In this document: positions 1 to 64,000 of the stretch, piece after piece | How the letters are laid out: each line of letters begins with the position of its first letter | Position numbering within the stretch: position 1 is the first letter of the stretch | IMG/VR virus record: IMGVR_UViG_3300047550_006186 | From: a virus | Strand: one strand, 5' to 3' | Length of the DNA stretch: 64,000 bases | Program-made: the position numbers and the translations under genes | Notes under the pieces: model-generated | The model's input: the letters and a program-made list of their open reading frames with translations, nothing else | What the model was told of the DNA's origin: nothing | Database searches by the model: none

Positions 1-225
1 AGTTCTTGGATCACAGTTAGTTTCTCACGCAATCTCAGAAGATCATTATCCATCATACGTATACGATCAATCAACGCAATCAGCACAGTGTTGGCCTCAC
101 TCAACACTGGTTTGACTTCTTGAGTGACCCAATTCCAAACGTAATGGATCATCCAACCCATACCTCCAGCAGCCACAATGGGAAATCCATATTTGCTAAC
201 CAGTTCAGCTATTTGATCCATATTC
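1..225 (-). CDS. Small single-pass membrane protein, partial (continues past window start); paralog of 827..1108
   Basis: ATG at 223-225 on minus strand; translation MDQIAELVSKYGFPIVAAGGMGWMIHYVWNW...LIALIDRIRMMDNDLLRLREKL parallels the 827..1108 product (FPIAAAGGAGYFVF...IMALDNRVKTMNHDIIRLDVL). Confidence 0.4.
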
Positions 226-242
226 CCATCCTTGCTTGTTTA

Positions 243-806
243 TCAAAACCACAAAAACAAACCATTCAAACTCAACAACAATCCCAATGCAGCTACACCA
301 AAGCTACCATAAAACAAAGGCATGCTCACAGCCAAAATACTGGCGCTTAATAACACAATTGCCAATTGGTAGGCAGTGCTGGCATATCCAATCCAAGGAC
401 TGCGCAATTTGGCCTCATCTCGTTCATGTTCCAAATGAGCTGCTTTTTGCCCAATCTCTTGTTTTTCCTGGTGCATACGTTGGCTTTCGGCCTGTAGCCT
501 TTGCTGATGTTCACCAGTTGCTTGCAGGGCCGCAGTTTCATAAATCACACCACGCACATTCTTGGCCTGATACCAACTCCATTGATTGTTGGCACTGATT
601 GTATTATTGAGAATAGTGCTGCTCAATTTGCCACCATACCAAGCATTGAGCGCCAGCAACAAAGCAAACAAATTGATAACCAATCCAGCTTTGTCTTTGA
701 TGCGGGCTTCTCTTTCACTGCGACTGCCTGGTAGAGGAGCGGGTGCATGGGGATCACGGGTTTGTTTGGTAAACATTTTGAGAACGGTGTCTACTACATT
801 GGCCAT
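243..806 (-). CDS. Hypothetical membrane protein (C-terminal hydrophobic segments)
   Basis: 187-aa ORF with N-terminal charged/coiled region and two C-terminal TM-like stretches; flanked by the two paralogous small membrane proteins. Confidence 0.4.
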   Translation of the reverse strand: MANVVDTVLKMFTKQTRDPHAPAPLPGSRSEREARIKDKAGLVINLFALLLALNAWYGGKLSSTILNNTISANNQWSWYQAKNVRGVIYETAALQATGEHQQRLQAESQRMHQEKQEIGQKAAHLEHERDEAKLRSPWIGYASTAYQLAIVLLSASILAVSMPLFYGSFGVAALGLLLSLNGLFLWF

Positions 807-826
807 ATTATTACTACTCTTGTTGA

Positions 827-1108
827 TCAGTCTCTACGTGCGTCATCTTTGCCGTTGGCACGTGCAACGCGATTGATGTCTGGCTTGACACCCAGACTGT
901 GGCTCATGAGCACATCCAATCTGATTATGTCATGGTTCATGGTTTTGACTCTGTTGTCCAAGGCCATGATAATACCACTCAACCCTTTTATGCTACTGGT
1001 TACTCCAGCCAAAATAAATTTGAGAGTGAGAAATACAAAATAGCCTGCTCCACCTGCTGCTGCAATGGGAAAGCCCACATCACCCACAAATTTGAAAAAT
1101 TCCATCAT
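827..1108 (-). CDS. Small single-pass membrane protein (holin-like/DUF2730-like architecture)
   Basis: 93 aa; N-terminal TM (GFPIAAAGGAGYFVFLTLKFILAGV) followed by an amphipathic helix; paralog of the ORF at 1..225. Confidence 0.4.
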   Translation of the reverse strand: MMEFFKFVGDVGFPIAAAGGAGYFVFLTLKFILAGVTSSIKGLSGIIMALDNRVKTMNHDIIRLDVLMSHSLGVKPDINRVARANGKDDARRD

Positions 1109-1145
1109 GCAAATATTTAAAAAGTATCGCTATACCTAATCTGAT

Positions 1146-1198
1146 GTGATTATTGACAAAAATAAGGATTGACACACCTGCAGAAAATGTTAGGATGC
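1146..1198 (+). promoter_or_regulatory. Sigma70-like promoter(s) upstream of the RlpA-like gene
   Basis: Two TTGACA hexamers (1146, 1170); the second is followed after 16 nt by TAGGAT; AAGGAG SD 8 nt before ATG 1219. Confidence 0.4.
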
Positions 1199-1218
1199 AA
1201 AAATTAAGGAGTCAGATA

Positions 1219-1569
1219 ATGAATAAATTGTTCACTTTAACCATGGCTGCCTTGTTGTGTCACACGAGTGCTACCGCAGCTTCCACAGTCACCACCAGCT
1301 GGTATGGCAAGAAATGGAATGGTAGGATCACTGCCAGTGGAGAAATTTTCAACCACCGCAAGATGACTGCTGCCCACAAAACTTTGCCTTTGGGCACACA
1401 ACTTTTGGTAGGGCATGGCAACCGCAAGGTGTTGGTGCGGGTGAATGATCGCGGCCCCTATGTGAAAGGAAGAAATTTGGACGTGAGTGAGGCAGTAGCA
1501 GTGCGCCTGGGCATCAAGAAAAAAGGTGTGTGCCGAGTGCATGTACAGGTGATCAACAAGCCACATTGA
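1219..1569 (+). CDS. rlpA: RlpA-like double-psi beta-barrel (DPBB) lipoprotein
   Basis: Signal peptide MNKLFTLTMAALLCHTSA; DPBB hallmarks SWYG...TASGE.F...TAAHKTLPLGT...VRVNDRGPY...LDVS.A.A..LG; AAGGAG SD. Confidence 0.75.
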   Translation: MNKLFTLTMAALLCHTSATAASTVTTSWYGKKWNGRITASGEIFNHRKMTAAHKTLPLGTQLLVGHGNRKVLVRVNDRGPYVKGRNLDVSEAVAVRLGIKKKGVCRVHVQVINKPH

Positions 1570-1717
1570 CATAATGTGCCCTGTTTCCTTGATCAAGGCA
1601 ATCTAAATCAATCCAAGCACGTCGCGTCTTCAGACCCATAGTAGTTCACATTCCAGGCAATGTGGGGTGTTTGACATTCAAGGAACAGTGTGTTATTGTT
1701 CATGTACAAAATATTTG

Positions 1718-2062
1718 ATGAAAAATGTAATGACATACAAGATGTTTTTGGATGACGTGCGTGAACCTTCTTGGGTACACAATGGCAATCCTGACGATTG
1801 GACCGTTTGCCGCAGCATGGAACAAGCTGTCAACGTGTTTGAGGACTTGGGTTGGCCACAGCTGATCAGCTTTGACCATGATCTGGGAAAAGATGTTCCC
1901 ACAGGCATGGATTTTGCACATTGGTTGGTCAACCAGGATCTGGACACCGGGACTATGCCTCTTGATTTTGAGTTCTGTGTTCACAGTGCAAACCCAGTGG
2001 GTGCTGCCAATATTCAAGGTCTGCTTGACAATTATCTGTGCAACAAAAAAGGTCAAAAATAA
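1718..2062 (+). CDS. Hypothetical protein (start uncertain; 1718/1730/1742)
   Basis: ORF 1667..2062; conserved-looking FLDDVREP...ISFDHDLG...DFAHWLV segments; no clear SD. Confidence 0.35.
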   Translation: MKNVMTYKMFLDDVREPSWVHNGNPDDWTVCRSMEQAVNVFEDLGWPQLISFDHDLGKDVPTGMDFAHWLVNQDLDTGTMPLDFEFCVHSANPVGAANIQGLLDNYLCNKKGQK

Positions 2063-3052
2063 ATGCACATGCCTTTTCAACTTCCACGTACTTTTTGTGG
2101 AGTAGCCAACTATACAAATCAACCATATGTGGTGGTGGGGGCACCCACAGACAGTGCCACCACTTTCCGCAGCGGCAGCAGGATGGGACCTGGCGCCATT
2201 CGTGATGCCAGTCTCATGCTGTGTGATGGCGAGCATGAATGGTTTCCTGTCAGTTTTGACCAAATGGTGGGTGACGCTGGTGACATGGGAATTGTCAGTG
2301 GCAACGTGCAACAAGCATTGGCCACTATCCAGGATATGCACTCCACCTTTGTGCAGAACAACAAACATGTGGTAACACTGGGTGGAGATCACAGCATAAC
2401 ACTGGCTTGTTTGCGCAGTCTATACAAAAAGCAGGGCACTATGGCAATGGTGCATTTTGATGCACATTGCGATACTTGGAGTGATCATTTTGGTGAAAAA
2501 TATGGCCATGGCACCTGGTTGCGCAATGCCATTGAAGAAGGCTTGGTTGACCCCAGGAAATGCGTGAGTGTGGGTGTCCGCAGTCCTGCAGAAAAATCTG
2601 TGAGAAAATGGTTGAGCGACCAAGGTGGCACAACCATCACTGCAAGACAGGCTGCGGGCTATACTGCAATTACACTAAGTGACATTATTGCATATGCGTG
2701 TACACATAATACACCCACTTACCTTAGTTTGGACATTGATTGTTTGGATCCAGCTTTTGCTCCAGGCACTGGCACACCTGAAATTGGTGGCTTGAGCTCC
2801 TTGTTTGTAAGTGCTATTATAGACCATTTAACACAAGTCAAATGGTGCGGTATGGATTTGGTTGAAGTAGCACCTGCATATGATCATAGCCAAATAACTG
2901 CATTGGCTGGAGCTACCTTTGTCTGGCAATATATTAGTATGCAAATTTTTCAAAATCAGAAAAAAATCAATTCAACAGTCAACTCGAAACAGATCAATCA
3001 AGAGCGTATTCAATTGTTGCCTGATTGGGTGAAAAATATGATCACATTGTGA
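2063..3052 (+). CDS. speB: Agmatinase (ureohydrolase/arginase family)
   Basis: Mn-binding ureohydrolase motifs GGDHSIT, DAHCDTW, SLDIDCLDPAFAPGTGTPEIGGLS; 329 aa. Confidence 0.8.
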   Translation: MHMPFQLPRTFCGVANYTNQPYVVVGAPTDSATTFRSGSRMGPGAIRDASLMLCDGEHEWFPVSFDQMVGDAGDMGIVSGNVQQALATIQDMHSTFVQNNKHVVTLGGDHSITLACLRSLYKKQGTMAMVHFDAHCDTWSDHFGEKYGHGTWLRNAIEEGLVDPRKCVSVGVRSPAEKSVRKWLSDQGGTTITARQAAGYTAITLSDIIAYACTHNTPTYLSLDIDCLDPAFAPGTGTPEIGGLSSLFVSAIIDHLTQVKWCGMDLVEVAPAYDHSQITALAGATFVWQYISMQIFQNQKKINSTVNSKQINQERIQLLPDWVKNMITL

Positions 3053-3074
3053 CTAGGCATAAGGATGAAACCAA

Positions 3075-3308
3075 GTGTTAACATATGAATTTGTGACTCT
3101 TTCACTATTATTTTTGACCTGTGTGATGTTGGTAGGATCAGTTGTTGGCGTCATATTGTGGCTGGCTTATCGTTTATTTTTTGCTGATCAAAGTCAGCGT
3201 TTGACAATTGTTGATAATGTTTTTATTTTCCTCACAATTGGTGTGATGGTCACTGCACTATCTTTTGGTGTGATGGTCACTGCACTATCTTTTGTGTTGG
3301 CCCATTGA
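3075..3308 (+). CDS. Small hydrophobic protein containing a 27-bp tandem duplication
   Basis: 77 aa, two TM-like segments; 3' end carries direct repeat ggtgtgatggtcactgcactatctttt x2 (VMVTALSFGVMVTALSF). Confidence 0.3.
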   Translation: MLTYEFVTLSLLFLTCVMLVGSVVGVILWLAYRLFFADQSQRLTIVDNVFIFLTIGVMVTALSFGVMVTALSFVLAH

Positions 3309-3329
3309 GCTAATATGTCAAAAAAATGG

Positions 3330-3357
3330 TTGACAATCTCAGCAACCATGCTATATT
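3330..3357 (+). promoter_or_regulatory. Sigma70-like promoter TTGACA-N16-TGcTATATT
   Basis: TTGACA 3330-3335, extended -10 TGCTATATT 3349-3357; followed by repeated GTGACATA / TTGACATGA half-sites and an 8-bp inverted repeat ttatgtca...tgacataa (3474-3498) ahead of rIIA. Confidence 0.5.
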
Positions 3358-3549
3358 GGTGACATAGAGCAAGGAATAGTTGACATGAGACTGGGTGACA
3401 AGCTCAAGCAGAGCATTGCAGATGCAGAACGAGACGCCCTGGGCGTGTGAACAATTGAAAAAAAATATTGTGTTATGTCATTTAATGAGTGACATAAGAC
3501 AATTTTATCATATTATGCATCTGTATAATACAGAGGAACTCTAGTAGTC

Positions 3550-5652
3550 ATGAAGATCAATCAAGTTGTGGAAGACGTTGAGCGCGGCAGTGTCACACAG
3601 GAACGGGGCTTTAGTATTCAGGCCAATGCTAGGGCTTTCCAGATTCTCAGCAGCAACCTGTATTCTGACAAGATCACAGCAGTGATCCGTGAGCTCAGCT
3701 GTAATGCACTGGACAGTCATGTGGCTGCCGGCAAGACAGGTACACCTTTTGATGTTCATCTGCCCAATGCCCTGGAACCCTATTTCAGTGTGCAGGATTA
3801 TGGACTGGGACTCAGCCATGATCAGGTCATGAGCATCTATACAACCTACTTTGAAAGCACCAAGACCAACACCAACGAACTGATTGGTGGCCTGGGCCTG
3901 GGCAGCAAGAGCCCATTCAGTTACACCAGCAGCTTTGATGTTGTGAGTGTTCACAATGGTGTTTCTCGTAGCTATGCCATGTTCATCAACGAGGCTGGCA
4001 AGCCCAGTGTGGCATTCATGGGCGAGACACCCACTGATGCCCCCAATGGGGTCAAGGTCAGCATGCCTGTCAAGAGCACTGATTTTCAGGGCTTTCAGGA
4101 AAAGGCTGCACGAGTGTTCAAGTGGTTCAGCCACCGCCCAGTTGTGAGTGGCAGCAGCAGCTTTGTGATTCCTGAACTCAAGATCAATTGTGATATCCAG
4201 GGCCAGGGTTGGCGCCTGCAGGACGTGAGTTTTGATCGCTACTCAAGGCACCAGGCAATGGCCCTCATGGGCAATGTGGCCTATCCGCTCAATGCTGCTG
4301 TGATCAACACCAAGTTCCAGCAACTGCTTGCGTGGCCAATTATTATTGACTTTGCTATTGGCGAACTTGATATCAGCGCCAGCCGCGAAGACCTCAGCTA
4401 TGATCCAGTGACTGTGCAGGTTATTGAAACCAAGCTTGGTCAGATCATCAAGGAATTGGAGAAGCGCATCCAGGACAAGTTCAAGAATGCTGCTACACTG
4501 TGGGAAGCACGTCTGCTGTTGAAAAAGATGACCTCTGATCGAACCCTGAACGATATCCTGTATGTGATGGAGAGAGGTGGCTTCAGGGTCATGTGGAAGG
4601 GCGAGGAGGTCAGCCACCATCACATCAATTGGCACAAAATGTTTCTGGATGTTGATACTGATCCTCATCCGCCAGTTTATGACGTGAGTACTTTCAGCCG
4701 TGCTCGCTATTGTAGAGCTATTGAACCCACAGACAAAGTTGTGTTCATCCTCAAGGATGTGAGTGATACAAGCGCTCGATGCAAGCTGGCCTATTACAAT
4801 ACCCAGAAGCGAGCTTTTATGATTGAAGCTGCCATTGGCAATGACGCCACCAAGTGTCCTCAGGTTGCTCGTCTTCTCAAGCACATTGGTGATCCGCCCA
4901 CCATCCTGGGGAGCAGCCTCTCCAAGGCTCCTCGCAAGAGCATGAAGTTCAAGGGAATTGTTTGGACTGGCAACAGCAGGACATGGCAGCCTCGCAAGAG
5001 CGATAACTGGACTGGAGAGAAGGAGCTCCTCAGTAGCCAGGGTGGTTATTATGTGACCATCAGTGGTTTGGATCCAGTTTACATTGTGAGTGCCAAGGAG
5101 GAAAAGCAGCTGAACCTCAATGATATTGTCCACAGTGCCCAGGCATTGGGCATCCTTGCCAAGACAGATCAGGTTTGGGGCATCAACAAGACCAACAGCC
5201 GTCTGATCAAGGATGAACCCAAGTGGATCAATGTGTATGAGTTCGTGCAGAAGAAAGTGCTTGAGCTGATCAGCAATGGCAACACTGCTGACCTGGTTCA
5301 TGCTCGTGAACAGTATGAATTGATCAACACCAAGTTCTACACCAATCATGATGTGTGGACTCGTATGTTTGGCAATCATGACAACAGCTTGGGCAAGTTT
5401 GTGCGGGCTTGGAAGAATGCTGCGGTGGCAGGCAGCAAGATGGACCTGCGGGCATTGCGCACACTTGTCACAGTTTATGGAGTCGACCTGGAGGGGCGCA
5501 AGACTGTCAAAACAGAGAGCTTGATTGATATGTGGAGTCAGGCCGTCAAGGACTATCCCATGCTGGTCAAGTTTGAGCGTGATAGTAGCGGAGATATCTT
5601 TTGGCCACTGCTGGTTGATTACGTGAATTTTGTTGACATTACCAAGAAGTAA
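3550..5652 (+). CDS. rIIA: rIIA-like protein with N-terminal GHKL (HATPase_c) ATPase domain
   Basis: 700 aa; GHKL N-box ELSCNALDSH and G-rich loop GGLGLGSKSPF; size and position immediately upstream of an unmistakable rIIB homolog. Confidence 0.8.
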   Translation: MKINQVVEDVERGSVTQERGFSIQANARAFQILSSNLYSDKITAVIRELSCNALDSHVAAGKTGTPFDVHLPNALEPYFSVQDYGLGLSHDQVMSIYTTYFESTKTNTNELIGGLGLGSKSPFSYTSSFDVVSVHNGVSRSYAMFINEAGKPSVAFMGETPTDAPNGVKVSMPVKSTDFQGFQEKAARVFKWFSHRPVVSGSSSFVIPELKINCDIQGQGWRLQDVSFDRYSRHQAMALMGNVAYPLNAAVINTKFQQLLAWPIIIDFAIGELDISASREDLSYDPVTVQVIETKLGQIIKELEKRIQDKFKNAATLWEARLLLKKMTSDRTLNDILYVMERGGFRVMWKGEEVSHHHINWHKMFLDVDTDPHPPVYDVSTFSRARYCRAIEPTDKVVFILKDVSDTSARCKLAYYNTQKRAFMIEAAIGNDATKCPQVARLLKHIGDPPTILGSSLSKAPRKSMKFKGIVWTGNSRTWQPRKSDNWTGEKELLSSQGGYYVTISGLDPVYIVSAKEEKQLNLNDIVHSAQALGILAKTDQVWGINKTNSRLIKDEPKWINVYEFVQKKVLELISNGNTADLVHAREQYELINTKFYTNHDVWTRMFGNHDNSLGKFVRAWKNAAVAGSKMDLRALRTLVTVYGVDLEGRKTVKTESLIDMWSQAVKDYPMLVKFERDSSGDIFWPLLVDYVNFVDITKK

Positions 5653-5693
5653 GTTATATTATTATCAGCCAAAAACACAGGAGAAATTGGCAA

Positions 5694-7082
5694 ATGACTA
5701 TTCCGTATATTGTTACCAAGGATAGCGTGACCGTCATGTATAACGGTGTGACCACCACCGTCCGAGACGGTATGATCAACTACGCCAGCCTACGCGAAGC
5801 AATTCGCAACAAGGATTGGGATAGCATTCCCAATCTACTCAACCCTGCCCGTGCAGTTGAATCTTTTGGCAATGGTGCCATTGAGGTTCGTGACGGAGAG
5901 GTCTACTACCAGGGCGAAATCATGCGCAACGGGCTAACCCGTCGCATCCTGGAAATGGTGGGAGAGGGCTTTGACGCTGATCCGCTAACCAAGTTTCTAG
6001 GCAAGCTCATGGACAATCCCAGCAAAACTGCTGTGGATGAATTGTATTCTTGGCTTGAAGGCACCAACCTGCCCATCACAGAAGATGGTTGCTTTATGGC
6101 CTACAAGAAGGTGGGTGAAGATTATCTGGATTTCTATACTGGCAAGGTTCTCAACAAGCCTGCAGGGTTCATGACGGATGCGGATCTGGAATACATCAAG
6201 AACACACAGGGTGTGGTGAGTGTGGAAGTCACGGATGGTGTGACCACAGTCAGCATGCCACGCAACAAGGTTGATGACAACCGTGACCGCACCTGCAGCC
6301 AGGGCCTGCATTTCTGCAGCCTCAGTTACCTGCCCCACTATCATGGTGGACGTGGTCGCGTGCTGCTGGTCAAGGTTGATCCTGCAGATGTGGTGAGCAT
6401 TCCCAGCGATTACGACAATGCCAAGGGCCGTGCATGGCGATACCAGATTGTGGGCGAGCACACAGATGGTGAAACTCGTGAAGCCTACGCTACTCCTGTT
6501 GCCACACCTGATGGCAAGCCCACCTATGGACGCCAGTTTCTCACAGAGGATGTCAACACCCTGGTGCTGGGTGTGAACTTTGGCACCGAAGATCGCGCAA
6601 CCCTGGTGCGTGATATGATCGCAGATTGCAGTCACCAAGTAGGCACCAGCCGCACTGGAGAACAGGGTCGGGATGATGGTTTTGATGATGCCTGGAACAA
6701 GGCAGATGCAAACCTCAGCCGGTTTACTGGCAGCAACATGCGTGAGGCTGTGGAATATGCACAGGCATATTTTGAAGGCTACGACAAGTGCAATGGTTTT
6801 GCACCCCAGGTGCAGGTAAACAACACAGAGGCTCAAGATCAGGCCAATGTGTATTCATATGAAACCGTTGAGCAGCGTGATGAGATTGTCCGAGTGCTGA
6901 GCATGCCCATCAACAAGAATGGTGCTCGTCATGGATATGACAATGGCTATGACGATGGCCAGCAAGATGCTGAAAGTGACAAGCGAAATGGCCGATCCTT
7001 CAACCTAGAAGCTGCCATTCCAGGTGGCAAGAACTACCGAGACGGTTATATCAAAGCATATGTACTCCACTACTGCTGGTGA
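5694..7082 (+). CDS. rIIB: rIIB-like protein
   Basis: Strong similarity to T4 rIIB C-terminal core: ITEDGCFMAYKKV..., RTCSQGLHFCSLSYLPHY, RVLLVKVDPADVVSIPSDYDNAKGRAWRYQIV (T4: TQTCSRGLHVCSKSYIRHF...VKVHPRDVVSIPIDYNDAKMRTCQYEVV). Confidence 0.85.
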   Translation: MTIPYIVTKDSVTVMYNGVTTTVRDGMINYASLREAIRNKDWDSIPNLLNPARAVESFGNGAIEVRDGEVYYQGEIMRNGLTRRILEMVGEGFDADPLTKFLGKLMDNPSKTAVDELYSWLEGTNLPITEDGCFMAYKKVGEDYLDFYTGKVLNKPAGFMTDADLEYIKNTQGVVSVEVTDGVTTVSMPRNKVDDNRDRTCSQGLHFCSLSYLPHYHGGRGRVLLVKVDPADVVSIPSDYDNAKGRAWRYQIVGEHTDGETREAYATPVATPDGKPTYGRQFLTEDVNTLVLGVNFGTEDRATLVRDMIADCSHQVGTSRTGEQGRDDGFDDAWNKADANLSRFTGSNMREAVEYAQAYFEGYDKCNGFAPQVQVNNTEAQDQANVYSYETVEQRDEIVRVLSMPINKNGARHGYDNGYDDGQQDAESDKRNGRSFNLEAAIPGGKNYRDGYIKAYVLHYCW

Positions 7083-7138
7083 CCCAACTCCAATAACTGG
7101 GCGGGCCTAAAAACCTGCCCTTTTTCATATAAAAGGAG

Positions 7139-7696
7139 ATGAAACTGTTTGTATTAGAATTTCTGGCCTTTGGTGCCTGGGGATTTTGGTTGTTGACTCT
7201 AGGCGGTGCGGTGCTCATGAGTGAGCTTTTGGACAAGGATGCACCAGGTTGGGCCATTATCCTGGCTATTGTGACAGTGGTTATCCTGGCTGTGTTTGGT
7301 GGTATCAATCCCATCCAGTGGATTCTACACAATCCTTGGGAAACTGTGCTGGCCCTAGTTGGTTATTTTGCAGTAGGTGCAATATGGAGCCTGATCAAAT
7401 GGTATTTTTTCCTGCTGGGCGTTCGCCGCCACATACAAGATATGCGCAGAGAGCATCCAGACTGGGTCGACAAGGATGTTGTCAACCTACTCAGATGTGC
7501 TGGTGTGTGGGGTGAATTTCCTCCGCAGGTCAGAGACAACAAAAGCCGAGTGATCGGATGGATGGCACTGTGGCCAGCCAGCATGGTGTGGACTGTGATC
7601 AACGATCCTGTTCGCCGAGCTTGTGAGGAGATCTACAACCGACTGGGCGGGGTTTATCAGGCCATCAGCAACCGAGTTTTTCGCGATTTCAAATAA
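7139..7696 (+). CDS. Multi-pass membrane protein, unknown function
   Basis: 185 aa with 3-4 hydrophobic helices; GGAG-like SD (aaaaggagatg). Confidence 0.5.
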   Translation: MKLFVLEFLAFGAWGFWLLTLGGAVLMSELLDKDAPGWAIILAIVTVVILAVFGGINPIQWILHNPWETVLALVGYFAVGAIWSLIKWYFFLLGVRRHIQDMRREHPDWVDKDVVNLLRCAGVWGEFPPQVRDNKSRVIGWMALWPASMVWTVINDPVRRACEEIYNRLGGVYQAISNRVFRDFK

Positions 7697-7721
7697 CCAA
7701 AATCAGCAAGATGTCAACAAC

Positions 7722-7755
7722 AGGTGGTGAATCAAGTTCACCACCTTTTTTCATG
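7722..7755 (+). terminator. Rho-independent terminator
   Basis: aggtggtgaa-tcaag-ttcaccacct stem followed by TTTTTTC. Confidence 0.5.
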
Positions 7756-8079
7756 GCCAGTCCACACCCAAAATCTCTATGCTCAAAATAGTGTAGTCAT
7801 CGCCAATTTTGGCAACCACTTGTTCCATGAGATTTTGATGACTGTTCAAAATAAACACTCTTGTTGATTGTTGCTGTTGGGGAGTGACTATTCTAATCAC
7901 ATAATAGAGCATGTACAATCTCCCTATGACATGCAATGTTGACTATTTATCAAAAACAATTATCAGCATGGATAACTATATGTGTCCAGAGGATTTGACA
8001 TGTATCGTCCATGTCAAAATTAGGAGGAGATTGTATTGAATAATTTCATTCATTTCACAAATAATCTACTGAGATTAAA

Positions 8080-8117
8080 TATCTCAAGTGCAGCAATGCA
8101 CTTGAGATATTTTTTTT
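8080..8117 (+). terminator. Strong hairpin + T8 run immediately upstream of the DnaE-like start codon
   Basis: atctcaagtgca-gcaa-tgcacttgagat (12-bp perfect stem) + TTTTTTTT, ending 8 nt before ATG 8126. Confidence 0.5.
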
Positions 8118-8125
8118 GAGGCACC

Positions 8126-9925
8126 ATGATTGAACTGAATGACCCCACTGTAATTGCACATACTGACTCACAAGCATTGAACGTTTTGTTGGCAAAAATC
8201 CAAAGACCCATTCCTGATGAATCCAAATATTTGGAACGACTGGAGCAAGAGCTCAAAATAATAGATGAACAAAACTTCAGTCCACATTTTTTGAGAGTGT
8301 TGGAAGTTTTGGACCTTACCAAAGACATACCACACATCACTAGAGGCAGTGCAGGCAGTTCACTTGTTTGTTATCTACTAGGCATAACAGATGTTGATCC
8401 AGTCAAATATGACATTCCATTGGCTAGATTTTTGAACCCCCTGCGTGATGATTTGCCCGACATTGACATAGATTTTGGTCAAAAATTTCACAAAGAAGTA
8501 TTGGAACGTATCTATCGCCACTGGCCAGGTAGAGCTGCCCGCCTCAGCAACTACGTGAAATATCGTGAAAAAAGTGCCCAAAAAGAAGCATTGAAGAGAG
8601 TGTGTGGCATCAAGGGCAAAGCTGCCAACCAACACAAGCCAGAACACCTAGTGCCCAAACACAAACACAAGGAATGGAAAAATTTATCAGAAAGGTTGTT
8701 GGGCAAAAAGAAATGTATCAGCAAGCATCCTGGCGGTGTGATTGTTTTTGACCAACCGCCTGCCAAAAGTTTGTTGTTACAAAAAGACACCCAAATCTTG
8801 CTGGACAAATATGAGTGTGAAGATCTTGCGCATTTGAAAATCGACGTGCTCAGCAACAGAGGATTGAGTGTGCTGTGGGATTGTAGTGGTCAAGGTCCGT
8901 TTGAATACAACCATGAATGCGATCAGACCCTTGCCATGCTGGCAGCAGGCAACAGTTTTGGGATCATCCAAGGAGAATCTCCCGTGATGCGGCGAACACT
9001 TCGCGCTCTCAAACCTCAAACGGTGGATGATCTCACACTTGCCACAGCATTGATTCGTCCTGCTGCCTTGACTGGTAGACAAAAGGGTGTGTTTTTTAGA
9101 GAATGGATTGGACACAATAAACAGCCTGGTGCCCTCAAACACAAGGATGGATTGGTATTTGATGAAGATGCAATTGATTTGATCTGCAAGGTATTGGATG
9201 TGGATGAGTTTGAGGCTGACATGTATCGCCGCGGATTCGTCAAGAAAAATGAAGAGATGATGTTTCAATTTTTGGAGAAGATTGGCAACCATCCACGTAG
9301 AGAAGAGATAATGTATCTGCTCAAAAACATGGATGGTTTTGGACTATGCAAAGCCCACAGTGTGAATCTGGGTAGGTTGGTATATGCTCAAGCTTGGGAA
9401 AAACAGCACAATCCTCAAAAGTTTTGGTTGGCTGCTCTACAAAACGCATGCAGCATGTATAGACCCTGGGTGCATATTGAACACGCAAAATCAGCTGGCT
9501 GGCAAATACAGGGCAAGAAACGACCCTGGCTGGTCAAAAACAACATATTATACAATGAAAATTGGCAAGTTCCTTTGTTTGACAGCCATTGGGATCAATT
9601 GGCACACATGGGATTTTGGACACACAAGTCTTGGATACCAGGCACCTATTATCAACAAATGGGCACCACAGCAGCATTTTGTGGAATAATTGCTGCACAC
9701 AGAATTTATCATTGTGGCCAAGGAGAGTTTGTTACTTTTGCCACATTGGGCACAGGTGCTGGTGAATTTTTGGAAGTTGTTTTGCCAGGTATGATCAATG
9801 TCAAAAATACAGCTTTTGTGGAAGGCATGGGAGAAGTGGAAGTCAAAAACAACAACACTGTTATATATACTAGAACATTTGAAACATTGTCCACAAGAGA
9901 ACATGCTAAGCACCACGACAAGTGA
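8126..9925 (+). CDS. dnaE: Minimal DnaE-like (C-family) DNA polymerase catalytic core, lacking PHP and C-terminal accessory domains
   Basis: Matches Pol III alpha palm/fingers motifs: RGSAGSSLVCYLLGITDVDP (DnaE [20 protein letters not shown]), ARFLNPLRDDLPDIDIDF (ERFLNPERVSMPDFDVDF), KHPGGVIV, LKIDVLSNRGLSVL, DGFGLCKAHSVNLG; only 599 aa. Confidence 0.7.
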   Translation: MIELNDPTVIAHTDSQALNVLLAKIQRPIPDESKYLERLEQELKIIDEQNFSPHFLRVLEVLDLTKDIPHITRGSAGSSLVCYLLGITDVDPVKYDIPLARFLNPLRDDLPDIDIDFGQKFHKEVLERIYRHWPGRAARLSNYVKYREKSAQKEALKRVCGIKGKAANQHKPEHLVPKHKHKEWKNLSERLLGKKKCISKHPGGVIVFDQPPAKSLLLQKDTQILLDKYECEDLAHLKIDVLSNRGLSVLWDCSGQGPFEYNHECDQTLAMLAAGNSFGIIQGESPVMRRTLRALKPQTVDDLTLATALIRPAALTGRQKGVFFREWIGHNKQPGALKHKDGLVFDEDAIDLICKVLDVDEFEADMYRRGFVKKNEEMMFQFLEKIGNHPRREEIMYLLKNMDGFGLCKAHSVNLGRLVYAQAWEKQHNPQKFWLAALQNACSMYRPWVHIEHAKSAGWQIQGKKRPWLVKNNILYNENWQVPLFDSHWDQLAHMGFWTHKSWIPGTYYQQMGTTAAFCGIIAAHRIYHCGQGEFVTFATLGTGAGEFLEVVLPGMINVKNTAFVEGMGEVEVKNNNTVIYTRTFETLSTREHAKHHDK

Positions 9926-10020
9926 ACTACTGTTGGTTTTTAGGGCGTGGTAGTTCACTATGCGTTTCGCAGCAGCATATTTGAAAATTGGCTGAATTCG
10001 TATTTTGACATCAAAAAGAG

Positions 10021-10048
10021 TTGACTTGATTTAAATTTGCCATATTAT
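10021..10048 (+). promoter_or_regulatory. Sigma70-like promoter TTGACT-N16-TATTAT
   Basis: Upstream of ORF 10074; AAGGA SD. Confidence 0.4.
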
Positions 10049-10073
10049 GATCCTTGAAAGCAAGGACATATAG

Positions 10074-10277
10074 ATGTTATTCCGAGTTGATTATACCAGC
10101 TTTGCACGAGATCGCAATGGTGATTGGGACAGGCAGGAAGGCTGGTTCCTCACTGAGGGCAAGGACGAATCCAACGTCCTGAACTTTTATGCCAAGAACG
10201 GCAAGTTTCAAGGTCTCAGGGTCACACCCGCAAGTGATCAGGACAAGATCAATTACGGCGTACTTCCAACTGATTAA
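10074..10277 (+). CDS. Hypothetical small protein (67 aa)
   Basis: ORF with own promoter and SD. Confidence 0.45.
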   Translation: MLFRVDYTSFARDRNGDWDRQEGWFLTEGKDESNVLNFYAKNGKFQGLRVTPASDQDKINYGVLPTD

Positions 10278-10305
10278 GTCTTGATCCAATCCAAGGAGAA
10301 CAAGT

Positions 10306-10554
10306 ATGACATCAATTTTTTATGGGACGGTGGTGCCTGATAGGCTGCCTTCTGGCCAATTTCGTCGTTTGATGGAACATGAAGTTCCTTGCCATCAGGA
10401 AGATGGTGGGCAGGCCATGATTATAGAGCTGGGGTCTGGTGCTGAAGCAGAGATGTTTGTCAGGCTACAAAGCTGGGACACGCTGCGTGAACATCCGCAG
10501 ATGCAGATGTGGATTGGCAAGCGGATTAGCGTGACTGTGGAAGTATTGGATTAA
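10306..10554 (+). CDS. Hypothetical small protein (82 aa)
   Basis: AAGGAG SD 7 nt upstream of ATG. Confidence 0.45.
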   Translation: MTSIFYGTVVPDRLPSGQFRRLMEHEVPCHQEDGGQAMIIELGSGAEAEMFVRLQSWDTLREHPQMQMWIGKRISVTVEVLD

Positions 10555-10561
10555 ATTTTGG

Positions 10562-10589
10562 TTGACATTGTCTCAACATGTGTTATGTT
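10562..10589 (+). promoter_or_regulatory. Sigma70-like promoter TTGACA-N16-TGtTATGTT
   Basis: Same TTTTGGTTGACA context as the 12.5-14.5 kb promoter array. Confidence 0.5.
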
Positions 10590-10599
10590 GTGAGATAAA

Positions 10600-10824
10600 A
10601 TGAAAGAAATGCAAATGCCAAAAGATGCATTTAATGTTGGCGACCGAGTCAATGTGGTTCGAACCCGTCACGGATGGTATGACGGAAGCTTGCAGGCAAC
10701 CGTGGTTTCCAGGCATCAACGAGACACAGGCACTTTTAGCTATATGGTTAGGGATCTGGATGGTGCCGTGCATGAGGTCAATCATACACGCGACATGTAT
10801 AAGTCTTTGGGCAACAACAGATGA
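10600..10824 (+). CDS. Hypothetical small protein (74 aa)
   Basis: ATG 11 nt downstream of promoter-proximal leader. Confidence 0.4.
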   Translation: MKEMQMPKDAFNVGDRVNVVRTRHGWYDGSLQATVVSRHQRDTGTFSYMVRDLDGAVHEVNHTRDMYKSLGNNR

Positions 10825-10889
10825 GCTTTTTGTGGTTGACATCACCAACGTCTGTGCTATAGAGCGCTTACAAAGCAAGGAATATTAAA

Positions 10890-11603
10890 ATGGAATTTGA
10901 TGGTGCAATGCCAGGATTGCCAAAGTGGCCCCAGATGCGTGTTTGGGGGCCCAGCATCACTCCCAAGCAGGCACAGGAGATCATCATCCGCACCGATCAT
11001 TTCTGGCAGGGCGGTGGCGGCAACGATCATGATTTCCAGCGGCGGCTGTGTGCTGCTGTTGACTTCCCCTACATGGAATATGGCGATCCAGACACAGACT
11101 GGAATGCCTACTACGAGGGTACGGAGCGGTTCCGTACCAGCATTGGATACGTCAACACAGAATACGTCCGCAATGGTTGGATCAGCAACTCATTCATCTT
11201 TGGCCCTAGTGGCTGGTGTTGGCCTGATGGAACAATTCGCTTTGTCCACAATGTGGGTAAGTGGCCTTCTGTGGAGGAAATCCTGGAAGATTGGCAGGCG
11301 ATTGCCAAAGCATGGCCCTTCCTAGACCTTGATGCCTGTTTGATGAGCGGCGAAGGCAGTGAGGACAATATCAAGCCCGTTGCGATTATCCAGGTCAAGG
11401 ATGGCATTGCCACCGCACATGATCCTGACACGTATGAATTTCTGTCAAGGTTTGGTCAAGTAAGTGACAATTTTGAGCTGCCAGACCTAGGTACAGCGGT
11501 GCGCAGTATCCTGATGAGTTCTACAAATCGTGAACAGCGTTGGACCATAAATGAGGTCAAGGAAATGGTCACCCAGGTTCGCAACAACCTGTCACAGTCT
11601 TAA
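10890..11603 (+). CDS. Hypothetical protein (237 aa)
   Basis: Long ORF, SD-like aaggaatatt upstream. Confidence 0.5.
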   Translation: MEFDGAMPGLPKWPQMRVWGPSITPKQAQEIIIRTDHFWQGGGGNDHDFQRRLCAAVDFPYMEYGDPDTDWNAYYEGTERFRTSIGYVNTEYVRNGWISNSFIFGPSGWCWPDGTIRFVHNVGKWPSVEEILEDWQAIAKAWPFLDLDACLMSGEGSEDNIKPVAIIQVKDGIATAHDPDTYEFLSRFGQVSDNFELPDLGTAVRSILMSSTNREQRWTINEVKEMVTQVRNNLSQS

Positions 11604-11883
11604 TATAACACCACACCCAAAAATTCAGATGTCAAGCAAGGAAGTATAACATGACAACGTGGGCTCTAGTGCTGATCCTCTACACAGGATTTAACTATCA
11701 AATGACCAACGTGCCAGGCTTTGCCACAGAAGCAGTTTGCGTGAGTGAGGGCAAAAAGTGGCAAGAACGTAGGCGTTCCACACATACCTATCACTGCGTG
11801 GAAGTCCAAGGCAATAGCAAGAACTGATTGAGATTTTTGGCGTTATCCCAACGTCAATTTTACACAACATTCTGACAAGGAAT

Positions 11884-12282
11884 ATGCAAATGAAGTTTCG
11901 CAACAAGATGCTGGCTCTTCCCATCCTGGCCCTTCTGGGTCTGGCAGGGTGCGATCGCACGGACGCTGACGTGGCCAGCTACAACATCAGCAAGGCGGCT
12001 GACAACTTCGAGATCAACCGCCGCATCGTGTTCATCAATACCTTCACCAACGACTACGTGCTGGTGATCGAGGGTCTGTGCAGCCTGGGCAACAGTGACA
12101 CCAACCTGCGCATGAGCGTGACCTGCAAGACCGGCCCCAGCACCTTCAAGAAGCATCACCTGGGCCTGGGTGCCAACGTGACCTTCGTGAGCGAGCAGTT
12201 GGATGCGGCCAAGGCCAGCACCTACCACTACCGCGTGGTGTTCAAGCCCAGCACGCTCATGCCCAACATCGAGATCCGATAA
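11884..12282 (+). CDS. Lipoprotein (high-GC, probable xenolog)
   Basis: Signal peptide + lipobox LLGLAGC; about 60% GC versus about 43% flanks. Confidence 0.55.
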   Translation: MQMKFRNKMLALPILALLGLAGCDRTDADVASYNISKAADNFEINRRIVFINTFTNDYVLVIEGLCSLGNSDTNLRMSVTCKTGPSTFKKHHLGLGANVTFVSEQLDAAKASTYHYRVVFKPSTLMPNIEIR

Positions 12283-12304
12283 GGTCAGACAGGAGACACA
12301 TCAC

Positions 12305-12541
12305 ATGCAACTAGGTAATATCCTCACAGGTATCCAAATCCTGCAGAAATATTATGACAATCCTAACAGATACCATATGTGTGCTGAACATGATGAAATC
12401 TATCTCACTGCAACCAACAAGCCTCTGGCCCAAAGCGATCTCCAACTCATGTTGGAATTGGGTTGGTTTCAGGAAGATGGTACTCAAGAAGATGATCCTG
12501 AAAACTACTGTGTAGACGAGCCTTGGAAGGCATTCGTCTAA
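12305..12541 (+). CDS. Hypothetical small protein (78 aa)
   Basis: AGGAG SD then ATG 12305; 3' end overlaps a terminator-like hairpin. Confidence 0.45.
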   Translation: MQLGNILTGIQILQKYYDNPNRYHMCAEHDEIYLTATNKPLAQSDLQLMLELGWFQEDGTQEDDPENYCVDEPWKAFV

Positions 12542-12548
12542 ATTTTTG
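12521..12548 (+). terminator. Stem-loop + T-run immediately upstream of a promoter (PeSL-like arrangement)
   Basis: gacgagcc-ttggaa-ggcattcgtc then taaattttt. Confidence 0.4.
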
Positions 12549-12549
12549 G

Positions 12550-12585
12550 TTGACATTACGGGAACAACCTGCTATGTTGTTCCCG
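12550..12585 (+). promoter_or_regulatory. Sigma70-like promoter TTGACA-N17-TGcTATGTT with 10-bp perfect inverted repeat flanking the -10
   Basis: TTGACA 12550-12555; cgggaacaac (12559-12568) / gttgttcccg (12576-12585) palindrome encloses ctgctat. Confidence 0.55.
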
Positions 12586-12604
12586 AACGCAAAGGGATAG
12601 GTTG

Positions 12605-12805
12605 ATGTTTCTAGTTATGCGAACGCACTCTCCTAGCACAGATAAGCGAGGTGGGCTTTGGCAAGTTGTTAGCAGGCCTTTTGGATCTCGTCAGGCGGCC
12701 CAAAATTGGTGTGAATTCATGCAGAAAGAATACCAGGAAGATCATCCACGAGGGTCGCATAAGTTTTTTGTGATTGAAACTCTTGGGCCCAATAATGGAG
12801 AATGA
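12605..12805 (+). CDS. Hypothetical small protein (66 aa)
   Basis: AAGGGA SD; 3' end carries the repeat agttttttgtgattgaaactcttgg also found at 13783. Confidence 0.45.
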   Translation: MFLVMRTHSPSTDKRGGLWQVVSRPFGSRQAAQNWCEFMQKEYQEDHPRGSHKFFVIETLGPNNGE

Positions 12806-12814
12806 TTTTTTTGG

Positions 12815-12842
12815 TTGACAGCCATACTAAACCTGCTATAAT
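12815..12842 (+). promoter_or_regulatory. Sigma70-like promoter TTGACA-N16-TGcTATAAT
   Basis: Perfect consensus hexamers plus extended -10; promoter + 5'UTR (about 50 bp) duplicated at 13303. Confidence 0.6.
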
Positions 12843-12869
12843 GGGCACACCAAGCAAGGAACACTGAAC

Positions 12870-13289
12870 ATGAGCAACAAGCTGACGGTTGGCGACGTAT
12901 TTGAAGCCTGCAATGGCATGCGGGTGTATGGTATGATCCCCAAGCATTTTGCCTACGCCAACAGGGCTAACGATCCCACGCCCGCTCATTGTGAGCTGAC
13001 GGTGGGAGAAATCAAGAGTCGCGACAGCCATACCTTGGACCTTGGTTACCTCAAGGGCCTGTATGTGGTGGAGCATGCTGCCTCAAAGGGCGGTGGCACT
13101 GGCCATGGGCCTCATGACATCTACCCGGATGGTTGGCACATTCGTGCCCGCAAGCTCAAGGCTGATAGCAGCTACGACCCTCATGGTGTTGAGATTGATT
13201 TCTACCAGAGCGGTTCCTTCACGGTGGTGAACCCGACTGTGCCTGTAGTGGGCAAGCTTCACCGCAAGGTGGATTTTGTGGCTGAGTAG
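12870..13289 (+). CDS. Hypothetical protein (139 aa)
   Basis: ATG 28 nt after -10; ORF track 12870..13289. Confidence 0.5.
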   Translation: MSNKLTVGDVFEACNGMRVYGMIPKHFAYANRANDPTPAHCELTVGEIKSRDSHTLDLGYLKGLYVVEHAASKGGGTGHGPHDIYPDGWHIRARKLKADSSYDPHGVEIDFYQSGSFTVVNPTVPVVGKLHRKVDFVAE

Positions 13290-13302
13290 CCAAAAATTCT
13301 GG

Positions 13303-13330
13303 TTGACATTCCCTCCAAACCTGCTATAAT
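13303..13330 (+). promoter_or_regulatory. Sigma70-like promoter TTGACA-N16-TGcTATAAT (duplicate of 12815 promoter/UTR)
   Basis: aacctgctataatgggcacaccaagcaaggaa(c/t)actgaacatgagcaa shared with 12828-12877. Confidence 0.6.
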
Positions 13331-13357
13331 GGGCACACCAAGCAAGGAATACTGAAC

Positions 13358-13798
13358 ATGAGCAAACCCAACCCCACCAAGCGGATTGCCACCAAGCATA
13401 TTGATAAGGTGGTGATGATCAGGGACGAGAGCGATGAGCGGGAGCTGCTGGCGTTTGAGAACGCCGATGCAGCCAGCCTCTTTGAGGGCTGCCTCAACGA
13501 CAGCGGCTATGGTAGTGCCTATGGTGGCTATGAGGTAGAGTGGCCCAGCATGGATGATGTGCGCAAGACAAGGGGCTATGAGGACTGGCTCAAGAACGGA
13601 CAGCGTGTGATCAGCCTCGCTTACATGAACTACGTGAGCGAGCGCATGGACGCTGACGAAGAGTGCGATGCCAGCTACCTGCTCAACATGGAAATGGTCA
13701 AGGACGGCTATGCGCCAATGAGCCTCGCGGACTGGGAAACGCTGTATCCAGAGGAGTGCGAGGACACTGACGAAGCTGAAGAAGTTTTTTGTGATTGA
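13358..13798 (+). CDS. Hypothetical acidic protein (146 aa)
   Basis: ORF track; D/E-rich C-terminus. Confidence 0.5.
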   Translation: MSKPNPTKRIATKHIDKVVMIRDESDERELLAFENADAASLFEGCLNDSGYGSAYGGYEVEWPSMDDVRKTRGYEDWLKNGQRVISLAYMNYVSERMDADEECDASYLLNMEMVKDGYAPMSLADWETLYPEECEDTDEAEEVFCD

Positions 13799-13834
13799 AA
13801 CTCTTGGCAACAAGAATTAGTCATAAATTATTGG

Positions 13835-13862
13835 TTGACACTATGGCCTATCATGCTATACT
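13835..13862 (+). promoter_or_regulatory. Sigma70-like promoter TTGACA-N16-TGcTATACT
   Basis: Consensus hexamers, TTATTGGTTGACA context. Confidence 0.55.
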
Positions 13863-13888
13863 GTCCTTGTTGAATAAGGAGCAGGACA

Positions 13889-14164
13889 ATGGCTCGCAAA
13901 ACGATTGATGTGTCAATGATGGTGGACAGGGTGAACAAGGCCTTGGCTACTTCAACCTGCCCGCCCGACTCGAGGATGGGTATGATCACAGTGTTGGAAA
14001 TCATGCTGCAAGAAGCAAGTTGCTACAAGGGATATCGGCCCTTGCATGAAGATGAAGTGCCTCAGGGACATCTGCCAGCTATCAGGATGGCTGAAGATGG
14101 TAGCATGTTGCCCTATCCAGAGAGGTTCGTCAACTGCGACGATACTCGTCGCAGGTATTTTTGA
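13889..14164 (+). CDS. Hypothetical small protein (91 aa)
   Basis: AGGAG SD (aaggagcaggacaatg). Confidence 0.45.
   Translation: MARKTIDVSMMVDRVNKALATSTCPPDSRMGMITVLEIMLQEASCYKGYRPLHEDEVPQGHLPAIRMAEDGSMLPYPERFVNCDDTRRRYF
14128..14160 (+). terminator. Stem-loop + T-run upstream of next promoter
   Basis: gcgacga-tac-tcgtcgc then aggtattttt. Confidence 0.4.
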
Positions 14165-14175
14165 GGCAAAACTGG

Positions 14176-14203
14176 TTGACATTTGATCAGCATGTGCTAT
14201 ATT
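14176..14203 (+). promoter_or_regulatory. Sigma70-like promoter TTGACA-N16-TGtgcTATATT
   Basis: Consensus hexamers. Confidence 0.55.
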
Positions 14204-14229
14204 GGCCTTGTTGACCCAGGAGGCTAGCA

Positions 14230-14457
14230 ATGGCTGTGTTACCACATCACGTAGAGCTGAGAAATACTAGTTCAGTATTAGATCAGGCCCAGGAGTGGTG
14301 CCACAAGCAATGGCCCAACACGCACCAAGCAACTTGGTATAGTGGCCCAATCAAGGAACCTTTAACCAGACGCCTACAGCCTTCCAGGACCTGGTCCTTC
14401 CAATTCAAGGAGGATGCAGCAATGTTTGAATTGGCATGGATTACCTCCACCAATTAG
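14230..14457 (+). CDS. Hypothetical small protein (75 aa)
   Basis: GGAGG SD (caggaggctagcaatg). Confidence 0.4.
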   Translation: MAVLPHHVELRNTSSVLDQAQEWCHKQWPNTHQATWYSGPIKEPLTRRLQPSRTWSFQFKEDAAMFELAWITSTN

Positions 14458-14474
14458 ACTGGTTGATTTTTTGG

Positions 14475-14502
14475 TTGACATTTCTTCAGCCTGTGCTATA
14501 AG
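14475..14502 (+). promoter_or_regulatory. Sigma70-like promoter TTGACA-N16-TGtgcTATAAG
   Basis: Consensus -35, near-consensus -10. Confidence 0.55.
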
Positions 14503-14529
14503 TAGCATATGAAAAACAGGAGCGGTGTG

Positions 14530-14688
14530 ATGAGCAAGGGTGATAAGATCGTTGGTGTTGCGCCTCGTATCAGCCGTCGTGCGATCGAGCTGTTCCAGGA
14601 CAACCGTTTCAAGCCGCGTATTATCAAGAACAAGCGTGCCTACACTCGCAAGGGGCGCGGAGCTGAACGAGCTGGCAATGGAGACTGA
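14530..14688 (+). CDS. Small basic protein (52 aa, R/K-rich), GC-rich codons
   Basis: AGGAGCGG SD then ATG 14530; MSKGDKIVGVAPRISRRAIELFQDNRFKPRIIKNKRAYTRKGRGAERAGNGD; below ORF-track size cutoff. Confidence 0.35.
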   Translation: MSKGDKIVGVAPRISRRAIELFQDNRFKPRIIKNKRAYTRKGRGAERAGNGD

Positions 14689-14857
14689 TGACGACATTCG
14701 CGCACCATTTTCGTGGTGCGATCAGCAAAAGCTAGCTCATGCTGAGGCAATGGCAGAAAAGCTGTTGGATAGATACCCGCAGTTGGCAGAGATGTGGCTT
14801 GACAGTGCTGACCTAATTCTCAATCGTATCAACCCAACGGGATCCTCAATCGATTAA
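14678..14857 (+). CDS. Small acidic protein (59 aa), overlapping previous gene end
   Basis: METDDDIRAPFSWCDQQKLAHAEAMAEKLLDRYPQLAEMWLDSADLILNRINPTGSSID in frame of ORF 14540..14857. Confidence 0.3.
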   Translation: METDDDIRAPFSWCDQQKLAHAEAMAEKLLDRYPQLAEMWLDSADLILNRINPTGSSID

Positions 14858-15033
14858 GACCAACAATGGAGTTCGATTGTGCGGAGTTCAACTGCCTGTG
14901 GATTCACTATCCCACAGTGGTAGCGCGATGCAAAATCAGCGGAGGCTGCACTACCGTCGCTGATGACGCATTTTAAATAATGCTGTAACTGCGTCCAACG
15001 CATAGATATATGGAGACTAGATTGAGGTCTGAT

Positions 15034-15801
15034 ATGAGCAAGGTCATCGTTGAGCGTCCCCGGATCGGGGGCAAGCTGGTCCGCAAGGGGCGGCGCATCG
15101 ACGACGACCTCCAGGTTAGCCACGAGGGCATGCGTGCCCCCTACGTTCGCCACTACAACAACAAGGAGCTCAACGAGAACCTGGCACCACTGCTGCGCTT
15201 CCTGGACTCCCGGGTTGGCCGGCGGTGGGACGACGTTTACAGCGAGATCTGCAAGAACATCCGCCCCGACAGCACCGTGCAGCAGCACGTCCTGGTCCAC
15301 GTCAAACAATTCGTGAATACCCACGTCCGCCGCAACGGGGACGGAGAGCTCTGGGACTACGATGGCCGTCCCGGACCGCTCAGTAGTTGGTCCCGGTTCT
15401 ACGTCGATCCGGATAGCGGCATCCTCACGCGCAATCCCAATCGGCAGGGCTGGTCCGCCCAGCGACGCGAGTACCGCCGGGAAAAAGAAGCCGAGCGTTT
15501 GGCCATCGAGCGTCGGCTGCCGGACGGCACCGACGTGCGGAAGCACGGTGGCATTTGGTACGCTGGTGTGCGCAAGGAGGTCCCTGCCCCTGTGAAGCGC
15601 ACCAGGATCGCCGTCGACGGCAGCACCAGGGAATACCTCGAGGGTGGCGAGGTGTACGACTACTTCCTCGAGGTCCTCGTTCGCCACCCCCAGCTTCCCC
15701 GCAAGAGCTGGGGCAACGCGGTCACCGCCTCCCACTATTACGCTAGCAAGCGCCAGCTCAACAGCGCTGAGCTCCGGAGGCACGGCCTGGAGAACGATTG
15801 A
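15034..15801 (+). CDS. Hypothetical protein on a high-GC island (255 aa)
   Basis: About 62% GC; MSKVIVERPRIGGKLVRKGRR...; antisense ORFs here are GC artefacts. Confidence 0.5.
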   Translation: MSKVIVERPRIGGKLVRKGRRIDDDLQVSHEGMRAPYVRHYNNKELNENLAPLLRFLDSRVGRRWDDVYSEICKNIRPDSTVQQHVLVHVKQFVNTHVRRNGDGELWDYDGRPGPLSSWSRFYVDPDSGILTRNPNRQGWSAQRREYRREKEAERLAIERRLPDGTDVRKHGGIWYAGVRKEVPAPVKRTRIAVDGSTREYLEGGEVYDYFLEVLVRHPQLPRKSWGNAVTASHYYASKRQLNSAELRRHGLEND

Positions 15802-15814
15802 CATGCTGTGATGT

Positions 15815-15995
15815 GAACTATCACCCCCCCTCTAGGGCTGTAGCTGGCTGCTTGATCGTAGTGGCTGACAGCAGACCCCAATGAGTGAGAATACCTGTGA
15901 CCACATCCACAGGCGCAAGAGCCAGTTCCTTCCCCACATGATCTATATTCCACGGTTGATGTCCCCAGTTCTTGATGTTGATGGCTGCATATGAC
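15815..15995 (-). mobile_element. Solo right-end + 3' tnpB remnant of IS200/IS605-family element A
   Basis: gtgaactatcacc...ctagggctgtagctggctgcttgatcgtagtggctgaca...ccacaggcgc...tgatgtccccagtt matches RE/3' region of copies at 39711, 50165, 25004. Confidence 0.5.
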
Positions 15996-16063
15996 TGTTA
16001 TTCTTGTGTTTTTATTTTGTGATTTCTCAGGAACGATCTCTATAATGTTCCAGATAGTTCATT

Positions 16064-16654
16064 ATGAGGAACCAAACACGCATGGAAAACAAGGCCTGCA
16101 CTAATCAAAATCTACCCAGCTTGGAATCCAACAATAGTTATTTCTTTTGTGAAGATTTCAGCAACAAAACAGTCAAGCCTGTGATTGAATGGATTCTGGG
16201 CAACAATTTTCTACCCAACAGTCAGCGTCCGCCCCATCTCACATTGATCATCAACAGTCCGGGAGGAGAAATGCCCGCAGCATTTGCCCTGATAGATGTT
16301 ATCAAAGGCAGTGCCATCCCCATTCACACATTGGGACTAGGGCAAATCAGCAGTTGCGGTATCCTGACTTTCATGAGCGGAGAAAAAGGGCATCGCACAC
16401 TCACACCCAACACAAGCATCCTCAGTCATCAATGGGCTTGGGGTAGCTATGGCAAGGAGCATGAATTGATGGCTCGTGTGAGAGAATTTGAACTCACCAG
16501 CCAGCGTATGATCAATTTATACAAACACTGCACTGGTTTGAGTGAGACAAAAATACGTGAAGTGTTGCTGCCTGCCAAGGATGTATGGTTGAGTGCCGAA
16601 GAAGCAGTTGAATTGGGCATTGCTGACTCTATCCAGTCCACATATGCAAAGTGA
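16064..16654 (+). CDS. clpP: ClpP-like serine protease (S14 family)
   Basis: LIINSPGGEM, GQISSCGILTFMSG (Ser), ILSHQW (His), C-terminal EAVELGIADSI typical of ClpP. Confidence 0.7.
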   Translation: MRNQTRMENKACTNQNLPSLESNNSYFFCEDFSNKTVKPVIEWILGNNFLPNSQRPPHLTLIINSPGGEMPAAFALIDVIKGSAIPIHTLGLGQISSCGILTFMSGEKGHRTLTPNTSILSHQWAWGSYGKEHELMARVREFELTSQRMINLYKHCTGLSETKIREVLLPAKDVWLSAEEAVELGIADSIQSTYAK

Positions 16655-16675
16655 ACCTGCTCATAGCAGGTTCAC
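16633..16675. terminator. Bidirectional rho-independent terminator between convergent genes
   Basis: gtgaacctgct-cata-agcaggttcac then ttttctgtt; A-run on the other side. Confidence 0.6.
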
Positions 16676-16682
16676 TTTTCTG

Positions 16683-17009
16683 TTATTGTTCCACAGGCTC
16701 TAATTTGGCCAATCCGTAAAGTTGATTGGCCATCCGTTTGAGATTCAGTCTATTCAACTGCTGTAAAAGAGCAAGAGTGCGTCGATCTTGGGTATCTTTT
16801 TGTACAAGAGGCAAAGCTTTGTCAATTTCCATCTGTAGAACCATGATCAGATCAGCCACAGTTGTCACGTTGCTGTAGCTGTCTCTTCTATTAAACGTAT
16901 CCTCTTCTTTCTCCAGGCCAGGAGCGCCTCTTGATAGAGTTTGATTTAATGCTGTTTGTCCTTTGGTGATTTCAACAATCAAATCACGCCATTTTTGTAA
17001 ATCGTTCAT
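16683..17009 (-). CDS. Hypothetical protein (108 aa)
   Basis: ORF track; downstream of lysis cassette on minus strand. Confidence 0.45.
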   Translation of the reverse strand: MNDLQKWRDLIVEITKGQTALNQTLSRGAPGLEKEEDTFNRRDSYSNVTTVADLIMVLQMEIDKALPLVQKDTQDRRTLALLQQLNRLNLKRMANQLYGLAKLEPVEQ

Positions 17010-17017
17010 AGCTCTAT

Positions 17018-17596
17018 TTAAGAATGATTGACCTTGGCAACCTTTTCATTACCCCTGGTCCAGGCAGCCACACCCAAGATTGCTGCAAAGGAAAGATGAA
17101 TAAATCCTCCATTCTGCAAACTGAGACTGGTCCAAGGAGTATAGCTGATGTTCATGCCCATACCATGCAACAGAGCAGGCAACACCATGGTCAAAGCAGG
17201 AAATACCACAAAATCTACAAAACAGATCAGCATATACAACCAAGCAGCAGCTGGTCTCCAATAGCTTTTGACCCAATGTTCTTCCTTTTGGGGATTGGCA
17301 GCTTGATTGGCCATCATCTGTCCAAAAAACTGAGTAGCTTGGCTATTATTGTTGGTATTCATGTTGTTCATGTTGTTCATGGAACTGTTCATGGTATTCA
17401 TGCCGCCCATACCACTGTTCATGGAATTCATAGAATTAGGAACACTGGTGTTGACAGTACTGTTTACTGGTGGACTGCTCACAGGTGGTTTGGGTGGTGG
17501 TAGCTTGGGTGGTGCAGTAACAGGAGGGGTGTCCTCCATGTTTGCTCGGGGTCTCATTGGTGGATCGTCATCATCATCCATGGGATTGGCAGGCAT
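17018..17596 (-). CDS. Membrane protein with N-terminal Pro/Asn/Met-rich low-complexity region and C-terminal 2-3 TM segments (possible holin)
   Basis: C-terminal WLYMLICFVDFVVFPALTMVLPALL + GGFIHLSFAAILGVAAW; located directly after endolysin and spanin genes. Confidence 0.35.
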   Translation of the reverse strand: MPANPMDDDDDPPMRPRANMEDTPPVTAPPKLPPPKPPVSSPPVNSTVNTSVPNSMNSMNSGMGGMNTMNSSMNNMNNMNTNNNSQATQFFGQMMANQAANPQKEEHWVKSYWRPAAAWLYMLICFVDFVVFPALTMVLPALLHGMGMNISYTPWTSLSLQNGGFIHLSFAAILGVAAWTRGNEKVAKVNHS

Positions 17597-17650
17597 AGTG
17601 TGCTTCCTTGATTAATAATCCTATTTAAAAACTATCTAGTAGATAGTTAA

Positions 17651-18034
17651 CTACTCAGATTTTTTGGGGGCAGATGATTGAGCTTGTTCATTGTATTTGC
17701 TGGTGAGTGTACGATAATAGACAATTATACTTTGTTGTTGTTCAATGTATCTACGCAGATCTGCCACATTGAGTGCCATGTTCTCATAGTCTCTGGTTGA
17801 TATAGCAAAGAATACGGGATTGTTTCCACCCTGGTTGGTTCGTAATTCCGATAAAAAGCTTTCCAAATTGTCCTTGTTGACTACTTTGAATTGTACAGGC
17901 AACATGGTAACTCCGTTGGGATCTGCAGTCTTGGCAAGATCTATCTCCAAAGGGTGAGTTGTCACAGTTATGCCTTGCCCTCCTCCACATGCAACAAGCA
18001 AAAGACAAATCGAGATTACAGATAATATTTTCAT
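17651..18034 (-). CDS. Outer-membrane lipoprotein, probable o-spanin
   Basis: Signal + lipobox LLLVAC; start codon overlaps i-spanin stop (ATGA); 127 aa is large for an o-spanin. Confidence 0.5.
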   Translation of the reverse strand: MKILSVISICLLLVACGGGQGITVTTHPLEIDLAKTADPNGVTMLPVQFKVVNKDNLESFLSELRTNQGGNNPVFFAISTRDYENMALNVADLRRYIEQQQSIIVYYRTLTSKYNEQAQSSAPKKSE

Positions 18035-18621
18035 TAAGATCCTCCTGATCGTTGTGGGGGTCTAGGCGGAGGCTGAGGACTGCTTTTGGTGCTAGTGTTA
18101 GTAGCGGCCGGCTTTGTTGCTGGCGTAGAGTTGGTGCTAGTGCTAGACACATCAGGTTTATTACCACCCAATGGCTGTTTGACATCACTGGTATCCACTG
18201 TTGTAGCAGGCGGTGTTGGTGGCGCGGGGCGATCTTTGGGAGATGTGACAGTTTCAATATCTCTAAATGCTTGAGTGGTGGCTCTGTTGACCTTGGCTTC
18301 CAGGTCACTTGCATTGTTTCTTGCCATGGCTTGTAAATCTGCTTTGCGTAGTTTTGTTTCCAATTCTCTACGAGTGGTTTCTGCATTGGCAAGACTTTGT
18401 TGCAGTTCAAACATAGCAGCATTTTGTCTCTCTGCTGCCTGTTTTTGAGCCGCAATTGTTTGTTCTTGTAGTTGGACGGCAGTTTCTAACTTGGCTTTGT
18501 CTTTGTTGAGTTGCATGATAGTATCCTGACTACTGGTGTAATACCAATAGCCAAGACCCACCATACATGCCATCACAGCAAATTGAATCAACACGACTTT
18601 GCCCATGATGCCACTCAACAT
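18034..18621 (-). CDS. i-spanin-like protein (Rz-like)
   Basis: N-terminal TM, long coiled coil, Pro-rich C-terminus; directly downstream of endolysin. Confidence 0.6.
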   Translation of the reverse strand: MLSGIMGKVVLIQFAVMACMVGLGYWYYTSSQDTIMQLNKDKAKLETAVQLQEQTIAAQKQAAERQNAAMFELQQSLANAETTRRELETKLRKADLQAMARNNASDLEAKVNRATTQAFRDIETVTSPKDRPAPPTPPATTVDTSDVKQPLGGNKPDVSSTSTNSTPATKPAATNTSTKSSPQPPPRPPQRSGGS

Positions 18622-18626
18622 GATAA

Positions 18627-19319
18627 TTATCCTTGTAAGGCTGCTAGGCAGCGTTGTAGTCGAGCATCTCGGTCAGATAATCCGTGAGTTCCACCGTTAA
18701 TCTTCTTGGTGATGGTCAAGTTATCCAAATGATCAGCATAATCATTCAAATGACGGCTGTTCCAGAACCAGCATGCACTGCGCACCGCACCATCCATTTC
18801 ACAAAGGATATCTGGTGTTTCCAAAAGAACATTGCTGTCACCATAAAGGGTTTCGCTGCAAGTTGTATAGTTGGTCTTGCCAGTGATTTGAATAATTCCA
18901 CGGCCTCTAAACTTCCAACCATCACCGCTGTGCTCATCGCCATTGCCCATGCGGTTGGCATAAACTCTGTTGGCAATTTTTTCTGGCTGACGTTGATATT
19001 GCATAGCTAGATCATCAGTGGGGAAATATTTGCCAAAAACTCCACGCAGTCCTTTGGCACTGTAGTTGAGATTTTCACTTACAAACTTGAAGTCACCGCT
19101 TTCGTGCCCCATTTGTGCCAACCAACAGGCCACCCTATTGACAGTGTTGATCTCATAATCTGGCAGAACGCTCACAATGTGTTCGTACCATTCATTTATA
19201 TGGCCATTATTGATACAATGCGCCAATTTTTCAGGTGTAAAATCAAAATCAAAACTCATATGAGCACCTTTTGGTTTATATTGACTGTATTTATGGACGG
19301 GTGAGATAGCTGCTGGCAA
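18627..19319 (-). CDS. Endolysin, glycoside hydrolase family 19 (chitinase-like lysozyme)
   Basis: GH19 signature LAQMGHESGDFKFVSENLNYSA...YANRMGNGDE...GDGWKFRGRGIIQITGKTNY; start may be the internal ATG (MSFDFDF, 19259). Confidence 0.75.
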   Translation of the reverse strand: MPAAISPVHKYSQYKPKGAHMSFDFDFTPEKLAHCINNGHINEWYEHIVSVLPDYEINTVNRVACWLAQMGHESGDFKFVSENLNYSAKGLRGVFGKYFPTDDLAMQYQRQPEKIANRVYANRMGNGDEHSGDGWKFRGRGIIQITGKTNYTTCSETLYGDSNVLLETPDILCEMDGAVRSACWFWNSRHLNDYADHLDNLTITKKINGGTHGLSDRDARLQRCLAALQG

Positions 19320-19347
19320 TTACACTGGTTATATCAAAGATCTACAC

Positions 19348-20718
19348 GTGATCAAAGGCTATGCCAAATATACCGCAGACTTCACTCCACCCACATTACC
19401 TATTGTGCCACAAACAGGCAGTGTGTTCCTCTTGCCGGTGATGACTGCTGGAGGAGCATTTGATGATGTTATTGGCTACAAATCGGCAATAGTTTCCAAC
19501 ACTCCCACCTACAGTGAGGATAACCCTTTTAGTTGGCCCACACAAACATTTACAGTGTTTGCATATGGTGGTGGCAACATTGCCTTGAATAGCCCATATG
19601 TGACTGATCCTCGACTGGGGTTGAAAGTGAGCGACACACAGGGATGGAACGACTATGTCTACAGCCTGGATATTCCTCAACATTTGACTTTCTACAGCAC
19701 TGTTCCACCACGAGACCCAGGTGAATTGTATACCATTCAAGAAGAAACCAACCCCTTGACTATAAGCATCAACTATGGAGGTAGCGGAGGTGGTGTTTCA
19801 CTCATTGAAGGCAGGCTCAGTCAATATCCTGCAACCATAGCACTCTTGGCAGTGAGAGCAGGCTGGACCTATCAAGATCCCAATGGGGGCACAGGCACCA
19901 TCACCAACAACGCCTATGTGAGTGACGGCAGCATTTTCCTTGTGGTGCCCGATGCCATACTGGGCACATGGACATTCACTCCTCCAGCCTATGGTGGTAG
20001 CCTGTTCTTTGATGCTGGTGACCACATCAGCTATGGCAACAGCATTGACTGGGCCATGGATGTGGATGCCATTGAAACCAACAACCTCAGCTTGAACTTG
20101 GACGCCAACAACAGCAACAGCTATCCTGGCACAGGCAGCACCTGGTATGATCTGAGTGTGGGTAACTTCTCCTTCAACTTGGTGGGATCGCCCTACTATT
20201 CAGCTGGAGCACACGCTAGCCTAGACTTCAATGGTACATCCCAGTATGCAACAGGACCAGCAGTAAACATGTTGCCAGGCAGTGCCTACAGCAAGATGAT
20301 TTGGTTCAAATTGGATGACATATTGGCAGATAACAATTTAGTCAGTAGCGACGCTGGTGGGCACTATATGTATTTTGCAGGTGGCAATAGGCTGTGGGCT
20401 GGACATTCAAATGTCCAGCCCTATTCAGGTCCAGGTGCATTTGGTTCTGTGGCTACATTTAGTCCCAACACCTGGTATTGCGTGACAGTCACCTATAGTG
20501 AAGCCAATGGCATCACTCTCTATATTAACGGTATCTTAGATAACAATGCACCCATGATTGCACACACCGGCAATGGCAGCACCAACTTGGCCTGCTTTGC
20601 AAGCGGCGGTAATTTGTTGAATGGCAAGATTGGGCGAGTTTTGTGTTATACTGCAGAACTTACTGCTCAACAAGTGCAACAGAACTTCAATGCTACTAGA
20701 AATCGTTATGGCATATGA
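19348..20718 (+). CDS. Concanavalin A-like lectin / LamG-domain protein (possible virion or fibre protein)
   Basis: LamG-like C-terminal pattern TWYCVTVTY...ITLYINGILDN...GKIGRVLCY; N- and G-rich. Confidence 0.5.
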   Translation: MIKGYAKYTADFTPPTLPIVPQTGSVFLLPVMTAGGAFDDVIGYKSAIVSNTPTYSEDNPFSWPTQTFTVFAYGGGNIALNSPYVTDPRLGLKVSDTQGWNDYVYSLDIPQHLTFYSTVPPRDPGELYTIQEETNPLTISINYGGSGGGVSLIEGRLSQYPATIALLAVRAGWTYQDPNGGTGTITNNAYVSDGSIFLVVPDAILGTWTFTPPAYGGSLFFDAGDHISYGNSIDWAMDVDAIETNNLSLNLDANNSNSYPGTGSTWYDLSVGNFSFNLVGSPYYSAGAHASLDFNGTSQYATGPAVNMLPGSAYSKMIWFKLDDILADNNLVSSDAGGHYMYFAGGNRLWAGHSNVQPYSGPGAFGSVATFSPNTWYCVTVTYSEANGITLYINGILDNNAPMIAHTGNGSTNLACFASGGNLLNGKIGRVLCYTAELTAQQVQQNFNATRNRYGI

Positions 20719-20751
20719 TTGGGGGAACAACATTAATAGTGTTCAAAAAAT

Positions 20752-21510
20752 ATGAGAGAGATCAACAAACACAATACAACCTTGTTTTTGATGCAAGTGC
20801 TTGCACATGGTGTGCTGCTGAGCATGCTAGTTTGGGCCAGTTGGCCACTTTGGTTTTTCACCTGCATAGGTTACTTCCTTCTGAGTTGTGTGGGTACTAG
20901 TATTGGTTATCACAGGCTATTTGCCCATGGAAGCTTCCAATCACCCAAATGGTTTGAACAATCCTGCTTGCATCTGGGCAACATGGCATTAGTGGGCAGC
21001 AGCATCAGCTGGACGGCCAGCCACAGAGCGCATCATCACCACTCGGATCAAAGCCCAGCAGACACCCACAGTCCACACCACCATCCCTGGTATCGCATAA
21101 TCCTGTTGGCCATGTTTCAACCCGTAAGCATGCGATATGTGAAAGATCTAGCACGCAACCATGATCATGTTTGGTGGCACAAAAATTATTTTCTAGTTCA
21201 TGGTGCGGTGTGGGGTCTAGGATTGCTTCTGGCACCACAATTCACGGCAGCATTTGTCATTGCACCACAAGCACTAACCTGGATTACGGGTGCCAGCTTG
21301 AACTGGGTGAACCACAAATGGGGCTATAGCAATCACAACACATGCGATCACAGTACCAACAATTGGTTCTACGCATTGGTATTTTGGGGAGAAGGCTGGC
21401 ACAACAACCATCACCACAATCCCAAACGATCCTATTTTGGTGAGCGTTGGTGGGAGATTGACGTTTCTGGCATGATTATCCGAATGATTGAAAAAAAGAA
21501 GTTGACTTAA
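20752..21510 (+). CDS. Delta-9 acyl-lipid/fatty-acid desaturase
   Basis: Three His boxes HRLFAH, HRAHHHHSD, EGWHNNHHHNP; 4 TM architecture. Confidence 0.7.
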   Translation: MREINKHNTTLFLMQVLAHGVLLSMLVWASWPLWFFTCIGYFLLSCVGTSIGYHRLFAHGSFQSPKWFEQSCLHLGNMALVGSSISWTASHRAHHHHSDQSPADTHSPHHHPWYRIILLAMFQPVSMRYVKDLARNHDHVWWHKNYFLVHGAVWGLGLLLAPQFTAAFVIAPQALTWITGASLNWVNHKWGYSNHNTCDHSTNNWFYALVFWGEGWHNNHHHNPKRSYFGERWWEIDVSGMIIRMIEKKKLT

Positions 21511-21587
21511 CAGCAACTGATCTTATATATAGGCATATGCAACAGGGATAGACCCTACCGCAGCCCAACAAGCAAAGGATTTTTGCT

Positions 21588-22652
21588 ATGAACAAAGAAT
21601 ACGATTTTCTGGTCTTCATTGGGCGGATGCAGCCACCCACTGTGGCACACTGCTCCATTATCGAGCAAGCTCTCCTAAAATCAAACAAAGTGATAGTGGT
21701 GCTGGGAAGCTGCAATAGTGCTCGCACCCTTCGCAACCCTTTCACATATGATGAGCGAGTTCTCATGCTGCGACGGTGCATGACCAACTCACAAAACGAA
21801 CAGATTATCACAGTGCCCATGGACGACTACACCTACAACGATGAAATGTGGGTGGTCAAGTTGCATGAGACTGTGAACCGTGCAATTTTGGAAAACATTC
21901 CTGGCAATTCACAATATTGCTATAACAACGGTATGATCAACCAGCGTGTGGGCCTGATTGGCCACGCCAAGGACAACACCAGCTACTACCTCAACCTGTT
22001 TCCTGAATGGGGCAGCGAGAACGTGCGCAATATTCCAGGAGTTGATGCCACCAGCCTGCGTGATGCATTTTTTGCACAAGGCATGCAGAGTGTGAACGAC
22101 ACGCTGGTGCGGCCTGGTGTGCGTGAATTTCTGGAGGATTTCATCCAGACCCTTGCTTACATCAACCTGCGCGAAGAGCGTGAATTTGTGGCCAAGTACA
22201 AGAAAGCCTGGGAAGCTGCGCCCTACCCGCCCACGTTCGTCACGGTTGATGCTGTGGTGGTGCAGAGCGGCCACGTGCTGTTGGTCAAGCGGGGAGCCAA
22301 TCCTGGCAAGGGGATGTGGGCCATGCCTGGTGGGTTCCTGGATCCCCTGGAGACCCTGGAACAGGGTGCCATGCGAGAGCTGCGGGAAGAGACCAAGCTC
22401 AAGGTGCCCGAACCTGTGCTGCGTGGCAGCATTGTGGCGCGGGAAACATATGATCATCCGCACCGCAGCAGCCGTGGCCGCACCATCACCACAGCATTTT
22501 TGATCCACCTCAAGCCTGCTGCCAAGTTGCCCAAGGTCAAGGGCAGTGATGATGCAGCAGAGGCTGATTGGGTCAGAATTGCTGACCTGGACCCGCACAC
22601 CTTGTTTGAAGACCACTACCATGTGATCATGAATTTGGTACGCAGGATCTAA
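21588..22652 (+). CDS. natV: Bifunctional NMN adenylyltransferase / Nudix ADP-ribose pyrophosphatase (NatV/NadM-Nudix)
   Basis: N-terminal nucleotidyltransferase (VFIGRMQPPTVAHCSII) + Nudix box GGFLDPLETLEQGAMRELREETKL. Confidence 0.8.
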   Translation: MNKEYDFLVFIGRMQPPTVAHCSIIEQALLKSNKVIVVLGSCNSARTLRNPFTYDERVLMLRRCMTNSQNEQIITVPMDDYTYNDEMWVVKLHETVNRAILENIPGNSQYCYNNGMINQRVGLIGHAKDNTSYYLNLFPEWGSENVRNIPGVDATSLRDAFFAQGMQSVNDTLVRPGVREFLEDFIQTLAYINLREEREFVAKYKKAWEAAPYPPTFVTVDAVVVQSGHVLLVKRGANPGKGMWAMPGGFLDPLETLEQGAMRELREETKLKVPEPVLRGSIVARETYDHPHRSSRGRTITTAFLIHLKPAAKLPKVKGSDDAAEADWVRIADLDPHTLFEDHYHVIMNLVRRI

Positions 22653-22790
22653 AAAATATCCCCTGTGCTGGGGATAAAAAACCACTTTACAAGCAATTTT
22701 TTTGGTGTTATTGTGGTAACATAAAGCACATGGACTAACAGCCTAGGATAGACCAGGGCTGAAACAACAACTGCAAAGGAGTTTTGCACC

Positions 22791-24206
22791 GTGGATAATG
22801 CTAACATTCTACTAACTGCCATGTCACTCAGGGCAGACAGTTACAAGTATTCTCACCATAATCAGTTACCTCCTGGTACAACCACCATCAACAGTTACAT
22901 TGAAAGCCGCGGTGGCAAGTTTGCCAACAGTGTGTTTTTTGGCCTGCAGGCCTGGATCAAGAGCTACCTGCTGCGACCGCTCACCAAGGCAGACATTGAT
23001 CTCACAGAAGAGATTGTGCTGGCTCATGGCGAGCCCTTCAACCGCGAAGGTTTTGATCGCATCATCAACGTGCATGGTGGCCATTGGCCAGTTGTGATCG
23101 AAGCTGTGCCTGAGGGCACTGTTCTGCCAGTTCGCAATGTGCTGGTGCAGATCCGCAACACGGATCCCACGATGCCCTGGGTAACCAGTTTCCTGGAAAC
23201 TGCTCTGCTGCGTGGTATTTGGTATCCCACCACAGTGGCCAGTCTCAGCTGGCATTGCAAGCAGATGATCCTGGATGCTTTGCGCAAGAGCAGCGAGGAT
23301 GCTCTAGGTCAGATCAACTTCAAGCTGCATGATTTTGGTGCACGAGGAGTCAGCAGCGGTGAAAGTGCTGCCCTGGGTGGCATGGCCCACCTGGTGAATT
23401 TCATGGGCACAGACACTGTGGAAGCTCTGGTGGCTGCCCGCATGCTGTATGGCGCTCAGATGGCAGGGTTTAGTATTCCTGCTATGGAACACAGTACTGT
23501 TACCAGCTGGGGTAGAGAGAACGAGGCATCAGCCTATGAAAACATGGTACGCAATTATGCTCGTCCAGGCAGTTTGGTGGCATGTGTGAGTGACAGCTAT
23601 GACATCTGGAACGCTGTCAGTAATATTTGGGGTGGAAATCTCAAGAGTCTGGTAGAAAACAGTGGTGCTACAATTGTTATTCGTCCCGACAGTGGTGACC
23701 CTCTCACTGTGCCTGTTCGTGTAGTTGAGAAGCTGGGTGAAAAGTTTGGCTTTACTATCAACAACAAGGGGTTTAAGGTTCTACCCAATTGTGTAAGGGT
23801 GATCCAGGGAGACGGTATTACAATTGACAGCATTCCAGTCATTCTCAAGAATCTACTGGATGCAGGATGGAGTGCTGATAACCTTGCCATGGGTATGGGT
23901 GGTGGACTTCTGCAAATGGTCAATCGAGACACAATGAAGTGGGCTATGAAGGCCAATGCCATGGAAATCAATGGAACTTGGAAGGATGTGTTCAAGGATC
24001 CAATTGATGACCCGGGAAAGACTAGCAAGAAGGGGGTGCTCAGTCTGGTCCGAAGCAATGGTATTGGCAGCAGCACATGGATTACCAAGCGGCGTGATGA
24101 GATGGCTATGGGTGAACAGGATCTTCTTGTGCCAGTGTTCAAAAATGGTGAGCTGCTGGTAGACGTAACCTTTGATCAGGTACGTGCCAACAGTCACCGA
24201 GGGTGA
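22791..24206 (+). CDS. nadV: Nicotinamide phosphoribosyltransferase (NAMPT/NadV)
   Basis: GTG start after AAGGAG SD; DSYKYSH motif and NAPRTase-family length (471 aa). Confidence 0.85.
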   Translation: MDNANILLTAMSLRADSYKYSHHNQLPPGTTTINSYIESRGGKFANSVFFGLQAWIKSYLLRPLTKADIDLTEEIVLAHGEPFNREGFDRIINVHGGHWPVVIEAVPEGTVLPVRNVLVQIRNTDPTMPWVTSFLETALLRGIWYPTTVASLSWHCKQMILDALRKSSEDALGQINFKLHDFGARGVSSGESAALGGMAHLVNFMGTDTVEALVAARMLYGAQMAGFSIPAMEHSTVTSWGRENEASAYENMVRNYARPGSLVACVSDSYDIWNAVSNIWGGNLKSLVENSGATIVIRPDSGDPLTVPVRVVEKLGEKFGFTINNKGFKVLPNCVRVIQGDGITIDSIPVILKNLLDAGWSADNLAMGMGGGLLQMVNRDTMKWAMKANAMEINGTWKDVFKDPIDDPGKTSKKGVLSLVRSNGIGSSTWITKRRDEMAMGEQDLLVPVFKNGELLVDVTFDQVRANSHRG

Positions 24207-24218
24207 TTTTTGATCAGG

Positions 24219-24250
24219 TCAAACCGCAGTCTACTGTAGACTGCGGTTTT
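24219..24250 (+). terminator. Rho-independent terminator after nadV
   Basis: aaccgcagtcta-ctg-tagactgcggtt then ttctgtg. Confidence 0.6.
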
Positions 24251-24395
24251 CTGTGACAATTATTGAGTGCATTAAACCTTTTCTTTTAGAATATCAAGTG
24301 TTTTTTGTTTGACACAAGCATGAGTTATATGCATTCTAAGAGTGCTACATTTGAGAGATAAATTATCTCTCAAATGTAGTTCGAAGGACATACTC

Positions 24396-24953
24396 ATGCA
24401 ATCACGATTTCAATCTTGGCACGAGCTAAGAGATTTAATTGCTCAGCGTAGTCTGATCAAAAATCAGAATTTCAAGCTCAGTAGTGGTTTAGATAGCAAT
24501 TATTTCTTTAACATGAAAATGACCATGTTAAATCCACAAGGTATTAATTGGATCACTGATGCTATCTTGGATATATTAGAAGGTTTACAATTCTCAAGCG
24601 TGGGTGGCATGGCAGTAGGTAGTGTGCCAATCACATCTAGTATTACTACCAAAAGTTTGTTTCGAGACAAATATTATCCATCTTTTTTTGTTAGAAAAGA
24701 AATTAAAGATCATGGGTTTCAAACCAAGATTGATGGTTACTGTGATCCAAATACAAAAGTGGTATTGATAGAAGATGTCACCACAACTGGTAAAAGCATT
24801 CTTCATGCAGTCAACGCTGTTGAACAAATTGGATGCACAGTTGATACGGTGATCACAGTTGTAGACAGGTTGGAAGGGGCAAGCTTAAATCTTTCCTCTA
24901 GAGGTATTAATTTGATTCCATTGTATATAAAAACAGATTTTGAACATGCATGA
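24396..24953 (+). CDS. Type I phosphoribosyltransferase (orotate PRTase-like)
   Basis: OPRT-like FKLSSGLDSNYFFN and PRPP-binding VVLIEDVTTTGKSI; AAGGA SD. Confidence 0.6.
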   Translation: MQSRFQSWHELRDLIAQRSLIKNQNFKLSSGLDSNYFFNMKMTMLNPQGINWITDAILDILEGLQFSSVGGMAVGSVPITSSITTKSLFRDKYYPSFFVRKEIKDHGFQTKIDGYCDPNTKVVLIEDVTTTGKSILHAVNAVEQIGCTVDTVITVVDRLEGASLNLSSRGINLIPLYIKTDFEHA

Positions 24954-25003
24954 TTATTTTGATCATTATGCATGATCTACATAGATTATGATTAATCGGG
25001 CAG

Positions 25004-25581
25004 GTGAACTACCACGCCCTAAAGGTCTGTGGCTTCCTGCTTAATCGTAGTGGCTGACATCTCACCCCAATGAGTGAGAATATCTGTCATCACATCCACA
25101 GGCGCTTGGGGCAGTTCCTGCCCTGCATGATCTATTGTCCATTGTTGATGTCCCCAGTTGCGGATGTTCACTGCTGCATTCGTGTCCCTGTGCTGAGTGA
25201 TTCCACATTCATCGCAATGATATTCTCTTTGCTTGAGATCCATGTGACTTTTGCGGGTGCCACATGCACTACAGGTCTTGCTACTGGGTAGCCACTGATT
25301 GATCTTGACAAGATAGTGGCCTTGCATTTGGCATTTGTAGGCCAATGCACCAATCAACATAGCCCAACTGGCATCAGCTATGCACTTGGCTGCGGGCTTG
25401 CTTTTTCTTTTCATCTCATCAATTTTCAGTGTTTCAACTGACACCAGGTCATGTGATTTGGCTATTCTCGCACTTGTCTGATCCTATAGCGATATCGCTG
25501 TTTTATAAATCTATTTGTATAATCTATTCAAAAAGCCGCTATCCATCCAGGGGCTAAAGCACCCTGGCTTTCCGCGGCGGG
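25004..25581 (-). mobile_element. Internally deleted (about 580 bp) copy of IS200/IS605-family element A
   Basis: RE (gtgaactaccacgccctaaagg...), 3' 430 bp of tnpB and LE (ccgctatccatccagg...ttccgcggcggg) with junction tctgat|cctatagcgatatcgctg. Confidence 0.6.
25019..25444 (-). pseudogene. tnpB: TnpB C-terminal fragment (141 aa)
   Basis: About 90% identical to C-terminus of TnpB copies at 39727 and 50182 (zinc-finger CSACGTRKSH...CDECG). Confidence 0.6.
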
Positions 25582-25595
25582 AGATAAGTAATTGT

Positions 25596-26114
25596 ATGAC
25601 CACACTGAAAGAGTTGACTTGGGAGAGTCATCAAAAAGCTGAGCAAACTGAGATCATGCAACAGTTGTTGAGCAACCAAATTACCAACAGGATGTATTGC
25701 AATTTGGTGTATACAAAATATCTTGTGTTTGCACAATTGGAAAACAGGATAGATTTTGTTACACCATGCTTGCATAGAGCACAAGCTGCCTTGAATGATT
25801 GGCAACAAATGCAATGCAGTTTGCCCAAATGTGTTCCCAGCTTGGAAACATATTTGGAATTGTTGCGAAAATTGGACAGTCATTTTGTATGGGCACATGT
25901 GTACGTGCATTATCTAGCCCCTTTGTATGGAGGACAGATCATCAAAAAGGTTATTCAACACAGATTTCCCACCAGCATGTATGAGTTTGATGACCCTATG
26001 AATGCAATAGCAGAAGTAAGATCAAAGGTGAATTTGGAGATGGCTGAGCAAGCCAATCTGGCATTTGATTATACTACAACATTTTTAAATGAACTTTATC
26101 TTGAGGAAAACTGA
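25596..26114 (+). CDS. ho1: Heme oxygenase
   Basis: LKELTWESHQKAEQTEIMQQL (proximal His helix) and HVYVHYLAPLYGGQIIKKVIQ ([21 protein letters not shown] in HO-1). Confidence 0.75.
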   Translation: MTTLKELTWESHQKAEQTEIMQQLLSNQITNRMYCNLVYTKYLVFAQLENRIDFVTPCLHRAQAALNDWQQMQCSLPKCVPSLETYLELLRKLDSHFVWAHVYVHYLAPLYGGQIIKKVIQHRFPTSMYEFDDPMNAIAEVRSKVNLEMAEQANLAFDYTTTFLNELYLEEN

Positions 26115-26743
26115 TGACTAATTTTATCCAGCTTGTAGACAAAACTGGTCACGCCTTTGAGCAAGTGATCCGCCAACACACCACCTATTTGCAATGCATT
26201 CCCACAGAGGATTTTGGTTGGACAAACTATAGATGGAGCAGCAGACAGTTTAGATTGGCACATGTGGAAAAATTCCAACAACCCAAGTTCAGTGTGTTGC
26301 ACATGGTGATATTTCCGCACGTTTACGATCCCAATCCTATTTTTGGATTTGATATTATTGCCAGCGACACAAAAGCCACAGGTGTATTTTTTGATCTTAG
26401 TCCCACTGTGGGACCAAGCTGCCAATTGTCTACTCAAACATGGCAAGATCCTAGAAATCGACCAGAATGGGGAGATATTTTCAGTGATTATTGGATAGCA
26501 TGTAGACCCTCCTTGGATGAAGCCCAACAAATCTGTAATTTGGCTGTGGACACATTACACCAATATCTGATTGATCTGAGTACAACTGCCAGCAGTTCCA
26601 AGATCAGAGATATAATTCAAGCACAAAATAGATACAGTCTACAACAGCGCAAAAATGAACACACTACCCGTGTGATCCTAAAACTTTTGGGAGAACAAAA
26701 AGGCCAACATTTTATTGAAAACATCCTGTTTCCCACCATTTGA
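26114..26743 (+). CDS. Ferredoxin-dependent bilin reductase (PebS/PcyA/PcyX family)
   Basis: FDBR family segment KFSVLHMVIFPHVYDPNPIFGFDIIASDTKATGVFFDLSP; ATGA overlap with ho1. Confidence 0.7.
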   Translation: MTNFIQLVDKTGHAFEQVIRQHTTYLQCIPTEDFGWTNYRWSSRQFRLAHVEKFQQPKFSVLHMVIFPHVYDPNPIFGFDIIASDTKATGVFFDLSPTVGPSCQLSTQTWQDPRNRPEWGDIFSDYWIACRPSLDEAQQICNLAVDTLHQYLIDLSTTASSSKIRDIIQAQNRYSLQQRKNEHTTRVILKLLGEQKGQHFIENILFPTI

Positions 26744-26986
26744 CACACTTGTCAACTATTGGCACAGGGCGGGGCTGGGATTTGGATACAGATGACCTTT
26801 TGTCTATTTGTGAGAGGTATTGGTGACATGCATTGCACATGCCCCATTCTTCCCCAGGGAACATATTAAAATTCCTGAGATGCAACAAGTGTGGGACAGC
26901 AGTTAAATGTTGCTGCCAGAAATCTGGCCTACTGCAGAGTGACATAATGCTTGTAATATGACAAAAACAGTTTATATTAGCCCTAC

Positions 26987-28411
26987 ATGCACGGAGTACC
27001 AGAAATGAAAAATGTCAACAAAACACATACTAAATCAGTGGACAGGGACGTTGCAAAGATCTACTTGCAGGAAGTGAGTCAAAACAAACTGCTCACTCAT
27101 GCACAAGAAATTGAACTCAGTCAGCAAATTGAAAATGCCAAACAGAATTTGATAGGTGTATTGTTTGCTATTCCCATGTGTGTGAAATATTTTAATCAAC
27201 AGATCATGTTGATTCTCAATGGCACAAGTGATGATTGTGTGGCATTTGATTGGGAAACAGTCAACAGTCAAAGCTTGATGCAAGAGATCACACATTTACA
27301 TGACATAATTGAATTGTATATGCAAAACAATTGTGTGGATTTGAATGCCAGGTTGCAAATTGGTGAAAAAATCAGCCAACTGCCTCTCAAGCTGGCATTT
27401 TTTGATATTGCCAGCAAGCCATTGCTGGACAAAGGCAGCAAATTGAGCCAAGTGCAGGGAGAATTCATGCGATTTGCTGCCAAACATAATATTAGCCGAC
27501 AGGTGTTTTTGGACAATCATTTGGAGCGTGTGCCTTGTTCCACATGGCAATCTTTTGTTGCCACACATGAATGTGTGGTGAAAAACTATCAACAACAAAT
27601 TACAGCCATTTGTGAACCCACTGGTTTGACTGTCAGTGAATTGACCACTGCGCTGGAAAAAATCAGGCAGTGGCAGAAAATCAAAGACAATAGTGTGGAA
27701 ACCATGCTCAAAAGCAACCTACGTTTGGTGGTAAGTGTGGCCAAAAAATATATCAGTGTGAGCAACACTCCCATGTTGGATCTTGTGCAAGAAGGCAATA
27801 TGGGACTGCTCAAGGCTATTGAAAAATACAATTGGAGACTGGGTTATAGATTCAGCACATATGCAACTTGGTGGATCAAGCAATGTGTACTCAAAGCCCT
27901 AAATGAACAACATCGTATCATTCGTGTGCCCAGTCACATGACACAACTGGTCAAAAGAGTGGGCAGAGCACAGGAAGAATTTTTAGCTTCGCATGGTTAT
28001 GAAGCTGGTATAGACGATCTAGCACAAATATTGGAAGTGGACTGTGAACAAATCCGCAAAGTATACACAGTTGCCCAGGGCACCATCAGCTTGGAAACAC
28101 CTATTGGTCAGGAAGAAGATCAGAACCTAGGCAGTGTGTTGGAAGATGTGGATCATGTTAACGCTTTTGACCTATTGGCACATGTGGATGCTCAAGAAAA
28201 CATGAGCAAAATATTGGCTCTACTCACTCCCAAAGAAGAGCGTGTGATTCGCATGCGATTTGGTATTGGCCTGGATAAAGAAAGCACTTTGGAAGACATC
28301 GGCACTGTGATGGGTGTCACACGAGAACGTATTAGGCAAATTGAACTCAAAGCTTTGCAAAAGCTCAAAAGCCCTGAATTTGCCGATAAAATTCAACAGG
28401 CCTGGCAGTGA
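26987..28411 (+). CDS. Sigma-70 family (group 1/2-like) RNA polymerase sigma factor
   Basis: Region 1.2 (AKIYLQEVSQNKLLTHAQEIEL), region 2 (NLRLVVSVAKKYISVSNTPMLDLVQEGNMGLLKAIEKYNWRLGYRFSTYATWWIKQ), region 3 (IRVPSHMTQLVKRV), region 4.2 (LEDIGTVMGVTRERIRQIELKALQKL); likely start ATG 27005 after GGAG. Confidence 0.85.
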   Translation: MHGVPEMKNVNKTHTKSVDRDVAKIYLQEVSQNKLLTHAQEIELSQQIENAKQNLIGVLFAIPMCVKYFNQQIMLILNGTSDDCVAFDWETVNSQSLMQEITHLHDIIELYMQNNCVDLNARLQIGEKISQLPLKLAFFDIASKPLLDKGSKLSQVQGEFMRFAAKHNISRQVFLDNHLERVPCSTWQSFVATHECVVKNYQQQITAICEPTGLTVSELTTALEKIRQWQKIKDNSVETMLKSNLRLVVSVAKKYISVSNTPMLDLVQEGNMGLLKAIEKYNWRLGYRFSTYATWWIKQCVLKALNEQHRIIRVPSHMTQLVKRVGRAQEEFLASHGYEAGIDDLAQILEVDCEQIRKVYTVAQGTISLETPIGQEEDQNLGSVLEDVDHVNAFDLLAHVDAQENMSKILALLTPKEERVIRMRFGIGLDKESTLEDIGTVMGVTRERIRQIELKALQKLKSPEFADKIQQAWQ

Positions 28412-28418
28412 ACCACTG

Positions 28419-28441
28419 TGGGCCCCTTGGGCCCACAGCCT
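28419..28441 (+). terminator. Hairpin after sigma-factor gene (no U-tract)
   Basis: ctgtgggcc-cctt-ggcccacag. Confidence 0.3.
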
Positions 28442-28496
28442 CATGTTCCAACTGTTAATTTTGACAGTGTGCAATATTATATTGCACACTCTTCAC

Positions 28497-28742
28497 ATGC
28501 GTAAACGTATTATGGGGTCTACCTCTGCTCAAGCCAAAAAACCTGCCAATAAAACTCTAGTGTATTGTACTCTCAATGATAGCAAATGCAAGGGACTGAT
28601 TGTTCTCAAAACTGAATATCAGCTCACAGTACAAATGCCCACTGGGTGTGTTTTGCACATGGTTCGCCCACAAGGACGCAAACTGTATGTGTGTTATGCA
28701 GGTCAACTGGAATTTGTCAGTGATGGATGGGCTACAACCTAG
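28497..28742 (+). CDS. Hypothetical small basic protein (81 aa)
   Basis: ATG in frame of ORF 28314..28742; preceded by perfect palindrome gtgcaatat-tat-atattgcac (28468-28488). Confidence 0.35.
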   Translation: MRKRIMGSTSAQAKKPANKTLVYCTLNDSKCKGLIVLKTEYQLTVQMPTGCVLHMVRPQGRKLYVCYAGQLEFVSDGWATT

Positions 28743-28783
28743 TGAACTACCACACCCTAATGGTGTGGTAGTTCACTCAGTGT
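28741..28783. repeat. GTGAACTACCAC palindromic repeat (15-bp perfect hairpin)
   Basis: gtgaactaccacacc-ctaat-ggtgtggtagttcac; family shared with IS element A right end. Confidence 0.6.
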
Positions 28784-28877
28784 TTGATTGCTTTAACCCA
28801 ACCGCCGCAGGATGGCAAGCCGAACAACTAAATAATGGCATGATAGCCACCTTTATAGTTGATTCGCACTGTTTGTC

Positions 28878-29285
28878 ATGACACAACAGTTGATAGAAAA
28901 CACCACAGGATATTACAGCATAGATGCAAGTATGAAATATGTACTGCCTTTTGAATGTGTATTGGGTGAGAAACTTGTGTTTACCGCAGCTCATAGTAAT
29001 TTTTTCAAAAATCAAAATTGGAGTATGCGGTTTTGGATAAGCAAGATCAAAGATGGTGTGAGTATCACTCAAGAGCCTCAGGCCAATTTGGCTTATGTGA
29101 ATCCTCTCAAATTACCAGTGAATTTTGGTGTTTATGATGTGACTTGGTATACTCAACCCACGCGCGATCAGGAAGTATGGCTGGCACCAGTAGCGCCAGC
29201 CATTACGTATTACCTCAACATTCAGAATTTGGAAAATAGACCCAATGGATTTTACCTAGTTTGGTCTAGTATACCCATTGATTGA
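28878..29285 (+). CDS. Hypothetical protein (135 aa)
   Basis: ORF track. Confidence 0.45.
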   Translation: MTQQLIENTTGYYSIDASMKYVLPFECVLGEKLVFTAAHSNFFKNQNWSMRFWISKIKDGVSITQEPQANLAYVNPLKLPVNFGVYDVTWYTQPTRDQEVWLAPVAPAITYYLNIQNLENRPNGFYLVWSSIPID

Positions 29286-29295
29286 ATGTACGGTC

Positions 29296-30030
29296 TCAGC
29301 TGTTAATTTTGTGGGGGTCCACTCCCAATTTGGCCAATACTTCAATAGCAGTATTCATATCTTCCAAGCTGGGCAACTGTGTGCGTGGATGGGATTTTTT
29401 AAGTCCAGTCTCCAGTTGCTTGAGAGCTCTAGTCAACGCTCCTCTGCGTGCACTTTCGCTATCCACAGGGCTGGTTGGTTTGTATGCTTCTGCCATTTTG
29501 TGTGGCCATTTGCTGGGATCACTCCAATTGATATCATCTGACTTTTTGGGTTGGACCAGACTGAGCACGAGTTTTTTGTCATCATCATTCAAGGGTTCTG
29601 CAAATGTTCCACCCAGGTGTACCAACTTGTCTGCCAGTGCGCTCAGCTTGTTGGCAGTTGCATCATGTGTGATACTGGGCAATCGGACAAATATCTTTTG
29701 GCCCAATTTCACCAATTGAGCAGTTGTATAAGGAAAATCCACGTTTTCTTGAACAGGTTCATGAGTGCCTTCGTTGAGTGTGGCACTGACCACATCATAC
29801 TCTAGATTGCTGGCCACGCATTCTAGATATTCAGCTGCTAGTGTGATTTTGGCTTGCATCCAACTTTCTAAATTGTCTACCATTTTGAGCAATTTGTGAA
29901 TTTCCATGGCATTTTTGGCTGCTTTGTAGCATTGCGCCTGTGACATTGATATTTCGTGGTCATCATGGATGATCACTTTGGGTTCAACTTGTACGTCTGT
30001 TACTTGCATTTGTGGATTCATGACATCCAT
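29296..30030 (-). CDS. Hypothetical protein (244 aa)
   Basis: ORF track; GGAGA SD on minus strand. Confidence 0.5.
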   Translation of the reverse strand: MDVMNPQMQVTDVQVEPKVIIHDDHEISMSQAQCYKAAKNAMEIHKLLKMVDNLESWMQAKITLAAEYLECVASNLEYDVVSATLNEGTHEPVQENVDFPYTTAQLVKLGQKIFVRLPSITHDATANKLSALADKLVHLGGTFAEPLNDDDKKLVLSLVQPKKSDDINWSDPSKWPHKMAEAYKPTSPVDSESARRGALTRALKQLETGLKKSHPRTQLPSLEDMNTAIEVLAKLGVDPHKINS

Positions 30031-30078
30031 GGTTGTCTCCGGAGAATTTGTAGGTTTTGTGAAGTTATTTATTTATTT

Positions 30079-30379
30079 CTGCGAGCGGAAGACCACTGGC
30101 TTGTCAAGCCAGTGGATGGATAGCGAGTGGATAAATTATTTTTGATATATTGCATTTCTTTCAATTTCACAGCATAAATAAGCTGTCACTTTAACAAGTG
30201 GACTAGGGCAGGAAGTGCCCAGTACGCCTGTGGAGTCCGATCAGACCTGTGGGGCTGGTGGTTGTGCTAGGACGCACATAAAACCCCAGAAATGGGGCAC
30301 GCGATAACCAAGCACACAAACCCCACGGGCAAGGACTACGACGCAGGAAGCTACAGTCCTTTAGGGCGTAGTACTTCAC
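30079..30379 (+). mobile_element. About 300-bp MITE related to IS element A (diverged LE + shared interior + RE)
   Basis: gcgagcggaagaccactgg...gccagtggatggatagcgag (LE-like), interior ggactagggcaggaagtgcc, RE cgcaggaagctacagtcctttagggcgtagtacttcac. Confidence 0.45.
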
Positions 30380-30438
30380 ATCGCTCAATTGACTGTGTTC
30401 GATTCACAGCAGACCCACCATTTTTTCATAAGTAGCTG

Positions 30439-31044
30439 ATGAACATTTGTGCATTGGCATTGGTGTTACTGCTGGATGTAAGCAGCAGTGTGACTCCCGA
30501 ACGTTATGCTTTACAAAAACAGGGGTTGTTGACAAGCTTTCAAGATCCCAGCATACAAAGATTGATGCTCAGTCAAAATCCTGGAGGCATGGCTGTGACA
30601 GTTTTTGAATGGAGCACAGGAGCACAACAGGTAATCCCCTGGCATCACATTCAAACTCCAACTGATGTGGAGAAATTTGTTGAGCAGATCAACAATTTAG
30701 ATAGAGCCCAAGTTGATGGAGTCACAGCCATAGGCGTGGCACTGGAAGCAGGTATTGCCAGCTTGGAACAAGCACCATGTGTGCCTGAAAGAAAAATACT
30801 GGATGTGAGTGGAGATGGTGCCAACAACAGCGGCATTGATCCATCGCACTTGCGAGACCAGGCCCAAACTCAAGGCATAACGATAAATGGTTTGCCAATT
30901 TTGAATCCAAATGAACCTGACCTTGAAATTCATTATAGGAAACAGGTTGTCACCATGGATGGTTTTGTGATAGCCAGCGAAGGGTTTGAAGATTTTGCTA
31001 GAGCATTGCGACGCAAACTCATACTGGAAATAGCTGGGCAATAA
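30439..31044 (+). CDS. DUF1194 / vWA-like domain protein
   Basis: LALVLLLDVSSSV (MIDAS-like DxSxS) and DVSGDGANNSG. Confidence 0.55.
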   Translation: MNICALALVLLLDVSSSVTPERYALQKQGLLTSFQDPSIQRLMLSQNPGGMAVTVFEWSTGAQQVIPWHHIQTPTDVEKFVEQINNLDRAQVDGVTAIGVALEAGIASLEQAPCVPERKILDVSGDGANNSGIDPSHLRDQAQTQGITINGLPILNPNEPDLEIHYRKQVVTMDGFVIASEGFEDFARALRRKLILEIAGQ

Positions 31045-31201
31045 ATAAGCAAATGGCAATGACTTTTGCACAAGTTAAAGAAAACAAACTGGTCAGACGT
31101 TTGACACTGATTGGGTCAGTGTGTGGAGCCCTCATGGCAATCTACAACTTTGGCGATGTATGGGACAAACTGGGTCTTCCCAGACCAATTTTTGTTCAAG
31201 A

Positions 31202-31644
31202 GTATTACATATTTTCATTCATTTCGCAAGTGTTTGTATGCAATTATTAAAAACCAATAAAAGATACATATGATTACCTATTTGGCTGATTCCTTGAATT
31301 CAAGGAAATCAATTTAGACTACTTGATTCAGTTATAAATCATTGGGGTAGACGAAATCAATTCTGGCGAGTGGGCTTGGCCCAGCAACGGATAGAACATG
31401 CATGCGAAGAAAACGGCGTCCGGTTAACTCGCGTACATGCAGCATACACATCGCAAACTTGCAGTGCATGCGGGGTCAAACACAAGCAATCGCGCCAAGG
31501 CGAACGATTCTCGTGTTTGAGTTGTGGATATGAAGTAGATGCCGACTTGAATGGCGCTATCAATATCCGCAACAGAGGAGCATATAGTCCCTCTGTTAAA
31601 AAAATATAAGATCATTTATAGAAATATATGATCTCAATAACTAT
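31202..31644 (+). mobile_element. Internally deleted copy of IS200/IS605-family element B
   Basis: LE (gtattacatattttcattcatttcgcaag...) and RE (...aacagagggactatatgctcctctgtt...ctcaataactat) identical to element at 48641-50029 in inverse orientation; retains only last 79 codons of tnpB. Confidence 0.6.
31370..31609 (+). pseudogene. tnpB: TnpB C-terminal fragment (79 aa)
   Basis: 77/79 identical to C-terminus of ORF 48676..49794. Confidence 0.6.
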
Positions 31645-31711
31645 ATACTTTTAAAGATTTAGTCTTTGAAATGTGTGAAGTGGGAATGCAAAGATTGATT
31701 GGAGATAAAAA

Positions 31712-32941
31712 ATGAGCAAGCTCTTATTAGAAATGGGTGATCACTATGTAAGTGATTTCATTAAGAATGATAGTGAAGGTGAAGGTCGCAAGAAATATAG
31801 TCTAGACTTGTACCAAGACGAAAAATATGGCGCAGTGCGTCTTCATTGTATCGCACCAGCAGATACTATGTGGGGACAGTATTGGTATCGCAGTGGTATC
31901 AATGAAAGCATGATAAAAGAATTGCAAGGCATTGTTGCAGAAGTAACATCAAGAGTTAAGACTAAAGATGGTGATATCTGGCTTGACATTGCATGTAACG
32001 ACGGCACACTATTAAAGAACGTTCCAGACAACATGATCAAGCTTGGTATTGATCCGTGTGATGACAGCTATCATGTAGAGAGTTCTAAAGTTGCAAATAA
32101 GGTTGTTCAGGACTATTTCAGCTATGATGCATGGATTAAAACTGGTTACGGTGATGCTAAAGCTAAAATCATTACTTGCATTGCGATGTTCTACGACTTA
32201 GATGATCCAGTTCCATTCGTACAAGACTTGTATAAAGTCCTTGATGACAATGGTACACTAGTTTTACAAATGAGCTATACACCATTGATGGTGAAGCAGC
32301 TTGCGTTTGACAATATCTGCCATGAACACGTTTTCTATTACGACTTGAAGAGTATAACTAGACTCTTTGCTGAGAATGGATTTATAGTTGTTGACTGTAG
32401 CCTTAACGATACCAACGGCGGAAGCTTTAGAGTGTATCTCCAAAAGGATGTTGCAGAAGTTTCTAGCTTTGCTACAGCACCTTTGCGTGACGTATGCAAT
32501 TTCAGAGTGAACAGTATTCTAGCATATGAAAGAATGGAGAACGATATCTCTGATCCAGAGACATGGAAACACTTTGGCGAAAGACTTGCTGCACTGAAGA
32601 CTCAAGTTGTTTCGTTTGTACATCAAGCCGTCAAAGAAGGCAAAACGGTCTATGGGTATGGCGCAAGCACTAAGGGCAATACATTGCTCCAGTACTTTGG
32701 CCTAGATCACAACTACATTACTGCTATTGCAGAACGTAGCCCATATAAATTCGGCATGAAGACTATTGGCACTAACATTCCAATTATCAGTGAAGAAGTA
32801 ATGCGCCTGGCAAAGCCAGACTACATGCTAGTATTGCCTTGGCACTTCATTGACGAATTCGAAAAGCGTGAACAAGAATACTTGAAGGGCGGCGGTACAT
32901 TCATTGTTCCTTGTCCTGAATTTAAATTGATCGTAGGTTAA
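31712..32941 (+). CDS. SAM-dependent C-methyltransferase (NDP-hexose C-methyltransferase-like)
   Basis: SAM motif LDIACNDGTLL plus C-methyltransferase C-terminal domain (HEHVFYY, LPWHF); low-GC island. Confidence 0.6.
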   Translation: MSKLLLEMGDHYVSDFIKNDSEGEGRKKYSLDLYQDEKYGAVRLHCIAPADTMWGQYWYRSGINESMIKELQGIVAEVTSRVKTKDGDIWLDIACNDGTLLKNVPDNMIKLGIDPCDDSYHVESSKVANKVVQDYFSYDAWIKTGYGDAKAKIITCIAMFYDLDDPVPFVQDLYKVLDDNGTLVLQMSYTPLMVKQLAFDNICHEHVFYYDLKSITRLFAENGFIVVDCSLNDTNGGSFRVYLQKDVAEVSSFATAPLRDVCNFRVNSILAYERMENDISDPETWKHFGERLAALKTQVVSFVHQAVKEGKTVYGYGASTKGNTLLQYFGLDHNYITAIAERSPYKFGMKTIGTNIPIISEEVMRLAKPDYMLVLPWHFIDEFEKREQEYLKGGGTFIVPCPEFKLIVG

Positions 32942-32942
32942 C

Positions 32943-33581
32943 ATGTATAACGTTATCACTTCTGTAGGAAGACTACAGAATATTTCACTGATCAAGAATC
33001 ACATTCAGCCTCAGAATATTCTTTGGCATGTGATTACTGATGAAGACATTGGATTTAGTTTAAAATTCGCTGAGCCATGGATAACAAGTTACGTATGTCC
33101 AAACGATCATGTAGAATTTTGGGCTAGATGCCATGGGGCATTGAATTGGTTTATTGAAACTCAAGAAATCAATGATGATGAAATGTATTGCTTTCTGAAT
33201 GACGATGATGGCTATGAGTCAGAATTCTTTAAAAAAGTGGATGCTGCTATTTTAGAAGTAAAGGCGAATTACAACGTGGATCCTGATGTGATTATCGTCA
33301 GTATGCAAAGAGGTGACACAACACCAAGCGATGCAGGTGCAGAAAGACAACATGGAACGGATACTTTATTTGCACATCCTGATAATATGAGACCTGGTCG
33401 TGTTGGACTTGAGCAACTTATAATTCGTGGTAAGTTATTGAAAAAATATAGACTTGCTATGGATATTAATGGTGATGGTATATTCATCAGTCAAGTTACA
33501 CAAGACAATCCTTTTACATGTGCACCAAACATCAATGTGCTATTTAATTACTTTGAGCCAGGACGTTGGAATAAGAAATGA
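32943..33581 (+). CDS. Hypothetical protein, possibly nucleotide-sugar transferase-like
   Basis: DDD-containing segment CFLNDDDGYESEF; same low-GC operon; weak. Confidence 0.35.
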   Translation: MYNVITSVGRLQNISLIKNHIQPQNILWHVITDEDIGFSLKFAEPWITSYVCPNDHVEFWARCHGALNWFIETQEINDDEMYCFLNDDDGYESEFFKKVDAAILEVKANYNVDPDVIIVSMQRGDTTPSDAGAERQHGTDTLFAHPDNMRPGRVGLEQLIIRGKLLKKYRLAMDINGDGIFISQVTQDNPFTCAPNINVLFNYFEPGRWNKK

Positions 33582-34516
33582 AAAAGGTTGCGCTAGTTAG
33601 TGGACCAGTTCAGAATTGTGGCATATACTATTGGGGAACCAATGTGTATGCTATCCTCAAGAACAGCAAAAAATATTCATTCCATTTTATAACCGCATTT
33701 AGCCATTCCGAATTCTTAGAGAAGACTGAGAGTATGGACGTTATCATCTATAATTGGCATTCTAGTACTATGCCTTGGTGTACGTCAGAAATATTTACGG
33801 CAACATCAAAGCCACAATTCCTAATTCATGGACACACAGCAAATTCGGAACTGATTAATTTTGATGGCATTGACGAATTCATTACAGTAGCCCCAACACC
33901 AAATTACGGCACAAAAAACTTTCATTCTGGCCATAGACCCATAACATATTATGACGATATAGTGTATAATGAACCCAAGGGTGTAATAAAAATAGGCACT
34001 AGTGGCATAGGTCATAATGGTAAAAACATAGAGACAATGATGAACCTCATCAACAGTCAATTTGATGAACCCGTTATATTTAATGTTCACTGGAGTGTTG
34101 GCGCCTTTACTGGTTCTAATCGTGATACTCTAGAATCAAAACTGAAGCGTCTACATGCATTAGCAAAGCCAAATGTTACTTTAAATTTTACTCTAGAGCA
34201 GCTATCTGAATACGATAACATAAAGTGGCTAAACTCTAATGACATTAATTTGTATATCTACCCAAGCTATGACTGCGATGGTGTAAGTGCTAGTATAGAT
34301 AAAGCATTAGCAGCTAAGAAGCCTATTGGAGTAAACGACAGTAACTTCTTTAAGCACATCATCTCTGATGAAATTAATATAGGAAAGACACCAATAAAAT
34401 CTATAATTAGCAATGGCATAACTCCACTAATGAAATATTATGATATGTGGAATCCTAAAACATTCTTGGAACAATACGAAGGTATATTGGATGAATTTTA
34501 TAAGAAGACACTATAA
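33578..34516 (+). CDS. Hypothetical protein (312 aa) in sugar-modification-like cluster
   Basis: ATGA overlap with upstream gene; low GC. Confidence 0.4.
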   Translation: MKKVALVSGPVQNCGIYYWGTNVYAILKNSKKYSFHFITAFSHSEFLEKTESMDVIIYNWHSSTMPWCTSEIFTATSKPQFLIHGHTANSELINFDGIDEFITVAPTPNYGTKNFHSGHRPITYYDDIVYNEPKGVIKIGTSGIGHNGKNIETMMNLINSQFDEPVIFNVHWSVGAFTGSNRDTLESKLKRLHALAKPNVTLNFTLEQLSEYDNIKWLNSNDINLYIYPSYDCDGVSASIDKALAAKKPIGVNDSNFFKHIISDEINIGKTPIKSIISNGITPLMKYYDMWNPKTFLEQYEGILDEFYKKTL

Positions 34517-35177
34517 CAATTGGCCAGGCACTTGTTGTTACTCTTTCAATAAGAGCAATGTAATTAACGAAACTTTCAGTCAAGCATATCAAGACATATT
34601 TGTGCTTTCTGTATTAGATGGTAAGACTGACGGCAGATATCTAGAGATTGGCTGCAATGTTCCAGACTACACCAACAACACATATTTACTATCAAAAGAA
34701 TATAACTGGACAGGGGTTAGTGTTGACTGTATACAATCTCTGATTGATTCATGGTCAGTACAAAGAAGCAAAGATATCTTCAAAGTATGCGACGCACTTA
34801 CAGTAGATTTTGGCCAAATGATGGCTGAGAATTATGATGGTAGAAAAGTTTTAGACTATCTACAGTGCGACATTGAACCACCAGATAATACTCTGAGAGT
34901 TCTTAAGAGACTTCCTCATGATGAATACCGATTCAAAGTCATCACATTAGAAACGGATGCTTATACTGGTGCAGATGGTATGAGAGTTAGAAGAGAGAGT
35001 AGAGATTTTCTATCCAATCTAGGATACGAAATAATTGTCGGTGACGTATTAGTCGATGGCTGCAATCCATTTGAGGACTGGTGGGTAGCACCAGAACTAG
35101 TCAACATGGAAGTTGCGAACAATATCAAAGCACAAGCTTTAATCACACAGCATCCAGCACAGTTACTTTTCAAGTGA
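34491..35177 (+). CDS. FkbM-family-like methyltransferase
   Basis: QDIFVLSVLDGKTDGRYLEIGCNVP resembles FkbM N-terminal SAM-binding segment. Confidence 0.45.
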   Translation: MNFIRRHYNNWPGTCCYSFNKSNVINETFSQAYQDIFVLSVLDGKTDGRYLEIGCNVPDYTNNTYLLSKEYNWTGVSVDCIQSLIDSWSVQRSKDIFKVCDALTVDFGQMMAENYDGRKVLDYLQCDIEPPDNTLRVLKRLPHDEYRFKVITLETDAYTGADGMRVRRESRDFLSNLGYEIIVGDVLVDGCNPFEDWWVAPELVNMEVANNIKAQALITQHPAQLLFK

Positions 35178-35190
35178 ATTACACTAGGTG

Positions 35191-35232
35191 TACTACTGTT
35201 GGTCTAAAGACCAACAGTAGTACACCGAAAAA
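35191..35232. repeat. Perfect 19-bp-stem palindrome (variant of GTGAACTAC repeat family)
   Basis: ggtgtactactgttggtct-aa-agaccaacagtagtacacc. Confidence 0.55.
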
Positions 35233-35377
35233 TAAACTAGCTCAACAGATGGGTGGATTTCCAACTTATAATAAAATAAGTGATGGATAATTTATTAATC
35301 AATTTGTTGCAACATACCATTCTGCAACCATTGTTAATATAAACAAAATCTTATACGTTCACAATTAAAGTAACTTT

Positions 35378-36694
35378 CTAGTACAAACAAGCAGCGATAG
35401 CATAAATCAGTATCCCGCTCTTTGTAGATGAAAATCTAGAAACAGCACTCGTTACCGAACTCAGCTGAACACGATACTTCAATTTCGCGTTTTTGATCGA
35501 GTTGTGAAAATCAACCCATGAAGTGATTTTGGTGATATCAAGCCCGTCTTTCTTCCATTGATTCAGTGGTTTGATGTCATCCAACTTCAGTGGCGGATAC
35601 ATACACAGTGATTTTTGATATTTGTAGTTGACCCTACGGGCGATTTCCCAGGCCGCGGCACAGGGGTCAGGTAGTTCCGAATGCAAGAGGTTACCAATTG
35701 TGCTCGAGTAAGCGCAGTTGACCTCGGTTACTTCAATGCCCAGTTGATCCGATAGTTTTGTGATAGTCCATTGAAATAGCTCCCTATTCCATTGGTTGTT
35801 GACCAACCTGTTGAAGTTGCGACCTTTTTTGGCATCTCTGGCACCCATTGTTAGCTGTTCGATGCCAATTTCGCTAACTCGATAATGCCTAGCCAATCGA
35901 ATGATTGCGTGAGCTATTTCCTTGGTCTCGTGATCTCGCTTGTTGTCATCAACTCTTGATTCTTTGCTCCAAGCGTAAACCTTTGATTTGACTAGATGTT
36001 CTCGTCCATCTTTGAAATCAATTATTGTGATACCAATATAATTTGGGTTTTGGTCAATGCCCATTATGCGATAGTTCAAATGGTTAAGGATTATTGGTTG
36101 TTTTTCTTGTTCGAAACTCAAATAAATTTGACCTCTCTTGAGTTGGACTTGAATTGGGATTGATCCAATATTGTTAATCAGATGCTGGATTTGTTTGCGT
36201 TGATTGCGACCAACTTGAAATGGGATTTCGACTCTTGTGTGTTTATTTGGCTTGTAGATCAAAATATCGTCAGCTAACTTACTGAAATCAAACAATCTAT
36301 TTGACTTTTGAACAGCTTCGCCTTGTAGCATCATTGGTCTGAGTCGCAGTTGGTGCCATTCGGATGTGGTGATTTTCCCACTAGATCGCTTGAAAAAATT
36401 GGCTCTGCTGCCCCACACAATTTTGGCAGATTTGCGTTGACCTGATTTGATCTGTGATTGGTGCGCTGCATATTGGGTTTGTGCATCTAGGATCGCACAT
36501 TGAGCTATCCAGGAATTCACCGAGTCTTCGTTGTTGGATTTAGGATTTGACCATCTCTCTTTGACCAGAGATCTGATTTCTTTTTGCTTCAACCCTTGGC
36601 TAGTTCGCTCGTAAGCATACCGAAATATTGCAGAGTACTGCAATTGATAGGGCAAAAGCACAATCGGCGTTGAAAGTTTGAGTGTGGTAATCAT
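35378..36694 (-). CDS. tnpB: IS607-family TnpB (OrfB)
   Basis: 438 aa; RuvC-like/zinc-finger C-terminus, IS607-type accessory protein adjacent to serine recombinase. Confidence 0.65.
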   Translation of the reverse strand: MITTLKLSTPIVLLPYQLQYSAIFRYAYERTSQGLKQKEIRSLVKERWSNPKSNNEDSVNSWIAQCAILDAQTQYAAHQSQIKSGQRKSAKIVWGSRANFFKRSSGKITTSEWHQLRLRPMMLQGEAVQKSNRLFDFSKLADDILIYKPNKHTRVEIPFQVGRNQRKQIQHLINNIGSIPIQVQLKRGQIYLSFEQEKQPIILNHLNYRIMGIDQNPNYIGITIIDFKDGREHLVKSKVYAWSKESRVDDNKRDHETKEIAHAIIRLARHYRVSEIGIEQLTMGARDAKKGRNFNRLVNNQWNRELFQWTITKLSDQLGIEVTEVNCAYSSTIGNLLHSELPDPCAAAWEIARRVNYKYQKSLCMYPPLKLDDIKPLNQWKKDGLDITKITSWVDFHNSIKNAKLKYRVQLSSVTSAVSRFSSTKSGILIYAIAACLY

Positions 36695-36707
36695 TATTGC
36701 TACTTAT

Positions 36708-37310
36708 TTATGCTTGTTCTGTAGAAACCGCATCAATTAGGCATTTTTTTGCGCTTTTTAGTACTTTGCGTCTATTGCTGTACATCTTCATTGAGAAATG
36801 ATGAATGATTGAAATTAGATCTTGTGTCAATTCAGTTTCAAACGGAGTTATCTCGGCGTCATTTATGACAACAATTTTTGTGTTATATCGATCGAATAGT
36901 CTGGTGAAATAATCAAAACCAAATCGAGTAAGTCGATCTCGATATGTCACATAGACTGTGTCTACATTACCGGACATAACTAGATCCAATAACTCATTGA
37001 ATCCTTTACGATTTTCGTTCATGCCGCTGGCTATATCACTGATCGTCTGAACTGGATATCCTTGTTTAATAACAAAGTCTTGCACCAATTGCTGTTGACT
37101 AATAAGATCAGACTCCTGTTTCTTGTCACTGACTCGAGTGTAAGCTACGTGTATCCTCGGTCCTGATGTTGATTTGATTTCTGGGTAATAGAGATAACTG
37201 CTCTTCCCGACCCTAATGAAGTCAACTGTGTTGTTAATTCGCCAGTTCCGCAAAGTCTGTTTGCTAATGGCATATTTTTTCATAAATTGGCGTGCTGTGA
37301 TATATTTCAT
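36708..37310 (-). CDS. tnpA: IS607-family serine recombinase (TnpA) with N-terminal MerR-like HTH
   Basis: MerR-like HTH (ISKQTLRNWRINN) + resolvase catalytic domain (AYTRVSDKKQ...VYVTYRDRLTRFG). Confidence 0.75.
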   Translation of the reverse strand: MKYITARQFMKKYAISKQTLRNWRINNTVDFIRVGKSSYLYYPEIKSTSGPRIHVAYTRVSDKKQESDLISQQQLVQDFVIKQGYPVQTISDIASGMNENRKGFNELLDLVMSGNVDTVYVTYRDRLTRFGFDYFTRLFDRYNTKIVVINDAEITPFETELTQDLISIIHHFSMKMYSNRRKVLKSAKKCLIDAVSTEQA

Positions 37311-37359
37311 ACTTGTATTTATAACTTTTTTGCGCTATAAATGCAAATAACAATATAAT

Positions 37360-38286
37360 ATGGAACAAGAAGGTGAATCACAAGTGGATGGAAAAAAAGA
37401 TAGAGCACTGGGAGCCTTTGTGGGCTTGGCAGTTGGTGATGCACTAGGCGCACCCGTGGAATTTAAAGAACCTGGAGAATTTTCTCCAGTCAAGGATTAT
37501 GCCTACAGCTATGTGTGGCAAATACCACCCGGCTATTGGACAGATGACACCAGCATGGCTGTGTGTTTGGCCGAAAGCATCCTACACAAGAATGATGTGC
37601 TGCCAGACGACATTTTGCAGAGGTTTGTACGCTGGTATGTTCATGGTGAGAACAGCCCTACCGGTAGATGTTTTGATATCGGCAGCACAACCAGAAGCAA
37701 TATCAAGCGTTACATTGACCAAGGAGTATATACACCTGCTCCCAACATTGCGTGGCAGAGTGGCAACGGTGGTATAATGAGATTGAGCCCCGTTGCAGTT
37801 AGATACTGGCAGGATCCAGAACTGGCTGCTGAGTTGAGCATTGTGCAAAGCCAAACAACTCATGGAAGTGATGAATGTGTCAAATGCGCCGCAGATTTGG
37901 GAAAGCTTTTGGCAAGAGCTATTCAAGGACAGCTAATTTGGCAAGAACTAGTTGATCAGCTAGGACAAATTTCTACCAACCAGATCAGCAACAGCGGGCA
38001 AGCCAGCACAACCTTGTTGGCAGCCAAATGGTGTGTGGCTACCACAAGCAATTTTGAAGATGCTGTGTGCAAAGCTGTGAATTTGGGTGGCGATGCTGAC
38101 ACAATTGGGGCTGTGACTGGCCAGATAGCTGGTGGCATTTATGGCTTGAATAGTATTCCAGAACGATGGAAACAAGGACTATATGATTATGCAAGGTTGT
38201 TGGATCTTGCTCAGAGGTTGTTTGATAAAGAATACCACAGGGGCGGGTGTTGGCTGGCTTTCCGCGGCAGCCCCCAAGACCCATGA
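37360..38286 (+). CDS. ADP-ribosylglycohydrolase (ARH/DraG family)
   Basis: GAFVGLAVGDALG, TDDTSM, GGDADTIGAVTGQIAGGIYG. Confidence 0.8.
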   Translation: MEQEGESQVDGKKDRALGAFVGLAVGDALGAPVEFKEPGEFSPVKDYAYSYVWQIPPGYWTDDTSMAVCLAESILHKNDVLPDDILQRFVRWYVHGENSPTGRCFDIGSTTRSNIKRYIDQGVYTPAPNIAWQSGNGGIMRLSPVAVRYWQDPELAAELSIVQSQTTHGSDECVKCAADLGKLLARAIQGQLIWQELVDQLGQISTNQISNSGQASTTLLAAKWCVATTSNFEDAVCKAVNLGGDADTIGAVTGQIAGGIYGLNSIPERWKQGLYDYARLLDLAQRLFDKEYHRGGCWLAFRGSPQDP

Positions 38287-38400
38287 TTTGCCCAGGTGGT
38301 GAAATTGATAACCACCCTGCTTGCGTCTGTAGGCCCACTAGTAGAGTCAGTGGTTTGAGGGGCCATCCAGTGGAGGTTCAAATCCTCTCGGATGCACCAA

Positions 38401-39204
38401 TTATTTTTTGCACACAAGAGCTCTTGCTTGTGCAAGAGCTCTTGTGTTCACAGGCCAAATGGCTCGGCGAATATTTTTTGCATCAGGTGTGGGAAATTGG
38501 ATGCCAGTATAGCCTTCAATAGTTTCCACAGTGGTTTGAACAGCAGCTATTTCACCACCCAGGTCAGTTTGATGCGGAAACAAAAATGCCAACGTTTCAC
38601 CAGTTTGGTTGTTGATGACAATTTTGTAAAATGCTTGTGGAACAATCACATGGTTTTGCAGACGTGGACCGGCATAATCATATATGCTGCCAGTATAAAT
38701 GGTGAGACTGCCCATGTTGTAGGCCCAGCTACGGATAATAGCCTCCAACTCTCGCCACAATCCACGATTTAGGCCAGGCAATTGAGGTGCCATGTTGCTG
38801 AGTAAAAAACTTTCCTTTTGCACTTGAGGATGCCAGCTGAGATCAGCGTTGGGAGCCAAGTGCCCCATGTCATAGCCACTCTTTCTATAGTCATTCAATT
38901 CTGCTCTTTGACCTCTGGGCAAACTTTGGTCAGCCTCAAAGGCATCTTGCCGGGGCAAGCAAGCAAGTGTTTGGTCTTTGTTCAAGGTATACACCACCCA
39001 GGCAGCCACCAGAGCACGATTGTCGTGCATGAGAGCATAACCATGCCTGCATATGGGTTGACCTGTGGGGAGATTGATCTGTGGAAACCCAAAAGGTGCC
39101 AAACTTGCACAAGTTTGCCAGGGCCTGGGAGGCAGTTGGTCGGCTGCAATACTGCTGCTGGAAATGCCTACTATGAGTAGGGTGGCAAAAATAATTCTAA
39201 TCAT
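38401..39204 (-). CDS. nucA: Secreted non-specific DNA/RNA endonuclease (Serratia NucA / Endonuclease_NS family)
   Basis: Signal peptide; His-Me finger region SGYDMGHLAPNAD...N (DRGH-like). Confidence 0.65.
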   Translation of the reverse strand: MIRIIFATLLIVGISSSSIAADQLPPRPWQTCASLAPFGFPQINLPTGQPICRHGYALMHDNRALVAAWVVYTLNKDQTLACLPRQDAFEADQSLPRGQRAELNDYRKSGYDMGHLAPNADLSWHPQVQKESFLLSNMAPQLPGLNRGLWRELEAIIRSWAYNMGSLTIYTGSIYDYAGPRLQNHVIVPQAFYKIVINNQTGETLAFLFPHQTDLGGEIAAVQTTVETIEGYTGIQFPTPDAKNIRRAIWPVNTRALAQARALVCKK

Positions 39205-39331
39205 GGATCTTCCTTGAGGGTTGACTTGAGTGAACTACCACGCCCTAAAAGGATATGTCTTCAACAAAAAGTCTACCATAAATATTTAGGAGATACACTC
39301 CCACATCAATGTTATCAATAGGTTAGCGCAA

Positions 39332-39706
39332 ATGCCTCTCACACACAAGGACCAACAGTTATGGAACGCTGTGATCAAAGATGTGCAACCTCTGGATAGT
39401 GTGCAAATAGCACGTCAAGACAATGCCCCGTCCAGAAAAATTGTACCTAGAAAACCTCCCAATCACCCTACTGTGGATTTGCATGGTCTGACTTTGGCGG
39501 ATGCGCATGCTCGTATCCAAGATCATTTGCATGAGACCAAACAATCCTACAAATTTGTCACAATCATCACCGGCAAAAGTGGACAGTTAAGACAAGATGT
39601 GCCCAGATGGATTGAACATATGCCAGGAGTGCGCAAGATTGATCCAGCTGAAGACCTGGGCAGTGTGAAAGTTTGGTTCAAGAACACTCGGCAAAAGAAC
39701 AAATAG
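39332..39706 (+). CDS. Smr-domain protein
   Basis: VDLHGLTLADAHARIQDHL...VTIITGKSG. Confidence 0.7.
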   Translation: MPLTHKDQQLWNAVIKDVQPLDSVQIARQDNAPSRKIVPRKPPNHPTVDLHGLTLADAHARIQDHLHETKQSYKFVTIITGKSGQLRQDVPRWIEHMPGVRKIDPAEDLGSVKVWFKNTRQKNK

Positions 39707-39710
39707 GTGA

Positions 39711-40996
39711 TGTGAACTACCACGCCCTAAAGGGCTGTGGCTTCCTGCTTCATCGTAGTGGCTGATATCTCACCCCAATGGGTGAGAATATCTGCCATCA
39801 CATCCACAGGCGCTTGGGGCAGTTCCTGCCCTGCATGATCTATTGTCCATTGTTGATGTCCCCAGTTGCGAATATTGATGGCTGCATTCGTGTCTCTGTG
39901 CTGTGTTGTGCCGCAGGCGTCGCAATGGTATTCTCGCTGAGCGAGGTCCATGTGACTTTTGCGGGTGCCACATGCACTACAGGTCTTGCTGCTGGGTAGC
40001 CACTGATTGATCTTGACAAGATGATGACCTTGCCTTTGGCACTTGTAGGCCAATGCACCAATCAACATAGCCCAATCCGCATCTGCTATGGCCTTGGCTG
40101 TGGCCTTGCTCTTGCGTCTCATCTCATCAATTTTCAGTGTTTCAACACACACCAGGTCATGTGATTTGGCTATTCTCGCACTTGTCTGATGTATATGGTT
40201 AGTTCTTTGGCAGCGAACCAGATCATGGGTTCGGGCCAGTTTTTGTTTTGCTTTTGTTCTATTCCTACTTGCTTTTTGTTTTCTGGATAGCTTGCGTTGT
40301 AACTGTTTGATACGTGCTTGTTTCTTCCCCAATGGCTTGGGATTTGCAACTAGCTCACCAGTTGATAGTGCTGTGAATTTGCTGTTGACATCCACACCCA
40401 CTGGGTTGGTTATGTTTTGAACCAATGGCAATTCAGTCACATCAACCACAAATGAGGCATACCAACCACCTGGTGTTTGAATCACAGTCACACCCTTAAA
40501 CTTGGGAAGATCTCGATGGAGTACAATCTTGATATCACCAATCTTGGGTAGATATAGCTTGTTGTTGTCAACTCTCACGTTTTGTTGATATCTAAAACTT
40601 ATAGGAGTTGTGTATTTGCTTTTGAACCGTGGGAATCCAGCACCTGTCTTTTTCATATTTTTCAGTGCTGTATCCAAGTCACTTATGCTCTGTTGTAGTA
40701 CTTGACTGTAGGTATCTGATAACCATTTGTTGTGTTTCTTCAATTCAGTCAGTTGTTTGCACATATCAAACTGCCAAACAAACTTTTTAGTATTGGCATA
40801 TTCATCAATGTTGATCTTGAGGAAATGATTGTATAGATATCGCACTGCTCCGCCCACAGAACGCATGTGTTGTTCCTGTTGTGGGGTTGGATAAATTCTA
40901 TAGCGATATCGCTGTTTCATAAATCAATTGATATAATCTATTCAAAAAGCCGCTATCCATCCAGGGCCTAAAGGCGCCTGGCTTTCCGCGGCGGGA
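39711..40996 (-). mobile_element. IS200/IS605-family element A, copy 1 (tnpB only, no tnpA)
   Basis: RE gtgaactaccacgccctaaagggctgtggcttcctgcttcatcgtagtggctgatatctcacc; LE ...ccgctatccatccagggcctaaaggcgcctggctttccgcggcggg; near-identical to copies at 50165 and 63009. Confidence 0.75.
39727..40920 (-). CDS. tnpB: TnpB (IS605 OrfB family, RuvC-like + Zn finger)
   Basis: 397 aa; MKQRYRYRIYPT N-terminus, C-terminal CSACG...CDACG zinc finger; 3 near-identical copies. Confidence 0.85.
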   Translation of the reverse strand: MKQRYRYRIYPTPQQEQHMRSVGGAVRYLYNHFLKINIDEYANTKKFVWQFDMCKQLTELKKHNKWLSDTYSQVLQQSISDLDTALKNMKKTGAGFPRFKSKYTTPISFRYQQNVRVDNNKLYLPKIGDIKIVLHRDLPKFKGVTVIQTPGGWYASFVVDVTELPLVQNITNPVGVDVNSKFTALSTGELVANPKPLGKKQARIKQLQRKLSRKQKASRNRTKAKQKLARTHDLVRCQRTNHIHQTSARIAKSHDLVCVETLKIDEMRRKSKATAKAIADADWAMLIGALAYKCQRQGHHLVKINQWLPSSKTCSACGTRKSHMDLAQREYHCDACGTTQHRDTNAAINIRNWGHQQWTIDHAGQELPQAPVDVMADILTHWGEISATTMKQEATAL

Positions 40997-41301
40997 GATA
41001 ATTATCAATAACTATGCAGGTGCAGCATAGCGGCTATTGCGCCACGTCACCAACGTGACTTTCATGGGTTGGAGACCCATCGTCTGCTCCACTCTTTTCT
41101 ATCTTAAATAGTTGCATGAAAATCCATGAACTGCTCAAAGCCCCAACTATTAGAAGCGTGACCACTCGCAGTGGGCAGATTGATCGTCGCCGCGCAGAAA
41201 GGGTGGAAGATCCCAGGGGATATTTTGCCAAGGCCAGCAGTCCTCTTATGCCCAAACGCAAAAAATAGATATTTCTCTCAAGGTTTCCTGTGTCTTACCT
41301 C

Positions 41302-41610
41302 CTGCCGCGGAAAGCCAGGCGCCTATAGCCCCTGGAGGGATAGCGGCTTGTGACACAACTATTTTTTTTTGAATCTGGTTGCATTTGTGTTAACCTCTAT
41401 GTATAAACAATATTAGTGATGTAGCAAGAGTCCCAACGGGCTTGGGATATCCGGACAGCAATACCGCAGGGACTAGGGCAGGAAGTGCCACGAGTCCGTA
41501 AAAAATATCGCCAGTGGACCAGAACACACACCAATGAATAAGTCCATTGGCTAAAGGTGAATTGGAATCTAGCAGGAAGCCACAGCCCTTTAGGGCGTGT
41601 GGTACTTCAC
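41302..41610 (+). mobile_element. About 310-bp MITE derived from IS element A (LE + short interior + RE)
   Basis: cctgccgcggaaagccaggcgcc...ggatagcgg (LE) ... ggactagggcaggaagtgcc ... agcaggaagccacagccctttagggcgtgtggtacttcac (RE). Confidence 0.5.
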
Positions 41611-41688
41611 AGTAGAGACACTTGACTTGGTCTACCAACAACTGTTGTTGAATACAGTTCAATTTTTTTAAAATGAAAGGAAACTACA

Positions 41689-42189
41689 ATGAATTTTCGT
41701 GAACTAGCACTAGCTGCTATTGCAACTCTTGCCCTGACTATGACCCATGCAGTTGCTGAGCCGTTGAAGGGTGTCTATGTGGGCGCTAATTTGGGCACAA
41801 CCATGCAGGATGCCAATCGTGGCATGATGGGTGCCACGATTGGTTATCAATTCTGCAACAATTTTGCAGTGGAGGCTACCTATGACTACAATCAGGTCAC
41901 TGGTAGTCCCAACAATGCACAGATGCTGATGGTTAACGCAGTGACTGGCTATCCCAACAGCAGCCCGTTCACACCCTATGTGTTGGTGGGAACTGGTGTG
42001 GGTTGGAATGCAGCAGGAAACACAACCAGCAACTCAGCACTGGGTGTGTGGGATGTGGGCGCAGGCTTCAAGGTAGCTATCTCTGACCGGCTGATCCTGG
42101 ACAATCGTTATCGTTATGTGGCTCCATATAATGCTGCCAGCGGACGTGATGCTCAGGTGATCACCACAGGTATCAACTACAAGTTCTGA
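41689..42189 (+). CDS. Outer-membrane beta-barrel protein (OmpA-like/OmpW-like 8-strand barrel)
   Basis: Signal peptide, alternating amphipathic beta-strands, aromatic girdle, C-terminal ...GINYKF. Confidence 0.6.
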   Translation: MNFRELALAAIATLALTMTHAVAEPLKGVYVGANLGTTMQDANRGMMGATIGYQFCNNFAVEATYDYNQVTGSPNNAQMLMVNAVTGYPNSSPFTPYVLVGTGVGWNAAGNTTSNSALGVWDVGAGFKVAISDRLILDNRYRYVAPYNAASGRDAQVITTGINYKF

Positions 42190-42229
42190 TTAGATCCCTT
42201 GTTTGTGATCAAGGAGTAGTTGAAAACAA

Positions 42230-43657
42230 CTACTCCTTTTCTTGGCCTGCACCAAGGGCACGCAACTGCTGTTTCAAGGCATTTTTATCAATCATGCCAC
42301 TGCTGAATCTGCTGAACAGATTGATCACAGTGGCTTGTTTGTTAGCCCCAGTGGGATTTAACAGTTTGTATAACTTGGTGGCATATTCCTGTTTTTCAGT
42401 ATTGGGATCAGCAGCAATGGCAATTGCCCTCACATACCTCAACATGGTCAGCTTGATCTGTTGTTGGTTTTCCAAATAGTTGCCACCAGCACTGCGGAAT
42501 TCCACATATTTTGTTTTGACGTTCACACTTGTGTATTTGTTTTCTGATGGTCTCGACACAATCTGGCTGGCCAAATTCATCAAGCCATTGCGCATGGCGT
42601 CCAATGCTTGCTGTACTGGAAAATTTGGATGTTGATCCATATAGGATTGCATACGATCAATAGCACTCACAGTGTAACTATTGGCTTGCCTACCATATTG
42701 TTCCAACACATATTTGTCGCCCAGGAACAATACCAATTTGATCCAATCAATATTGCGTGTAGTTTGCTCAGGAAGACTCACACTAATATGAAATCCTGTG
42801 CTTGCGTTTGTTAGGCATCCATAATTTCTTGCCCAGTCAAAAACTTTATCTATCCACTCTAGGCTTTGTCCAAGGGGAAAAGGAGGACTGGGAGTGATCA
42901 ATTCCAACCCCGCATATTCACTGTCATCAGGGGTTCTAATGCTGCTGTCTGGTTCCAAAACCCATCGGCCAGGCTCCCTAGATGCACCATGGTAGTCTTT
43001 ACTGGCATTCACAGGAACACCCAGATCACGCTTTATGTCTCTAGCAACATCATAGATTGCATCAGGATTGCCATCAGGGCTAGTTATATGTGGCCAGGAT
43101 AAATTATAGGCTGTTTCAATATCCGTCATGTTGCGGTAGCCTTGGGCTCGCAACCAGTCACTCTCTGTGTAGTCCCTATAGATTTCGTCTCTCAATTCAT
43201 CCTGAGCTTGCCACTCATATTGTTGGTATTGTCTGCCCCCAGGGTTGTCCATGATTTCTTGTATTTCTGGTTCAGTTAGCCCGTCTTGGTTGGCCAATTC
43301 TCTAATATTGTCATCACGTATGTCCAAGAACTTTTCATAGACAATTTCATTCAGCCATTCCATGAAATCGTCACCTAGTTCATCATGTAATTCAGCAGCT
43401 TCTCGTGGGCTCAAAGGATTGTCACCTTGTTGGAAAAAATTCACAATCTGCTCAATATCATAGCATCGTTCATCCTGATCATAATCAGGACCAATATCGA
43501 GCTCATCACCCATTCCACCTTCTATGGGTACCACCAATTCGGCCTCAAAGCCCACCAGGATACCTTGTGCTTGGGCACTGTTGGCAAACGCCTGCAAACT
43601 GCTGGGGCTCATGCTGATTTCTTGTAGAGATTGTTCAAAAAGTTCTACTAATTTCAT
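42230..43657 (-). CDS. Putative amidoligase (glutamine-synthetase-like fold)
   Basis: ELITPSPPFPLGQSLEWIDKVFDWARNYGCLTNASTGFHISVSL resembles the phage GS-like amidoligase family core. Confidence 0.45.
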   Translation of the reverse strand: MKLVELFEQSLQEISMSPSSLQAFANSAQAQGILVGFEAELVVPIEGGMGDELDIGPDYDQDERCYDIEQIVNFFQQGDNPLSPREAAELHDELGDDFMEWLNEIVYEKFLDIRDDNIRELANQDGLTEPEIQEIMDNPGGRQYQQYEWQAQDELRDEIYRDYTESDWLRAQGYRNMTDIETAYNLSWPHITSPDGNPDAIYDVARDIKRDLGVPVNASKDYHGASREPGRWVLEPDSSIRTPDDSEYAGLELITPSPPFPLGQSLEWIDKVFDWARNYGCLTNASTGFHISVSLPEQTTRNIDWIKLVLFLGDKYVLEQYGRQANSYTVSAIDRMQSYMDQHPNFPVQQALDAMRNGLMNLASQIVSRPSENKYTSVNVKTKYVEFRSAGGNYLENQQQIKLTMLRYVRAIAIAADPNTEKQEYATKLYKLLNPTGANKQATVINLFSRFSSGMIDKNALKQQLRALGAGQEKE

Positions 43658-43986
43658 AGTTTTGTCTGTTCCTATAGTTCCTGACTATTTAAGAGAATTC
43701 AGCCAAATTTGGATGATGATTTTTATATTGACCCTGAGGAGATATCAGCTATAATAACAACACACAGGATAATGTAAATATCACTGTGTCCTGGTCAACT
43801 GATTATGATCAGGAATGGGTCAAACCGGTTGTTGTGGTTTGGTCCTGCGAGATTCGACCCGAATCTCCAAATCCCAAATCAAAACAGGAACACCTTGTTC
43901 CAGTTTTGTTTGTGACGTGGAAATAGGTTCACAGTCACGCAGGCGCAGAGAATAGGCTCTGGGTCCGCAACAAAGAGGAGATACTC

Positions 43987-44556
43987 ATGTCTATCCGCAC
44001 GTGGGCGGTAGGGGCCCTTCTTGCCCTGATCACTACTGTAAACCCTGCACCTGCTGCTGGGGTTACGTCTACTACCAAGTATAACTTTAGTACCCTGAAT
44101 GCACAAGTGACTATTCCCCAAGGATCCTTGCTGTCTACAGCAGAGAAAAAAGAGCTTGTTTGCGCCAGCTTGAATATCTATCACGAGGCTCGTGGAACCA
44201 CCCACAACAACAAATTGGGCGTTGTATGGGTAGTCAAGAACCGTATGAAGATCAAAAATCAATCTGCATGTGAAATTATATACGCACGAAACGGCAACAA
44301 AGGTCAGCCACAGTTCAGTTGGACTGCCCATAGGCACAGATCTTTGCTGGATAAACAAAGTTGGGATGATGCTCAACAAATTGCGTATGCAGTGTTGTTT
44401 GATGAATCTCACAGTGATATCACAAGAGGCAGCACACATTTTCACGAAAAACATGTGTCGCCTGCATGGAGTTTGAAATCCAGAAACAAGGTGATTTTGG
44501 GATCACACGTTTTTGTTAGGGTGGAAAGCTATCTACAAGCAGTGCAGGTTCCTTAG
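43987..44556 (+). CDS. SleB-like cell-wall hydrolase (Hydrolase_2 family), secreted
   Basis: Signal peptide; CASLNIYHEARGTTHNNKLGVVWVVKNR. Confidence 0.65.
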   Translation: MSIRTWAVGALLALITTVNPAPAAGVTSTTKYNFSTLNAQVTIPQGSLLSTAEKKELVCASLNIYHEARGTTHNNKLGVVWVVKNRMKIKNQSACEIIYARNGNKGQPQFSWTAHRHRSLLDKQSWDDAQQIAYAVLFDESHSDITRGSTHFHEKHVSPAWSLKSRNKVILGSHVFVRVESYLQAVQVP

Positions 44557-44718
44557 GGAACCTGCACCATCCAGGAACTGGGTCCTATGAGAACTCTAGT
44601 TGTAGGAAATAATTCGTCCACAGATTGTCTAGGACCAGGCCACGTATAATCATGTCCAGCTAGCCCACCTCCACTCTTGATCTTGGGCAACCACGCCAAA
44701 ATATCAGCTTTCACATGT

Positions 44719-44757
44719 TCGTGAACTACCACGCAGAGCGTGGTAGTTCACTCAGCT
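44719..44757. repeat. GTGAACTACCAC palindromic repeat (14-bp stem) between convergent genes
   Basis: gtgaactaccacgc-agag-gcgtggtagttcac. Confidence 0.55.
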
Positions 44758-45605
44758 GCTTTTTGCTGAATCCAGGATTTTAGATCCAAACCACCTGTTA
44801 GCCAATTGTCGGGCAGTTCAGCAGTGTTGATAAACCAACAGGGAGCACTCAACCATATTTCTTTCTCCTGATCATCAGACGTGAATTCGCTCAGGCTAGT
44901 CAATTCAAATCCGTTGGCTTGTGGATCCAACAAATATTCCAACTTTTGTTCCATGGTTGTGCCTGGATGAAAACTCAACAATTTTTTTGCCCATACAAGA
45001 TCCAGAGGCTTTTGTACAGGAATGGGGAAACTAAAATGGTTTATCTTGTCAATGCTTGCCAAATCTTTTTTGAGTTCAGGCCAGCTTCGGGGCCTCCACA
45101 AACTGCGATGAAACCATTTTCTGATGGTATAGCTGATGGCCCCATTCAAGTCAGGCAGTTTCCAATAATCCCCTGCATCAAGTTCCCGCAGTCTGGGAAA
45201 ACTTATCCAAAAATCTGCTCTGCTGGCAACACCAATTGCTGGATTGCCTTCTGGCAACACAAGATATGTATTCCCAAAACCTTCTGCCACACTCAGATCA
45301 TTGCTGGCAATTATGCTGGCGCTGCGGGGTGGATAGTTGGACCACTTTTGATTGTTGTCTATGAACAAGGTATAAGTGTTGTCTGTGTGGGCGCTTGCTC
45401 TTGTGCCAGGGGGCATTTGTGGCTTGAACAAAACAGGTTCATCATTATGGCCCAATCCTCTATAAATTCTGTTGCCTTTGTTGGCTTGTTGGATGGCCAG
45501 TTGTATTCGGGGCAGGGCCTGTGCTAGATCTTTCCAAGTCATGGCTCTGCTCCGGAGTTGCAGGGACTGTTGGGTTGCTTCAACAATGATTTCATGTGCT
45601 CTCAT
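44748..45605 (-). CDS. Hypothetical protein (285 aa)
   Basis: ORF track. Confidence 0.5.
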   Translation of the reverse strand: MRAHEIIVEATQQSLQLRSRAMTWKDLAQALPRIQLAIQQANKGNRIYRGLGHNDEPVLFKPQMPPGTRASAHTDNTYTLFIDNNQKWSNYPPRSASIIASNDLSVAEGFGNTYLVLPEGNPAIGVASRADFWISFPRLRELDAGDYWKLPDLNGAISYTIRKWFHRSLWRPRSWPELKKDLASIDKINHFSFPIPVQKPLDLVWAKKLLSFHPGTTMEQKLEYLLDPQANGFELTSLSEFTSDDQEKEIWLSAPCWFINTAELPDNWLTGGLDLKSWIQQKAAE

Positions 45606-45627
45606 GGTAGAGGTATTTAAGGGGTTG

Positions 45628-45656
45628 ACAATTGTTCAGGAGAGCAGTATATTATG
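45628..45656 (+). promoter_or_regulatory. Sigma70-like promoter TTGACA-N17-TATATT upstream of tRNA genes
   Basis: ggttgacaattgttcaggagagcagtatatt. Confidence 0.45.
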
Positions 45657-45709
45657 TTTATCAAAAGCATACAGCTTGGTGTTGACGCATTGGGTTGTAG
45701 GTTCTGGAT

Positions 45710-45786
45710 GCCCGTGTAGCCCAACCGGCAGAGGCGAAGGTCTCAAAAACCTTCAAGTGTCAGTTCGAATCTGACCACGGGTACCA
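45710..45786 (+). tRNA. tRNA, anticodon CAA (Leu by anticodon) with atypical short variable loop; CCA encoded
   Basis: Acceptor gcccgtg/cacgggt, D-loop with GG, anticodon loop ctCAAaa, T-arm gtcag-ttcgaat-ctgac, discriminator A + CCA. Confidence 0.55.
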
Positions 45787-45817
45787 AATTATTTGATTGA
45801 CTTCAATCATTTATTGA

Positions 45818-45893
45818 GGGGGTGTGGTGTAATTGGTTAGCACGAAAGATTTTGAATCTTTTAGTTCTCGTTCAAGTCGAGGCACCCCTTCCA
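45818..45893 (+). tRNA. tRNA-Gln (UUG); CCA encoded
   Basis: Acceptor gggggtg/cacccct, D-stem gtgt/gcac, anticodon stem aaaga/tcttt with loop ttTTGaa, T-arm tctcg-ttcaagt-cgagg. Confidence 0.65.
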
Positions 45894-46420
45894 ATTTCCT
45901 TTCGTGTCACACTGCGCATTTGCACAGAACAGGGATGACTGCAAAATTTTTGACTTTTGTATTTCGCTACAAATAGGTTTTTACAATAATCACATGGCTT
46001 TTTGCGATCCATAATCTTGGATAATTTTCTGTTGAGTTCTGTCCTATATTGAATTCCGCATGGATTACAACAAAATTTTTGTGTCTTGTATCCGGGTGTG
46101 TAGAGTTTGTGACACTGCAAGCATTCTTTTTGATGACCTTTTATGTCATATAAATCTCGAAGATCCTTTACCTTGTAACAGGTTTTCACATATTTGATAT
46201 ACCCTTGTATCATTACTTTGTCTATAACAAAGACATGAGGATTTTGATCAATCTTTGCTTGGGCTCGTTGACTCATGAATCCTTTGATCTCTATTTCAAT
46301 ATTCTGAACTACAAAATCAGGTTTGTAGTTATGAACTTTATTTTTGTAGGTATACGTATATACCGACTGGCATCTTTCAATCGTGATATTATGATCCAAA
46401 TGCCAGATTAGGAATGCCAA
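45872..46420 (-). CDS. PD-(D/E)xK-like nuclease with C-terminal Zn-ribbons (homing-endonuclease-like)
   Basis: YKPDFVV...IEIEIKG (PD...ExK) and four CxxC pairs; lies in tRNA block. Confidence 0.4.
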   Translation of the reverse strand: MAFLIWHLDHNITIERCQSVYTYTYKNKVHNYKPDFVVQNIEIEIKGFMSQRAQAKIDQNPHVFVIDKVMIQGYIKYVKTCYKVKDLRDLYDIKGHQKECLQCHKLYTPGYKTQKFCCNPCGIQYRTELNRKLSKIMDRKKPCDYCKNLFVAKYKSQKFCSHPCSVQMRSVTRKEIGRGAST

Positions 46421-46543
46421 TTCATATGTGCTGTCACAATTTATCCCTTTGTAACTCCCTTTGTGGCCACCTCCATGCTTATCCTGTTTGAGTGCATTAC
46501 GAGATGCATTGATAGCAAAACAAGTTCTTGAACAAGTAACTCT

Positions 46544-46840
46544 TTATGAATTGAAAGCGGTATTGCAGATAGGGCAAGATTTGGTCCTGTCCTTTTTCTT
46601 CCTGGTCTGTAAACCTTTTATTTGAGGAGGTCTAGGTGTAACAGGTTTGCCTTTTAGTGCTTGCCGTATTTTTTCTTTAGTTGAATCTTTCCTGGGACCT
46701 CTTGATAAATTTCCACATCTTTTGCTGCAAAATTTATTGAGTGATTTGCGATTCCATTTGGAATAAGCATTAAATGTTATGCCACAATGCTGACAGGGCA
46801 TGTAAATATGAGTATTGCTGGACATTGTTAAACCTTTCAT
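46544..46840 (-). CDS. Small zinc-ribbon protein
   Basis: CQHCG...CSKRCG...CPICN. Confidence 0.35.
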   Translation of the reverse strand: MKGLTMSSNTHIYMPCQHCGITFNAYSKWNRKSLNKFCSKRCGNLSRGPRKDSTKEKIRQALKGKPVTPRPPQIKGLQTRKKKDRTKSCPICNTAFNS

Positions 46841-46949
46841 AGTCTAGAGCGGATGGATGTTGGCGCATCGTGATCCGCAATCTTATTTATATCCTTGACA
46901 TCACACCATCGATTGTCTATTATATTTGAGAAATAGATTTGTTGATAGT

Positions 46950-47771
46950 TTATTTGCCCGCGTAGCCCAATAATAAACAGCTTGATTTATTTTTTATTCG
47001 TGTGAGGCCCTGCCGATATCCAACAGGTGGTATCTCGTTTTGTGCGACCCTAATATTCTCTTCTCCATTAGTGAAGATACGTACACCAAGATTTGCCTTG
47101 GATATGTTGGATCGATGTTCATCGGTCATTTCTTTCCTTTTGGGGCAAAGTACAATGCTCTGGTGACCATTATCATGGTCCCATTTTTCGATTCTCTCTA
47201 ATAGTTGGTCATATGTTATAGATGATCCAGCATTCTTTTTGAAGTTGTCTGTAGCTAACAATAAATGGCAATTAGCTGGATGTGATATAATTTCCGCTGG
47301 TATATTGTTTCGCCACCCATCACAGATTGACAGCATATGATCTCTTGTGATGCCATTTTTGTTTGTTACAGGATGATACCATTTGTGAGACTTTGTCAAT
47401 TCAAAGTTGAGTATGCGTGGTTCACTATAAGGATTAAATCGAAATTGACATTCTTTGTGATACAATTTTTTCCCATCTGTAATGGTTTTGCCCATTTGTA
47501 ATTTGGTATTCCTAACAGCAGTTCTTACATCCTTGAGTTGAATCTTGAGGCAATTTTTAATGAACATAGCAAAATTTGTATGTTGAATTGAGAATTTATG
47601 AGCTATTTGATTTGGGGATAGATTGCTATTGTTTATTTCATGAGAAATAACTTCTTTGAATTTTTCTACGTCTTGATAGGTGATATGAGCTTGTGGTTTA
47701 TTCAAAACCAATGCCGTATATTTGATAATAGCATGCTTGGTTTTTGGGTATAGATCTTCTGGATTTGACAT
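46950..47771 (-). CDS. HNH-like endonuclease (homing-endonuclease-like)
   Basis: ITRDHMLSICDGW...ANCHLLLATDNFKKN (HNH core). Confidence 0.45.
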   Translation of the reverse strand: MSNPEDLYPKTKHAIIKYTALVLNKPQAHITYQDVEKFKEVISHEINNSNLSPNQIAHKFSIQHTNFAMFIKNCLKIQLKDVRTAVRNTKLQMGKTITDGKKLYHKECQFRFNPYSEPRILNFELTKSHKWYHPVTNKNGITRDHMLSICDGWRNNIPAEIISHPANCHLLLATDNFKKNAGSSITYDQLLERIEKWDHDNGHQSIVLCPKRKEMTDEHRSNISKANLGVRIFTNGEENIRVAQNEIPPVGYRQGLTRIKNKSSCLLLGYAGK

Positions 47772-47868
47772 TGGTTGCGACTCCTGTTATATATTGGTGG
47801 TGGGACAGCCTGGAGAACTCCGTGCCGGGTTTTTTGAAGTTCCTACCTTCAAAATTACCACAAGTATT

Positions 47869-47897
47869 TATGCTTGACTTTGAAGCAAGATTACGAT
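47869..47897 (+). promoter_or_regulatory. Sigma70-like promoter TTGACT-N17-TATAGT upstream of tRNA-Leu
   Basis: cttgactttgaagcaagattacgatatagt. Confidence 0.4.
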
Positions 47898-47943
47898 ATA
47901 GTATAAACGTTGCAGAAGAGGATCCGCCACCCCTTCCAAAATT

Positions 47944-48085
47944 GCCCCTGTGTCGGAATAGGTAGACGACGCGGACTTCGGAGAAAAGGGTACCAAGCCC
48001 TGATATGGTGCGAATCCAGAATCTCCGCTCTAAAATCCGCTGATCTTAACAGGTCGTGCCCGTTCGAGTCGGGCCAGGGGCACCA
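47944..48085 (+). tRNA. tRNA-Leu(UAA)-like gene interrupted by a 53-nt insertion between anticodon positions 34 and 35; CCA encoded
   Basis: Exon-like halves GCCCCTGTGTCGGAATAGGTAGACGACGCGGACTT | AAAATCCGCTGATCTTAACAGGTCGTGCCCGTTCGAGTCGGGCCAGGGGCACCA match class-II tRNA-Leu(UAA); insertion 47979-48031. Confidence 0.5.
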
Positions 48086-48114
48086 AACCCTCCAAGATCG
48101 AGGCACCACACAAA

Positions 48115-48372
48115 ATGGCACGTTCAACAGACAAAACAGCAATTGTAATGAGAAGCCTACATCTTTTTGAAGAGGATGACAGACACATACGGGGGCTGGC
48201 AGCCAACCTGGGTTACAGTAAAGGTGATCTATACAGAGGTATTATCAACCAAGCATTAGAGGGCCTTGAGCAATTTTCCCCAGAAGATCAGGTGAGAATT
48301 TTGATCAGTTGGTATAATCGGGGAGTTTTGTCTCAGCCCAATCAAGGTTTAACACATTTTTGGATAGATTAG
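48115..48372 (+). CDS. Hypothetical small protein (85 aa)
   Basis: ORF track; between tRNA genes. Confidence 0.4.
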   Translation: MARSTDKTAIVMRSLHLFEEDDRHIRGLAANLGYSKGDLYRGIINQALEGLEQFSPEDQVRILISWYNRGVLSQPNQGLTHFWID

Positions 48373-48375
48373 TCC

Positions 48376-48404
48376 TTGACATTTTGCCTAGAATAGATTA
48401 TATT
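48376..48404 (+). promoter_or_regulatory. Sigma70-like promoter TTGACA-N17-TATATT upstream of tRNA-Gly
   Basis: ccttgacattttgcctagaatagattatatt. Confidence 0.45.
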
Positions 48405-48441
48405 CTGGCATAAGATTTAGATGCAGGTGATACTGCAATTA

Positions 48442-48516
48442 GCATCCGTCGTATAGTGGTTATTATATTGCGCTTCCACCGCAATGATGTGGTTTCGATT
48501 ACCACCGGATGCTCCA
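48442..48516 (+). tRNA. tRNA-Gly (UCC); CCA encoded
   Basis: Acceptor gcatccg/cggatgc (7/7), D-loop AGTGGTTA, anticodon stem ttgcg/cgcaa with loop ctTCCac, T-arm gtggt-ttcgatt-accac, discriminator T + CCA. Confidence 0.8.
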
Positions 48517-48640
48517 AATCATTTATATTCTGCTACAAATTCATCACGATCAGTAATACGTATACGCCCTGTATTGATAATTTCGATACATTTGTCTTGA
48601 TGTTTGAATTCCTGCGCGAATTCCATAATTTTTGTAATCA

Positions 48641-50029
48641 ATAGTTATTGAGATCATATATTTCTATAACTGATCTTATATTTTTTTAACAGAGGGACTA
48701 TATGCTCCTCTGTTGCGGATATTGATAGCGCCATTCAAGTGGGCATCTACTTCATATCCACAACTCAAACACGAGAATCTTTCGCCTTGGCGTGATTGCT
48801 TGTGTTTGACCCCGCATGCACTGCAAGTTTGCGATGTGTATGCTGCATGTACGCGAGTTAACCGGACGCCGTTCTCTTCGCATGCATGTTCTATCCTTTG
48901 CTGGGCCAAGCCCACTCGCCAGAATTGATTTCGTCTACCCCATTTGTTACCTTGCTTGATTTCACTCAAATCTTCCATGACCAAATGGCTGAGTTGATCC
49001 CAAGGTATATCGTTTTTGATGGAGTAGTTTATTTGGTTTTTGAGTTCAGTTCTTGCCCTTGCATGAGATTTGCTGCGTTGCTTGCGACGGGCAATAACTT
49101 CCAATATGTCTTTAATTGGTCTACCAGTTGTATGGGTAGTTTCTATGTTGCCGTTGGAACAAGTGACCAACTTGTTTCTGCCCATGTCCACACCCATGAT
49201 GGCCTGGTTGCATCGCAAGGCTACATCTTTCACAAAATAAATTCCTAGACTACCATCTGAATTAACACGCAAACAATTGGTTTTCATGACAAAACCACGT
49301 CGCATTAGGTCTTGCATGTGACGTGTGGGTGTGAATGGGATGAAATAACTACCACGAGGAAATGATGTGATCTTGATCCAGTGACTGGCAATCTTGCTTG
49401 TTTTGTTGGGTTGTATGTCAATAAATCTTGAATCTAGCTCAATGTTCACTGAGTTAATGTCAATGGACAAGCTTTTGTTGTTCCATTTGTCTAATATTTC
49501 TTGTTGGTATTTTTGTAGGTTGCTGGCTTTTTGAGCCAATTTAACTTTCTCTTGAATTGATCTGACCACTGCACTGGCTTGTTTGGCACACACCTGGCTC
49601 AACCGAGATGGCAATTGTATCTGATCAGTAACGTCTTTGTTCGCAAATTTGGTTATTTTATCTTGATATAACTGGTGATCAACTAGTTTTTGTAGTTCTT
49701 GTCTATAGATATCAAACGGCTGCATCAACATCAAGTGTTTGATGTGATTGGCTAGTTTGGGTCTGTAGGTTGATATCCTAGTAATCTTTGGCATTTGTTG
49801 TATTATTTATGTTTTATCATCAATCAATTGATGATTATTAGTAATGTCACACATATGATAATATATTTTAATTTAAGGCCCATTTAATGGTTTATAACTG
49901 AATCAAGTAGTCTAAATTGATTTCCCTGAATTCAAGGAGTCAGCCAAATAGGTAATCATATGTGTAATTTATTGGTTTTTAATAATTGCATACAAACACT
50001 TGCGAAATGAATGAAAATATGTAATACTT
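48641..50029 (-). mobile_element. IS200/IS605-family element B (tnpB only), full copy
   Basis: Ends defined by comparison with deleted copy at 31202-31644. Confidence 0.7.
48676..49794 (-). CDS. tnpB: TnpB (IS605 OrfB family), second subfamily
   Basis: 372 aa; C-terminal TSQTCSACG...CLSCG zinc finger + RuvC-like motifs. Confidence 0.8.
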   Translation of the reverse strand: MPKITRISTYRPKLANHIKHLMLMQPFDIYRQELQKLVDHQLYQDKITKFANKDVTDQIQLPSRLSQVCAKQASAVVRSIQEKVKLAQKASNLQKYQQEILDKWNNKSLSIDINSVNIELDSRFIDIQPNKTSKIASHWIKITSFPRGSYFIPFTPTRHMQDLMRRGFVMKTNCLRVNSDGSLGIYFVKDVALRCNQAIMGVDMGRNKLVTCSNGNIETTHTTGRPIKDILEVIARRKQRSKSHARARTELKNQINYSIKNDIPWDQLSHLVMEDLSEIKQGNKWGRRNQFWRVGLAQQRIEHACEENGVRLTRVHAAYTSQTCSACGVKHKQSRQGERFSCLSCGYEVDAHLNGAINIRNRGAYSPSVKKI

Positions 50030-50164
50030 CCAACGTTAACGAGCTTTGGAAATTCTTTTTGCTATTTTCACTAGCCAACATCAACCGGCAATTCACAGGA
50101 TGGCCCAATAACAATGGATGAATATTCAAATTCATTCCATTCCTTACACTTAAGATATGATCTC

Positions 50165-51451
50165 TAGTGAACTACCACGCCCTAAAGGGCTGTGGCTTCC
50201 TGCTTCATCGTGCTGGCTGATATCTCACCCCAATTGGCGAGAATATCTGCCATCACATCCACAGGCGCTTGGGGCAGTTCCTGCCCTGCATGATCTATTG
50301 TCCATTGTTGATGTCCCCAGTTGCGGATGTTCACTGCTGCATTCGTGTCCCTGTGCTGAGTGGTTCCGCAATGATCACAATGATATTCTCTTTGCTTGAG
50401 ATCCATGTGACTTTTGCGTGCACCACATGAGGAGCAGGTCTTGCTACTGGGTAGCCACTGATTGATCTTGACAAGATGATGGCCTTGCCTTTGACATTTG
50501 TAGGCCAATGCACCAATCAACATAGCCCAGCCAGCATCAGCTATACACTTGGCTGCGGGCTTGCTTTTTCTTTTCATCTCATCAATTTTCAGTGTTTCAA
50601 CACACACCAGGTCATGTGATTTGGCTATTCTCGCACTTGTCTGATGTATATGGTCGAGTCTTTGGCAGCGAACCAGATCATAGGTTCTTGCCAGTCGTGT
50701 TTTTGCTTTCAGTCTATTCCTACTTGCTTTTTGTTTTCTGGATAGCTTGCGTTGTAACTGTTTGATACGTGCTTGTTTCTTCACCAATGGCTTGGGATTT
50801 GCAACTAGCTCACCAGTTGATAGTGCTGTGAATTTGCTGTTGACATCCACCCCTACCGGGTTGGTTATGTTTTGAACCAATGGCAGTTCCAAGACATCAA
50901 CCACAAATGAGGCATACCAACCACGTGGTGTTTGAATCACAGTCACACCCTTGAATGTGGGTAGATCTCGATGGAGCACAATCTTGATATCACCAATCTT
51001 GGGTAGATATAGCTTGTTGTTGTCAACTCGAACATTTTGTTGATATCTAAAGCTAACAGGAGTTGTGTATTTGCTTTTGAATTTGGGGAATCCAGCACCT
51101 GTTTTCTTGATATTTTTCAGTGCTGTATCCAAGTCACTTATGCTTTGTTGTAGCACTTGACTGTAGGTATCTGATAACCACGGGTTGTGTTTCTTCAATT
51201 CAGTCAGTTGTTTGCACATGTCAAACTGCCAAACAAATTTTTTGTTCAATTGATATTCATCAATGTTTACACGTAGGAAATGGTTGTATAGATATCGCAC
51301 TGCTCCGCCCACAGAACGCATCTGTTGTTCTTGAGCAGGGGTTGGATAAATCCTATAGCGATATCGCTGTTTCATAAATCTATTTATATAATCTATTCAA
51401 ACAGCCGCTATCCATCCAGGGCCTAAAGGCGCCTGGCTTTCCGCGGCGGGA
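50165..51451 (-). mobile_element. IS200/IS605-family element A, copy 2
   Basis: Same RE/LE as copy at 39711-40996. Confidence 0.75.
50182..51375 (-). CDS. tnpB: TnpB (element A copy 2)
   Basis: About 93% identical to ORF 39727..40920. Confidence 0.85.
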   Translation of the reverse strand: MKQRYRYRIYPTPAQEQQMRSVGGAVRYLYNHFLRVNIDEYQLNKKFVWQFDMCKQLTELKKHNPWLSDTYSQVLQQSISDLDTALKNIKKTGAGFPKFKSKYTTPVSFRYQQNVRVDNNKLYLPKIGDIKIVLHRDLPTFKGVTVIQTPRGWYASFVVDVLELPLVQNITNPVGVDVNSKFTALSTGELVANPKPLVKKQARIKQLQRKLSRKQKASRNRLKAKTRLARTYDLVRCQRLDHIHQTSARIAKSHDLVCVETLKIDEMKRKSKPAAKCIADAGWAMLIGALAYKCQRQGHHLVKINQWLPSSKTCSSCGARKSHMDLKQREYHCDHCGTTQHRDTNAAVNIRNWGHQQWTIDHAGQELPQAPVDVMADILANWGEISASTMKQEATAL

Positions 51452-51994
51452 GGTAACTCCATTTGTATTGAGTGGCAAAGTTGATCTACCACCACATGAA
51501 TACCATCCATAAACTTTAAGTAGGTTCAAATCCATTATGCTAGGGTAGCACTGGACATCAAATTTGAATGCAGCAAGCGAGTAATAAATCTCCTTGAAGG
51601 TTCTTGTAGGTATTTCATTATTATTGTTGAATCTAGATAGTATAGTCTTTCTTTGTTTATTCCTACTTTGTTGCGATCGATGAATATTGGTAATCCGTGA
51701 GGCGCATGAATTACTGCAATATTTCGCTTTCGACTTGTGAAAGGATTCCCAAGTGATACTGTCTCCGCAAGCAATGCATTTGTTAGGATCCATATCATAG
51801 ATTAGTTTTTGTTGAGCATAAGATGCTTGTGATCTGATTTTCTGATTGCGAGCATTCTCTCTATTGCAGCAGGTCAAATTACAATATTTCTTTGATCCCT
51901 TGGGCAAAGGTTTACCACATTCTCTATAATGGCAAAATAAGATATCTTGAGTTGTTGACTGATCAAAAAATTGTGAGTAAATATTATCAGACAT
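51380..51994 (-). CDS. Zinc-ribbon-rich protein whose 3' end runs into the IS left end (C-terminal tail encoded by LE)
   Basis: Multiple CxxC pairs; C-terminal RRGKPGAFRPWMDSGCLNRLYK is the translation of the IS LE. Confidence 0.4.
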   Translation of the reverse strand: MSDNIYSQFFDQSTTQDILFCHYRECGKPLPKGSKKYCNLTCCNRENARNQKIRSQASYAQQKLIYDMDPNKCIACGDSITWESFHKSKAKYCSNSCASRITNIHRSQQSRNKQRKTILSRFNNNNEIPTRTFKEIYYSLAAFKFDVQCYPSIMDLNLLKVYGWYSCGGRSTLPLNTNGVTSRRGKPGAFRPWMDSGCLNRLYK

Positions 51995-52241
51995 TGATTG
52001 TTCCTTTTCAACAATGATTGTTTAGAGGCCCTTGATGTTCGCAGCATCCGGGGCTTCGATATTATTTATAGTTGACATTAGGATTGAATAGCTATATTAT
52101 AGGCAAATAAGATAAAGCCCTTGTACCAGCCCTGGTTTCTACCCAGCAGAAGCTGTAATTGGAGGCGATAGCATCAATGTGGGTTCGAATCCTGCCAAGG
52201 GCGCCAAACTATCCCCCCCAAATATTTCTCTAAATATCCAT

Positions 52242-52685
52242 ATGAAAATCCAAGATTTGACACCAACCTTTTATCATGGTAGCTCAACCTATCTTGAACC
52301 TGGAACAATTCTCACTCCCAGAAATCAAGACTATGAGCAAGATTGGCAACACACAGATTTTTACAATGTGTTGGAAAAATATCGACCCACCAACAAACCA
52401 GCACACAAAAACAGTGTGTTCATGGTAGCTGATCCTGATGACATAGATTTGGCAGGTGGAGGAACAGATTGGATTTTCACGGTCAAACCCAAGGGCCCTG
52501 TGAGCAAGCATGATCTCAACTGGAGCAGTGAAATTAGCATGCTCAAAAGTGACGGATACAGTGATGATTCACCCCAAATACAACAAGCTGCAAAAAATTA
52601 TTGGACGGGTGTGCCACACTACAACGAAAGCGTATGGGAATATCTCACACCCCAGGCTGAGATTTTGGCTGTTCAAGAGTATTAA
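52242..52685 (+). CDS. Hypothetical protein, MKIQDL N-terminus family
   Basis: Internal ATG of ORF 52179..52685; N-terminus MKIQDLTPTFY. Confidence 0.4.
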   Translation: MKIQDLTPTFYHGSSTYLEPGTILTPRNQDYEQDWQHTDFYNVLEKYRPTNKPAHKNSVFMVADPDDIDLAGGGTDWIFTVKPKGPVSKHDLNWSSEISMLKSDGYSDDSPQIQQAAKNYWTGVPHYNESVWEYLTPQAEILAVQEY

Positions 52686-53119
52686 ACTCTAGACAATCCA
52701 TCCTGCAATTGACGCAAGGATATGCCATGTTGTTGGTAACCCCTGCCTACATCTCTCACATAACCAGCATCTGGCTGGACACCAGGCATATAACTGGGTT
52801 CCATGATATAAGCCATGGCCTCTATTACTCTGTGATCCTGCATGTGAACCTCCACAGGAATTCTGGCATAATGTTCATGCAATCCTTCATCATGATCCAG
52901 AATATTCAAATCCCGCCGGGTTATTCTCCACACTACTCCCTGCACTTGACTCCCATCATGATTTTGAATATTGGCATATTTGTGAAAGGACAATTGGAAA
53001 TTGTGTAATACTCCCACACCCACAAATTCAGCACTGGGCGCCCTGTCAGTCATTGTGTCAGTATATGTGTTGTGCCCATAGGCAAAATAGTACACAGTGT
53101 CTAGATCTTGAATCTTCAT
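52682..53119 (-). CDS. Gamma-glutamyl cyclotransferase-like (AIG2/GGCT family), MKIQDL N-terminus
   Basis: VYYFAYGHNTYTDTMTDRAP..FVGVGVLHNFQLSF..GVVWRITRRDLNILDHDEG..YARIPVEV. Confidence 0.55.
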   Translation of the reverse strand: MKIQDLDTVYYFAYGHNTYTDTMTDRAPSAEFVGVGVLHNFQLSFHKYANIQNHDGSQVQGVVWRITRRDLNILDHDEGLHEHYARIPVEVHMQDHRVIEAMAYIMEPSYMPGVQPDAGYVRDVGRGYQQHGISLRQLQDGLSRV

Positions 53120-53154
53120 GCAAGTATTTAAACTTGGCGCAATGTAAATATTGG

Positions 53155-64000: not shown

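Follow-up and report, generated by a model that had tools for sequence, protein, structure and literature searches.

Introduction

Adjacent ho1 and pcyX-like genes were described in the large freshwater phages TP6_1, BML_S_1, CB_1 and CB_2 (Chen et al. 2020). The HemO protein of phage CB_2 makes biliverdin (BV) IX-alpha, and its reductase, named PcyA/X and lacking Asp55 of PcyX, makes phycocyanobilin (PCB) (PMC11480375). The occurrence of such gene pairs in large freshwater phages and the PcyA activity of one of the enzymes are therefore already published. The hosts proposed for these phages are not cyanobacteria. In marine pelagiphages a PcyX/PhiHemO cassette is present (PcyX structure 5owg, Pelagibacter phage Mosig), and PcyX makes PEB. 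Phage PcyX and alphaproteobacterial PcyA together form the AX clade of the ferredoxin-dependent bilin reductases (FDBRs) (Rockwell 2023), while the pre-PcyA proteins (Pre-1/2/3) are defined by the absence of equivalents of both Glu76 and His88 (PMC13446030, PMC10151467).

Here, we analyzed a stretch of viral DNA of 64,000 nt (IMG/VR record IMGVR_UViG_3300047550_006186), referred to as the window. It harbors a gene for a compact heme oxygenase (HO) directly upstream of a gene for an AX-clade FDBR of about 210 aa on the genome of a large phage, as in the freshwater-phage hemO-pcyA/X cassettes. Both the freshwater-phage FDBR and the window FDBR lack the Asp55 of PcyX and keep Glu, the CB_2 enzyme being compared by its description. 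In contrast to the freshwater-phage cassettes, the window cassette is flanked by NAD-salvage genes on one side and a sigma-70 gene on the other and is preceded by an insertion sequence (IS), and the window genes screened did not include alaS. The two-gene order, the overlapping genes and the FDBR clade are shared with the pelagiphage cassette. We consider it quite probable that the locus is a heme-to-phycobilin cassette (likely for PCB) that was kept vertically in large phages and acquired a dead, antisense IS as a passenger, with expression from a TAAGTA motif or by read-through. The positions of all features are listed in Table 1.

Table 1. Features of the HO-FDBR locus and related IS copies in the window (PRTase, phosphoribosyltransferase).
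Feature	Position	Strand	Basis or remark
PRTase-like gene, upstream neighbor	24396-24953	+	Weak match to Pfam Pribosyltran, E=9.4e-4
Upstream 50 nt of the original 62-nt PRTase-HO intergenic region	24954-25003	+	Contiguous with 25584-25595 in empty-site contigs
Internally deleted, non-autonomous IS copy, 580 bp	25004-25583	-	Alignment with full copies; empty sites
Right-end subterminal imperfect hairpin, TTTA loop	25012-25032	-	DNA fold z about -2.4
Residual tnpB ORF, 141 aa, GTG start, pseudogene fragment	25019-25444	-	C-terminal zinc-ribbon/TNB part
Deletion junction	25481-25482	-	2-nt microhomology and frameshift
Left-end subterminal imperfect hairpin, TTTA loop	25547-25567	-	z about -2.0
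TTAT, target/presumed TAM directly 5' of left end	25584-25587	-	Four-copy flank alignment; empty sites
TAAGTA motif, candidate compact promoter	25585-25590	+	11 nt upstream of HO start, just outside the IS
Compact HO, 172 aa	25596-26114	+	ATG 25596, TGA 26112-26114; Pfam and structure matches
FDBR, AX clade, 209 aa	26114-26743	+	Glu52/His63/Asp80 and Glu182
Sigma-70-family factor gene, downstream neighbor	27002-28411	+	Pfam regions 1.2, 2, 3, 4
Full IS copy B	39712-40997		Aligned copy
Full IS copy A	50167-51452		Reference for remnant alignment
IS copy C	63009 to window end		Aligned copy

Results

The HO and FDBR Genes Overlap by One Base

The HO matched the Pfam family Heme_oxygenase (PF01126) with E=8e-15 and 55.6 bits (cut-off 23), and among solved structures it was most similar to HO-2, HmuO and HO-1 (best E=3.5e-9). 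In the alignment with HO-2, the proximal His corresponded to His12 of the window protein. Among 71 homologues of 168-206 aa, His12, Glu16 and Gly112-Gly113 were invariant and Gln114 was kept in 67. Thus, the family match, the proximal His ligand and the Gly-Gly of the distal helix were all found as in canonical HOs. The equivalent of Asp140 of HO-1 is absent; the window HO has Pro109 at this position, which is variable across the family. By analogy to vHemO of phage CB_2, the enzyme would convert heme to BV IX-alpha.

The initial annotation had predicted a pair of genes for the conversion of heme via biliverdin to a phycobilin, and both genes are indeed present, adjacent and on the same strand. 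The overlap that it gave as ATGA is in fact TGATG, in which the HO stop codon and the FDBR start codon (ATG 26114-26116) share 1 nt. The two genes are probably translationally coupled.

The Bilin Reductase Has the Catalytic Triad of PcyA

The FDBR matched the Pfam family Fe_bilin_red (PF05996) with E=3.4e-26 and 92.7 bits (cut-off 31). The AlphaFold model (pLDDT 96.4) was most similar to PcyA structures (TM 0.84-0.87), and its top 46 fold matches in the PDB were FDBRs, FDBR-fold PcyA subunits of algal FtsHi motor complexes, or RCCR. The alpha/beta/alpha fold predicted by the model and the membership in the FDBR family agreed with each other. Glu52, His63 and Asp80 aligned with Glu76, His88 and Asp105 of PcyA (Synechocystis numbering; HMMER alignment to 2d1e), so that the full catalytic triad of PcyA is present. 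The set used for conservation comprised the window protein and 120 homologues, and Glu52 was kept in 119 of these 121 sequences. A lack of the conserved Asp/His residues had been named as an argument against a reductase; His63 and Asp80 are present, without exception in the family (121/121 members).

At the four diagnostic positions the window FDBR shows Glu-His-Asp-Glu, whereas PcyX 5owg and the Mosig enzyme show Asp-His-Asp-Pro, in agreement with Table 2 of PMC13446030 for PcyX. The same table gives Glu/His/Asp/Glu for the alphaproteobacterial PcyA BRADO1265 of Bradyrhizobium ORS278, which, unlike the window FDBR, is a bacterial protein linked to a bacteriophytochrome and alaS. With equivalents of both Glu76 and His88, the window FDBR is also no pre-PcyA. 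PebS, a member of the PebA lineage with Asn88/Asp105/Asp206 and no His88, was rejected, since His63 is present and the PDB sequence search revealed no PebS chain at E<=1; PebS was found only as a fold match to the model (TM 0.61-0.68, 14%-18% identity).

In a neighbor-joining (NJ) tree of 78 sequences the FDBR grouped with PcyX and alphaproteobacterial PcyA, apart from cyanobacterial PcyA; being distance-based, lacking support values and containing few reference sequences, it gives a coarse placement. The initial annotation had left the choice between PebS, PcyA and PcyX to a phylogeny. The tree assigned the enzyme to the AX clade at this coarse level, and it was the triad that pointed to the PcyA type and not to PcyX or PebS. 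The full triad and the structural match are shared with cyanobacterial and cyanophage PcyA (2d1e, 2g18; P-SSM4 PcyA). In contrast to these proteins, with which it has 24%-30% identity, the window FDBR is smaller by about 40 aa, does not join the cyanobacterial clade of the NJ tree and lacks the context of a phycobilisome-bearing host.

Because the FDBR keeps the full Glu/His/Asp triad of PcyA, PCB is the more likely product as judged from these residues. The product of an FDBR is not readable from its sequence, and the regiospecificity of these enzymes is not reliably predictable (PMC13193486). With the CB_2 phage enzyme as precedent, BV IX-alpha would receive four electrons and be converted to PCB via 18(1),18(2)-DHBV.

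A PcyX-type PEB synthase, which would form PEB from BV via 15,16-DHBV as in the marine pelagiphage cassettes, appears unlikely. PcyX 5owg was the best match in the sequence search of the PDB (E=3.5e-27, compared to 5.9e-18 for PcyA 2d1e), the PcyX-type enzyme of phage Mosig was the best match from a cultured phage (33.5% identity), PcyX branches within or beside the same viral clade of the NJ tree, and the two-gene hemO-FDBR architecture is common to both. However, Glu52 of the window protein, as in PcyA, aligns with Asp55 of PcyX, and at the Pro216 position (Asp220 in PcyA) it has Glu182, as does BRADO1265. The model was structurally closest to PcyA, and the freshwater-phage enzyme that was tested, also without Asp55, yielded PCB. 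Changing Asp55 back to Glu reportedly did not turn PcyX into PcyA.

A Deleted IS200/IS605 Element Precedes the HO Gene

The parent element of the IS remnant is a 1286-bp, tnpB-only element of the IS200/IS605 type that is present in several copies in the window, diverged by 7%-10% from each other. Positions 25004-25482 corresponded to the 3' 479 bp of copy A (93.3% identity) and positions 25481-25583 to its 5' 103 bp (93% identity), while the intervening stretch of about 705 bp of tnpB has been lost. In addition, the tnpB start codon was mutated from ATG to ATA (25504-25506). The residual ORF matched only Cas12f1-like_TNB in Pfam (E=3.8e-21), the OrfB_IS605 and HTH domains being lost, and shared 89% identity with the C-terminal part of the 397-aa TnpB of copy A. 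The full TnpB proteins (50182-51375 and 39727-40920) carry HTH_OrfB, OrfB_IS605 and zinc-ribbon/TNB domains. The element ends at 25004 (...GTAGTTCAC), 8 nt beyond the right-end hairpin. The initial annotation correctly placed a deleted TnpB element upstream of the operon, and the interval 25511-25581 that it gave as the left end roughly corresponds to the non-coding left end (25507-25583). The remnant is not this end alone, as both ends and the 3' 40% of tnpB are kept. BLAST similarity of the IS extending to 25597 in the HO start codon was rejected as chance likeness of the flank; the multi-copy alignment ends the element at 25583.

Subterminal hairpins (with modest z values), a tetranucleotide target and the lack of inverted terminal repeats and of a target duplication are as expected for the IS200/IS605 family. 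The four copies are flanked by TTAY (TTAT at the remnant; TTAC, TTAT and TTAC at the others). The window element resembles the tnpB-only members of this family and their deletion derivatives in domains, hairpins, TTAY targeting, the seamless empty site and a short derivative keeping both ends. It differs in its several diverged copies within a phage genome and in lacking a detected Y1 TnpA among the genes screened; the scan of window ORFs for the Y1 (HUH) transposase, which covered not every small ORF, gave no Y1_Tnp match. Elements with only tnpB are common in the IS200/IS605 family. The TnpB had at most 38% protein identity to proteins of annotated phages and plasmids and gave no clue to the host. 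At the Rfam gathering threshold only four tRNAs were found in the window, and no known RNA family was detected in the IS or the operon.

Empty Sites and Synteny Separate the IS from the Cassette

The IS was inserted precisely 3' of TTAT, in antisense orientation, 12 nt upstream of the HO ATG and without target duplication. The exact empty site, GCAG joined directly to ATAAGTAATTGTATG, was found in three contigs (L001, L102, L104) with 98.3%-98.9% identity. Further alleles were gained by exact-protein look-ups, and the HO protein was 100% identical in these three contigs and in L103. The exact 31-nt HO start region gave no match in JGI metagenome contigs, and the empty-site junction gave none in IMG/VR. 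Both IS junctions recurred in short-read assemblies that were 100% identical to the window (right end in L105, left end in L103), and an artefact of this one assembly is therefore unlikely, although the L103/L105 runs could stem from the study of the window itself. The occupied allele is present in the samples of runs SRR35181308 and SRR35181309, and the empty allele in those of runs ERR10034890, ERR10034882 and SRR23086384.

Excision of IS200/IS605 elements is seamless, so that the empty sites of the closest relatives alone cannot polarize the event; the distant IS-free relatives do. At 63%-67% protein identity, such relatives share the order NadM-NadV-...-PRTase-HO-FDBR-sigma70. HO was directly upstream of FDBR in 78/80 related IMG/VR viral contigs, with TnpB nearby in none. 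From the empty sites, the IS-free synteny and the HO-FDBR adjacency we concluded that the IS landed in front of the cassette recently and did not deliver the genes, as far as can be judged from the sequences. The acquisition by the IS that had been suggested initially is refuted by these data. Nothing but physical adjacency favors that the IS carried the cassette into the phage; the IS is present on one side only and its full copies have no cargo, and together with the IS-free loci of near and distant relatives this makes such an event practically impossible.

A TAAGTA Motif Outside the IS Is a Candidate Promoter

The TAAGTA motif upstream of HO, a candidate compact promoter with resemblance to the T4 late type, remained intact between the IS and the HO ATG after the insertion. 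TAA[AG]TA was found 10-19 nt upstream of the ATG of 9 of 59 genes (expected 0.53 +/- 0.72; 0 on the opposite strand), and similar start-proximal motifs precede HO in divergent relatives. By this statistical association, TAAGTA is a candidate promoter.

It had also been proposed that the IS left end supplies the promoter, but the results gave no support to this. An outward promoter, perhaps with a ribosome-binding site, that drives HO-FDBR is very unlikely. A perfect TATAAT is present on the + strand (25518-25523), about 73 nt upstream of the HO ATG, and the end of the IS brings a GGGAG to 12 nt before the start codon, in place of the GTGCAG of the empty site. However, TATAAT also occurs in the full IS copies and is thus not specific for this locus, a -35 match is missing, and TG stands outside the extended -10 position. 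The two-hexamer scan for sigma-70 promoters revealed none on the + strand of the left end, the element's own promoter faces the opposite way, and the IS-free relatives would express the cassette without any IS, with the start-proximal motif outside of it. A copy-specific A-to-G exchange could have turned TGTATAAT (25516-25523) into an extended -10, but this reading was rejected, with TG at -14/-13 instead of -15/-14 and TATAAT also in full copies. The scan for sigma-70 promoters and terminators showed fewer promoter-like sites than in shuffled sequences.

Alternatively, the insertion may be polar, so that the cassette was severed from its upstream promoter, is silent in this haplotype and will decay. 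The 62-nt intergenic region split by the insertion shows strong conservation in L002-type relatives, also of a TTGATC-17 nt-TAGATT upstream of the insertion point, and the ORFs are near-identical to the IS-free alleles, with no sign of selection since the insertion. HO shares 100% and FDBR 99% identity with the IS-free allele, so that the integrity of the two genes is uninformative on expression after the insertion. No + strand terminator was predicted across the IS, the start-proximal motif is still present, and further runs gave an identical assembly of the occupied allele, which is thus no rare dead-end read. We regard polarity as distinctly unlikely.

Sequence Variation at the Insertion Site

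TnpB omega RNAs are normally made from the 3' region of the element. The remnant keeps the left-end region with the promoter, the whole 3' 479 bp and the right end, and the last approximately 20 nt before the IS (24984-25003; minus strand CTGCCCGATTAATCATAATC) would be the guide segment of such an RNA. It is conceivable that the deleted copy acts as an omega-RNA-only guide cassette, with TnpB from an intact copy loading its RNA and cutting IS-free alleles of co-infecting phages at TTAT followed by CTGCCCGATTAATC..., but we give this very little credence. If it were true, the insertion and the linked haplotype of the bilin cassette would be driven through the population. Positions 24974, 24997 and 24999 have three alleles each among four haplotypes, and guide positions 5-7 hold two of the five sites with three alleles that occur in about 4 kb. 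All three empty-site haplotypes differ from the guide by private substitutions at these positions beside the presumed TAM (ACG, GTA and CCT, compared to CCG in the guide), as would be expected of seed-escape alleles. The presumed TAM itself is unchanged and overlaps the conserved TAAGTA motif.

The Cassette Belongs to Large Phages

The longest ORF of the upstream PRTase-like gene begins with GTG at 24342, and public gene calls include the 185-aa product that starts at ATG 24396. The gene precedes HO in the IS-free relatives L002-L005 and is upstream in L014-L017. The sigma-70 ORF is open from 26987, with ATG 27002 preceded by GGAG, and this gene is adjacent to the cassette in L001-L007, L010, L011 and L014-L018. 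The 258-bp spacer between FDBR and sigma-70 contains no repeats or IS remnants.

With rIIA/rIIB, holin, endolysin and ClpP genes, the window looks like part of a large rIIA/rIIB-encoding phage. The closest cultured relatives of rIIA/rIIB, and likewise of rIIA and NadV, are Rhodobacteraceae phages. No cyanophage with DNA or close protein similarity to the window was found. The term cyanophage-type used in the initial annotation is therefore loose: the FDBR falls into a clade of large non-cyanophage phages, closer to PcyX of Mosig than to cyanophage PcyA by the identities given above. The IMG/VR contigs that carry FDBR relatives reach 518 kb. The window genes screened against Pfam or PHROGs pointed to no host and included neither a bilin-binding acceptor nor a ferredoxin.

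The survey for FDBRs yielded about 270 homologues, in which the catalytic triad was essentially invariant. Scans of genome contigs and viral contigs with the single FDBR protein gave no match, whereas alignment-based scans succeeded. Representative genomes of 185,579 bacterial and archaeal species contained only two distant FDBR matches. The bacterial relatives found had about 29%-35% identity to the window FDBR. In the NJ tree, L012 and L013 (Falsiroseomonas) were basal to the viral clade.

Discussion

In the mechanism that we propose, host heme would be opened by the compact canonical HO to BV IX-alpha with release of iron and CO, and BV would then be reduced with four electrons by the AX-clade FDBR, most likely to PCB, from which the phage would presumably benefit. 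The cassette appears to be an old, vertically kept component of a lineage of large phages, and the 580-bp IS copy would be a polymorphic passenger and not a vehicle for the genes. Expression would most likely start from TAAGTA between the IS and the ATG, result from upstream read-through, or both.

The locus is one more well-anchored example of a published pattern and alone leaves the current understanding unchanged, and the IS insertion upstream of the cassette is well documented yet ordinary. In our survey, the phage-associated AX clade was overwhelmingly PcyA-like (Glu-His-Asp), with the PcyX-like Asp-His-Asp enzymes as a small offshoot. Within the closest clade, a phage sigma-70 gene and NAD-salvage genes are fixed neighbors of the cassette. 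The occupied and empty IS605/TnpB alleles in near-identical phage genomes represent a natural system in which a possible TnpB homing in lytic phage populations can be addressed.

Composition of the Bilin Cassette

The three elements that the initial annotation had placed in this region were confirmed, and their coordinates were good. The 172-aa protein matched Heme_oxygenase (E=8e-15, above the curated cut-off), the 209-aa protein matched Fe_bilin_red (E=3.4e-26), and the match of the 141-aa ORF in the IS block was limited to the Cas12f1-like TNB domain of TnpB. The genes for heme oxygenase (HO) and ferredoxin-dependent bilin reductase (FDBR) share one base (TGATG), and not the ATGA overlap that had been described.

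Features of the window, ordered by position, with grouped loci at the end
Feature	Position	Strand	Description
IS remnant	15813-15990	-	From copy alignment
NAD-salvage block	21588-24953		NadM/Nudix, NadV, PRTase-like
Phosphoribosyltransferase (PRTase)-like gene	End 24953	+	From ORF map of 24300-27100
IS block beside HO	25004-25583		580 bp; sole sizeable ORF 25019-25444 (-), 141 aa
HO	ATG 25596 to TGA 26112-26114	+	172-aa ORF
FDBR	26114-26743	+	209-aa ORF
FDBR-sigma spacer	26744-27001		
Sigma-70-family gene	ORF 26987-28411	+	Probable start ATG 27002, GGAG ahead of ATG
TnpB-like fragment	31391-31579	+	Short
438-aa ORF	35378-36694	-	
Serine recombinase	36708-37310	-	Resolvase domain, E=4e-21
IS copy B	39712-40997	-	397-aa TnpB: HTH_OrfB, OrfB_IS605, TNB
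Second TnpB	48676-49794	-	372 aa, divergent; Pfam TNB domain only
IS copy A	50167-51452	-	397-aa TnpB: HTH_OrfB, OrfB_IS605, TNB
204-aa ORF	51380-51994	-	Weak HNH-endonuclease PHROG match
Major-vault-protein-like gene	58961-61492	+	843 aa; major-vault-protein shoulder (MVP_shoulder E=3.8e-20) and repeat domains
Third IS copy	63009-64000	+	Extends past window end; from copy alignment
Auxiliary-metabolism-type genes	2063-3052, 20752-21510, 37360-38286, 56094-57500, 42230-43657		Arginase family, fatty-acid desaturase, ADP-ribosylglycohydrolase, saccharopine dehydrogenase, amidoligase-like
IS-end palindromes, intergenic	9923-9958, 28742-28776, 44721-44751		
Solo 16-nt IS right ends	30364-30379, 39230-39245		
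Examples of genes preceded by TAA[AG]TA	16683-17009 (-), 30439 (+), 35378-36694 (-), 36708-37310 (-), 44748-45605 (-), 52682-53119 (-), 56094 (+)		

The HO protein is shorter than HmuO and HO-1 (roughly 215-240 aa) and is full length for its own family: among 71 distinct homologues taken from related loci, 70 have 168-190 aa and one has 206 aa. His12, the counterpart of the proximal HO-2 heme ligand, was invariant in all 71 homologues, as were Glu16 and Gly112-Gly113 of the distal helix. Gln114 was present in 67 of them, and the position of HO-1 Asp140 was variable.

Assignment of the Reductase

The best sequence match of the FDBR in the PDB was phage PcyX (5owg, E=3.5e-27), followed by PcyA of Synechocystis and Nostoc (about 1e-17); PebS chains were absent from this search even at E<=1. 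In the PDB alignments, Glu52, His63, and Asp80 pair with Glu76, His88, and Asp105 of PcyA, and Glu182 pairs with PcyA Asp220. The four diagnostic positions are Glu/His/Asp/Asp in cyanobacterial PcyA, Glu/His/Asp/Glu in the Bradyrhizobium PcyA BRADO1265, Asp/His/Asp/Pro in PcyX, and Ala/Asn/Asp/Asp in PebS, while pre-PcyA lacks both Glu and His (PMC13446030, Table 2). The reductase of the window therefore has the BRADO1265 pattern at all four positions and is unlike PcyX, pre-PcyA, and PebS at these sites. The reductase had 268 homologues in a database search, with few exceptions 204-216 aa long. When the window protein and the best 120 of these were compared, Glu was retained in 119 of 121 sequences and His and Asp in all 121. 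Almost all viral members recovered have Glu-His-Asp; Asp-His-Asp-Pro was found only in 5owg and Mosig. In 2018, Ledermann et al. reportedly failed to turn PcyX into PcyA by an Asp-to-Glu back-mutation.

An AlphaFold model (pLDDT 96.4; based on 26 family members) superposed best on PcyA structures (TM 0.84-0.87), then on PcyX, PebB, PebA, HY2, and PebS. Coarse neighbour-joining of 78 sequences united the window clade, PcyX/Mosig, and two relatives from bacteria, a Proteobacteria MAG and Falsiroseomonas, and left PcyA of cyanobacteria and cyanophages outside this group. The grouping matches the "AX clade" described by Rockwell et al. (PMC10151467). Tree and diagnostic residues together describe an AX-clade, PcyA-type enzyme. 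The earlier reading of a pair converting heme via biliverdin (BV) to a phycobilin was right in outline and is sharpened by this assignment.

Phage Genome and Host

The window contains phage-typical genes (rIIA, rIIB, 3TM holin, GH19 endolysin-like protein), genes for replication and protein turnover (DNA polymerase III alpha fragment, ClpP), metabolic and other genes (arginase, fatty-acid desaturase, NadM/Nudix and NadV for NAD salvage, sigma-70 factor, ADP-ribosylglycohydrolase, major-vault-protein-like protein), and four tRNAs. Cassette relatives occur on viral contigs of 250-518 kb, alongside spanin and tail genes of T4 type. In species-representative bacterial and archaeal genomes, a scan with family-specific peptide patterns, hence not designed to pick up cyanobacterial PcyA, gave only two distant relatives (29-35% identity). 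The cassette had been called cyanophage-type, which is a loose label: cyanophage PcyA lies outside the clade of the window FDBR, and the closest cultured-phage relatives of rIIA and NadV (about 35% protein identity) come from phages of Rhodobacteraceae. Nothing in the window points to a cyanophage.

The IS Remnant and Its Family

BLAST of 24900-25650 against the window showed 93.3% identity between 25004-25482 and 50167-50645 and a match of 25481-25583 to 51350-51452. Alignment of all window copies gave a family length of 1286 bp. The copy beside HO still has its two termini and the 479 bp at its 3' end, but about 705 bp are gone, with a 2-nt microhomology at the junction 25481-25482. Since this deletion shifted the reading frame and the start codon is changed from ATG to ATA, it is a non-autonomous pseudogene copy. 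All copies begin directly 3' of TTAC or TTAT, have the terminal sequence ...GGGCGTGGTAGTTCAC, and form imperfect TTTA-loop hairpins near both ends; this is IS200/IS605 architecture. The copies diverge by 7-10%, and A and B differ by 50 synonymous and 34 non-synonymous codon differences. Members of the family also occur in four viral contigs of IMG/VR, where their flanks are unrelated.

The 64 kb of phage sequence hold at least three apparently intact copies and two remnants of this one IS200/IS605-type tnpB-only family. Copy A seems to have inserted into the 3' end of the 204-aa ORF, replacing its last ~24 codons; this ORF crosses the left end of the copy and stops just before tnpB. Perfect or near-perfect palindromes made of the terminal 16 nt at the IS right end (GGGCGTGGTAGTTCAC plus complement), one of them also found in the relative L001, may either represent minimal PATE-like derivatives of the IS or be phage hairpins to which the IS end is similar. 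In its zinc-ribbon region, the second TnpB is about 35% identical to the main family. The serine recombinase and the following 438-aa ORF, which had no match in Pfam or PHROG, may form an IS607-like pair, the ORF encoding a very divergent TnpB-like protein.

Age of the Cassette and of the IS Insertion

Exact-protein look-ups yielded public contigs for the site. Three from other sequencing runs (L001, L102, L104) are 98.3-98.9% identical to the window on either side of the IS site and read ...GATTAAT(nnn)GCAG/ATAAGTAATTGTATGACC... across it; these are precise empty sites, with duplication and footprint both absent. Two others, 100% identical to the window, break off within the IS, which L105 enters on the PRTase flank and L103 on the HO flank. 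The occupied allele was therefore independently assembled. IS200/IS605 elements excise seamlessly, and for this reason insertion and loss cannot be told apart from the closest empty sites alone. More distant relatives (L002-L005, 63-67% protein identity) have the same gene order (NadM/Nudix, NadV, (methyltransferase), PRTase, HO, FDBR, sigma-70), IS-free and with a recognisably conserved intergenic region. L010 and L014-L018 retain HO, FDBR, and sigma-70, plus NadM/NadV where covered by the contig. HO abuts FDBR in 78 of the 80 IMG/VR contigs encoding a family member, and a TnpB gene was found in none of the 80 within the flanks fetched. From the distant IS-free relatives and the HO-FDBR adjacency we concluded that the cassette is old and vertically maintained and that the IS is a late, polymorphic insertion. 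The IS did not bring the bilin genes into the phage: the empty sites and the IS-free gene order in distant relatives refute the IS-mediated acquisition considered in the initial annotation.

In the closest clade (L002-L005, L010, L014-L018), the cassette is fixed between the NAD-salvage block and a full-length sigma-70-family factor; more remote relatives (L008, L019 onward) are without the sigma neighbour. In relatives at 63-67% identity, FDBR and sigma-70 are separated by a spacer about 190 bp shorter than here. The spacer of the window is only 92% identical to L001, compared to 98-99% for the flanking genes, and a check of it for repeats and RNA families gave none.

In the orientation of tnpB, the sequence adjoining the IS right end is the guide that an omega RNA from the copy beside HO would carry. 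It reads CTGCCCGATTAATC... in the window and CTGCACGATT..., CTGCGTAATT..., and CTGCCCTATT... in the three empty-site alleles, and in all three, positions 5-7 past TTAT depart from the window sequence. Only five columns are tri-allelic in about 4 kb aligned for four haplotypes (window, L001, L102, L104), and three of these (24974, 24997, 24999) lie within a 50-nt intergenic stretch by the insertion point, 24997 and 24999 within positions 5-7 of the omega-RNA target. The pattern would be compatible with escape of the seed from TnpB-guided cleavage of empty sites, but this reading is unlikely, since the variable-site density (4/50) is similar to that of the other non-coding spacer (16/258), 24974 is outside any plausible guide, and the empty alleles number only three. 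The cluster may merely reflect a hypervariable spacer.

A Putative Promoter Between IS and HO

The IS is inserted 12 nt 5' of the HO ATG, antisense to the operon. A two-hexamer scan gave no + strand promoter inside the IS, which leaves the suggested IS-supplied promoter unsupported, and no + strand terminator was predicted across it. TATAAT at 25518-25523 has no -35 partner and is common to the full IS copies. The 12 nt between IS and ATG hold TAAGTA. TAA[AG]TA is located 10-19 nt 5' of the start codon in 9 of 59 predicted window genes, compared to a random-placement expectation of 0.53 +/- 0.72 (maximum 4, 2000 trials) and 0 on the opposite strand of the same segments. Divergent relatives have TAAGTA, TAAATA, TATAAGT, or TATATAGT ahead of HO in otherwise unalignable upstream regions. 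The motif resembles the T4 late promoter TATAAATA, and the window also has rIIA/rIIB. Its enrichment may mark a compact promoter of T4-late type that leaves very short leaders, and this putative start-proximal promoter would survive the IS insertion. TTAT, the target of the IS, is complementary to the opening bases of TAAGTA.

Predicted Product and Relation to Known Phage Cassettes

Large freshwater phages with neighbouring ho1 and pcyX-like genes were described by Chen et al. 2020. HemO of the CB_2 phage makes BV IX-alpha, and its "PcyA/X", in which the Asp55 characteristic of PcyX is missing, proved to be a true PcyA, forming phycocyanobilin (PCB) and able to charge a phytochrome (PMC11480375). 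Structure/function relationships of FDBRs cannot be predicted reliably (PMC13193486). For the reductase of the window, PCB is the probable product; phycoerythrobilin (PEB), made by PcyX, from which the enzyme differs at the diagnostic sites, is unlikely, and the small remainder falls to other outcomes. The cassette matches the published description of the CB_2 and large freshwater phage cassettes and is a further example of this already published system, for which iron release, phytochromes, and BBAG globins have been discussed as candidate purposes (PMC11480375).

Follow-up and report, generated by a model that had tools for sequence, protein, structure and literature searches.

A putative phage-lineage-specific sigma factor of RpoD-type ancestry without region 1.1

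Results

Gene and domain structure

The window, by which we mean the whole 64,000-nt stretch of DNA analysed, from a very large, uncultured aquatic phage, carries an intact sigma70-family gene. We interpret it, with a probability of roughly 0.7, as encoding a functional sigma factor that is specific to a phage lineage, descends from a primary (group 1, RpoD-type) ancestor, lacks region 1.1 and redirects the host RNA polymerase (RNAP). The gene is an uninterrupted open reading frame of 474 aa with no sign of disruption (Table 1) and lies among phage genes, which bears out the proposal of a preliminary description that the phage encodes its own sigma70-family factor. The same description called this sigma complete; regions 1.2, 2, 3 and 4 and the non-conserved region (NCR) are indeed present, but region 1.1 is absent. 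ATG 27005 is a likelier start than position 26987, since GGAG lies ~9 nt upstream of it, it is the start in most relatives and the last base of a promoter-like -10 is at 26978; from this ATG the protein has 468 aa and a mass of 53.5 kDa.

Table 1. Positions of the sigma gene, its domains, neighbouring features and candidate promoters in the window.
Feature	Position	Strand	Remarks
Promoter array	10562, 12550, 12815, 13303, 13835, 14176, 14475		others at 3330, 5633
Perfect consensus extended -10 promoter	12815..12842	+	TTGACA-N13-TGC-TATAAT; array member
Second perfect consensus extended -10 promoter	13303..13330	+	array member
Putative sigma-gene promoter	26951..26978	+	TTGTAA-N16-TATATT; 9/12 match; -10 ends 27 nt before ATG 27005
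Sigma70-family gene	26987..28411	+	regions 1.2, NCR, 2, 3, 4; short N-terminus without region 1.1
Region 1.2	27056..27136	+	aa 24-50; Pfam PF00140 Sigma70_r1_2, 36.9 bits
NCR	27137..27691	+	~182 aa between 1.2 and 2.1; RpoD model alignment runs into NCR
Region 2	27707..27916	+	aa 241-310; Pfam r2, 63 bits
Region 3	27953..28168	+	aa 323-394; Pfam r3, 52.2 bits
Region 4	28214..28369	+	aa 410-461; Pfam r4, 57.6 bits
GC-rich hairpin	28416..28438	+	CTGTGGGCCC-CTT-GGGCCCACAG; directly after sigma stop; no U-tract
Small basic protein	28512..28742	+	76 aa, pI 9.2; predicted SH3-like beta-barrel; adjoins sigma gene

The Pfam matches to regions 1.2, 2, 3 and 4 all exceeded the curated cut-offs, with gathering scores of 24 for PF04542 (63 bits) and 24.1 for PF04545 (57.6 bits), and the protein has both the region 3 (PF04539; 52.2 bits) and region 1.2 (PF00140; 36.9 bits) domains expected of groups 1-2. 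The top NCBIfam model was the proteobacterial RpoD PRK05658 (359 bits; aa 116-470 on model positions 262-626 of 631) and the PHROG match was phrog_351, the RpoD-like sigma family. The equivalents of Y101 and L/M102 are kept in region 1.2. The NCR is helical in the structure model and is without the acidic insert of E. coli; its length is 175-194 aa across the phage family, and relatives match PF04546 (Sigma70_ner). An AlphaFold model (pLDDT 76.6) aligned over ~460-490 columns with E. coli sigma70 in holoenzyme structures. No other open reading frame in the window matched a sigma profile.

Region 1.1 was missing from the window protein and from 117 of 117 relatives. It was judged missing because only 14 aa (from the likelier start) to ~20 aa stand ahead of region 1.2, compared to a median of 126 aa in cellular homologues; the intergenic space upstream of the sigma gene in relatives (49-60 nt) has no room for it either. 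In E. coli, deletion of region 1.1 makes the binding of sigma70 to core far more stable, and the sigma then stays bound (PMC12478191); that deletion construct has the same domain set (1.2, NCR, 2, 3 and 4) as the phage sigma. The construct is an engineered protein; that it binds core tightly and stays on during elongation hints at how the phage sigma may behave and is no test of it.

Phylogeny, selection and phage context

The sigma gene falls in a monophyletic, metagenome-only clade on phage contigs of 270-490 kb, a family of ~120 sequence clusters in genomes of up to ~490 kb. An 89-kb JGI contig encodes a 99%-identical protein, and one of the relatives is on a 309-kb IMG/VR contig. Among cellular sigmas, the family HMM scored alphaproteobacterial RpoD highest (440-475 bits compared to ≤400 bits) and the best PDB sequence match was Caulobacter RpoD (7YE1), both of which would suit the recent capture of a host rpoD fragment without a dedicated role (a passenger or auxiliary gene). 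Such a capture, or a contig of bacterial origin, is nevertheless very improbable. Identity of the phage sigma to any cellular RpoD does not exceed ~40%. The phylogenetic placement proposed in the preliminary description was made by neighbour joining, a simple method prone to long-branch effects: the phage clade was monophyletic in 56 of 60 bootstraps, grouped with Alphaproteobacteria in 0 of 60 and was placed inside no bacterial class, and its monophyly argues against recent host capture. Synteny within the phage contigs (NadM-Nudix, NAMPT, heme oxygenase, bilin reductase, sigma) was kept at 58% identity. Purifying selection was evident against an 83%-identical relative (pN 0.095, pS 0.709; regions 2-4 pN 0.048), a comparison in which dS is saturated so that only pN/pS is meaningful. 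A bacterial contig is further contradicted by the rIIA/rIIB genes, lysis cassette (endolysin, spanins, holin) and homing endonucleases of the window, which also carries tRNAs.

The window encodes a minimal DNA polymerase III alpha subunit (599 aa; PF07733 + PF17657). No gp23, gp55 or family B polymerase gene, and no gp33, was found within the 64 kb, and for want of these T4 core genes the label "T4-type" is plausible, not more. Indirectly, the label is supported by the rIIA/rIIB pair, the ATAAATA motifs and the minimal Pol III alpha of the window. No RNAP subunit was seen within the 64-kb window.

Neither blastn of the sigma gene nor megablast of the surrounding 24 kb gave a match among 50,697 phage records. 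Among deposited INPHARED phages there was no full-length relative, and the best genuine phage matches covered only regions 2-4 at ≤40% identity; the top tblastn "phage" match, Acinetobacter phage MD-2021a, was rejected as a bacterial contig (sdh, gltA and serS around a 628-aa rpoD). An IMG/VR scan with the single protein returned no relative, and relatives emerged with an alignment as the query. The clues examined pointed to no particular host: the TnpB copies have their closest plasmid relatives at only ~37% identity in unrelated taxa, the bilin reductase points weakly toward a Pelagibacter phage (33.5% identity) and the sigma leans to Alphaproteobacteria by HMM score only.

Conservation of DNA- and core-contacting residues

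Residues were counted in 117 phage homologues and 71 sampled cellular primary sigmas, using E. coli sigma70 numbering. Invariant in 117 of 117 phage homologues were Q406/E407/N409, N383/L386, Y430/W433/W434/Q437 and R584/E585/R586/R588/Q589. At the -35 readers (R584/E585/R588/Q589) and at the residues that melt the -10 (Y430/W433/W434/Q437) the window protein does not differ from E. coli sigma70, and the core-binding residues match those of cellular primary sigmas. The region 4 recognition helix of the window protein (T-R-E-R-I-R-Q-I-E) is also that of E. coli, and H455 and R451 are retained in region 3.

Alongside these, a set of residues with almost no variation in cells was replaced family-wide: T440L, R441K, R423L, Y421W, E458D/Q, R596 and H600. 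Positions 440, 441, 423 and 458 are T, R, R and E in 69-71 of the 71 cellular primary sigmas and are replaced in 108-117 of the 117 phage homologues, with L, I or F at position 440. The family-specific changes in region 2 are Y421W, R423L, R436K, T440L and R441K; E458 is Q in the window protein and D in most family members, and R596 and H600 are Q and S in the window protein. The preliminary description had the regions close to primary-sigma consensus, which applies to 1.2, 2, 3 and 4 as recognisable domains but not to the region 2.4/3.0 stretch, WWIKQCVLK compared to WWIRQAITR in E. coli. It also took the -10 and -35 recognition regions to be intact. The alignment of contact residues upholds this for R584/E585/R588/Q589, Y430/W433/W434/Q437 and H455, but T440, R441, R423 and E458 are replaced, and with Y421, R596 and H600 also lost throughout the family the recognition regions are intact only in part.

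Since T440, R441, R423 and E458 are changed here though nearly invariant in cells, the specificity of the phage sigma may differ from TTGACA/TATAAT. The phage sigma could then drive a distinct middle promoter class and leave the consensus early promoters to host sigma70, with T440L/I/F, R441K, R423L and E458D/Q altering the reading of the -12/-13 pairs and the TG motif. In E. coli, recognition of -12 depends on Q437 and T440, and that of the TG motif on H455 and E458. Against such a shift, Q437, H455 and R451 are kept. We consider it a distinct possibility, though one we lean against, and the promoters of the family bear on it from both sides.

Promoters and other signals

A TTGACA-like -35 with a 16-bp spacer lies ~52-57 nt before the sigma start in the window and four relatives, and a TTGACA-like -35 lies farther upstream of the gene in three others. 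These putative sigma-gene promoters pair a good -35 with a degenerate -10 (TAGATT, TATTGT, TATCTT, TAATTT), as a sigma of shifted specificity might have it; the candidate -10 elements nevertheless all start with TA, and k-mer enrichment of the upstream regions in the window yielded no second sigma70-like -35/-10 promoter class.

The abundance of TTGACA/TATAAT promoters noted in the preliminary description proved real: 13 promoters of the form TTGACA-N16-TGnTATAAT were observed in the window against 0.75 expected, 11 of the 13 on the + strand. Those of the promoter array are candidate targets of the host sigma and/or the phage sigma. The consensus extended -10 promoters before short open reading frames look like classical host-sigma early promoters, and the early promoters of T4 are served by the host primary sigma. 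The consensus promoters of the window could be read by the host sigma too, possibly entirely. The host sigma is probably needed first for expression of the phage sigma, given these early-type consensus promoters and the position of the sigma gene itself behind a putative sigma70-type promoter; the suggestion in the preliminary description that the phage sigma could act independently of host sigma availability is to that extent overstated.

The sole other enriched upstream motif in the window was ATAAATA, which resembles T4 late promoters and may point to a gp55-type factor, perhaps encoded elsewhere in the genome. A TTGACA at 28461, 3' of the sigma gene, was rejected as a promoter, being without a usable -10. 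The hairpin after the sigma stop lies in a 55-nt stretch with a folding energy of -24 kcal/mol, and five relatives likewise have a strong hairpin, unrelated in sequence, after the sigma stop; a role in 3' end formation or stability is suggested.

The linked small gene

A small protein of 72-76 aa, predicted to be SH3-like, is encoded just downstream of the sigma gene on the same strand at 13 of 13 distinct family loci compared to 0 of 80 bacterial rpoD loci. It matched no Pfam, PHROG or PADLOC family. A cognate anti-sigma, the search for which had been suggested earlier, was not recognisable in the neighbourhood, where four downstream or neighbouring open reading frames had no Pfam, PHROG or PADLOC match.

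The obligate linkage of this small partner gene, the greater stability on core of sigma70 without region 1.1 and the loss of the R596/H600 patch, a contact for host activators and anti-sigmas, could each suit a phage sigma that is mainly a competitor or decoy instead of a promoter-specificity factor and that binds core tightly or titrates host regulators and anti-sigmas, shutting down host transcription, with the linked protein possibly its helper. This we hold to be unlikely, as a pure decoy would have no need of the DNA readers of regions 2.3, 2.4 and 4.2, which are perfectly kept although identity within the family falls to 38%.

The sigma and the SH3-like gene might instead form a two-part module for takeover of the host polymerase in a huge aquatic phage clade, a proposal that is rather doubtful when all of its parts are taken together. 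In such a module the sigma, without region 1.1, would outcompete the host sigma and stay on host core RNAP, the altered -12/-13/TG residues would confer a preference for phage promoters, and the small protein would bind sigma or RNAP as a co-factor or inhibitor that discriminates between host and phage holoenzyme. A comparable case is T7 Gp2, the action of which depends on host region 1.1.

Discussion

Comparison with known sigma systems

The window sigma shares with proteobacterial RpoD (E. coli sigma70, Caulobacter 7YE1) regions 1.2, NCR, 2, 3 and 4, the -35 helix, W433/W434, Y430, Q437 and the core binders, and differs from it in having no region 1.1, as found in group 1, a shorter NCR and the changes T440L, R441K, R423L, Y421W, E458Q, R596Q and H600S. 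It scored below the cut-offs of the RpoD equivalog models (NF004208, 359.3 compared to 555 bits; NF006666, 265 compared to 572; TIGR02393, 257 compared to 354) and likewise of the RpoS models (TIGR02394, 221.3 compared to 378.7 bits; NF004207, 217.6 compared to 394). Group 2 sigmas (RpoS, cyanobacterial SigB-E), which are dispensable to the cell, are also without region 1.1 and have RpoD-like regions 2-4, and there are phage copies of them in Microcystis phage MaAM05 (rpoD, 358 aa) and Synechococcus phage S-CBS3. Unlike the window sigma, however, group 2 sigmas have no large NCR, and both the RpoS (221 bits) and the cyanobacterial (264 bits) model give the window sigma a lower score than the RpoD model does; the MaAM05 rpoD retains Y421, R423, T440, R441 and E458, unlike the window family.

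T4 gp55, acting with gp33 and the sliding clamp, is likewise a phage-encoded specificity subunit for host RNAP. It is a minimal, region-2-only sigma without -35 reading, whereas the window sigma has regions 3 and 4, which exclude a gp55-type late sigma, and matches phrog_351, not the gp55 family. MzaA of the MZA anti-phage system was also rejected (NF041931, 274.7 bits compared to a cut-off of 800), the PADLOC match being limited to the shared regions 2-4 (aa 228-462) with no neighbour matching PADLOC.

The preliminary description found a near-RpoD sigma surprising since T4-type phages normally encode only gp55. The surprise is smaller than it seemed, as RpoD-like "complete" sigmas have been published for T4-related (group 2) jumbo phages (Iyer et al., 2021; PMC7824862) and a sigma70-family gene is annotated in S-H34, a T4-like cyanophage of the Kyanoviridae. 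A huge phage with its own sigma70 has also been reported (Al-Shayeb et al., 2020; PMC7162821), and jumbo phages without an RNAP are viewed as recruiting host RNAP with RpoD-like sigmas (PMC7824862, PMC13282480). Those of PMC7824862 and PMC7162821 likewise belong to large RNAP-less phages, have a multi-domain, near-RpoD architecture and are presumed to recruit host core, and the window fits among such genomes by its phage genes, the 270-490 kb viral contigs of its relatives and the lack of an RNAP subunit in the 64 kb. Group 2.2 jumbo phages are described with rIIA/rIIB and a minimal DNA Pol III alpha (PMC7824862), both of which the window has. Neither the region 1.1 loss nor the family-specific substitutions in 2.3/2.4/3.0 nor the small gene next to the sigma was found described in PMC7824862, PMC7162821 or PMC13282480.

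Proposed function

On the reading we prefer, a functional sigma that redirects host RNAP, we would expect the following of how the protein binds core, which promoters it uses, when it acts and how it competes with the host sigma. After infection the host holoenzyme would transcribe the phage sigma gene from the gene's own sigma70-type promoter. The phage sigma would bind host core RNAP through the conserved surfaces of regions 2.2, 3.2 and 4 and bring the enzyme to phage promoters of the -35/-10 type, where unchanged region 4.2 would read the -35 TTGACA and unchanged region 2.3 residues would melt the -10 TAnnnT. The absence of region 1.1 is expected to give it a firmer grip on core than the host primary sigma has, and it could thereby draw polymerase away from host promoters and onto those of the phage. 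Promoter preference is probably adjusted by the substitutions at the -12/-13 and TG contacts and in the patch of region 4 that activators and anti-sigmas contact, which probably also free the sigma from host regulators. Weighing against this reading are the changes at T440, R441, R423 and E458, the chance that the host sigma serves all of the consensus promoters, and the failure of any second sigma70-like promoter class to emerge from the upstream regions of the window.

Large phages are already known to steer host RNAP with a sigma of their own, so the window adds a further instance of an established principle; what merits further study here is the absence of region 1.1 and the small gene conserved next to the sigma. 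For annotation, such sigma genes should be taken neither for contamination from a host nor for a sign that the contig is cellular. In large RNAP-less phages, RpoD-like sigmas have been assumed, not demonstrated, to redirect the host polymerase, and this family is a well-defined test case. Its natural deletion of region 1.1 and its fixed substitutions amount to a natural experiment on region 1.1 and the -12/TG contacts, and study of the family may bring to light a small, previously undescribed protein that binds RNAP or sigma.

Sigma gene and its missing N-terminus

A complete phage-encoded sigma70-family factor had been reported in the preliminary description, and that interpretation is partly supported by our analysis. 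The ORF runs without interruption over 474 aa, regions 1.2, 2, 3 and 4 all exceed the Pfam gathering scores and the modelled fold is RpoD-like, confirming an intact sigma70-family gene. Over ~460-490 columns the AlphaFold2 model (pLDDT 76.6) can be superposed on E. coli sigma70 from holoenzyme and open-complex structures, and among solved structures Caulobacter crescentus RpoD (7YE1) is closest in sequence, ahead of B. subtilis SigA and E. coli sigma70. The top NCBIfam model was the proteobacterial RpoD PRK05658 (359 bits), and since its alignment spans aa 116-470, the stretch of ~180 aa that separates region 1.2 from region 2.1 represents the non-conserved region (NCR) of proteobacterial primary sigmas; the protein fell under the cut-off of every RpoD, RpoS and cyanobacterial NCBIfam model. 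It is not a complete primary sigma, as region 1.1 is missing and just 14-20 residues precede region 1.2 (median for 71 cellular homologues, 126). In relatives a gap of 49-60 nt separates the preceding gene from the sigma start, so region 1.1 is truly absent.

ATG 27005 is the likelier start codon, given a GGAG ~9 nt 5' of it, its use by the majority of relatives and a promoter-like TTGTAA-N16-TATATT with a predicted transcript start at ~26985. In most family loci the sigma stop codon is followed by a strong hairpin whose sequence varies between loci. In the interval before a small downstream gene, TTGACA precedes a perfect palindrome, GTGTGCAAT-ATTAT-ATTGCACAC, conserved in the 83%-identical relative (locus L170); because no usable -10 follows this TTGACA, the palindrome may serve as an operator or form an RNA hairpin.

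Coordinates of features in the window (domains in aa of the sigma protein)
Feature	Position	Strand	Remark
rIIA and rIIB	3550-7082
Minimal DNA Pol III alpha, 599 aa	8126-9925	+	NTPase and finger domains only, without PHP domain
Extended -10 promoters, 10.5-14.5 kb (7 of 13)	10562, 12815, 13303, 13835, 14176, 14475 (all +); 10836	
Further extended -10 promoters	3330, 5633, 43728
Near-consensus promoter site	12550	+	17-bp spacer
Holin-like	17018-17596	-	Lysis cassette (17018-19259)
Two Rz-like spanins	17651-18034, 18034-18621	-	Lysis cassette
Endolysin/chitinase-like gene	18627-19259	-	Lysis cassette
Fatty-acid desaturase-like ORF	20752-21510	+	By desaturase annotated at syntenic position in relatives
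NadM-type NMN adenylyltransferase fused to Nudix	21588-22652	+	NAD salvage block (21588-24953)
NAMPT	22821-24206	+	NAD salvage block
Phosphoribosyltransferase	24396-24953	+	NAD salvage block
IS200/IS605/IS607-type elements	25019-25414, 35378-37310, 39727-40920, 48676-49794, 50182-51375	-
Heme oxygenase and ferredoxin-dependent bilin reductase pair	25596-26743	+	Directly 5' of sigma gene
Promoter-like element	26951-26978		Before sigma gene
Sigma gene	26987-28411	+
Sigma70 region 1.2	aa 24-50	+	Pfam
Sigma70 region 2	aa 241-310	+	Pfam
Sigma70 region 3	aa 323-394	+	Pfam
Sigma70 region 4	aa 410-461	+	Pfam
TTGACA and palindrome	28461-28489	+
Small basic protein, 76 aa	28512-28742	+	pI 9.2; SH3-like beta-barrel predicted
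ATAAATA/CATAAATA copies	19288-19294, 30066-30076, 37316-37322, 46884-46890, 47865-47871, 49804-49810, 52063-52069	-
Accessory loci	37360-38286 (+), 42230-43657 (-), 30439-31044 (+), 56094-58420 (+)
843-aa protein	58961-61492	+

Family, origin and genomic setting

A search of 5.8 billion proteins returned two tiers of full-length relatives, every one metagenomic, of 460-490 aa and identical domain layout, with ~69 clusters in tier 1 (48-84% identity) and at least 50 in tier 2 (~38-41%). Their contigs reach 440, 462, 485 and 493 kb, and IMG/VR holds family members on viral contigs of 310 kb and 453 kb. On the 440-kb contig, T4-type spanin, tail-fibre and homing-endonuclease domains flank the sigma gene. 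The best genuine matches in deposited phage genomes span regions 2-4 only at ≤40% identity [Microcystis phage MaAM05 (358 aa), S-CBS3, Kyanoviridae phage S-H34 (254 aa)]. The nominal top match, "Acinetobacter phage MD-2021a", was rejected as a mislabelled bacterial contig; this INPHARED record (CAKLQH020000002.1; locus L007) is a chromosome fragment with sdhCDA, gltA, rpoD, lipB, cysG and serS, and gives false "phage RpoD" matches.

Scored against 80 bacterial rpoD loci, the family profile gave 440-475 bits for alphaproteobacterial RpoD and ≤400 for all others. The phylogenetic placement proposed in the preliminary description was obtained by neighbour-joining, a simple method applied here to a long branch: the phage sequences formed one clade in 56 of 60 bootstraps (tier 1 in 60/60), outside every sampled bacterial primary sigma and never with Alphaproteobacteria. 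Recent capture from a host is excluded. Compared to the 83%-identical relative, pN was 0.095 and pS 0.709 over the whole gene, which indicates strong purifying selection across the whole protein; pN was 0.048 in regions 2-4 and 0.154 in the NCR.

The window is phage DNA. As well as rII, lysis and polymerase genes it encodes ClpP, four tRNAs, homing and HNH endonucleases and several TnpB/IS607 elements. A comparison with 50,697 deposited phage records showed no similarity at the nucleotide level. That the sigma gene is a passenger, or the contig bacterial, is contradicted and highly improbable. The order just 5' of the sigma gene is NadM-Nudix, NAMPT, phosphoribosyltransferase, TnpB fragment (truncated, between the NAD genes and heme oxygenase), heme oxygenase and ferredoxin-dependent bilin reductase, and relatives (sigma 58% identical; contigs of 72-271 kb) keep the order NadM-Nudix, NAMPT, x, heme oxygenase, bilin reductase, sigma. 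Among deposited phages, Pelagibacter phage Mosig gave the bilin reductase its best match (33.5% identity), with cyanophage PcyA ranking lower; a non-cyanobacterial, perhaps alphaproteobacterial, host is possible.

The IS elements include two closely related 397-aa TnpB copies, a third transposase and, from a by-eye reading of N-terminal sequences, an IS607-like pair (200-aa serine-recombinase-like and 438-aa ORFs); phages do not usually carry so many RNA-guided nuclease genes. The 843-aa protein, which has shoulder and repeat domains of the major vault protein and an SPFH-like domain, has no PHROG match and is encoded where GC content is locally raised (0.55-0.58 vs ~0.44 for the window). Products of the accessory loci are an ADP-ribosylglycohydrolase, an amidoligase-like protein, DUF1194/VWA, a saccharopine-dehydrogenase-like enzyme and a PP-loop ATPase.

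DNA- and core-contacting residues

Residues were compared in E. coli numbering between 117 phage and 71 cellular sequences. Invariant across the phage family were core-binding D403, Q406, E407 and N409, together with N383, L386, F427, T429, Y430, W433, W434, Q437, H455 and, in the -35 helix, T583, R584, E585, R586, R588 and Q589. A phage sigma acting mainly as a competitor or decoy is unlikely. Other positions were replaced: T440 (T in 69/71 cellular sequences) is L in 68/68 tier 1 sequences and I/F in tier 2, R441 (71/71) is K in 117/117, R423 (69/71) is L in 108/117, Y421 (66/71) is W in 115/117 and E458 (70/71) is D in 110/117 and Q in the window, with R596 and H600 (each 69/71) variable in phages. 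In E. coli, Q437 and T440 recognise the -12 base pair, H455 and E458 recognise the TG of extended -10 elements, and class II activators, lambda cI and anti-sigmas contact residues 593-600. On these assignments, -35 recognition and strand opening are predicted to be intact, as proposed earlier, and the edge that reads the -10 element as duplex is family-specific, as is the patch contacted by regulators. The recognition regions, previously described as intact, are so in the -35 helix and strand-opening residues and not at the replaced positions, and region 2.4 departs from the primary-sigma consensus it was said to approach (WWIKQCVLK vs WWIRQAITR in E. coli). That the phage sigma has shifted its specificity towards a middle class of promoters is a tentative alternative, which overlaps the model preferred below.

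Promoters

The TTGACA/TATAAT promoter array claimed earlier was borne out, with 13 matches to TTGACA-N13-TGN-TATAAT (≤2 mismatches; 11 on the + strand) against 0.75 expected; none of 100 shuffles reached 13. At ≤1 mismatch the pattern was absent from 848 kb of bacterial rpoD loci. Many of these promoters share an upstream tGG (tGG-TTGACA-N13-TGc-TATAAT, 16-bp spacer), and most of the seven at 10.5-14.5 kb stand before short ORFs in what looks like an early-gene region. They look like classical strong early promoters, usable by the host primary sigma. In most family loci the sigma start codon is preceded, at ~52-57 nt, by a similar element made up of a TTGACA-like -35, a 16-bp spacer and a degenerate TAnnnT -10; the 440-kb phage has a near-perfect version (TTGACA-N13-TGG-TATTAT), so the host holoenzyme most likely switches the gene on.

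The only other enriched upstream word, ATAAATA/CATAAATA, occurs in 11 of 70 upstream regions (1 expected) and 16 times across the window (8.7 expected), one copy standing before the endolysin gene. Its likeness to the T4 late promoter hints at a gp55-type late factor encoded elsewhere in the genome; no second sigma-like ORF was found within the 64-kb window.

A small gene linked to sigma

Every family locus carries a small gene (71-80 aa, basic) on the same strand, 30 to 3,600 nt downstream of sigma, with the motif N-[KR]-x-[YL]-V-x-C-[TS] ... K-G ... L-P-[TS]-G ... G-x-L-E-F-x-S-D-G. The two genes are linked in 13/13 distinct loci, including tier-2 loci without any other common neighbour and two loci found by starting from the small protein. 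The gene was found in 0/80 bacterial rpoD loci and was absent from IMG/VR loci with non-family sigmas. The 76-aa protein matched no known family, and its 203 homologues are all metagenomic. In five tier-2 loci (L163, L171, L091, L162, L089) an antisense Fe/Mn superoxide-dismutase-like gene (~180 aa) separates sigma from the small gene, and L163 and L171 have a weaker second copy ~9 kb downstream.

Proposed role and relation to published phages

In the best-supported reading, where we infer core binding, promoter set, timing and competition, the host holoenzyme would transcribe the sigma gene early, its product would bind host core RNAP and the resulting holoenzyme would initiate at -35/-10 promoters on phage DNA. 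Core affinity would probably rise with the loss of region 1.1; in E. coli, sigma70 without this region holds core far more stably and stays bound (PMC12478191). Substitutions specific to the family may adjust which promoters are used and abolish sensitivity to host regulators.

Sigma factors are encoded by all T4-related "group 2" jumbo phages, and group 2.2 has the same minimal Pol III alpha form as the window (Iyer et al., 2021; PMC7824862). A huge phage encodes its own sigma70 and targets host sigma70 by CRISPR (Al-Shayeb et al., 2020; PMC7162821). A phage-encoded RpoD-like sigma is thus a known phenomenon, of which the window gene is a further example. A limited literature search found no description of uniform region 1.1 loss with the NCR kept, of fixed substitutions at T440, R441, R423, Y421 and E458, or of an obligate small partner gene. 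The small partner gene and the natural region 1.1 deletion are the most worthwhile subjects for experiment.

Follow-up and report, generated by a model that had tools for sequence, protein, structure and literature searches.

The solitary perfect hairpins found at gene ends in a 64,000-nt viral sequence (IMG/VR record IMGVR_UViG_3300047550_006186; hereafter the window), which looks like a large phage genome, are composed of two outer halves of the right end (RE) of a tnpB-only IS200/IS605 element. Each half comprises the 3' arm of the RE hairpin and TAGTTCAC, and the two halves are inverted and joined at or near the hairpin loop. We put at about one in two the probability that these palindromes are stable relics of recombination between, or collapse of, inverted REs, and that they act incidentally as 3'-end RNA hairpins.

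The terminal 12 nt of this RE, whose terminus reads GGGCGTGGTAGTTCAC, have the 12-mer GTGAACTACCAC as their reverse complement. At one mismatch or fewer on both strands, the 64-kb window contains 12 matches (nine exact, three with one mismatch), against 0.28 on average, and never more than 2, in dinucleotide-preserving shuffles. Thus, the family of palindromes that a sequence-only reading had placed at gene boundaries is real, its positions being off by a few bases only, and its derivation from the right-end hairpin region of an IS is borne out by the identity of the 12-mer. Exact copies occur at 25004, 28741/28742, 39230, 39712, 44721 and 50167, and at 9947–9958 on the minus strand, the latter within the palindrome at 9922–9958 (reported at 9928), whose plus-strand arm, GTGAACTACTGT, has three mismatches. 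The remaining reported positions correspond to 15813–15824 (reported at 15815; one mismatch), 41599–41610 on the minus strand (41585; one mismatch), 30368–30379 on the minus strand (30355; two mismatches) and 62208–62219 (62206; three mismatches). The hairpin reported at 35191 carries the variant GTGTACTACTGT, with four mismatches to the 12-mer, and is placed in the family because it has its stem in common with 62208. The twelfth match, GTGAACTAGCAC at 41699–41710 (plus strand; one mismatch), is within an OMP beta-barrel-like ORF and is probably a chance match outside the family. Besides the four palindromes, the family includes three full IS copies, one of which is truncated by the end of the window, a further copy with an internal deletion, two 3' remnants in a degraded state, two palindrome-associated elements of the PATE type and a half-fragment of the RE.

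The parent element is of the IS1341 type. One full copy occupies 39712–41001 on the minus strand, with tnpB at 39727–40920 (397 aa), the RE at 39712–39749 and the left end (LE) at 40947–41001. A second copy at 50167–51456 (minus strand; tnpB at 50182–51375) is about 90% identical to it, and a third, at 63009–64000 on the plus strand with its LE at 63009, runs past the window end, so that its RE is outside. TnpB matches the Pfam models OrfB_IS605, Cas12f1-like_TNB and HTH_OrfB_IS605 (E value about 1e-21) and the NCBIfam model IS200_TnpB (1e-89). Membership in the IS200/IS605 family is indicated by a TnpB/OrfB gene with RuvC-like and zinc-ribbon domains and by ends that have no terminal inverted repeats and form imperfect subterminal hairpins on one strand; the apparent terminal inverted repeat at 41571–41611 is the RE of a separate, inverted neighbouring PATE. 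The RE is laid out as CAGGAAG-CCACAGCCC-TTTA-GGGCGTGG-TAGTTCAC, in which a subterminal hairpin is followed by an 8-nt linker and then by the cleavage motif, while the LE hairpin reads CCAGGCGCC-TTTAG-GCCCTGG. Both hairpins are on the tnpB strand and have a CTTTAG loop in common. In the same-strand subterminal hairpins with a CTTTAG-type loop, the absence of terminal inverted repeats, and a TnpB with HTH, OrfB_IS605 and zinc-ribbon regions, the element resembles IS608 and ISDra2 as well as tnpB-only IS1341-type elements with omega-RNA. The flank preceding the LE ends in TTA(C/T) in seven instances, and AAAG stands 5' of the hairpin foot, as in IS608. Like those of other IS200/IS605 elements, the RE ends in a transposon-encoded motif, here TTCAC, following the TAM/TEM logic described for the family (PMC10055086). 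A relative with 73% identity, present in other phage-like contigs, has the same RE and TTAC immediately before its LE. The exact TnpB proteins had no match in the contig index, and the sole strain-specific RE junction (window position 24635 versus strain L315) is at TCAC, not TTAC. In contrast to IS608 and ISDra2, the elements reside in a phage-like genome and no Y1 (HUH) TnpA was detected among the approximately 85 window ORFs scanned, nor did a Y1 transposase adjoin related tnpB copies; the elements would thus be non-autonomous, or kept by TnpB homing.

This element and its derivatives, from full copies to PATEs and fragments, are dense in the window. The internally deleted copy at 25004–25590 (minus strand) retains the RE, a C-terminal TnpB fragment (25019–25444) and the LE. 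A degraded 3' end at 15808–15990 (minus strand) retains the 3' remnant of tnpB and an RE whose hairpin is mutated, and a remnant of a second RE variant at 62208–62265 (minus strand), ending in CAGCCAGCTGTTGGTGTTTAGACCAACAGTAGTTCAC, is tail-out relative to the IS that starts at 63009. At 39230–39262 (minus strand) an RE outer half, TTTTAGGGCGTGGTAGTTCAC, stands alone, broken off at the hairpin loop. PATEs are gene-less non-autonomous IS200/IS605 derivatives (PMC3119063, PMC7290912, PMC10055086). Two bona fide examples, with LE and RE and no protein gene, are present on the plus strand: 41295–41611 (LE 41295–41349, RE 41571–41611), which stands head-to-head with the IS at 39712–41001, REs outward, and has a counterpart of 91% identity in another viral contig (L084); and about 30075–30382, in which a variant LE hairpin, CCACTGGCTTG/CAAGCCAGTGG, follows TTTA and the RE is at 30340–30382. 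The inverted motif copies noticed at 30355 and 41585 are therefore present, but as the REs of genuine PATEs. The PATE-type label fits these two elements and does not extend to 28741, 35187, 44721 and 9922, because these have no LE sequence; the perfect hairpins, moreover, measure just 31–40 bp and are symmetric.

The first of the perfect palindromes, at 28741–28777, reads AGTGAACTACCACACC-CTAAT-GGTGTGGTAGTTCACT, with 16-nt arms (28741–28756 and 28762–28777). The second, at 44721–44751, reads GTGAACTACCACGC-AGA-GCGTGGTAGTTCAC, with 14-nt arms (44721–44734 and 44738–44751) and an eroded apex (loop AGA). The third, at 35187–35226, derives from the second RE variant and reads GGTGTACTACTGTTGGTC-TAAA-GACCAACAGTAGTACACC, with 19-nt arms (35187–35205 and 35208–35226) and a complementary A/T change in both feet. 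The arms are 100% complementary in each case, and since the three all differ from one another they were not copied from each other. The fourth, at 9922–9958, is an imperfect hybrid, in which the left arm, GTGAACTACTGTTGG, corresponds to the outer half of RE variant 2 and the right arm, TTTAGGGCGTGGTAGTTCAC, to that of variant 1. All 26 genuine REs collected carry CAGGAAG in the 5' flank, and the 5' arm is bulged or mismatched in 21/21 of RE variant 1 (the natural hairpin has a bulged A). In the same place the palindromes carry the complement of the 3' arm and linker, and the perfect hairpins have no bulge. The proposed origin from the IS right-end hairpin hence needs modification: the hairpins are derived from the RE, but they are two inverted outer halves and not the RE hairpin itself. 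Unlike IS200/IS605 ends, they end no element, having two RE tips and no LE. Solo copies without tnpB or LE, both palindromic and half-RE, do exist, so that the family is not merely a set of full IS ends. Many unrelated perfect palindromes at gene ends are also present in the window.

Two routes to such joints can be envisaged. Two inverted, tail-out REs may recombine inside their quasi-palindromic hairpins, or a head-to-head IS/PATE pair, itself a long unstable inverted repeat, may collapse from its centre. In either case everything between both RE tips would be lost, leaving a palindrome of 31–40 bp with a former IS/flank junction on both sides, short enough to be stable and thus able to outlive the IS copies. 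Long DNA palindromes are known in bacterial genetics for instability and central deletion, and quasi-palindromes for template switching. In this way, head-to-head IS pairs could give rise to short, stable palindromes whose centres vary or are eroded, as the sequence anatomy of these IS605 ends suggests. An origin from two parents is argued for by 9922–9958, which joins the outer halves of variants 2 and 1, and by the lone outer half at 39230–39262, broken at the loop. Precursor-like tail-out pairs are present in the window (39712 minus/41611 plus and 62208 minus/63009 plus) and in contigs L039 and L084. The eroded centre of 44721, the stem matches to cognate REs, the restriction to REs, the motif-less flanks and the strain junction at 28741, the last four described below, further support such joints. 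Elsewhere, there are hairpins shorter still, which have no loop at all. The model nevertheless needs two nearby inverted insertions per palindrome, which is demanding given how common the hairpin class is. Two simpler histories were rejected. Insertion of an IS into a pre-existing palindrome is contradicted by LE flanks without a palindrome half, and a single-IS excision footprint by the lack of GTGAACTA in the IS for the left foot and of TTAC in the flanks.

A palindrome could also arise from a single RE, if a nascent strand copying the RE tip folded at the hairpin and copied its own 5' part, so that an imperfect hairpin and its flank became a perfect extended palindrome in place (quasi-palindrome perfection). 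This would account for perfect, bulge-less arms from a bulged parent, for the specificity for REs, and for a palindrome in locus L015 that lies 48 nt from a live RE with the same stem. The complementary changes in the feet of 35187 are also better explained by templated copying or arm-to-arm conversion, and no RE variant matching this double change was seen. Such fold-back cannot, however, yield the two-variant hybrid at 9922–9958; it requires a nascent 5' end or a switch back exactly at the RE boundary without re-annealing homology; and the rest of the IS should adjoin the palindrome, which is not the case at 28741 or 44721. We regard it as quite improbable.

Hairpins that have these feet in common are widespread in phages, bacteria and archaea; their stems are variable but covary, and the loop is often CTTTAG. 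The class is real: at least four extra perfect pairs beyond the imposed feet were found in 53–54% of the distinct matches listed, versus 0.6% in shuffles. In loci L015, L033 and L039, the stems match the cognate RE of the same locus. Palindrome formation is RE-specific, as no LE-type palindromes were found in viral contigs and no inner-type palindromes in 1.9 Mb of loci. In 57% of the matches listed, the arms cease to be complementary, on either side, exactly at the position of RE cleavage. The flanks of approximately 129 hairpins, among the matches listed, contain no TTAC-type, left cleavage or target motif, and neither direct repeats nor a flank consensus of the kind expected of a TIR-type MITE was found among them. 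The matches in Kiritimatiellae are the centre of a different element, a true TIR-MITE, and are the only matches so embedded. Palindromes of RE variant 2 were not found in IMG/VR, and a search of the phage GenBank collection gave no matches. Sequence-string and keyword searches of the literature retrieved no description of these palindromes.

A further parallel is the REP/REPIN family, whose short extragenic palindromes are akin to the end hairpins of IS200/IS605 elements (PMC3116915, PMC3733652, PMC8266576). Common to both are the formation of one hairpin by two inverted halves, a location downstream of ORFs, often between convergent genes, and GTAG beside the stem. The palindrome might itself be a non-autonomous unit of 31–45 nt, each strand having an RE-type hairpin followed by the TTCAC cleavage motif, which is moved by cut-and-paste or copied by a Y1 TnpA that a host or another element provides in trans. 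The architecture of two inverted halves in one hairpin is that of REPINs (PMC3116915, PMC3337134), the ending of complementarity at the cleavage position on both sides would be expected of such a unit, and units of identical sequence have different flanking DNA (L003/L005; the 38-mer GTGAACTACTCCGACTTATAGAAGTCGGAGTAGTTCAC occupies at least five contexts); among the matches listed, some other genomes contain several identical units. On the other hand, ACTA stands 5' of the hairpin foot in place of the genuine RE guide tetranucleotide GAAG, the cleavage motif is sequestered in a perfect duplex, and the motif-less flanks offer no conserved left cleavage or target site. The CTAC/GTAG of both arms pairs inside the foot, whereas the REP tag (GTAG or CGTC) is unpaired at one end. 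No Y1 transposase or cognate RAYT was detected among the window ORFs scanned, and the 64-kb window contains three to four units, all different, so that the copy number may be lower than that of REPINs. Tagged REPs are found mostly in proteobacteria, but members of the present class occur in archaea, Firmicutes and phages. Moreover, the hybrid at 9922–9958 and the half-RE at 39230 would be left unexplained. A mobile unit is therefore unlikely, in our estimation.

Comparison of strains bears on both the two-RE joint and the mobile unit. Two near-identical strains (L315 and L316) are 99.8% identical to the window upstream and diverge from it starting at position 28738, so that a strain-specific module junction lies no more than 5 nt from the 28741 palindrome. 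In a distant relative (L314) with the same gene order, the flanking genes are contiguous and the palindrome is absent, an arrangement which is equally compatible with simple insertion of a unit. A group of gut phages exhibits the same junction pattern, and an empty-site test there gave module replacement, not a clean empty site. The overlap of junctions with palindromes is confounded, however, because mosaic junctions in phages tend to be intergenic anyway. The right junction at 28741 had no match in a metagenome scan, no relatives of the sigma factor were found in IMG/VR, and among the loci compared there was neither a strain with an IS pair at a palindrome site nor a locus where a full RE and a palindrome have the same flank.

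All four palindromes are located less than 10 nt from a stop codon. The stop is in the foot at 9923–9925 (TGA of a DnaE-like ORF, 8126–9925), at 28740–28742 (TAG of the upstream plus-strand ORF, overlapped by the left foot) and at 44748–44750 (TGA of a 285-aa ORF on the minus strand, between convergent genes), while 35187 begins 9 nt past the stop of ORF 34440–35177. The claim of placement exactly between genes holds insofar as stops abut the palindromes; it fails for 35191, which is about 150 nt 3' of an IS607-type element with a TnpB-like ORF and hence not in a clean gene-to-gene spacer. RNA folding of the perfect hairpins gave -25 to -33 kcal/mol, and the z-scores versus shuffles ranged from -6 to -9. 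No T-tract follows any of these hairpins (tails TCAGTGTT, TCAGCTGC and CGAAAAAT), and a terminator scan of 26500–46400 called none of them, in agreement with the earlier remark on missing U-tracts; intrinsic (Rho-independent) terminators are thereby rejected. A known RNA family was likewise rejected, since Rfam at gathering thresholds returned four tRNAs only and nothing meaningful appeared around the RE at E values up to 10.

These properties have to be weighed against the proposal that the hairpins are selected elements, whether they stabilise mRNA 3' ends, attenuate or insulate between genes, or are bound or targeted by TnpA or by TnpB with its omega-RNA. Stem stability, proximity to stops, the compensatory change in the feet of 35187, the retention of the element at one site in a diverging gut-phage lineage, and the existence of such roles among REPs (PMC3733652) are all compatible with selection. 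The feet, however, contain TGA and TAG, so that insertion at the 3' end of a gene truncates the ORF at the foot automatically and adjacency to stops is partly trivial. The absence of T-tracts and the abundance of unrelated perfect palindromes at gene ends in this window weigh in the same direction. As for transposase or omega-RNA targets, nothing supports them: the flanks listed have no target motif, no guide-matching second site exists in the window, and the units lack the omega-RNA scaffold of roughly 100–150 nt. In the most speculative form of this proposal, the hairpin, TAGTTCAC and the flank would mimic an omega-RNA 3' module plus guide. Overall, selection for a function seems a very doubtful explanation. 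Under the two-RE joint, which we prefer, the palindromes would have no dedicated function; transcripts would form very stable stem-loops right at stop codons. Such stem-loops probably do not cause intrinsic termination but shield the 3' end of the upstream mRNA or modulate read-through, in the manner of REPs.

TnpB/IS605 elements are the ancestors of Cas12, and their genes are among the most abundant known. Their decay and leftovers are, to our knowledge, less well described. We suggest, tentatively and with considerable reserve, that RE–RE palindromes are an unrecognised class in prokaryotes and phages, generated systematically by IS605-family REs, either as footprints of module-swapping recombination, in which case TnpB elements would drive mosaicism, or as self-propagating REPIN-like units served in trans by Y1 transposases. 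On either reading, the conserved feet GTGAACTAC/GTAGTTCAC would provide a simple genomic marker of past IS605 activity. If the palindromes are two-RE joints, they would record past IS activity and would mark IS ends as places in phage genomes where deletion and module exchange are frequent. If they are mobile, the REPIN concept would no longer be confined to RAYT-bearing proteobacteria and would extend to archaea, Firmicutes and phages. In annotation, the class explains a recurrent hairpin overlapping stop codons that might otherwise be taken for a terminator or a regulatory RNA.

Both 397-aa minus-strand ORFs at 39727-40920 and 50182-51375 encode TnpB, with matches to Pfam HTH_OrfB_IS605, OrfB_IS605 and Cas12f1-like_TNB and to NCBIfam IS200_TnpB (E value 1e-89). 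Comparison of the window with itself gives an element of 1,290 bp, which is present in full at 39712-41001 and 50167-51456, as a third, plus-strand copy running from 63009 beyond the window end, as an internally deleted copy (25004-25590), and as a degraded 3' end (15808-15990). In every copy the aligned right end (RE) terminates in CAGGAAG-CCACAGCCC-TTTA-GGGCGTGG-TAGTTCAC. The left end (LE) starts 3' of TTA(C/T) and includes the hairpin CCAGGCGCC-TTTAG-GCCCTGG, which is on the same strand as the RE hairpin and has AAAG on its 5' side. IS608 uses the target TTAC and the guide AAAG, has its hairpins on one strand, and lacks terminal inverted repeats; we take the window element to have this layout. 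TnpB relatives at 73% identity, from other phage-like freshwater contigs that are also without tnpA, share the same RE (ending in GGGCGTGGTAGTTCAC) and an LE directly after TTAC. A Pfam profile search of ~85 window ORFs found no Y1 (HUH) transposase. The full copies are typical members of the IS200/IS605 family (IS1341 type). Two copies of the hairpin motif had been described as inverted; the matches are real, but they are the REs of two genuine PATEs, i.e., gene-less units with an LE and an RE. At 41571-41611 the IS seems to have an inverted repeat, but this stretch is the RE of another gene-less element, which is on the plus strand, measures 317 bp and has its own LE (41295-41611); an unrelated viral contig carries this element too, at 91% identity. 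The second unit is located at ~30075-30382. Both are ordinary PATEs.

Some sequence similarity extends past the REs. Three are followed by ATCAC/ATCGC and two by CTGCC (39707-39711, 15808-15812, 30383-30387, 24999-25003 and 62203-62207), with divergence beyond; RE variants which captured 5 nt via a downstream TCAC-like cleavage site may be the source of these common pentamers. The 16 nt past the RE of the IS at 50167 (TAGAGATCATATCTTA) resemble, with three mismatches, the terminal sequence TTGAGATCATATATTT of a third TnpB-type element, which stands after TAGTTA (50147-50166 compared with 48648-48663 and 31622-31637). This likeness may reflect chance or a nested insertion.

Every aligned copy stops at the same RE sequence, and the motif GTGAACTACCAC is therefore the terminal 12 nt of the RE in reverse complement. 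It is overrepresented, with nine exact and three one-mismatch matches on both strands of the window, i.e., 12 in all, against a mean of 0.28 and a maximum of 2 in dinucleotide-preserving shuffles. The one-mismatch match at 41699, inside an OMP-like ORF, is probably due to chance. When read in context, the coordinates of the sequence-only reading are correct within a few bases, and so is its derivation of the motif from the IS right end, although the anatomy is more specific than it proposed. Of the copies that it lists, those at 35191 and 62206 are more distant variants, as is the left arm at 9928; a second common stem, ACTGTTGGTC, ties all three to the family.

The perfect solo hairpins noted at 28741, 35191 and 44719 were confirmed as inverted repeats at 28741-28777 (16-nt arms), 35187-35226 (19-nt arms) and 44721-44751 (14-nt arms). 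The palindromes have RNA folding energies of -25 to -33 kcal/mol (z-scores -6 to -9), compared with about -16 kcal/mol for the natural hairpin of the transposon end. That the solo hairpins are the RE hairpin itself is ruled out by their different 5' side. CAGGAAG is found 5' of the hairpin in 26 of 26 genuine REs from the window and related loci, and all 21 REs of variant 1 have a bulged A or an equivalent mismatch in the 5' arm. The palindromes differ: their 5' side is exactly complementary to the 3' arm, linker and cleavage motif (GTGAACTA-CCACGC...GCGTGG-TAGTTCAC). Each palindrome thus consists of two inverted outer halves of the RE, each running from loop to terminus, that meet at or near the loop. 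Three observations agree with this description: a hybrid at 9922-9958, with its left arm GTGAACTACTGTTGG from RE variant 2 and its right arm TTTAGGGCGTGGTAGTTCAC from variant 1; a lone RE outer half at 39230-39262 with its breakpoint at the loop; and the eroded palindrome at 44721, which lacks the hairpin apex (loop AGA). The remnant at 62208 and the 35187 palindrome also contain the variant 2 outer half. Solo copies therefore do exist beyond full IS ends, as RE-RE palindromes and the lone half. The three perfect palindromes are each distinct from the others, and both feet (the outermost parts of the arms) of 35187 carry a complementary change.

The pattern GTGAACTAC-N6-30-GTAGTTCAC was used to scan IMG/VR and then one genome per GTDB species, yielding 74 loci and at least 120 matches, respectively. 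Those listed from GTDB include Nostoc, Anabaena, Scytonema, Calothrix, Lachnospiraceae and other Clostridia, as well as Methanolobus, Nitrosopumilus, Woesearchaeota, Borreliella plasmids, and others. We estimate that 596 Gb of sequence would give a few hundred chance matches to the feet alone, so the evidence for the class is in the interior of the matches. At least four extra perfect pairs beyond the imposed feet were present in 54% of 48 distinct viral sequences and in 53% of 106 distinct genomic sequences among the matches listed, versus 0.6% of shuffled interiors. The stems vary from case to case with complementarity kept, and many matches have the IS608-type CTTTAG/CTAAAG loop. tnpB is absent from most of the first ~100 (viral) loci checked; where the cognate IS is present (L015, L033 and L039), the palindrome stem is that of its RE, and in L015 the two are 48 nt apart. 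Kiritimatiellae matches were rejected as the same object. There the palindrome GTGAACTAC...GTAGTTCAC, bordered by ACGCTAAAGC/GCTTTAGCGT, is the centre of a multi-copy TIR-MITE of ~120 bp with ends CAGCAATTCTAATTATGGCCG (L105, L111, L140, L154, L179 and L183 in the Kiritimatiellae MAG JAQUCE01; also L123 and L180), a different element bearing the same feet. In L039 (2742-5232), ~2.3 kb of small phage ORFs is bracketed by two inverted, outward-pointing partial IS 3' ends, which each comprise an RE and ~130 nt of omega-RNA scaffold; a same-stem palindrome is midway (3952-3989).

Identical units were found in different flanks, which, together with sharp boundaries, would suit a REPIN-like unit mobilized in trans by a Y1 TnpA. 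We consider such a unit unlikely, since the guide tetranucleotide is lost (ACTA in place of GAAG), the cleavage motif is base-paired, there is no left-site motif, and the hybrid at 9922-9958 does not follow from it. Among ~129 good units no flank consensus was found, notably no TTAC, and in 57% of them complementarity ends exactly at the RE cleavage position. Palindrome formation appears to be specific to the RE: an equivalent scan of IMG/VR found no LE-type palindromes, and no inner-type palindromes (CAGGAAG...CTTCCTG) were found in 1.9 Mb of collected loci.

We give about even odds (roughly 0.5) to the palindromes being joints of two inverted REs, arising by recombination or centre-out deletion. 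The near-palindromy of the RE hairpin means that two REs in opposite orientations share ~20 bp of direct homology. A crossover within this homology, or deletion spreading from the centre of a head-to-head IS/PATE pair (which forms a long inverted repeat), would lose all sequence between the two RE tips and leave flank-GTGAACTA-hairpin-TAGTTCAC-flank. Such a joint would account for perfect arms without a bulge, edges at RE cleavage positions with no target motif, the RE-variant hybrid, the lone half-RE, the eroded centres, and the unlikeness of all window units. It would also account for the RE specificity: the reciprocal or tail-in joint would be a perfect palindrome on the kilobase scale, and would be unstable. 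Tail-out pairs that resemble such precursors occur at 39712(-)/41611(+) and 62208(-)/63009(+) in the window, and other loci have them too. Counting against a two-RE joint, no flank common to a full RE and a palindrome was found, nor any strain with an IS pair at a palindrome site, and the complementary change in both 35187 feet suggests templated copying or arm-to-arm conversion. Fold-back or template switching from a single RE is quite improbable, as it would be unable to produce the hybrid.

Strain-specific junctions are found at RE tips and RE-RE palindromes alike, an association confounded by intergenic bias, as mosaic junctions of phages are usually intergenic. Three contigs from other samples (L315, L316 and L317) share 99.8% identity with the window over at least 28300-28737, L315 matching at 99% from 24631. 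L317 stops short of 28738, where L315 and L316 turn to unrelated sequence, four bases before the palindrome foot; L315 continues with a convergent 117-aa gene absent from the window. A distant relative (sigma factor 83% identical) keeps the window gene order and has no palindrome in the non-alignable spacer at the 28741 site. The ENA contig L315 opens with an RE (GTAGTTCAC followed by ATCTAG) abutting window 24635, where the window has no IS and reads CCAATCAC followed by ATCTAG. This junction (window 24631-24640 versus L315 1-90) is inside a PRTase-like ORF (24342-24953), at a TCAC (RE-motif-like) site, not TTAC. In a gut-phage lineage, a palindrome is a few bases from the exchange point of alternative upstream modules.

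A stop codon is located within 10 nt of all four units and is overlapped by three of them. This adjacency is partly trivial because the feet contain TGA and TAG, so that insertion at a gene 3' end truncates the ORF at the foot. A selected RNA or DNA function, which is compatible with the other origins, seems doubtful. Since transcripts would form strong 3' stem-loops without U-tracts, the putative effect would be to shield the upstream mRNA in a REP-like way or to alter read-through; intrinsic termination is not expected. As previously noted, no T-tract follows any of the perfect hairpins; a terminator scan picked up none of the palindromes, and their identification as terminators or TIR-MITEs was rejected. 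A role as transposase or omega-RNA target sites gained no support, the flanks having no TAM-like motif and the window no guide-matching sites. The suggested kinship to REP/PATE-type elements holds for REP-like shape and location, but the defining tests of REP/REPIN fail: GTAG is paired, whereas unpaired GTAG is the defining feature, and no RAYT was found among the window ORFs scanned. Copies in the window are also few and heterogeneous. Lacking an LE, the palindromes are not PATEs either. The literature searched, the coverage of which was incomplete, yielded no account of RE-RE palindromes. Many further unique perfect palindromes with 14-17 nt arms and no relation to the IS end are present at gene boundaries (8077-8112, 16648-16678, 24221-24249, 24345-24379, 58478-58518 and 61519-61549); that at 16648-16678 (AAAGTGAACCTGCT/AGCAGGTTCACTTT) has A/T-tract flanks and is bidirectional-terminator-like.

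The window appears to be a section of a large phage genome, for which we infer a cyanobacterial host. It encodes holin- and spanin-like proteins, Phage_VG64, Clp protease, lytic transglycosylase, heme oxygenase, ferredoxin-dependent bilin reductase, NAMPT, a NadR-like enzyme, a sigma-70 factor, a DnaE fragment and four tRNAs. Auxiliary metabolic genes (2063-3052, 56094-57500 and 20752-26743), which also include arginase/agmatinase family, saccharopine-dehydrogenase-like and fatty-acid desaturase genes, suggest a large freshwater cyanophage-like virus. There was no match in the GenBank phage collection; part of the window is identical to a JGI metagenome contig. Guide-RNA nuclease elements crowd the region. 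A minus-strand IS607-type unit (35378-37310) comprises a serine transposase (36708-37310; NF033518, E value 1e-46) and, 3' of it, a divergent 438-aa TnpB-like ORF (35378-36694) with a weak TIGR01766 match and no zinc-finger segment by eye; the 35187 palindrome is ~150 nt 3' of this ORF. The third TnpB type (372 aa) is encoded on the minus strand at 48676-49794. Its end sequence (48641-48942) has a solo copy at 31337-31644 and is found in viral contigs L004 and L006 (96-98% identity), and the JGI contig terminates within this repeat. The DnaE-like ORF (8126-9925; 599 aa) has NTPase and finger domains only, with no PHP or C-terminal domains, and it stops at the TGA that the hybrid palindrome carries in its foot; mobile-element activity may have split or truncated the gene. 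Direct repeats of 40-70 nt upstream of small ORFs (TTGGTTGACA...TGCTATAAT...AAGCAAGGAATA...ATG; at 3324, 10547, 10830, 12809, 13297, 14161 and 14460) look like a reused strong sigma-70-type promoter and leader, as in phage early genes. Finally, unusually for a phage-like genome, an 843-aa ORF (58961-61492) combines the shoulder and repeat domains of major vault protein with an SPFH/Band 7 match.

Follow-up and report, generated by a model that had tools for sequence, protein, structure and literature searches.

The 64,000-nt stretch of viral DNA analysed here (hereafter, the window) belongs to the genome of a T4-like phage and carries two short plus-strand elements, MITE A and MITE B, together with three tnpB elements (E1, E2 and E4) and an internal-deletion derivative (E3) (Table 1). 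MITE A lies 60 nt upstream of a DUF1194/VWA gene (30439-31044) and MITE B lies 78 nt upstream of an OMP beta-barrel gene (41689-42189). The two elements had previously been placed at 30079-30379 and 41302-41610; both right ends proved exact, and the left boundaries lie 1-2 nt further out. Judged from their sequence, MITE A and MITE B are non-autonomous transposons of the IS200/IS605 family, of the PATE or mini-IS605 type, and hold no protein genes.

Table 1. Positions of the two MITEs, their parts and the tnpB elements within the 64,000-nt window
Feature	Coordinates	Strand	Basis or remark
Target/TAM-like motif TTATT (TTAY+N)	30073..30077	+	Directly 5' of MITE A; family flanks alike
MITE A, A-type PATE, whole	~30078..30379	+	Further copies L021 and L032 in different flanks
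Variant left-end subterminal hairpin CCACTGGCTTG-T-CAAGCCAGTGG, then conserved ATGGATAGCGA	30093..30115	+	Self inverted match
Promoter-like site TTGCAT (30150-30155), 17 nt, CATAAATA (30173-30180)	30150..30180	+	Points to right end
Predicted stand-alone omega-RNA-like scaffold, ~195 nt, A-type	30185..30379	+	Fold, compensatory changes, covariance-model match
Predicted stem-1 hairpin GGGCA-GGAAG-UGCCC	30206..30220	+	Loop GGAAG is the pseudoknot 5' strand; interior motif of the original prediction
Predicted stem-2 5' strand CCUGUGGAGUCC	30227..30238	+	Pairs with 30333-30347 in single-sequence and alignment folds
Predicted stem-2 3' strand GGACU...GCAGG	30333..30347	+	Single-sequence and alignment folds
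Stem 4 CUACAGUCC-UUUA-GGGCGUAG, also right-end DNA hairpin, and tail UACUUCAC	30351..30379	+	UUUA at -20..-17
Flank, would-be 16-nt guide of MITE A	30380..30395	+	From position
Target/TAM-like motif TTACC	41295..41299	+	Directly 5' of MITE B; compared with other left flanks
MITE B, B-type PATE, whole	~41300..41610	+	Further copies L003, L005, L019, L020 and L022 in different flanks
Left-end subterminal hairpin CCAGGCGCC-UAUA-GCCCCUGG, then AGGGATAGCGG	41315..41335	+	Likeness to left ends of E1-E4
Promoter-like site TTGCAT (41379-41384), 17 nt, TATAAACA (41402-41409)	41379..41409	+	Conserved among copies
Predicted stand-alone omega-RNA-like scaffold, ~196 nt, B-type	41415..41610	+	Has family-specific 60-nt 5' module
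Stem-1/pseudoknot motif GGGCAGGAAGUGCC	41476..41489	+	Motif search, scaffold comparison
Predicted stem-2 5' strand CCAGUGGACCAG	41511..41522	+	Pairs with 41562-41576
Predicted stem-2 3' strand UUGGAAUCUAGCAGG	41562..41576	+	Alignment fold
Stem 4 CCACAGCCC-UUUA-GGGCGUGUGG, 2-nt insertion, and tail UACUUCAC	41580..41610	+	UUUA at -22..-19
Flank, would-be guide of MITE B	41611..41626	+	From position
E3, internal-deletion derivative	25004..25582	-	Match to covariance model R1, 141 bits
E1, tnpB-only IS605-family element (tnpB 39727-40920)	39712..40997	-	Candidate supplier of TnpB in trans
E2, second full tnpB-only element (tnpB 50182-51375)	50167..51452	-	Domains, end comparison
E4, third tnpB element, cut by window end	63008..64000	+	End comparison

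Insertion is 3' of a TTAY(N) motif of 4 or 5 nt, without a flanking direct repeat at either MITE. Such a motif stands 5' of every left end examined, namely E1 (TTATC), E2 (TTACC), E3 (TTATC), E4 (TTACG), MITE A (TTATT), MITE B (TTACC) and two elements outside the window, L032 (TTAC) and L012 (TTACA). The right-end motif has five matches in the window, against zero expected, with both MITEs on the plus strand and three tnpB elements on the minus strand. In the main subfamily the end hairpins are alike (left, CCAGGCGCC-TTTA-GGCCCTGG; right, CCACAGCCC-TTTA-GGGCGTGG). That the MITEs share their ends with the TnpB element, as had been suggested, holds for the right-end motif in both and for the left end of MITE B, which is 88-93% identical over 54-56 nt to those of E1, E2, E3 and E4; the left end of MITE A is instead a variant type (hairpin CCACTGGCTTGTCAAGCCAGTGG), also present in L023 and L005, and is joined to a standard-type right end. 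Given these mixed ends, MITE A may be immobile now. No empty site for either MITE was found, the flanking genes having no close relatives in viral contigs, and no fetched contig exceeds 78% identity to the phage backbone. Decayed right-end fragments are strewn in the window at 15808-15990, 62208-62326 and 39230-39249.

The absence of coding capacity, part of the original prediction, is borne out, since both elements hold only short open reading frames that have TTG or GTG starts or cross an element boundary. Each of the minus-strand frames, 30203..30388 (61 aa) and 41390..41662 (90 aa), opens with TTG and extends over the right-end boundary into the flank, and 1- and 2-nt indels among B copies disrupt the latter; both are artefacts. 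In the one A-type frame with an ATG start, changes among copies are mostly non-synonymous by inspection of the A alignment.

A 20-nt interior motif, GGACTAGGGCAGGAAGTGCC, is common to both MITEs, as had been noticed earlier; it occurs exactly twice in the window (30200-30219 and 41470-41489, both on the plus strand), with zero occurrences expected by chance. When the two elements are aligned, they share their ends and this motif, and the rest of their interiors is unrelated, so that a single MITE family had to be rejected and the two are members of separate families rather than copies of one element. Seven further copies, with the interior RNA kept, were found in phage and metagenome contigs, giving nine in all, every one in different flanks: three of A-type (MITE A, L021 and L032) and six of B-type (MITE B, L003, L005, L019, L020 and L022). 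Searches of GTDB genomes yielded no further copies, the right-end motif giving only two unrelated MAG matches there, and GenBank phages held no DNA match to either MITE.

The best-conserved part across copies is the RNA segment. Among the three A copies, identity is 0.44 in the left end, 0.63 in the promoter segment, 0.91 in the RNA segment and 0.27-0.37 in the flanks; the corresponding values for the six B copies are 0.49, 0.86, 0.89 and about 0.25. Copies are 83-95% identical in their RNA segments, flanks are at chance level (0.23-0.37 overall), and the identity of MITE A to the other A copies drops to chance exactly at its right end. Indeed, the three A copies have three different left ends and the same RNA. 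This is the opposite of a pattern in which only the terminal repeats are preserved, with the RNA at about 0.9 and the left end at 0.44-0.49. An independent lineage, represented by L024 and L034, has the same design, with a left-end hairpin, a promoter-like site and a minimal scaffold.

The interior motif had been taken to be the MITEs' own. It is, however, homologous to a motif in tnpB 3' ends, from which it was inherited, and corresponds to the stem-1/pseudoknot core of the TnpB omega-RNA. Every tnpB 3' end in the window has it with one base different (GGGCAGGAACTGCCCC...CGCCTGTGGA at the homologous place), and unrelated metagenomic tnpB genes carry the exact GGGCAGGAAGTGCCC...GCCTGTGGAG. Comparison with the 3' ends of the window genes and of unrelated metagenomic tnpB genes revealed a common set of core motifs, comprising GGGCAGGAA(C/G)UGCCC, CCUGUGGA, GCAGGAAGCC, a UUUA-loop hairpin and (G/C)UUCAC, with CCUGUGGA conserved across all scaffold types. 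Stem 1 of MITE A is homologous to GGGCAGGAACUGCCC in tnpB 3' ends, and its fifth loop base covaries with tail position -6. No pairing was found to account for the likeness of the interior to the right end in GCAGGAAG.

The omega-RNA of ISDra2 has a stem 4 with a UUUA tetraloop at -20..-17, a long-range stem 2, a deletable distal stem 3, and a pseudoknot in which positions -5..-3 (UUC) pair with an upstream GAA, flanked by pairs at -6 and -2 (Nakagawa et al., 2023; PMC10097598). The MITE interior matches this RNA motif by motif, in the pseudoknot strand GGAAx, a predicted stem 2, stem 4 and the tail xUUCAC. As in ISDra2, with a scaffold of ~116-120 nt (PMC10097598; Karvelis et al., 2021), the scaffold ends at the transposon right end; conservation stops right after ...UUCAC in all copies, so that the scaffold 3' end is the transposon right boundary. 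There are also differences. Stem 1 in the MITEs is predicted to close tightly around a 5-nt loop that contains the pseudoknot strand, whereas the stem-1 strands of ISDra2 are ~20 nt apart, and the TAM is TTAY in the MITE family as against TTGAT in ISDra2. In addition, the omega-RNA of ISDra2 comes from the tnpB transcript and coincides in part with the 3' end of that gene; this canonical overlap is absent here, as neither MITE holds tnpB, and their RNAs would need a promoter of their own. MITE A and MITE B are thus stand-alone derivatives and not canonical omega-RNA loci.

Structure prediction points in the same direction. The scaffold of MITE A folds at -75 kcal/mol (z -3.46) and that of MITE B at -71.3 kcal/mol (z -4.5); E1's own 120-nt omega-RNA has a z of -5.86 and a UUUA at -20..-17. 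The single-sequence fold of MITE B departs from the family consensus owing to a private GU insertion, and the alignment fold was used for it. A covariance model, R1, trained solely on tnpB-linked omega-RNAs, matched both elements on the plus strand up to their right ends (41499-41610 in MITE B, 33 bits, E 4.6e-5; 30284-30379 in MITE A, 27.4 bits, E 6.5e-4), with E-values that are rough owing to a short calibration; the next matches outside insertion sequences had E >0.3.

Covariation, proposed earlier as a check on RNA structure, was seen in the A family and in stem 4 and not in the B family. The three A copies have three compensatory pair changes in three helices, one of them within the A-specific domain. 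In stem 4, compared over 15 right ends, seven of nine pairs vary at both positions, pairing is kept in 93% of cells and 0 of 500 shuffles do as well; this stem doubles as the TnpA DNA hairpin, and its covariation cannot, therefore, separate RNA from DNA function. The six B copies show no double compensatory change, and their stems 1 and 2, being invariant, are uninformative. Variable columns of the B family are nevertheless enriched in unpaired positions (p 0.002, with the structure predicted from the same alignment). Stem 2 is predicted in all three scaffold types, with CCUG/CAGG invariant, and its extensions in the B copies contain five one-sided changes, all of which keep pairing. For the pseudoknot, GGAAC goes with GUUCAC in 10 of 10 scaffolds and GGAAG with CUUCAC in 8 of 11, the pairing being broken in three copies (L003, L020 and L021). 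This covariation spans 115-170 nt and lends moderate support to a pairing of the tail (-6..-2) with the upstream GGAAx, at one covarying position among phylogenetically related sequences.

No Rfam family reached its gathering threshold on either MITE, and sub-threshold matches to RsaOG, CRISPR-DR12, RAGATH-18 and mir-2968 were treated as noise. The Helicobacter pylori mini-IS605, a non-autonomous IS605 derivative, contains the ncRNA HPnc0580 (Rfam RF02269; PMC6531487). Its model matches MITE A weakly (22.3 bits against a threshold of 37, E 0.12-0.18) and in the 5' half only, over the stem-1/pseudoknot region. Its consensus, CUAGCGCAGGAAGUGCGC...CCUGUAGGG, has a hairpin like that of MITE A, with a GGAAG loop, a downstream CCUGU and a compensatory swap from G-C to C-G in the stem; host and element sequence are otherwise unrelated.

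An outward-facing promoter-like site was found. TTGCAT is invariant in all nine copies while the spacers vary, and 15-17 nt further on there is a TATAAATA-like box (exactly TATAAATA in L020 and L022), the whole facing the right end. A generic sigma-70 scan, however, made no call at the proposed promoter in MITE A or MITE B. It misses the TTGCAT/NATAAATA site because the -10 box ends in A, and we hence name the site promoter-like only; its -35 box agrees with TTGACA at only three of six positions. A reading as a T4 late promoter is left undecided, since the window has about as many occurrences of NATAAATA as chance would give (16 against ~15 expected). The same layout, TTGCATTT-17-TATAAATA, precedes the open reading frame 36708-37310.

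A candidate nuclease partner is at hand. The TnpB of E1 has the Pfam OrfB_IS605, TNB and HTH domains, is homologous to ISDra2 TnpB (8EXA; E 1e-50) and has conserved GVD, VE and RD motifs that align to the designed TnpB homologue 9yyg; from its sequence it is intact, with the RuvC D/E/D motifs kept. TnpB homologues in GenBank phages are all <60% identical. A second TnpB family (48676-49794) was rejected as a partner of the MITEs, its right end being unrelated. There is no tnpA within the 64-kb window; an autonomous family member, L012 (2950-4696), consists of a left end, tnpA (Y1_Tnp, E 6e-37), tnpB and a right end.

The MITEs did not arise from the resident tnpB elements by simple deletion. 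A true deletion derivative, E3, looks different: it has retained its left end, ~30 nt from the start of tnpB and a final ~470 nt in which the omega-RNA lies, and has the look expected of a MITE formed by simple deletion from the resident element. We rejected such an origin for MITE A and MITE B because their central domains are unmatched in any fetched tnpB 3' end. The IMG/VR matches included no parental tnpB whose scaffold was of the GGAAG-type A or B form, the additional ones, L035-L042, being coding sequences without relation to it; this and the differing central domains count against assuming compatibility with the resident TnpB.

PATEs are a known kind of element, often encoding omega-RNAs on which TnpB acts in trans (Meers et al., 2023, preprint; PMC10055086), and MITE A and MITE B are fresh examples. 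Like the PATEs of Geobacillus stearothermophilus, they have no protein genes, keep the left and right ends of their family, and coexist with tnpB-only elements and one tnpA source (PMC10055086). Unlike those PATEs, they reside in a T4-like phage and have a dedicated, conserved promoter-like site (PMC10055086), and their scaffolds differ from those of the co-resident tnpB elements, with family-specific central domains and, in the B-type, an extra 60-nt 5' module.

We consider it likely that MITE A and MITE B are non-autonomous IS605 MITEs with a promoter-like site and an omega-RNA scaffold served by TnpB in trans. The earlier suggestion that the interior encodes a stand-alone omega-RNA-like transcript instead of being debris gains support from its conservation, the mapping onto ISDra2, the R1 matches and the promoter-like site. 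Each MITE would probably be a promoter-like site plus scaffold that borrows a TnpB nuclease made elsewhere, and would most likely serve as a stand-alone omega-RNA gene whose product TnpB uses in trans, for retention or homing.

Each element keeps a left-end hairpin beside TTAY, the internal promoter-like site and a predicted ~190-nt scaffold ending at the right boundary. From this we infer the following course. A transcript from the internal promoter would run through the scaffold into the flank, the first ~16 nt of which would serve as the guide, and TnpB from intact family members, such as E1 and E2 within the window, would bind the MITE RNA in trans. The complex would then cut DNA made up of TTAY plus the guide sequence. 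Such DNA would be a MITE-free version of the locus, either a donor site from which TnpA has excised the element or an allele brought in by a co-infecting phage, and recombinational repair would restore or copy the MITE. Transposition itself would require Y1 TnpA from an autonomous copy with tnpA and tnpB, such as that of L012. The free-standing homing endonucleases of T4-like phages (seg/mob; PMC13565253) are analogous in function only: during co-infection, each kind of selfish element would spread through cleavage of alleles that do not carry it. Unlike that of seg/mob, MITE targeting would be RNA-guided and in trans, with no MITE-encoded protein.

Could the MITEs instead act as portable promoters or 5' leaders, driving or modulating the gene just past the right end, with the scaffold incidental? 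The promoter-like site is conserved, and in eight of nine copies the nearest sizeable open reading frame at the right end is co-oriented and starts within ~130 nt or overlaps, as with the genes downstream of MITE A and MITE B; the tnpB elements have no such orientation bias, E1 and E3 being convergent with their neighbours. Such a role leaves unexplained a ~190-nt scaffold that has omega-RNA core motifs and pair-preserving changes and is better kept than the promoter spacer. Moreover, the orientation bias could reflect selection against antisense transcription or insertion into the lagging-strand template, for which IS608 and ISDra2 are strand-specific. We regard this as unlikely to be the main role; as a side effect, it is compatible with the omega-RNA explanation.

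It is quite improbable that the MITEs are inert debris, recent deletion or recombination derivatives of IS605-family elements that look conserved only through youth. Divergence is limited, the RNA segments being 83-95% identical, decayed right-end fragments litter the window and the B family has no double compensatory change. Youth, however, does not account for identity that depends on the segment within the same copies (0.44-0.49 in the left end against 0.89-0.91 in the RNA), for one RNA module joined to three different left ends, for an invariant -35 box beside varying spacers, or for variable columns concentrated in loops (p 0.002, on a structure from the same alignment). Nor are the scaffolds deletion products of the resident tnpB elements, as E3 makes clear, and the independent L024/L034 lineage has the same design.

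Very little speaks for an interior that TnpA would need only as DNA, in cis, for recognition or strand transfer. Stem 4 does double as the right-end DNA hairpin, and the left and right hairpins of the main subfamily are alike, but IS608-type transposition needs only subterminal hairpins and a few adjacent bases, and conservation here extends over ~190 nt and a promoter-like site. The GGAAx-tail covariation over 115-170 nt likewise fits the RNA pseudoknot known from the ISDra2 structure. Least credible is an exapted guide RNA with a fixed target, serving a domesticated nuclease-dead (TldR-like) TnpB or phage-host warfare: a stand-alone guide gene with its own promoter is the layout of exapted systems, but the guide-position flanks differ in all nine copies, those of MITE A and MITE B have no second match in the window, the resident TnpB retains its RuvC D/E/D motifs, and the elements retain transposon ends and TTAY targets.

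Returning to the omega-RNA reading, if the MITE RNAs are made and loaded into TnpB, the guide part of an OMEGA system would persist and spread without its nuclease, and in a lytic T4-like phage, co-infection and hyper-recombination would make RNA-guided homing especially effective. It is tempting to speculate further, although we think it improbable, that the A and B cassettes are orphan guide-RNA genes, omega-RNA lineages whose cognate tnpB has been lost, RNA-only hitch-hikers among T4-like phages that direct cleavage of cassette-free alleles through a borrowed TnpB. They would have evolved in a modular fashion, with a shared promoter and swapped central domains and left ends, and would be copied in by T4-type recombination, as an RNA-guided 'intronless homing'. 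The same genome also has solo 20-nt 'crRNA-like' right-end tails, in keeping with the picture of orphan guide RNAs. If true, this would be a natural example of the physical uncoupling of guide and nuclease, as in the path toward CRISPR.

The practical gains are smaller. The two families offer natural variants of the scaffold, A being enlarged in its stem-3 domain and B extended at its 5' end. They suggest that stem 3 and the 5' region are the omega-RNA parts that tolerate replacement, and that the pseudoknot, the predicted stem 2, stem 4 and the tail remain constant. Annotators also gain a recipe for spotting such cassettes and for avoiding spurious open reading frame calls.

Both MITEs are present where the original prediction placed them, and its observation of the two elements is essentially right. 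The 64 kb contain exactly two copies of an interior 20-mer, GGACTAGGGCAGGAAGTGCC (30200 and 41470, both plus strand; none expected by chance), and five of the right-end motif GCAGGAAGCYACAGYCCTTTAGGGCGT, where none would be expected, in the two MITEs on the plus strand and in three tnpB-bearing or tnpB-derived elements on the minus strand. The predicted right ends (30379 and 41610) are exact, but the left ends lie 1-2 nt further out, immediately 3' of TTATT (30073-30077) for MITE A and of TTACC (41295-41299) for MITE B. The two overlying ORFs are artefacts, as had been proposed: both are on the minus strand, have TTG starts and cross the right end into the flank, and the one over MITE B is disrupted by indels among copies. 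Elements of this kind have already been described, and the present two are further examples.

The conserved interior had been read as a stand-alone omega-RNA-like transcript, a reading that computational evidence supports. The interior motif has its homologue in the 3' end of tnpB: the resident IS605-family elements E1-E3 carry GGGCAGGAACUGCCCC-AAGCG-CCUGUGGA, the MITEs carry GGGCAGGAAGUGCC(C)...CCUGUGGA, and the exact MITE version is found in frame in unrelated metagenomic tnpB genes (L025, L027 and L030), coding GQEVP...PVE. All scaffold types share one order of parts, namely a hairpin with a GGAAx loop, CCUG(U) pairing with the CAGG of GCAGGAAGCC around a variable central domain, a terminal hairpin with a UUUA loop, and an 8-nt tail ending in xUUCAC. 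This order matches the solved architecture of the ISDra2 omega-RNA, in which -5U to -3C form a pseudoknot with an upstream G-A-A (flanking contacts by -6 and -2), stem 2 is long-range, distal stem 3 is dispensable, and stem 4 is closed by UUUA at -20 to -17 (Nakagawa et al. 2023, PMC10097598); E1 and MITE A have UUUA at exactly these positions. In addition, the base that follows GGAA and the one at tail position -6 covary, the pair being C:G in 10/10 tnpB-type scaffolds and G:C in 8 of the 11 GGAAG-type scaffolds (mismatches in contigs L003, L020 and L021) and, by inspection, in L027 and L030. Together, the tnpB homology, the ISDra2 architecture and this covariation identify the interior motif as the predicted stem-1/pseudoknot core of an omega-RNA.

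Stem 4 shows strong covariation across 15 right ends, with two-sided changes in 7/9 pairs (93% of cells paired; 0/500 shuffles reach this). Because the same stem serves as the TnpA DNA hairpin, its covariation alone cannot tell a role as RNA from one as DNA. The A family has three compensatory changes in three helices, one of them within the A-specific domain (3 sequences; 13/500 shuffles reach this). In the B family no compensatory double changes were found, only one-sided pair-preserving changes, and the variable positions cluster in loops. Folded singly, the sequences are more stable than their shuffled versions (z -3.5 for MITE A, -4.5 for MITE B and -5.9 for E1). A covariance model trained solely on nine tnpB-linked omega-RNAs matches MITE B (33 bits, E 4.6e-5) and MITE A (27.4 bits, E 6.5e-4; both E-values rough), each on the plus strand and ending at the right end. 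Rfam gave nothing at threshold on either MITE; its best sub-threshold match, HPnc0580 on MITE A (22.3 bits vs a threshold of 37), spans the stem-1/pseudoknot hairpin with a compensatory stem change.

Treatment of MITES A and B as one family was rejected, their common parts being the ends and the 20-mer only. Pattern scans recovered further A-type copies in L021 (IMG/VR) and L032 (metagenome) and B-type copies in L003, L005, L019, L020 and L022 (all IMG/VR, mostly one sample); neither family was found in the representative-genome collection or in GenBank phages. Flanking DNA is different at every copy. The original prediction would have been contradicted by conservation of the termini alone, and the copies show the opposite: mean pairwise identity in the B family is 0.49 for the left end, 0.86 for the promoter region, 0.89 for the RNA region and 0.23-0.28 for the flanks, and in the A family 0.44, 0.63, 0.91 and 0.27-0.37, respectively. 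A-type left ends differ in 3/3 copies (variant hairpin in MITE A, truncated in L021, standard in L032), yet the RNA module is identical in kind in all three. With its variant left end and standard-type right end, MITE A may be immobile. In L021 (4315-4650), a 10-mer, AATCCTGGCA, stands next to the TTAC target where the first ~14 nt of the left end would be, and it is found again after the right end; since IS200/IS605 elements make no target duplication, this repeat resembles a scar of repair or template switching. Among 185,579 representative genomes, the exact right-end motif was found only at contig ends of two unrelated MAGs, L001 234-258 (Patescibacteria) and L002 5493-5517 (Opitutaceae), possibly through phage contamination or a shared host.

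A promoter-like site is present in 9/9 copies, consisting of TTGCAT and, 15-17 nt on, a TATAAATA-like box (TATAAATA, TATAAACA, TATAATTA, CATAAATA, TATTAATA or TACTAATA), with the conserved RNA starting 4-6 nt past the box. The hexamer is invariant, whereas the spacer sequence varies between copies. We term the site promoter-like because a generic sigma-70 scan did not call the MITE sites and NATAAATA has no overall enrichment in the window, the total TATAAATA/NATAAATA count equalling chance expectation. It may be of sigma-70 or of T4-late type. The same TTGCATTT-17-TATAAATA arrangement precedes the ORF at 36708-37310 (TTGCATTT at 37339-37346, minus strand), and TTGCATTT, the MITE -35-like box, also lies upstream of a phage ORF, at 10601-10614 (minus strand); possibly the MITE promoter imitates one of the phage's native promoter classes. 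TATAAATA or NATAAATA (the T4 late-promoter consensus) also stands 5-20 nt upstream of the tnpB start codons in E2, in E4 and in a second TnpB family, and ahead of several ORFs of the phage.

Most likely, the MITEs encode trans-acting guide RNAs. A transcript from the internal site would extend through the scaffold into the flank, TnpB of E1/E2-type elements would bind it in trans, and the complex would cleave TTAY-plus-guide DNA, in other words the MITE-free form of the same locus; recombination would then restore or spread the MITE, which would itself be moved by TnpA from an autonomous copy. The flank at the guide position is different in each copy, and no second target for these flanks exists within the window, a pattern that fits a mobile element rather than an exapted regulator. 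PATEs encoding omega-RNAs used in trans have been described explicitly (Meers et al., PMC10055086), and the H. pylori mini-IS605 contains the ncRNA HPnc0580 (PMC6531487); both fit the proposed mechanism. The sequences searched include no tnpB whose central domain is of type A or B, so it is only from the shared core that we infer compatibility of these scaffolds with the resident TnpB. Promoter donation to the downstream gene is plausible as an additional or alternative effect, as a co-oriented gene lies just downstream of the MITE in 8/9 copies, although strand-biased insertion could also give this pattern.

As to the proteins that the guide-RNA mechanism would call on, the window, a T4-like phage genome, encodes a TnpB clearly homologous to that of ISDra2 (8EXA, E 1e-50), with the conserved GVD, VE and RD motifs retained. 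tnpA is absent from the 64-kb window. The related phage contig L012 (IMG/VR), whose sample is also the source of most B-type copies, carries at 2950-4696 the autonomous form, with left end, Y1 tnpA (Y1_Tnp, E 6e-37), tnpB and right end, and this element is a candidate trans-mobiliser. The window also encodes NAMPT, a sigma-70-type factor, a Pol III alpha fragment and four tRNAs.

Features of the phage genome and its IS605-family elements
Feature	Coordinates	Strand	Evidence
rIIA	3550-5652		PHROG E 1e-131
rIIB	5694-7082		PHROG E 2e-69
E1, tnpB-only	39712-40997	-	
E2, tnpB-only	50167-51452	-	
E4, tnpB-only	63008 to window end	+	
E3, internal-deletion derivative	25004-25582	-	
Decayed right-end fragments	15808-15990; 62208-62326		
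Second-family tnpB	48676-49794	-	372-aa ORF; TNB the only Pfam domain
Second-family tnpB 3' end + right end (~300 bp)	31343-31644	+	
Right-end-tail pieces	28742-28777; 35189-35225; 9921-9958		
Right-end-tail piece	39230-39249	-	
TATAAATA/NATAAATA sites	51381-51388; 49804-49811; 36705-36712; 37316-37323	-	
TATAAATA/NATAAATA site	63071-63078	+	
Cys-rich 204-aa ORF	51380-51994	-	no Pfam match
843-aa ORF	58961-61492	+	major-vault-protein shoulder, vault-repeat, SPFH/Band-7 domains

The Cys-rich ORF crosses the TTACC target and stops inside the E2 left end, so the 3' end of a phage gene seems to be where E2 inserted. The domains of the 843-aa ORF are unusual in a phage.

The second, different TnpB family is represented by a tnpB and, 1 kb downstream of MITE A, by a copy of its 3' end and right end. 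Each is 95-98% identical to contig L022 (13689-14252), and the copy may be another nuclease-less right-end or omega-RNA fragment. Pieces of IS right-end tail include two perfect palindromes, one immediately past the stop of an ORF (GTGAACTACCACACC-CTAAT-GGTGTGGTAGTTCAC) and the other where two ORFs converge (GGTGTACTACTGTTGGT-CTAAAG-ACCAACAGTAGTACACC), a chimeric back-to-back pair (9921-9958), and a solo 20-nt copy of exactly -20 to -1 (TTTAGGGCGTGGTAGTTCAC), the 'crRNA-like' half of the omega-RNA. Finally, an independent protein-less element of ~300 bp in other metagenomes (L024 700-1050, identical in L034) combines a left-end-like hairpin with TTGACT-17-GATAAA and a minimal scaffold of 92 nt that shares the core motifs of the MITEs and has G:C pseudoknot pairing; the predicted promoter-plus-omega-RNA design recurs beyond this phage group.
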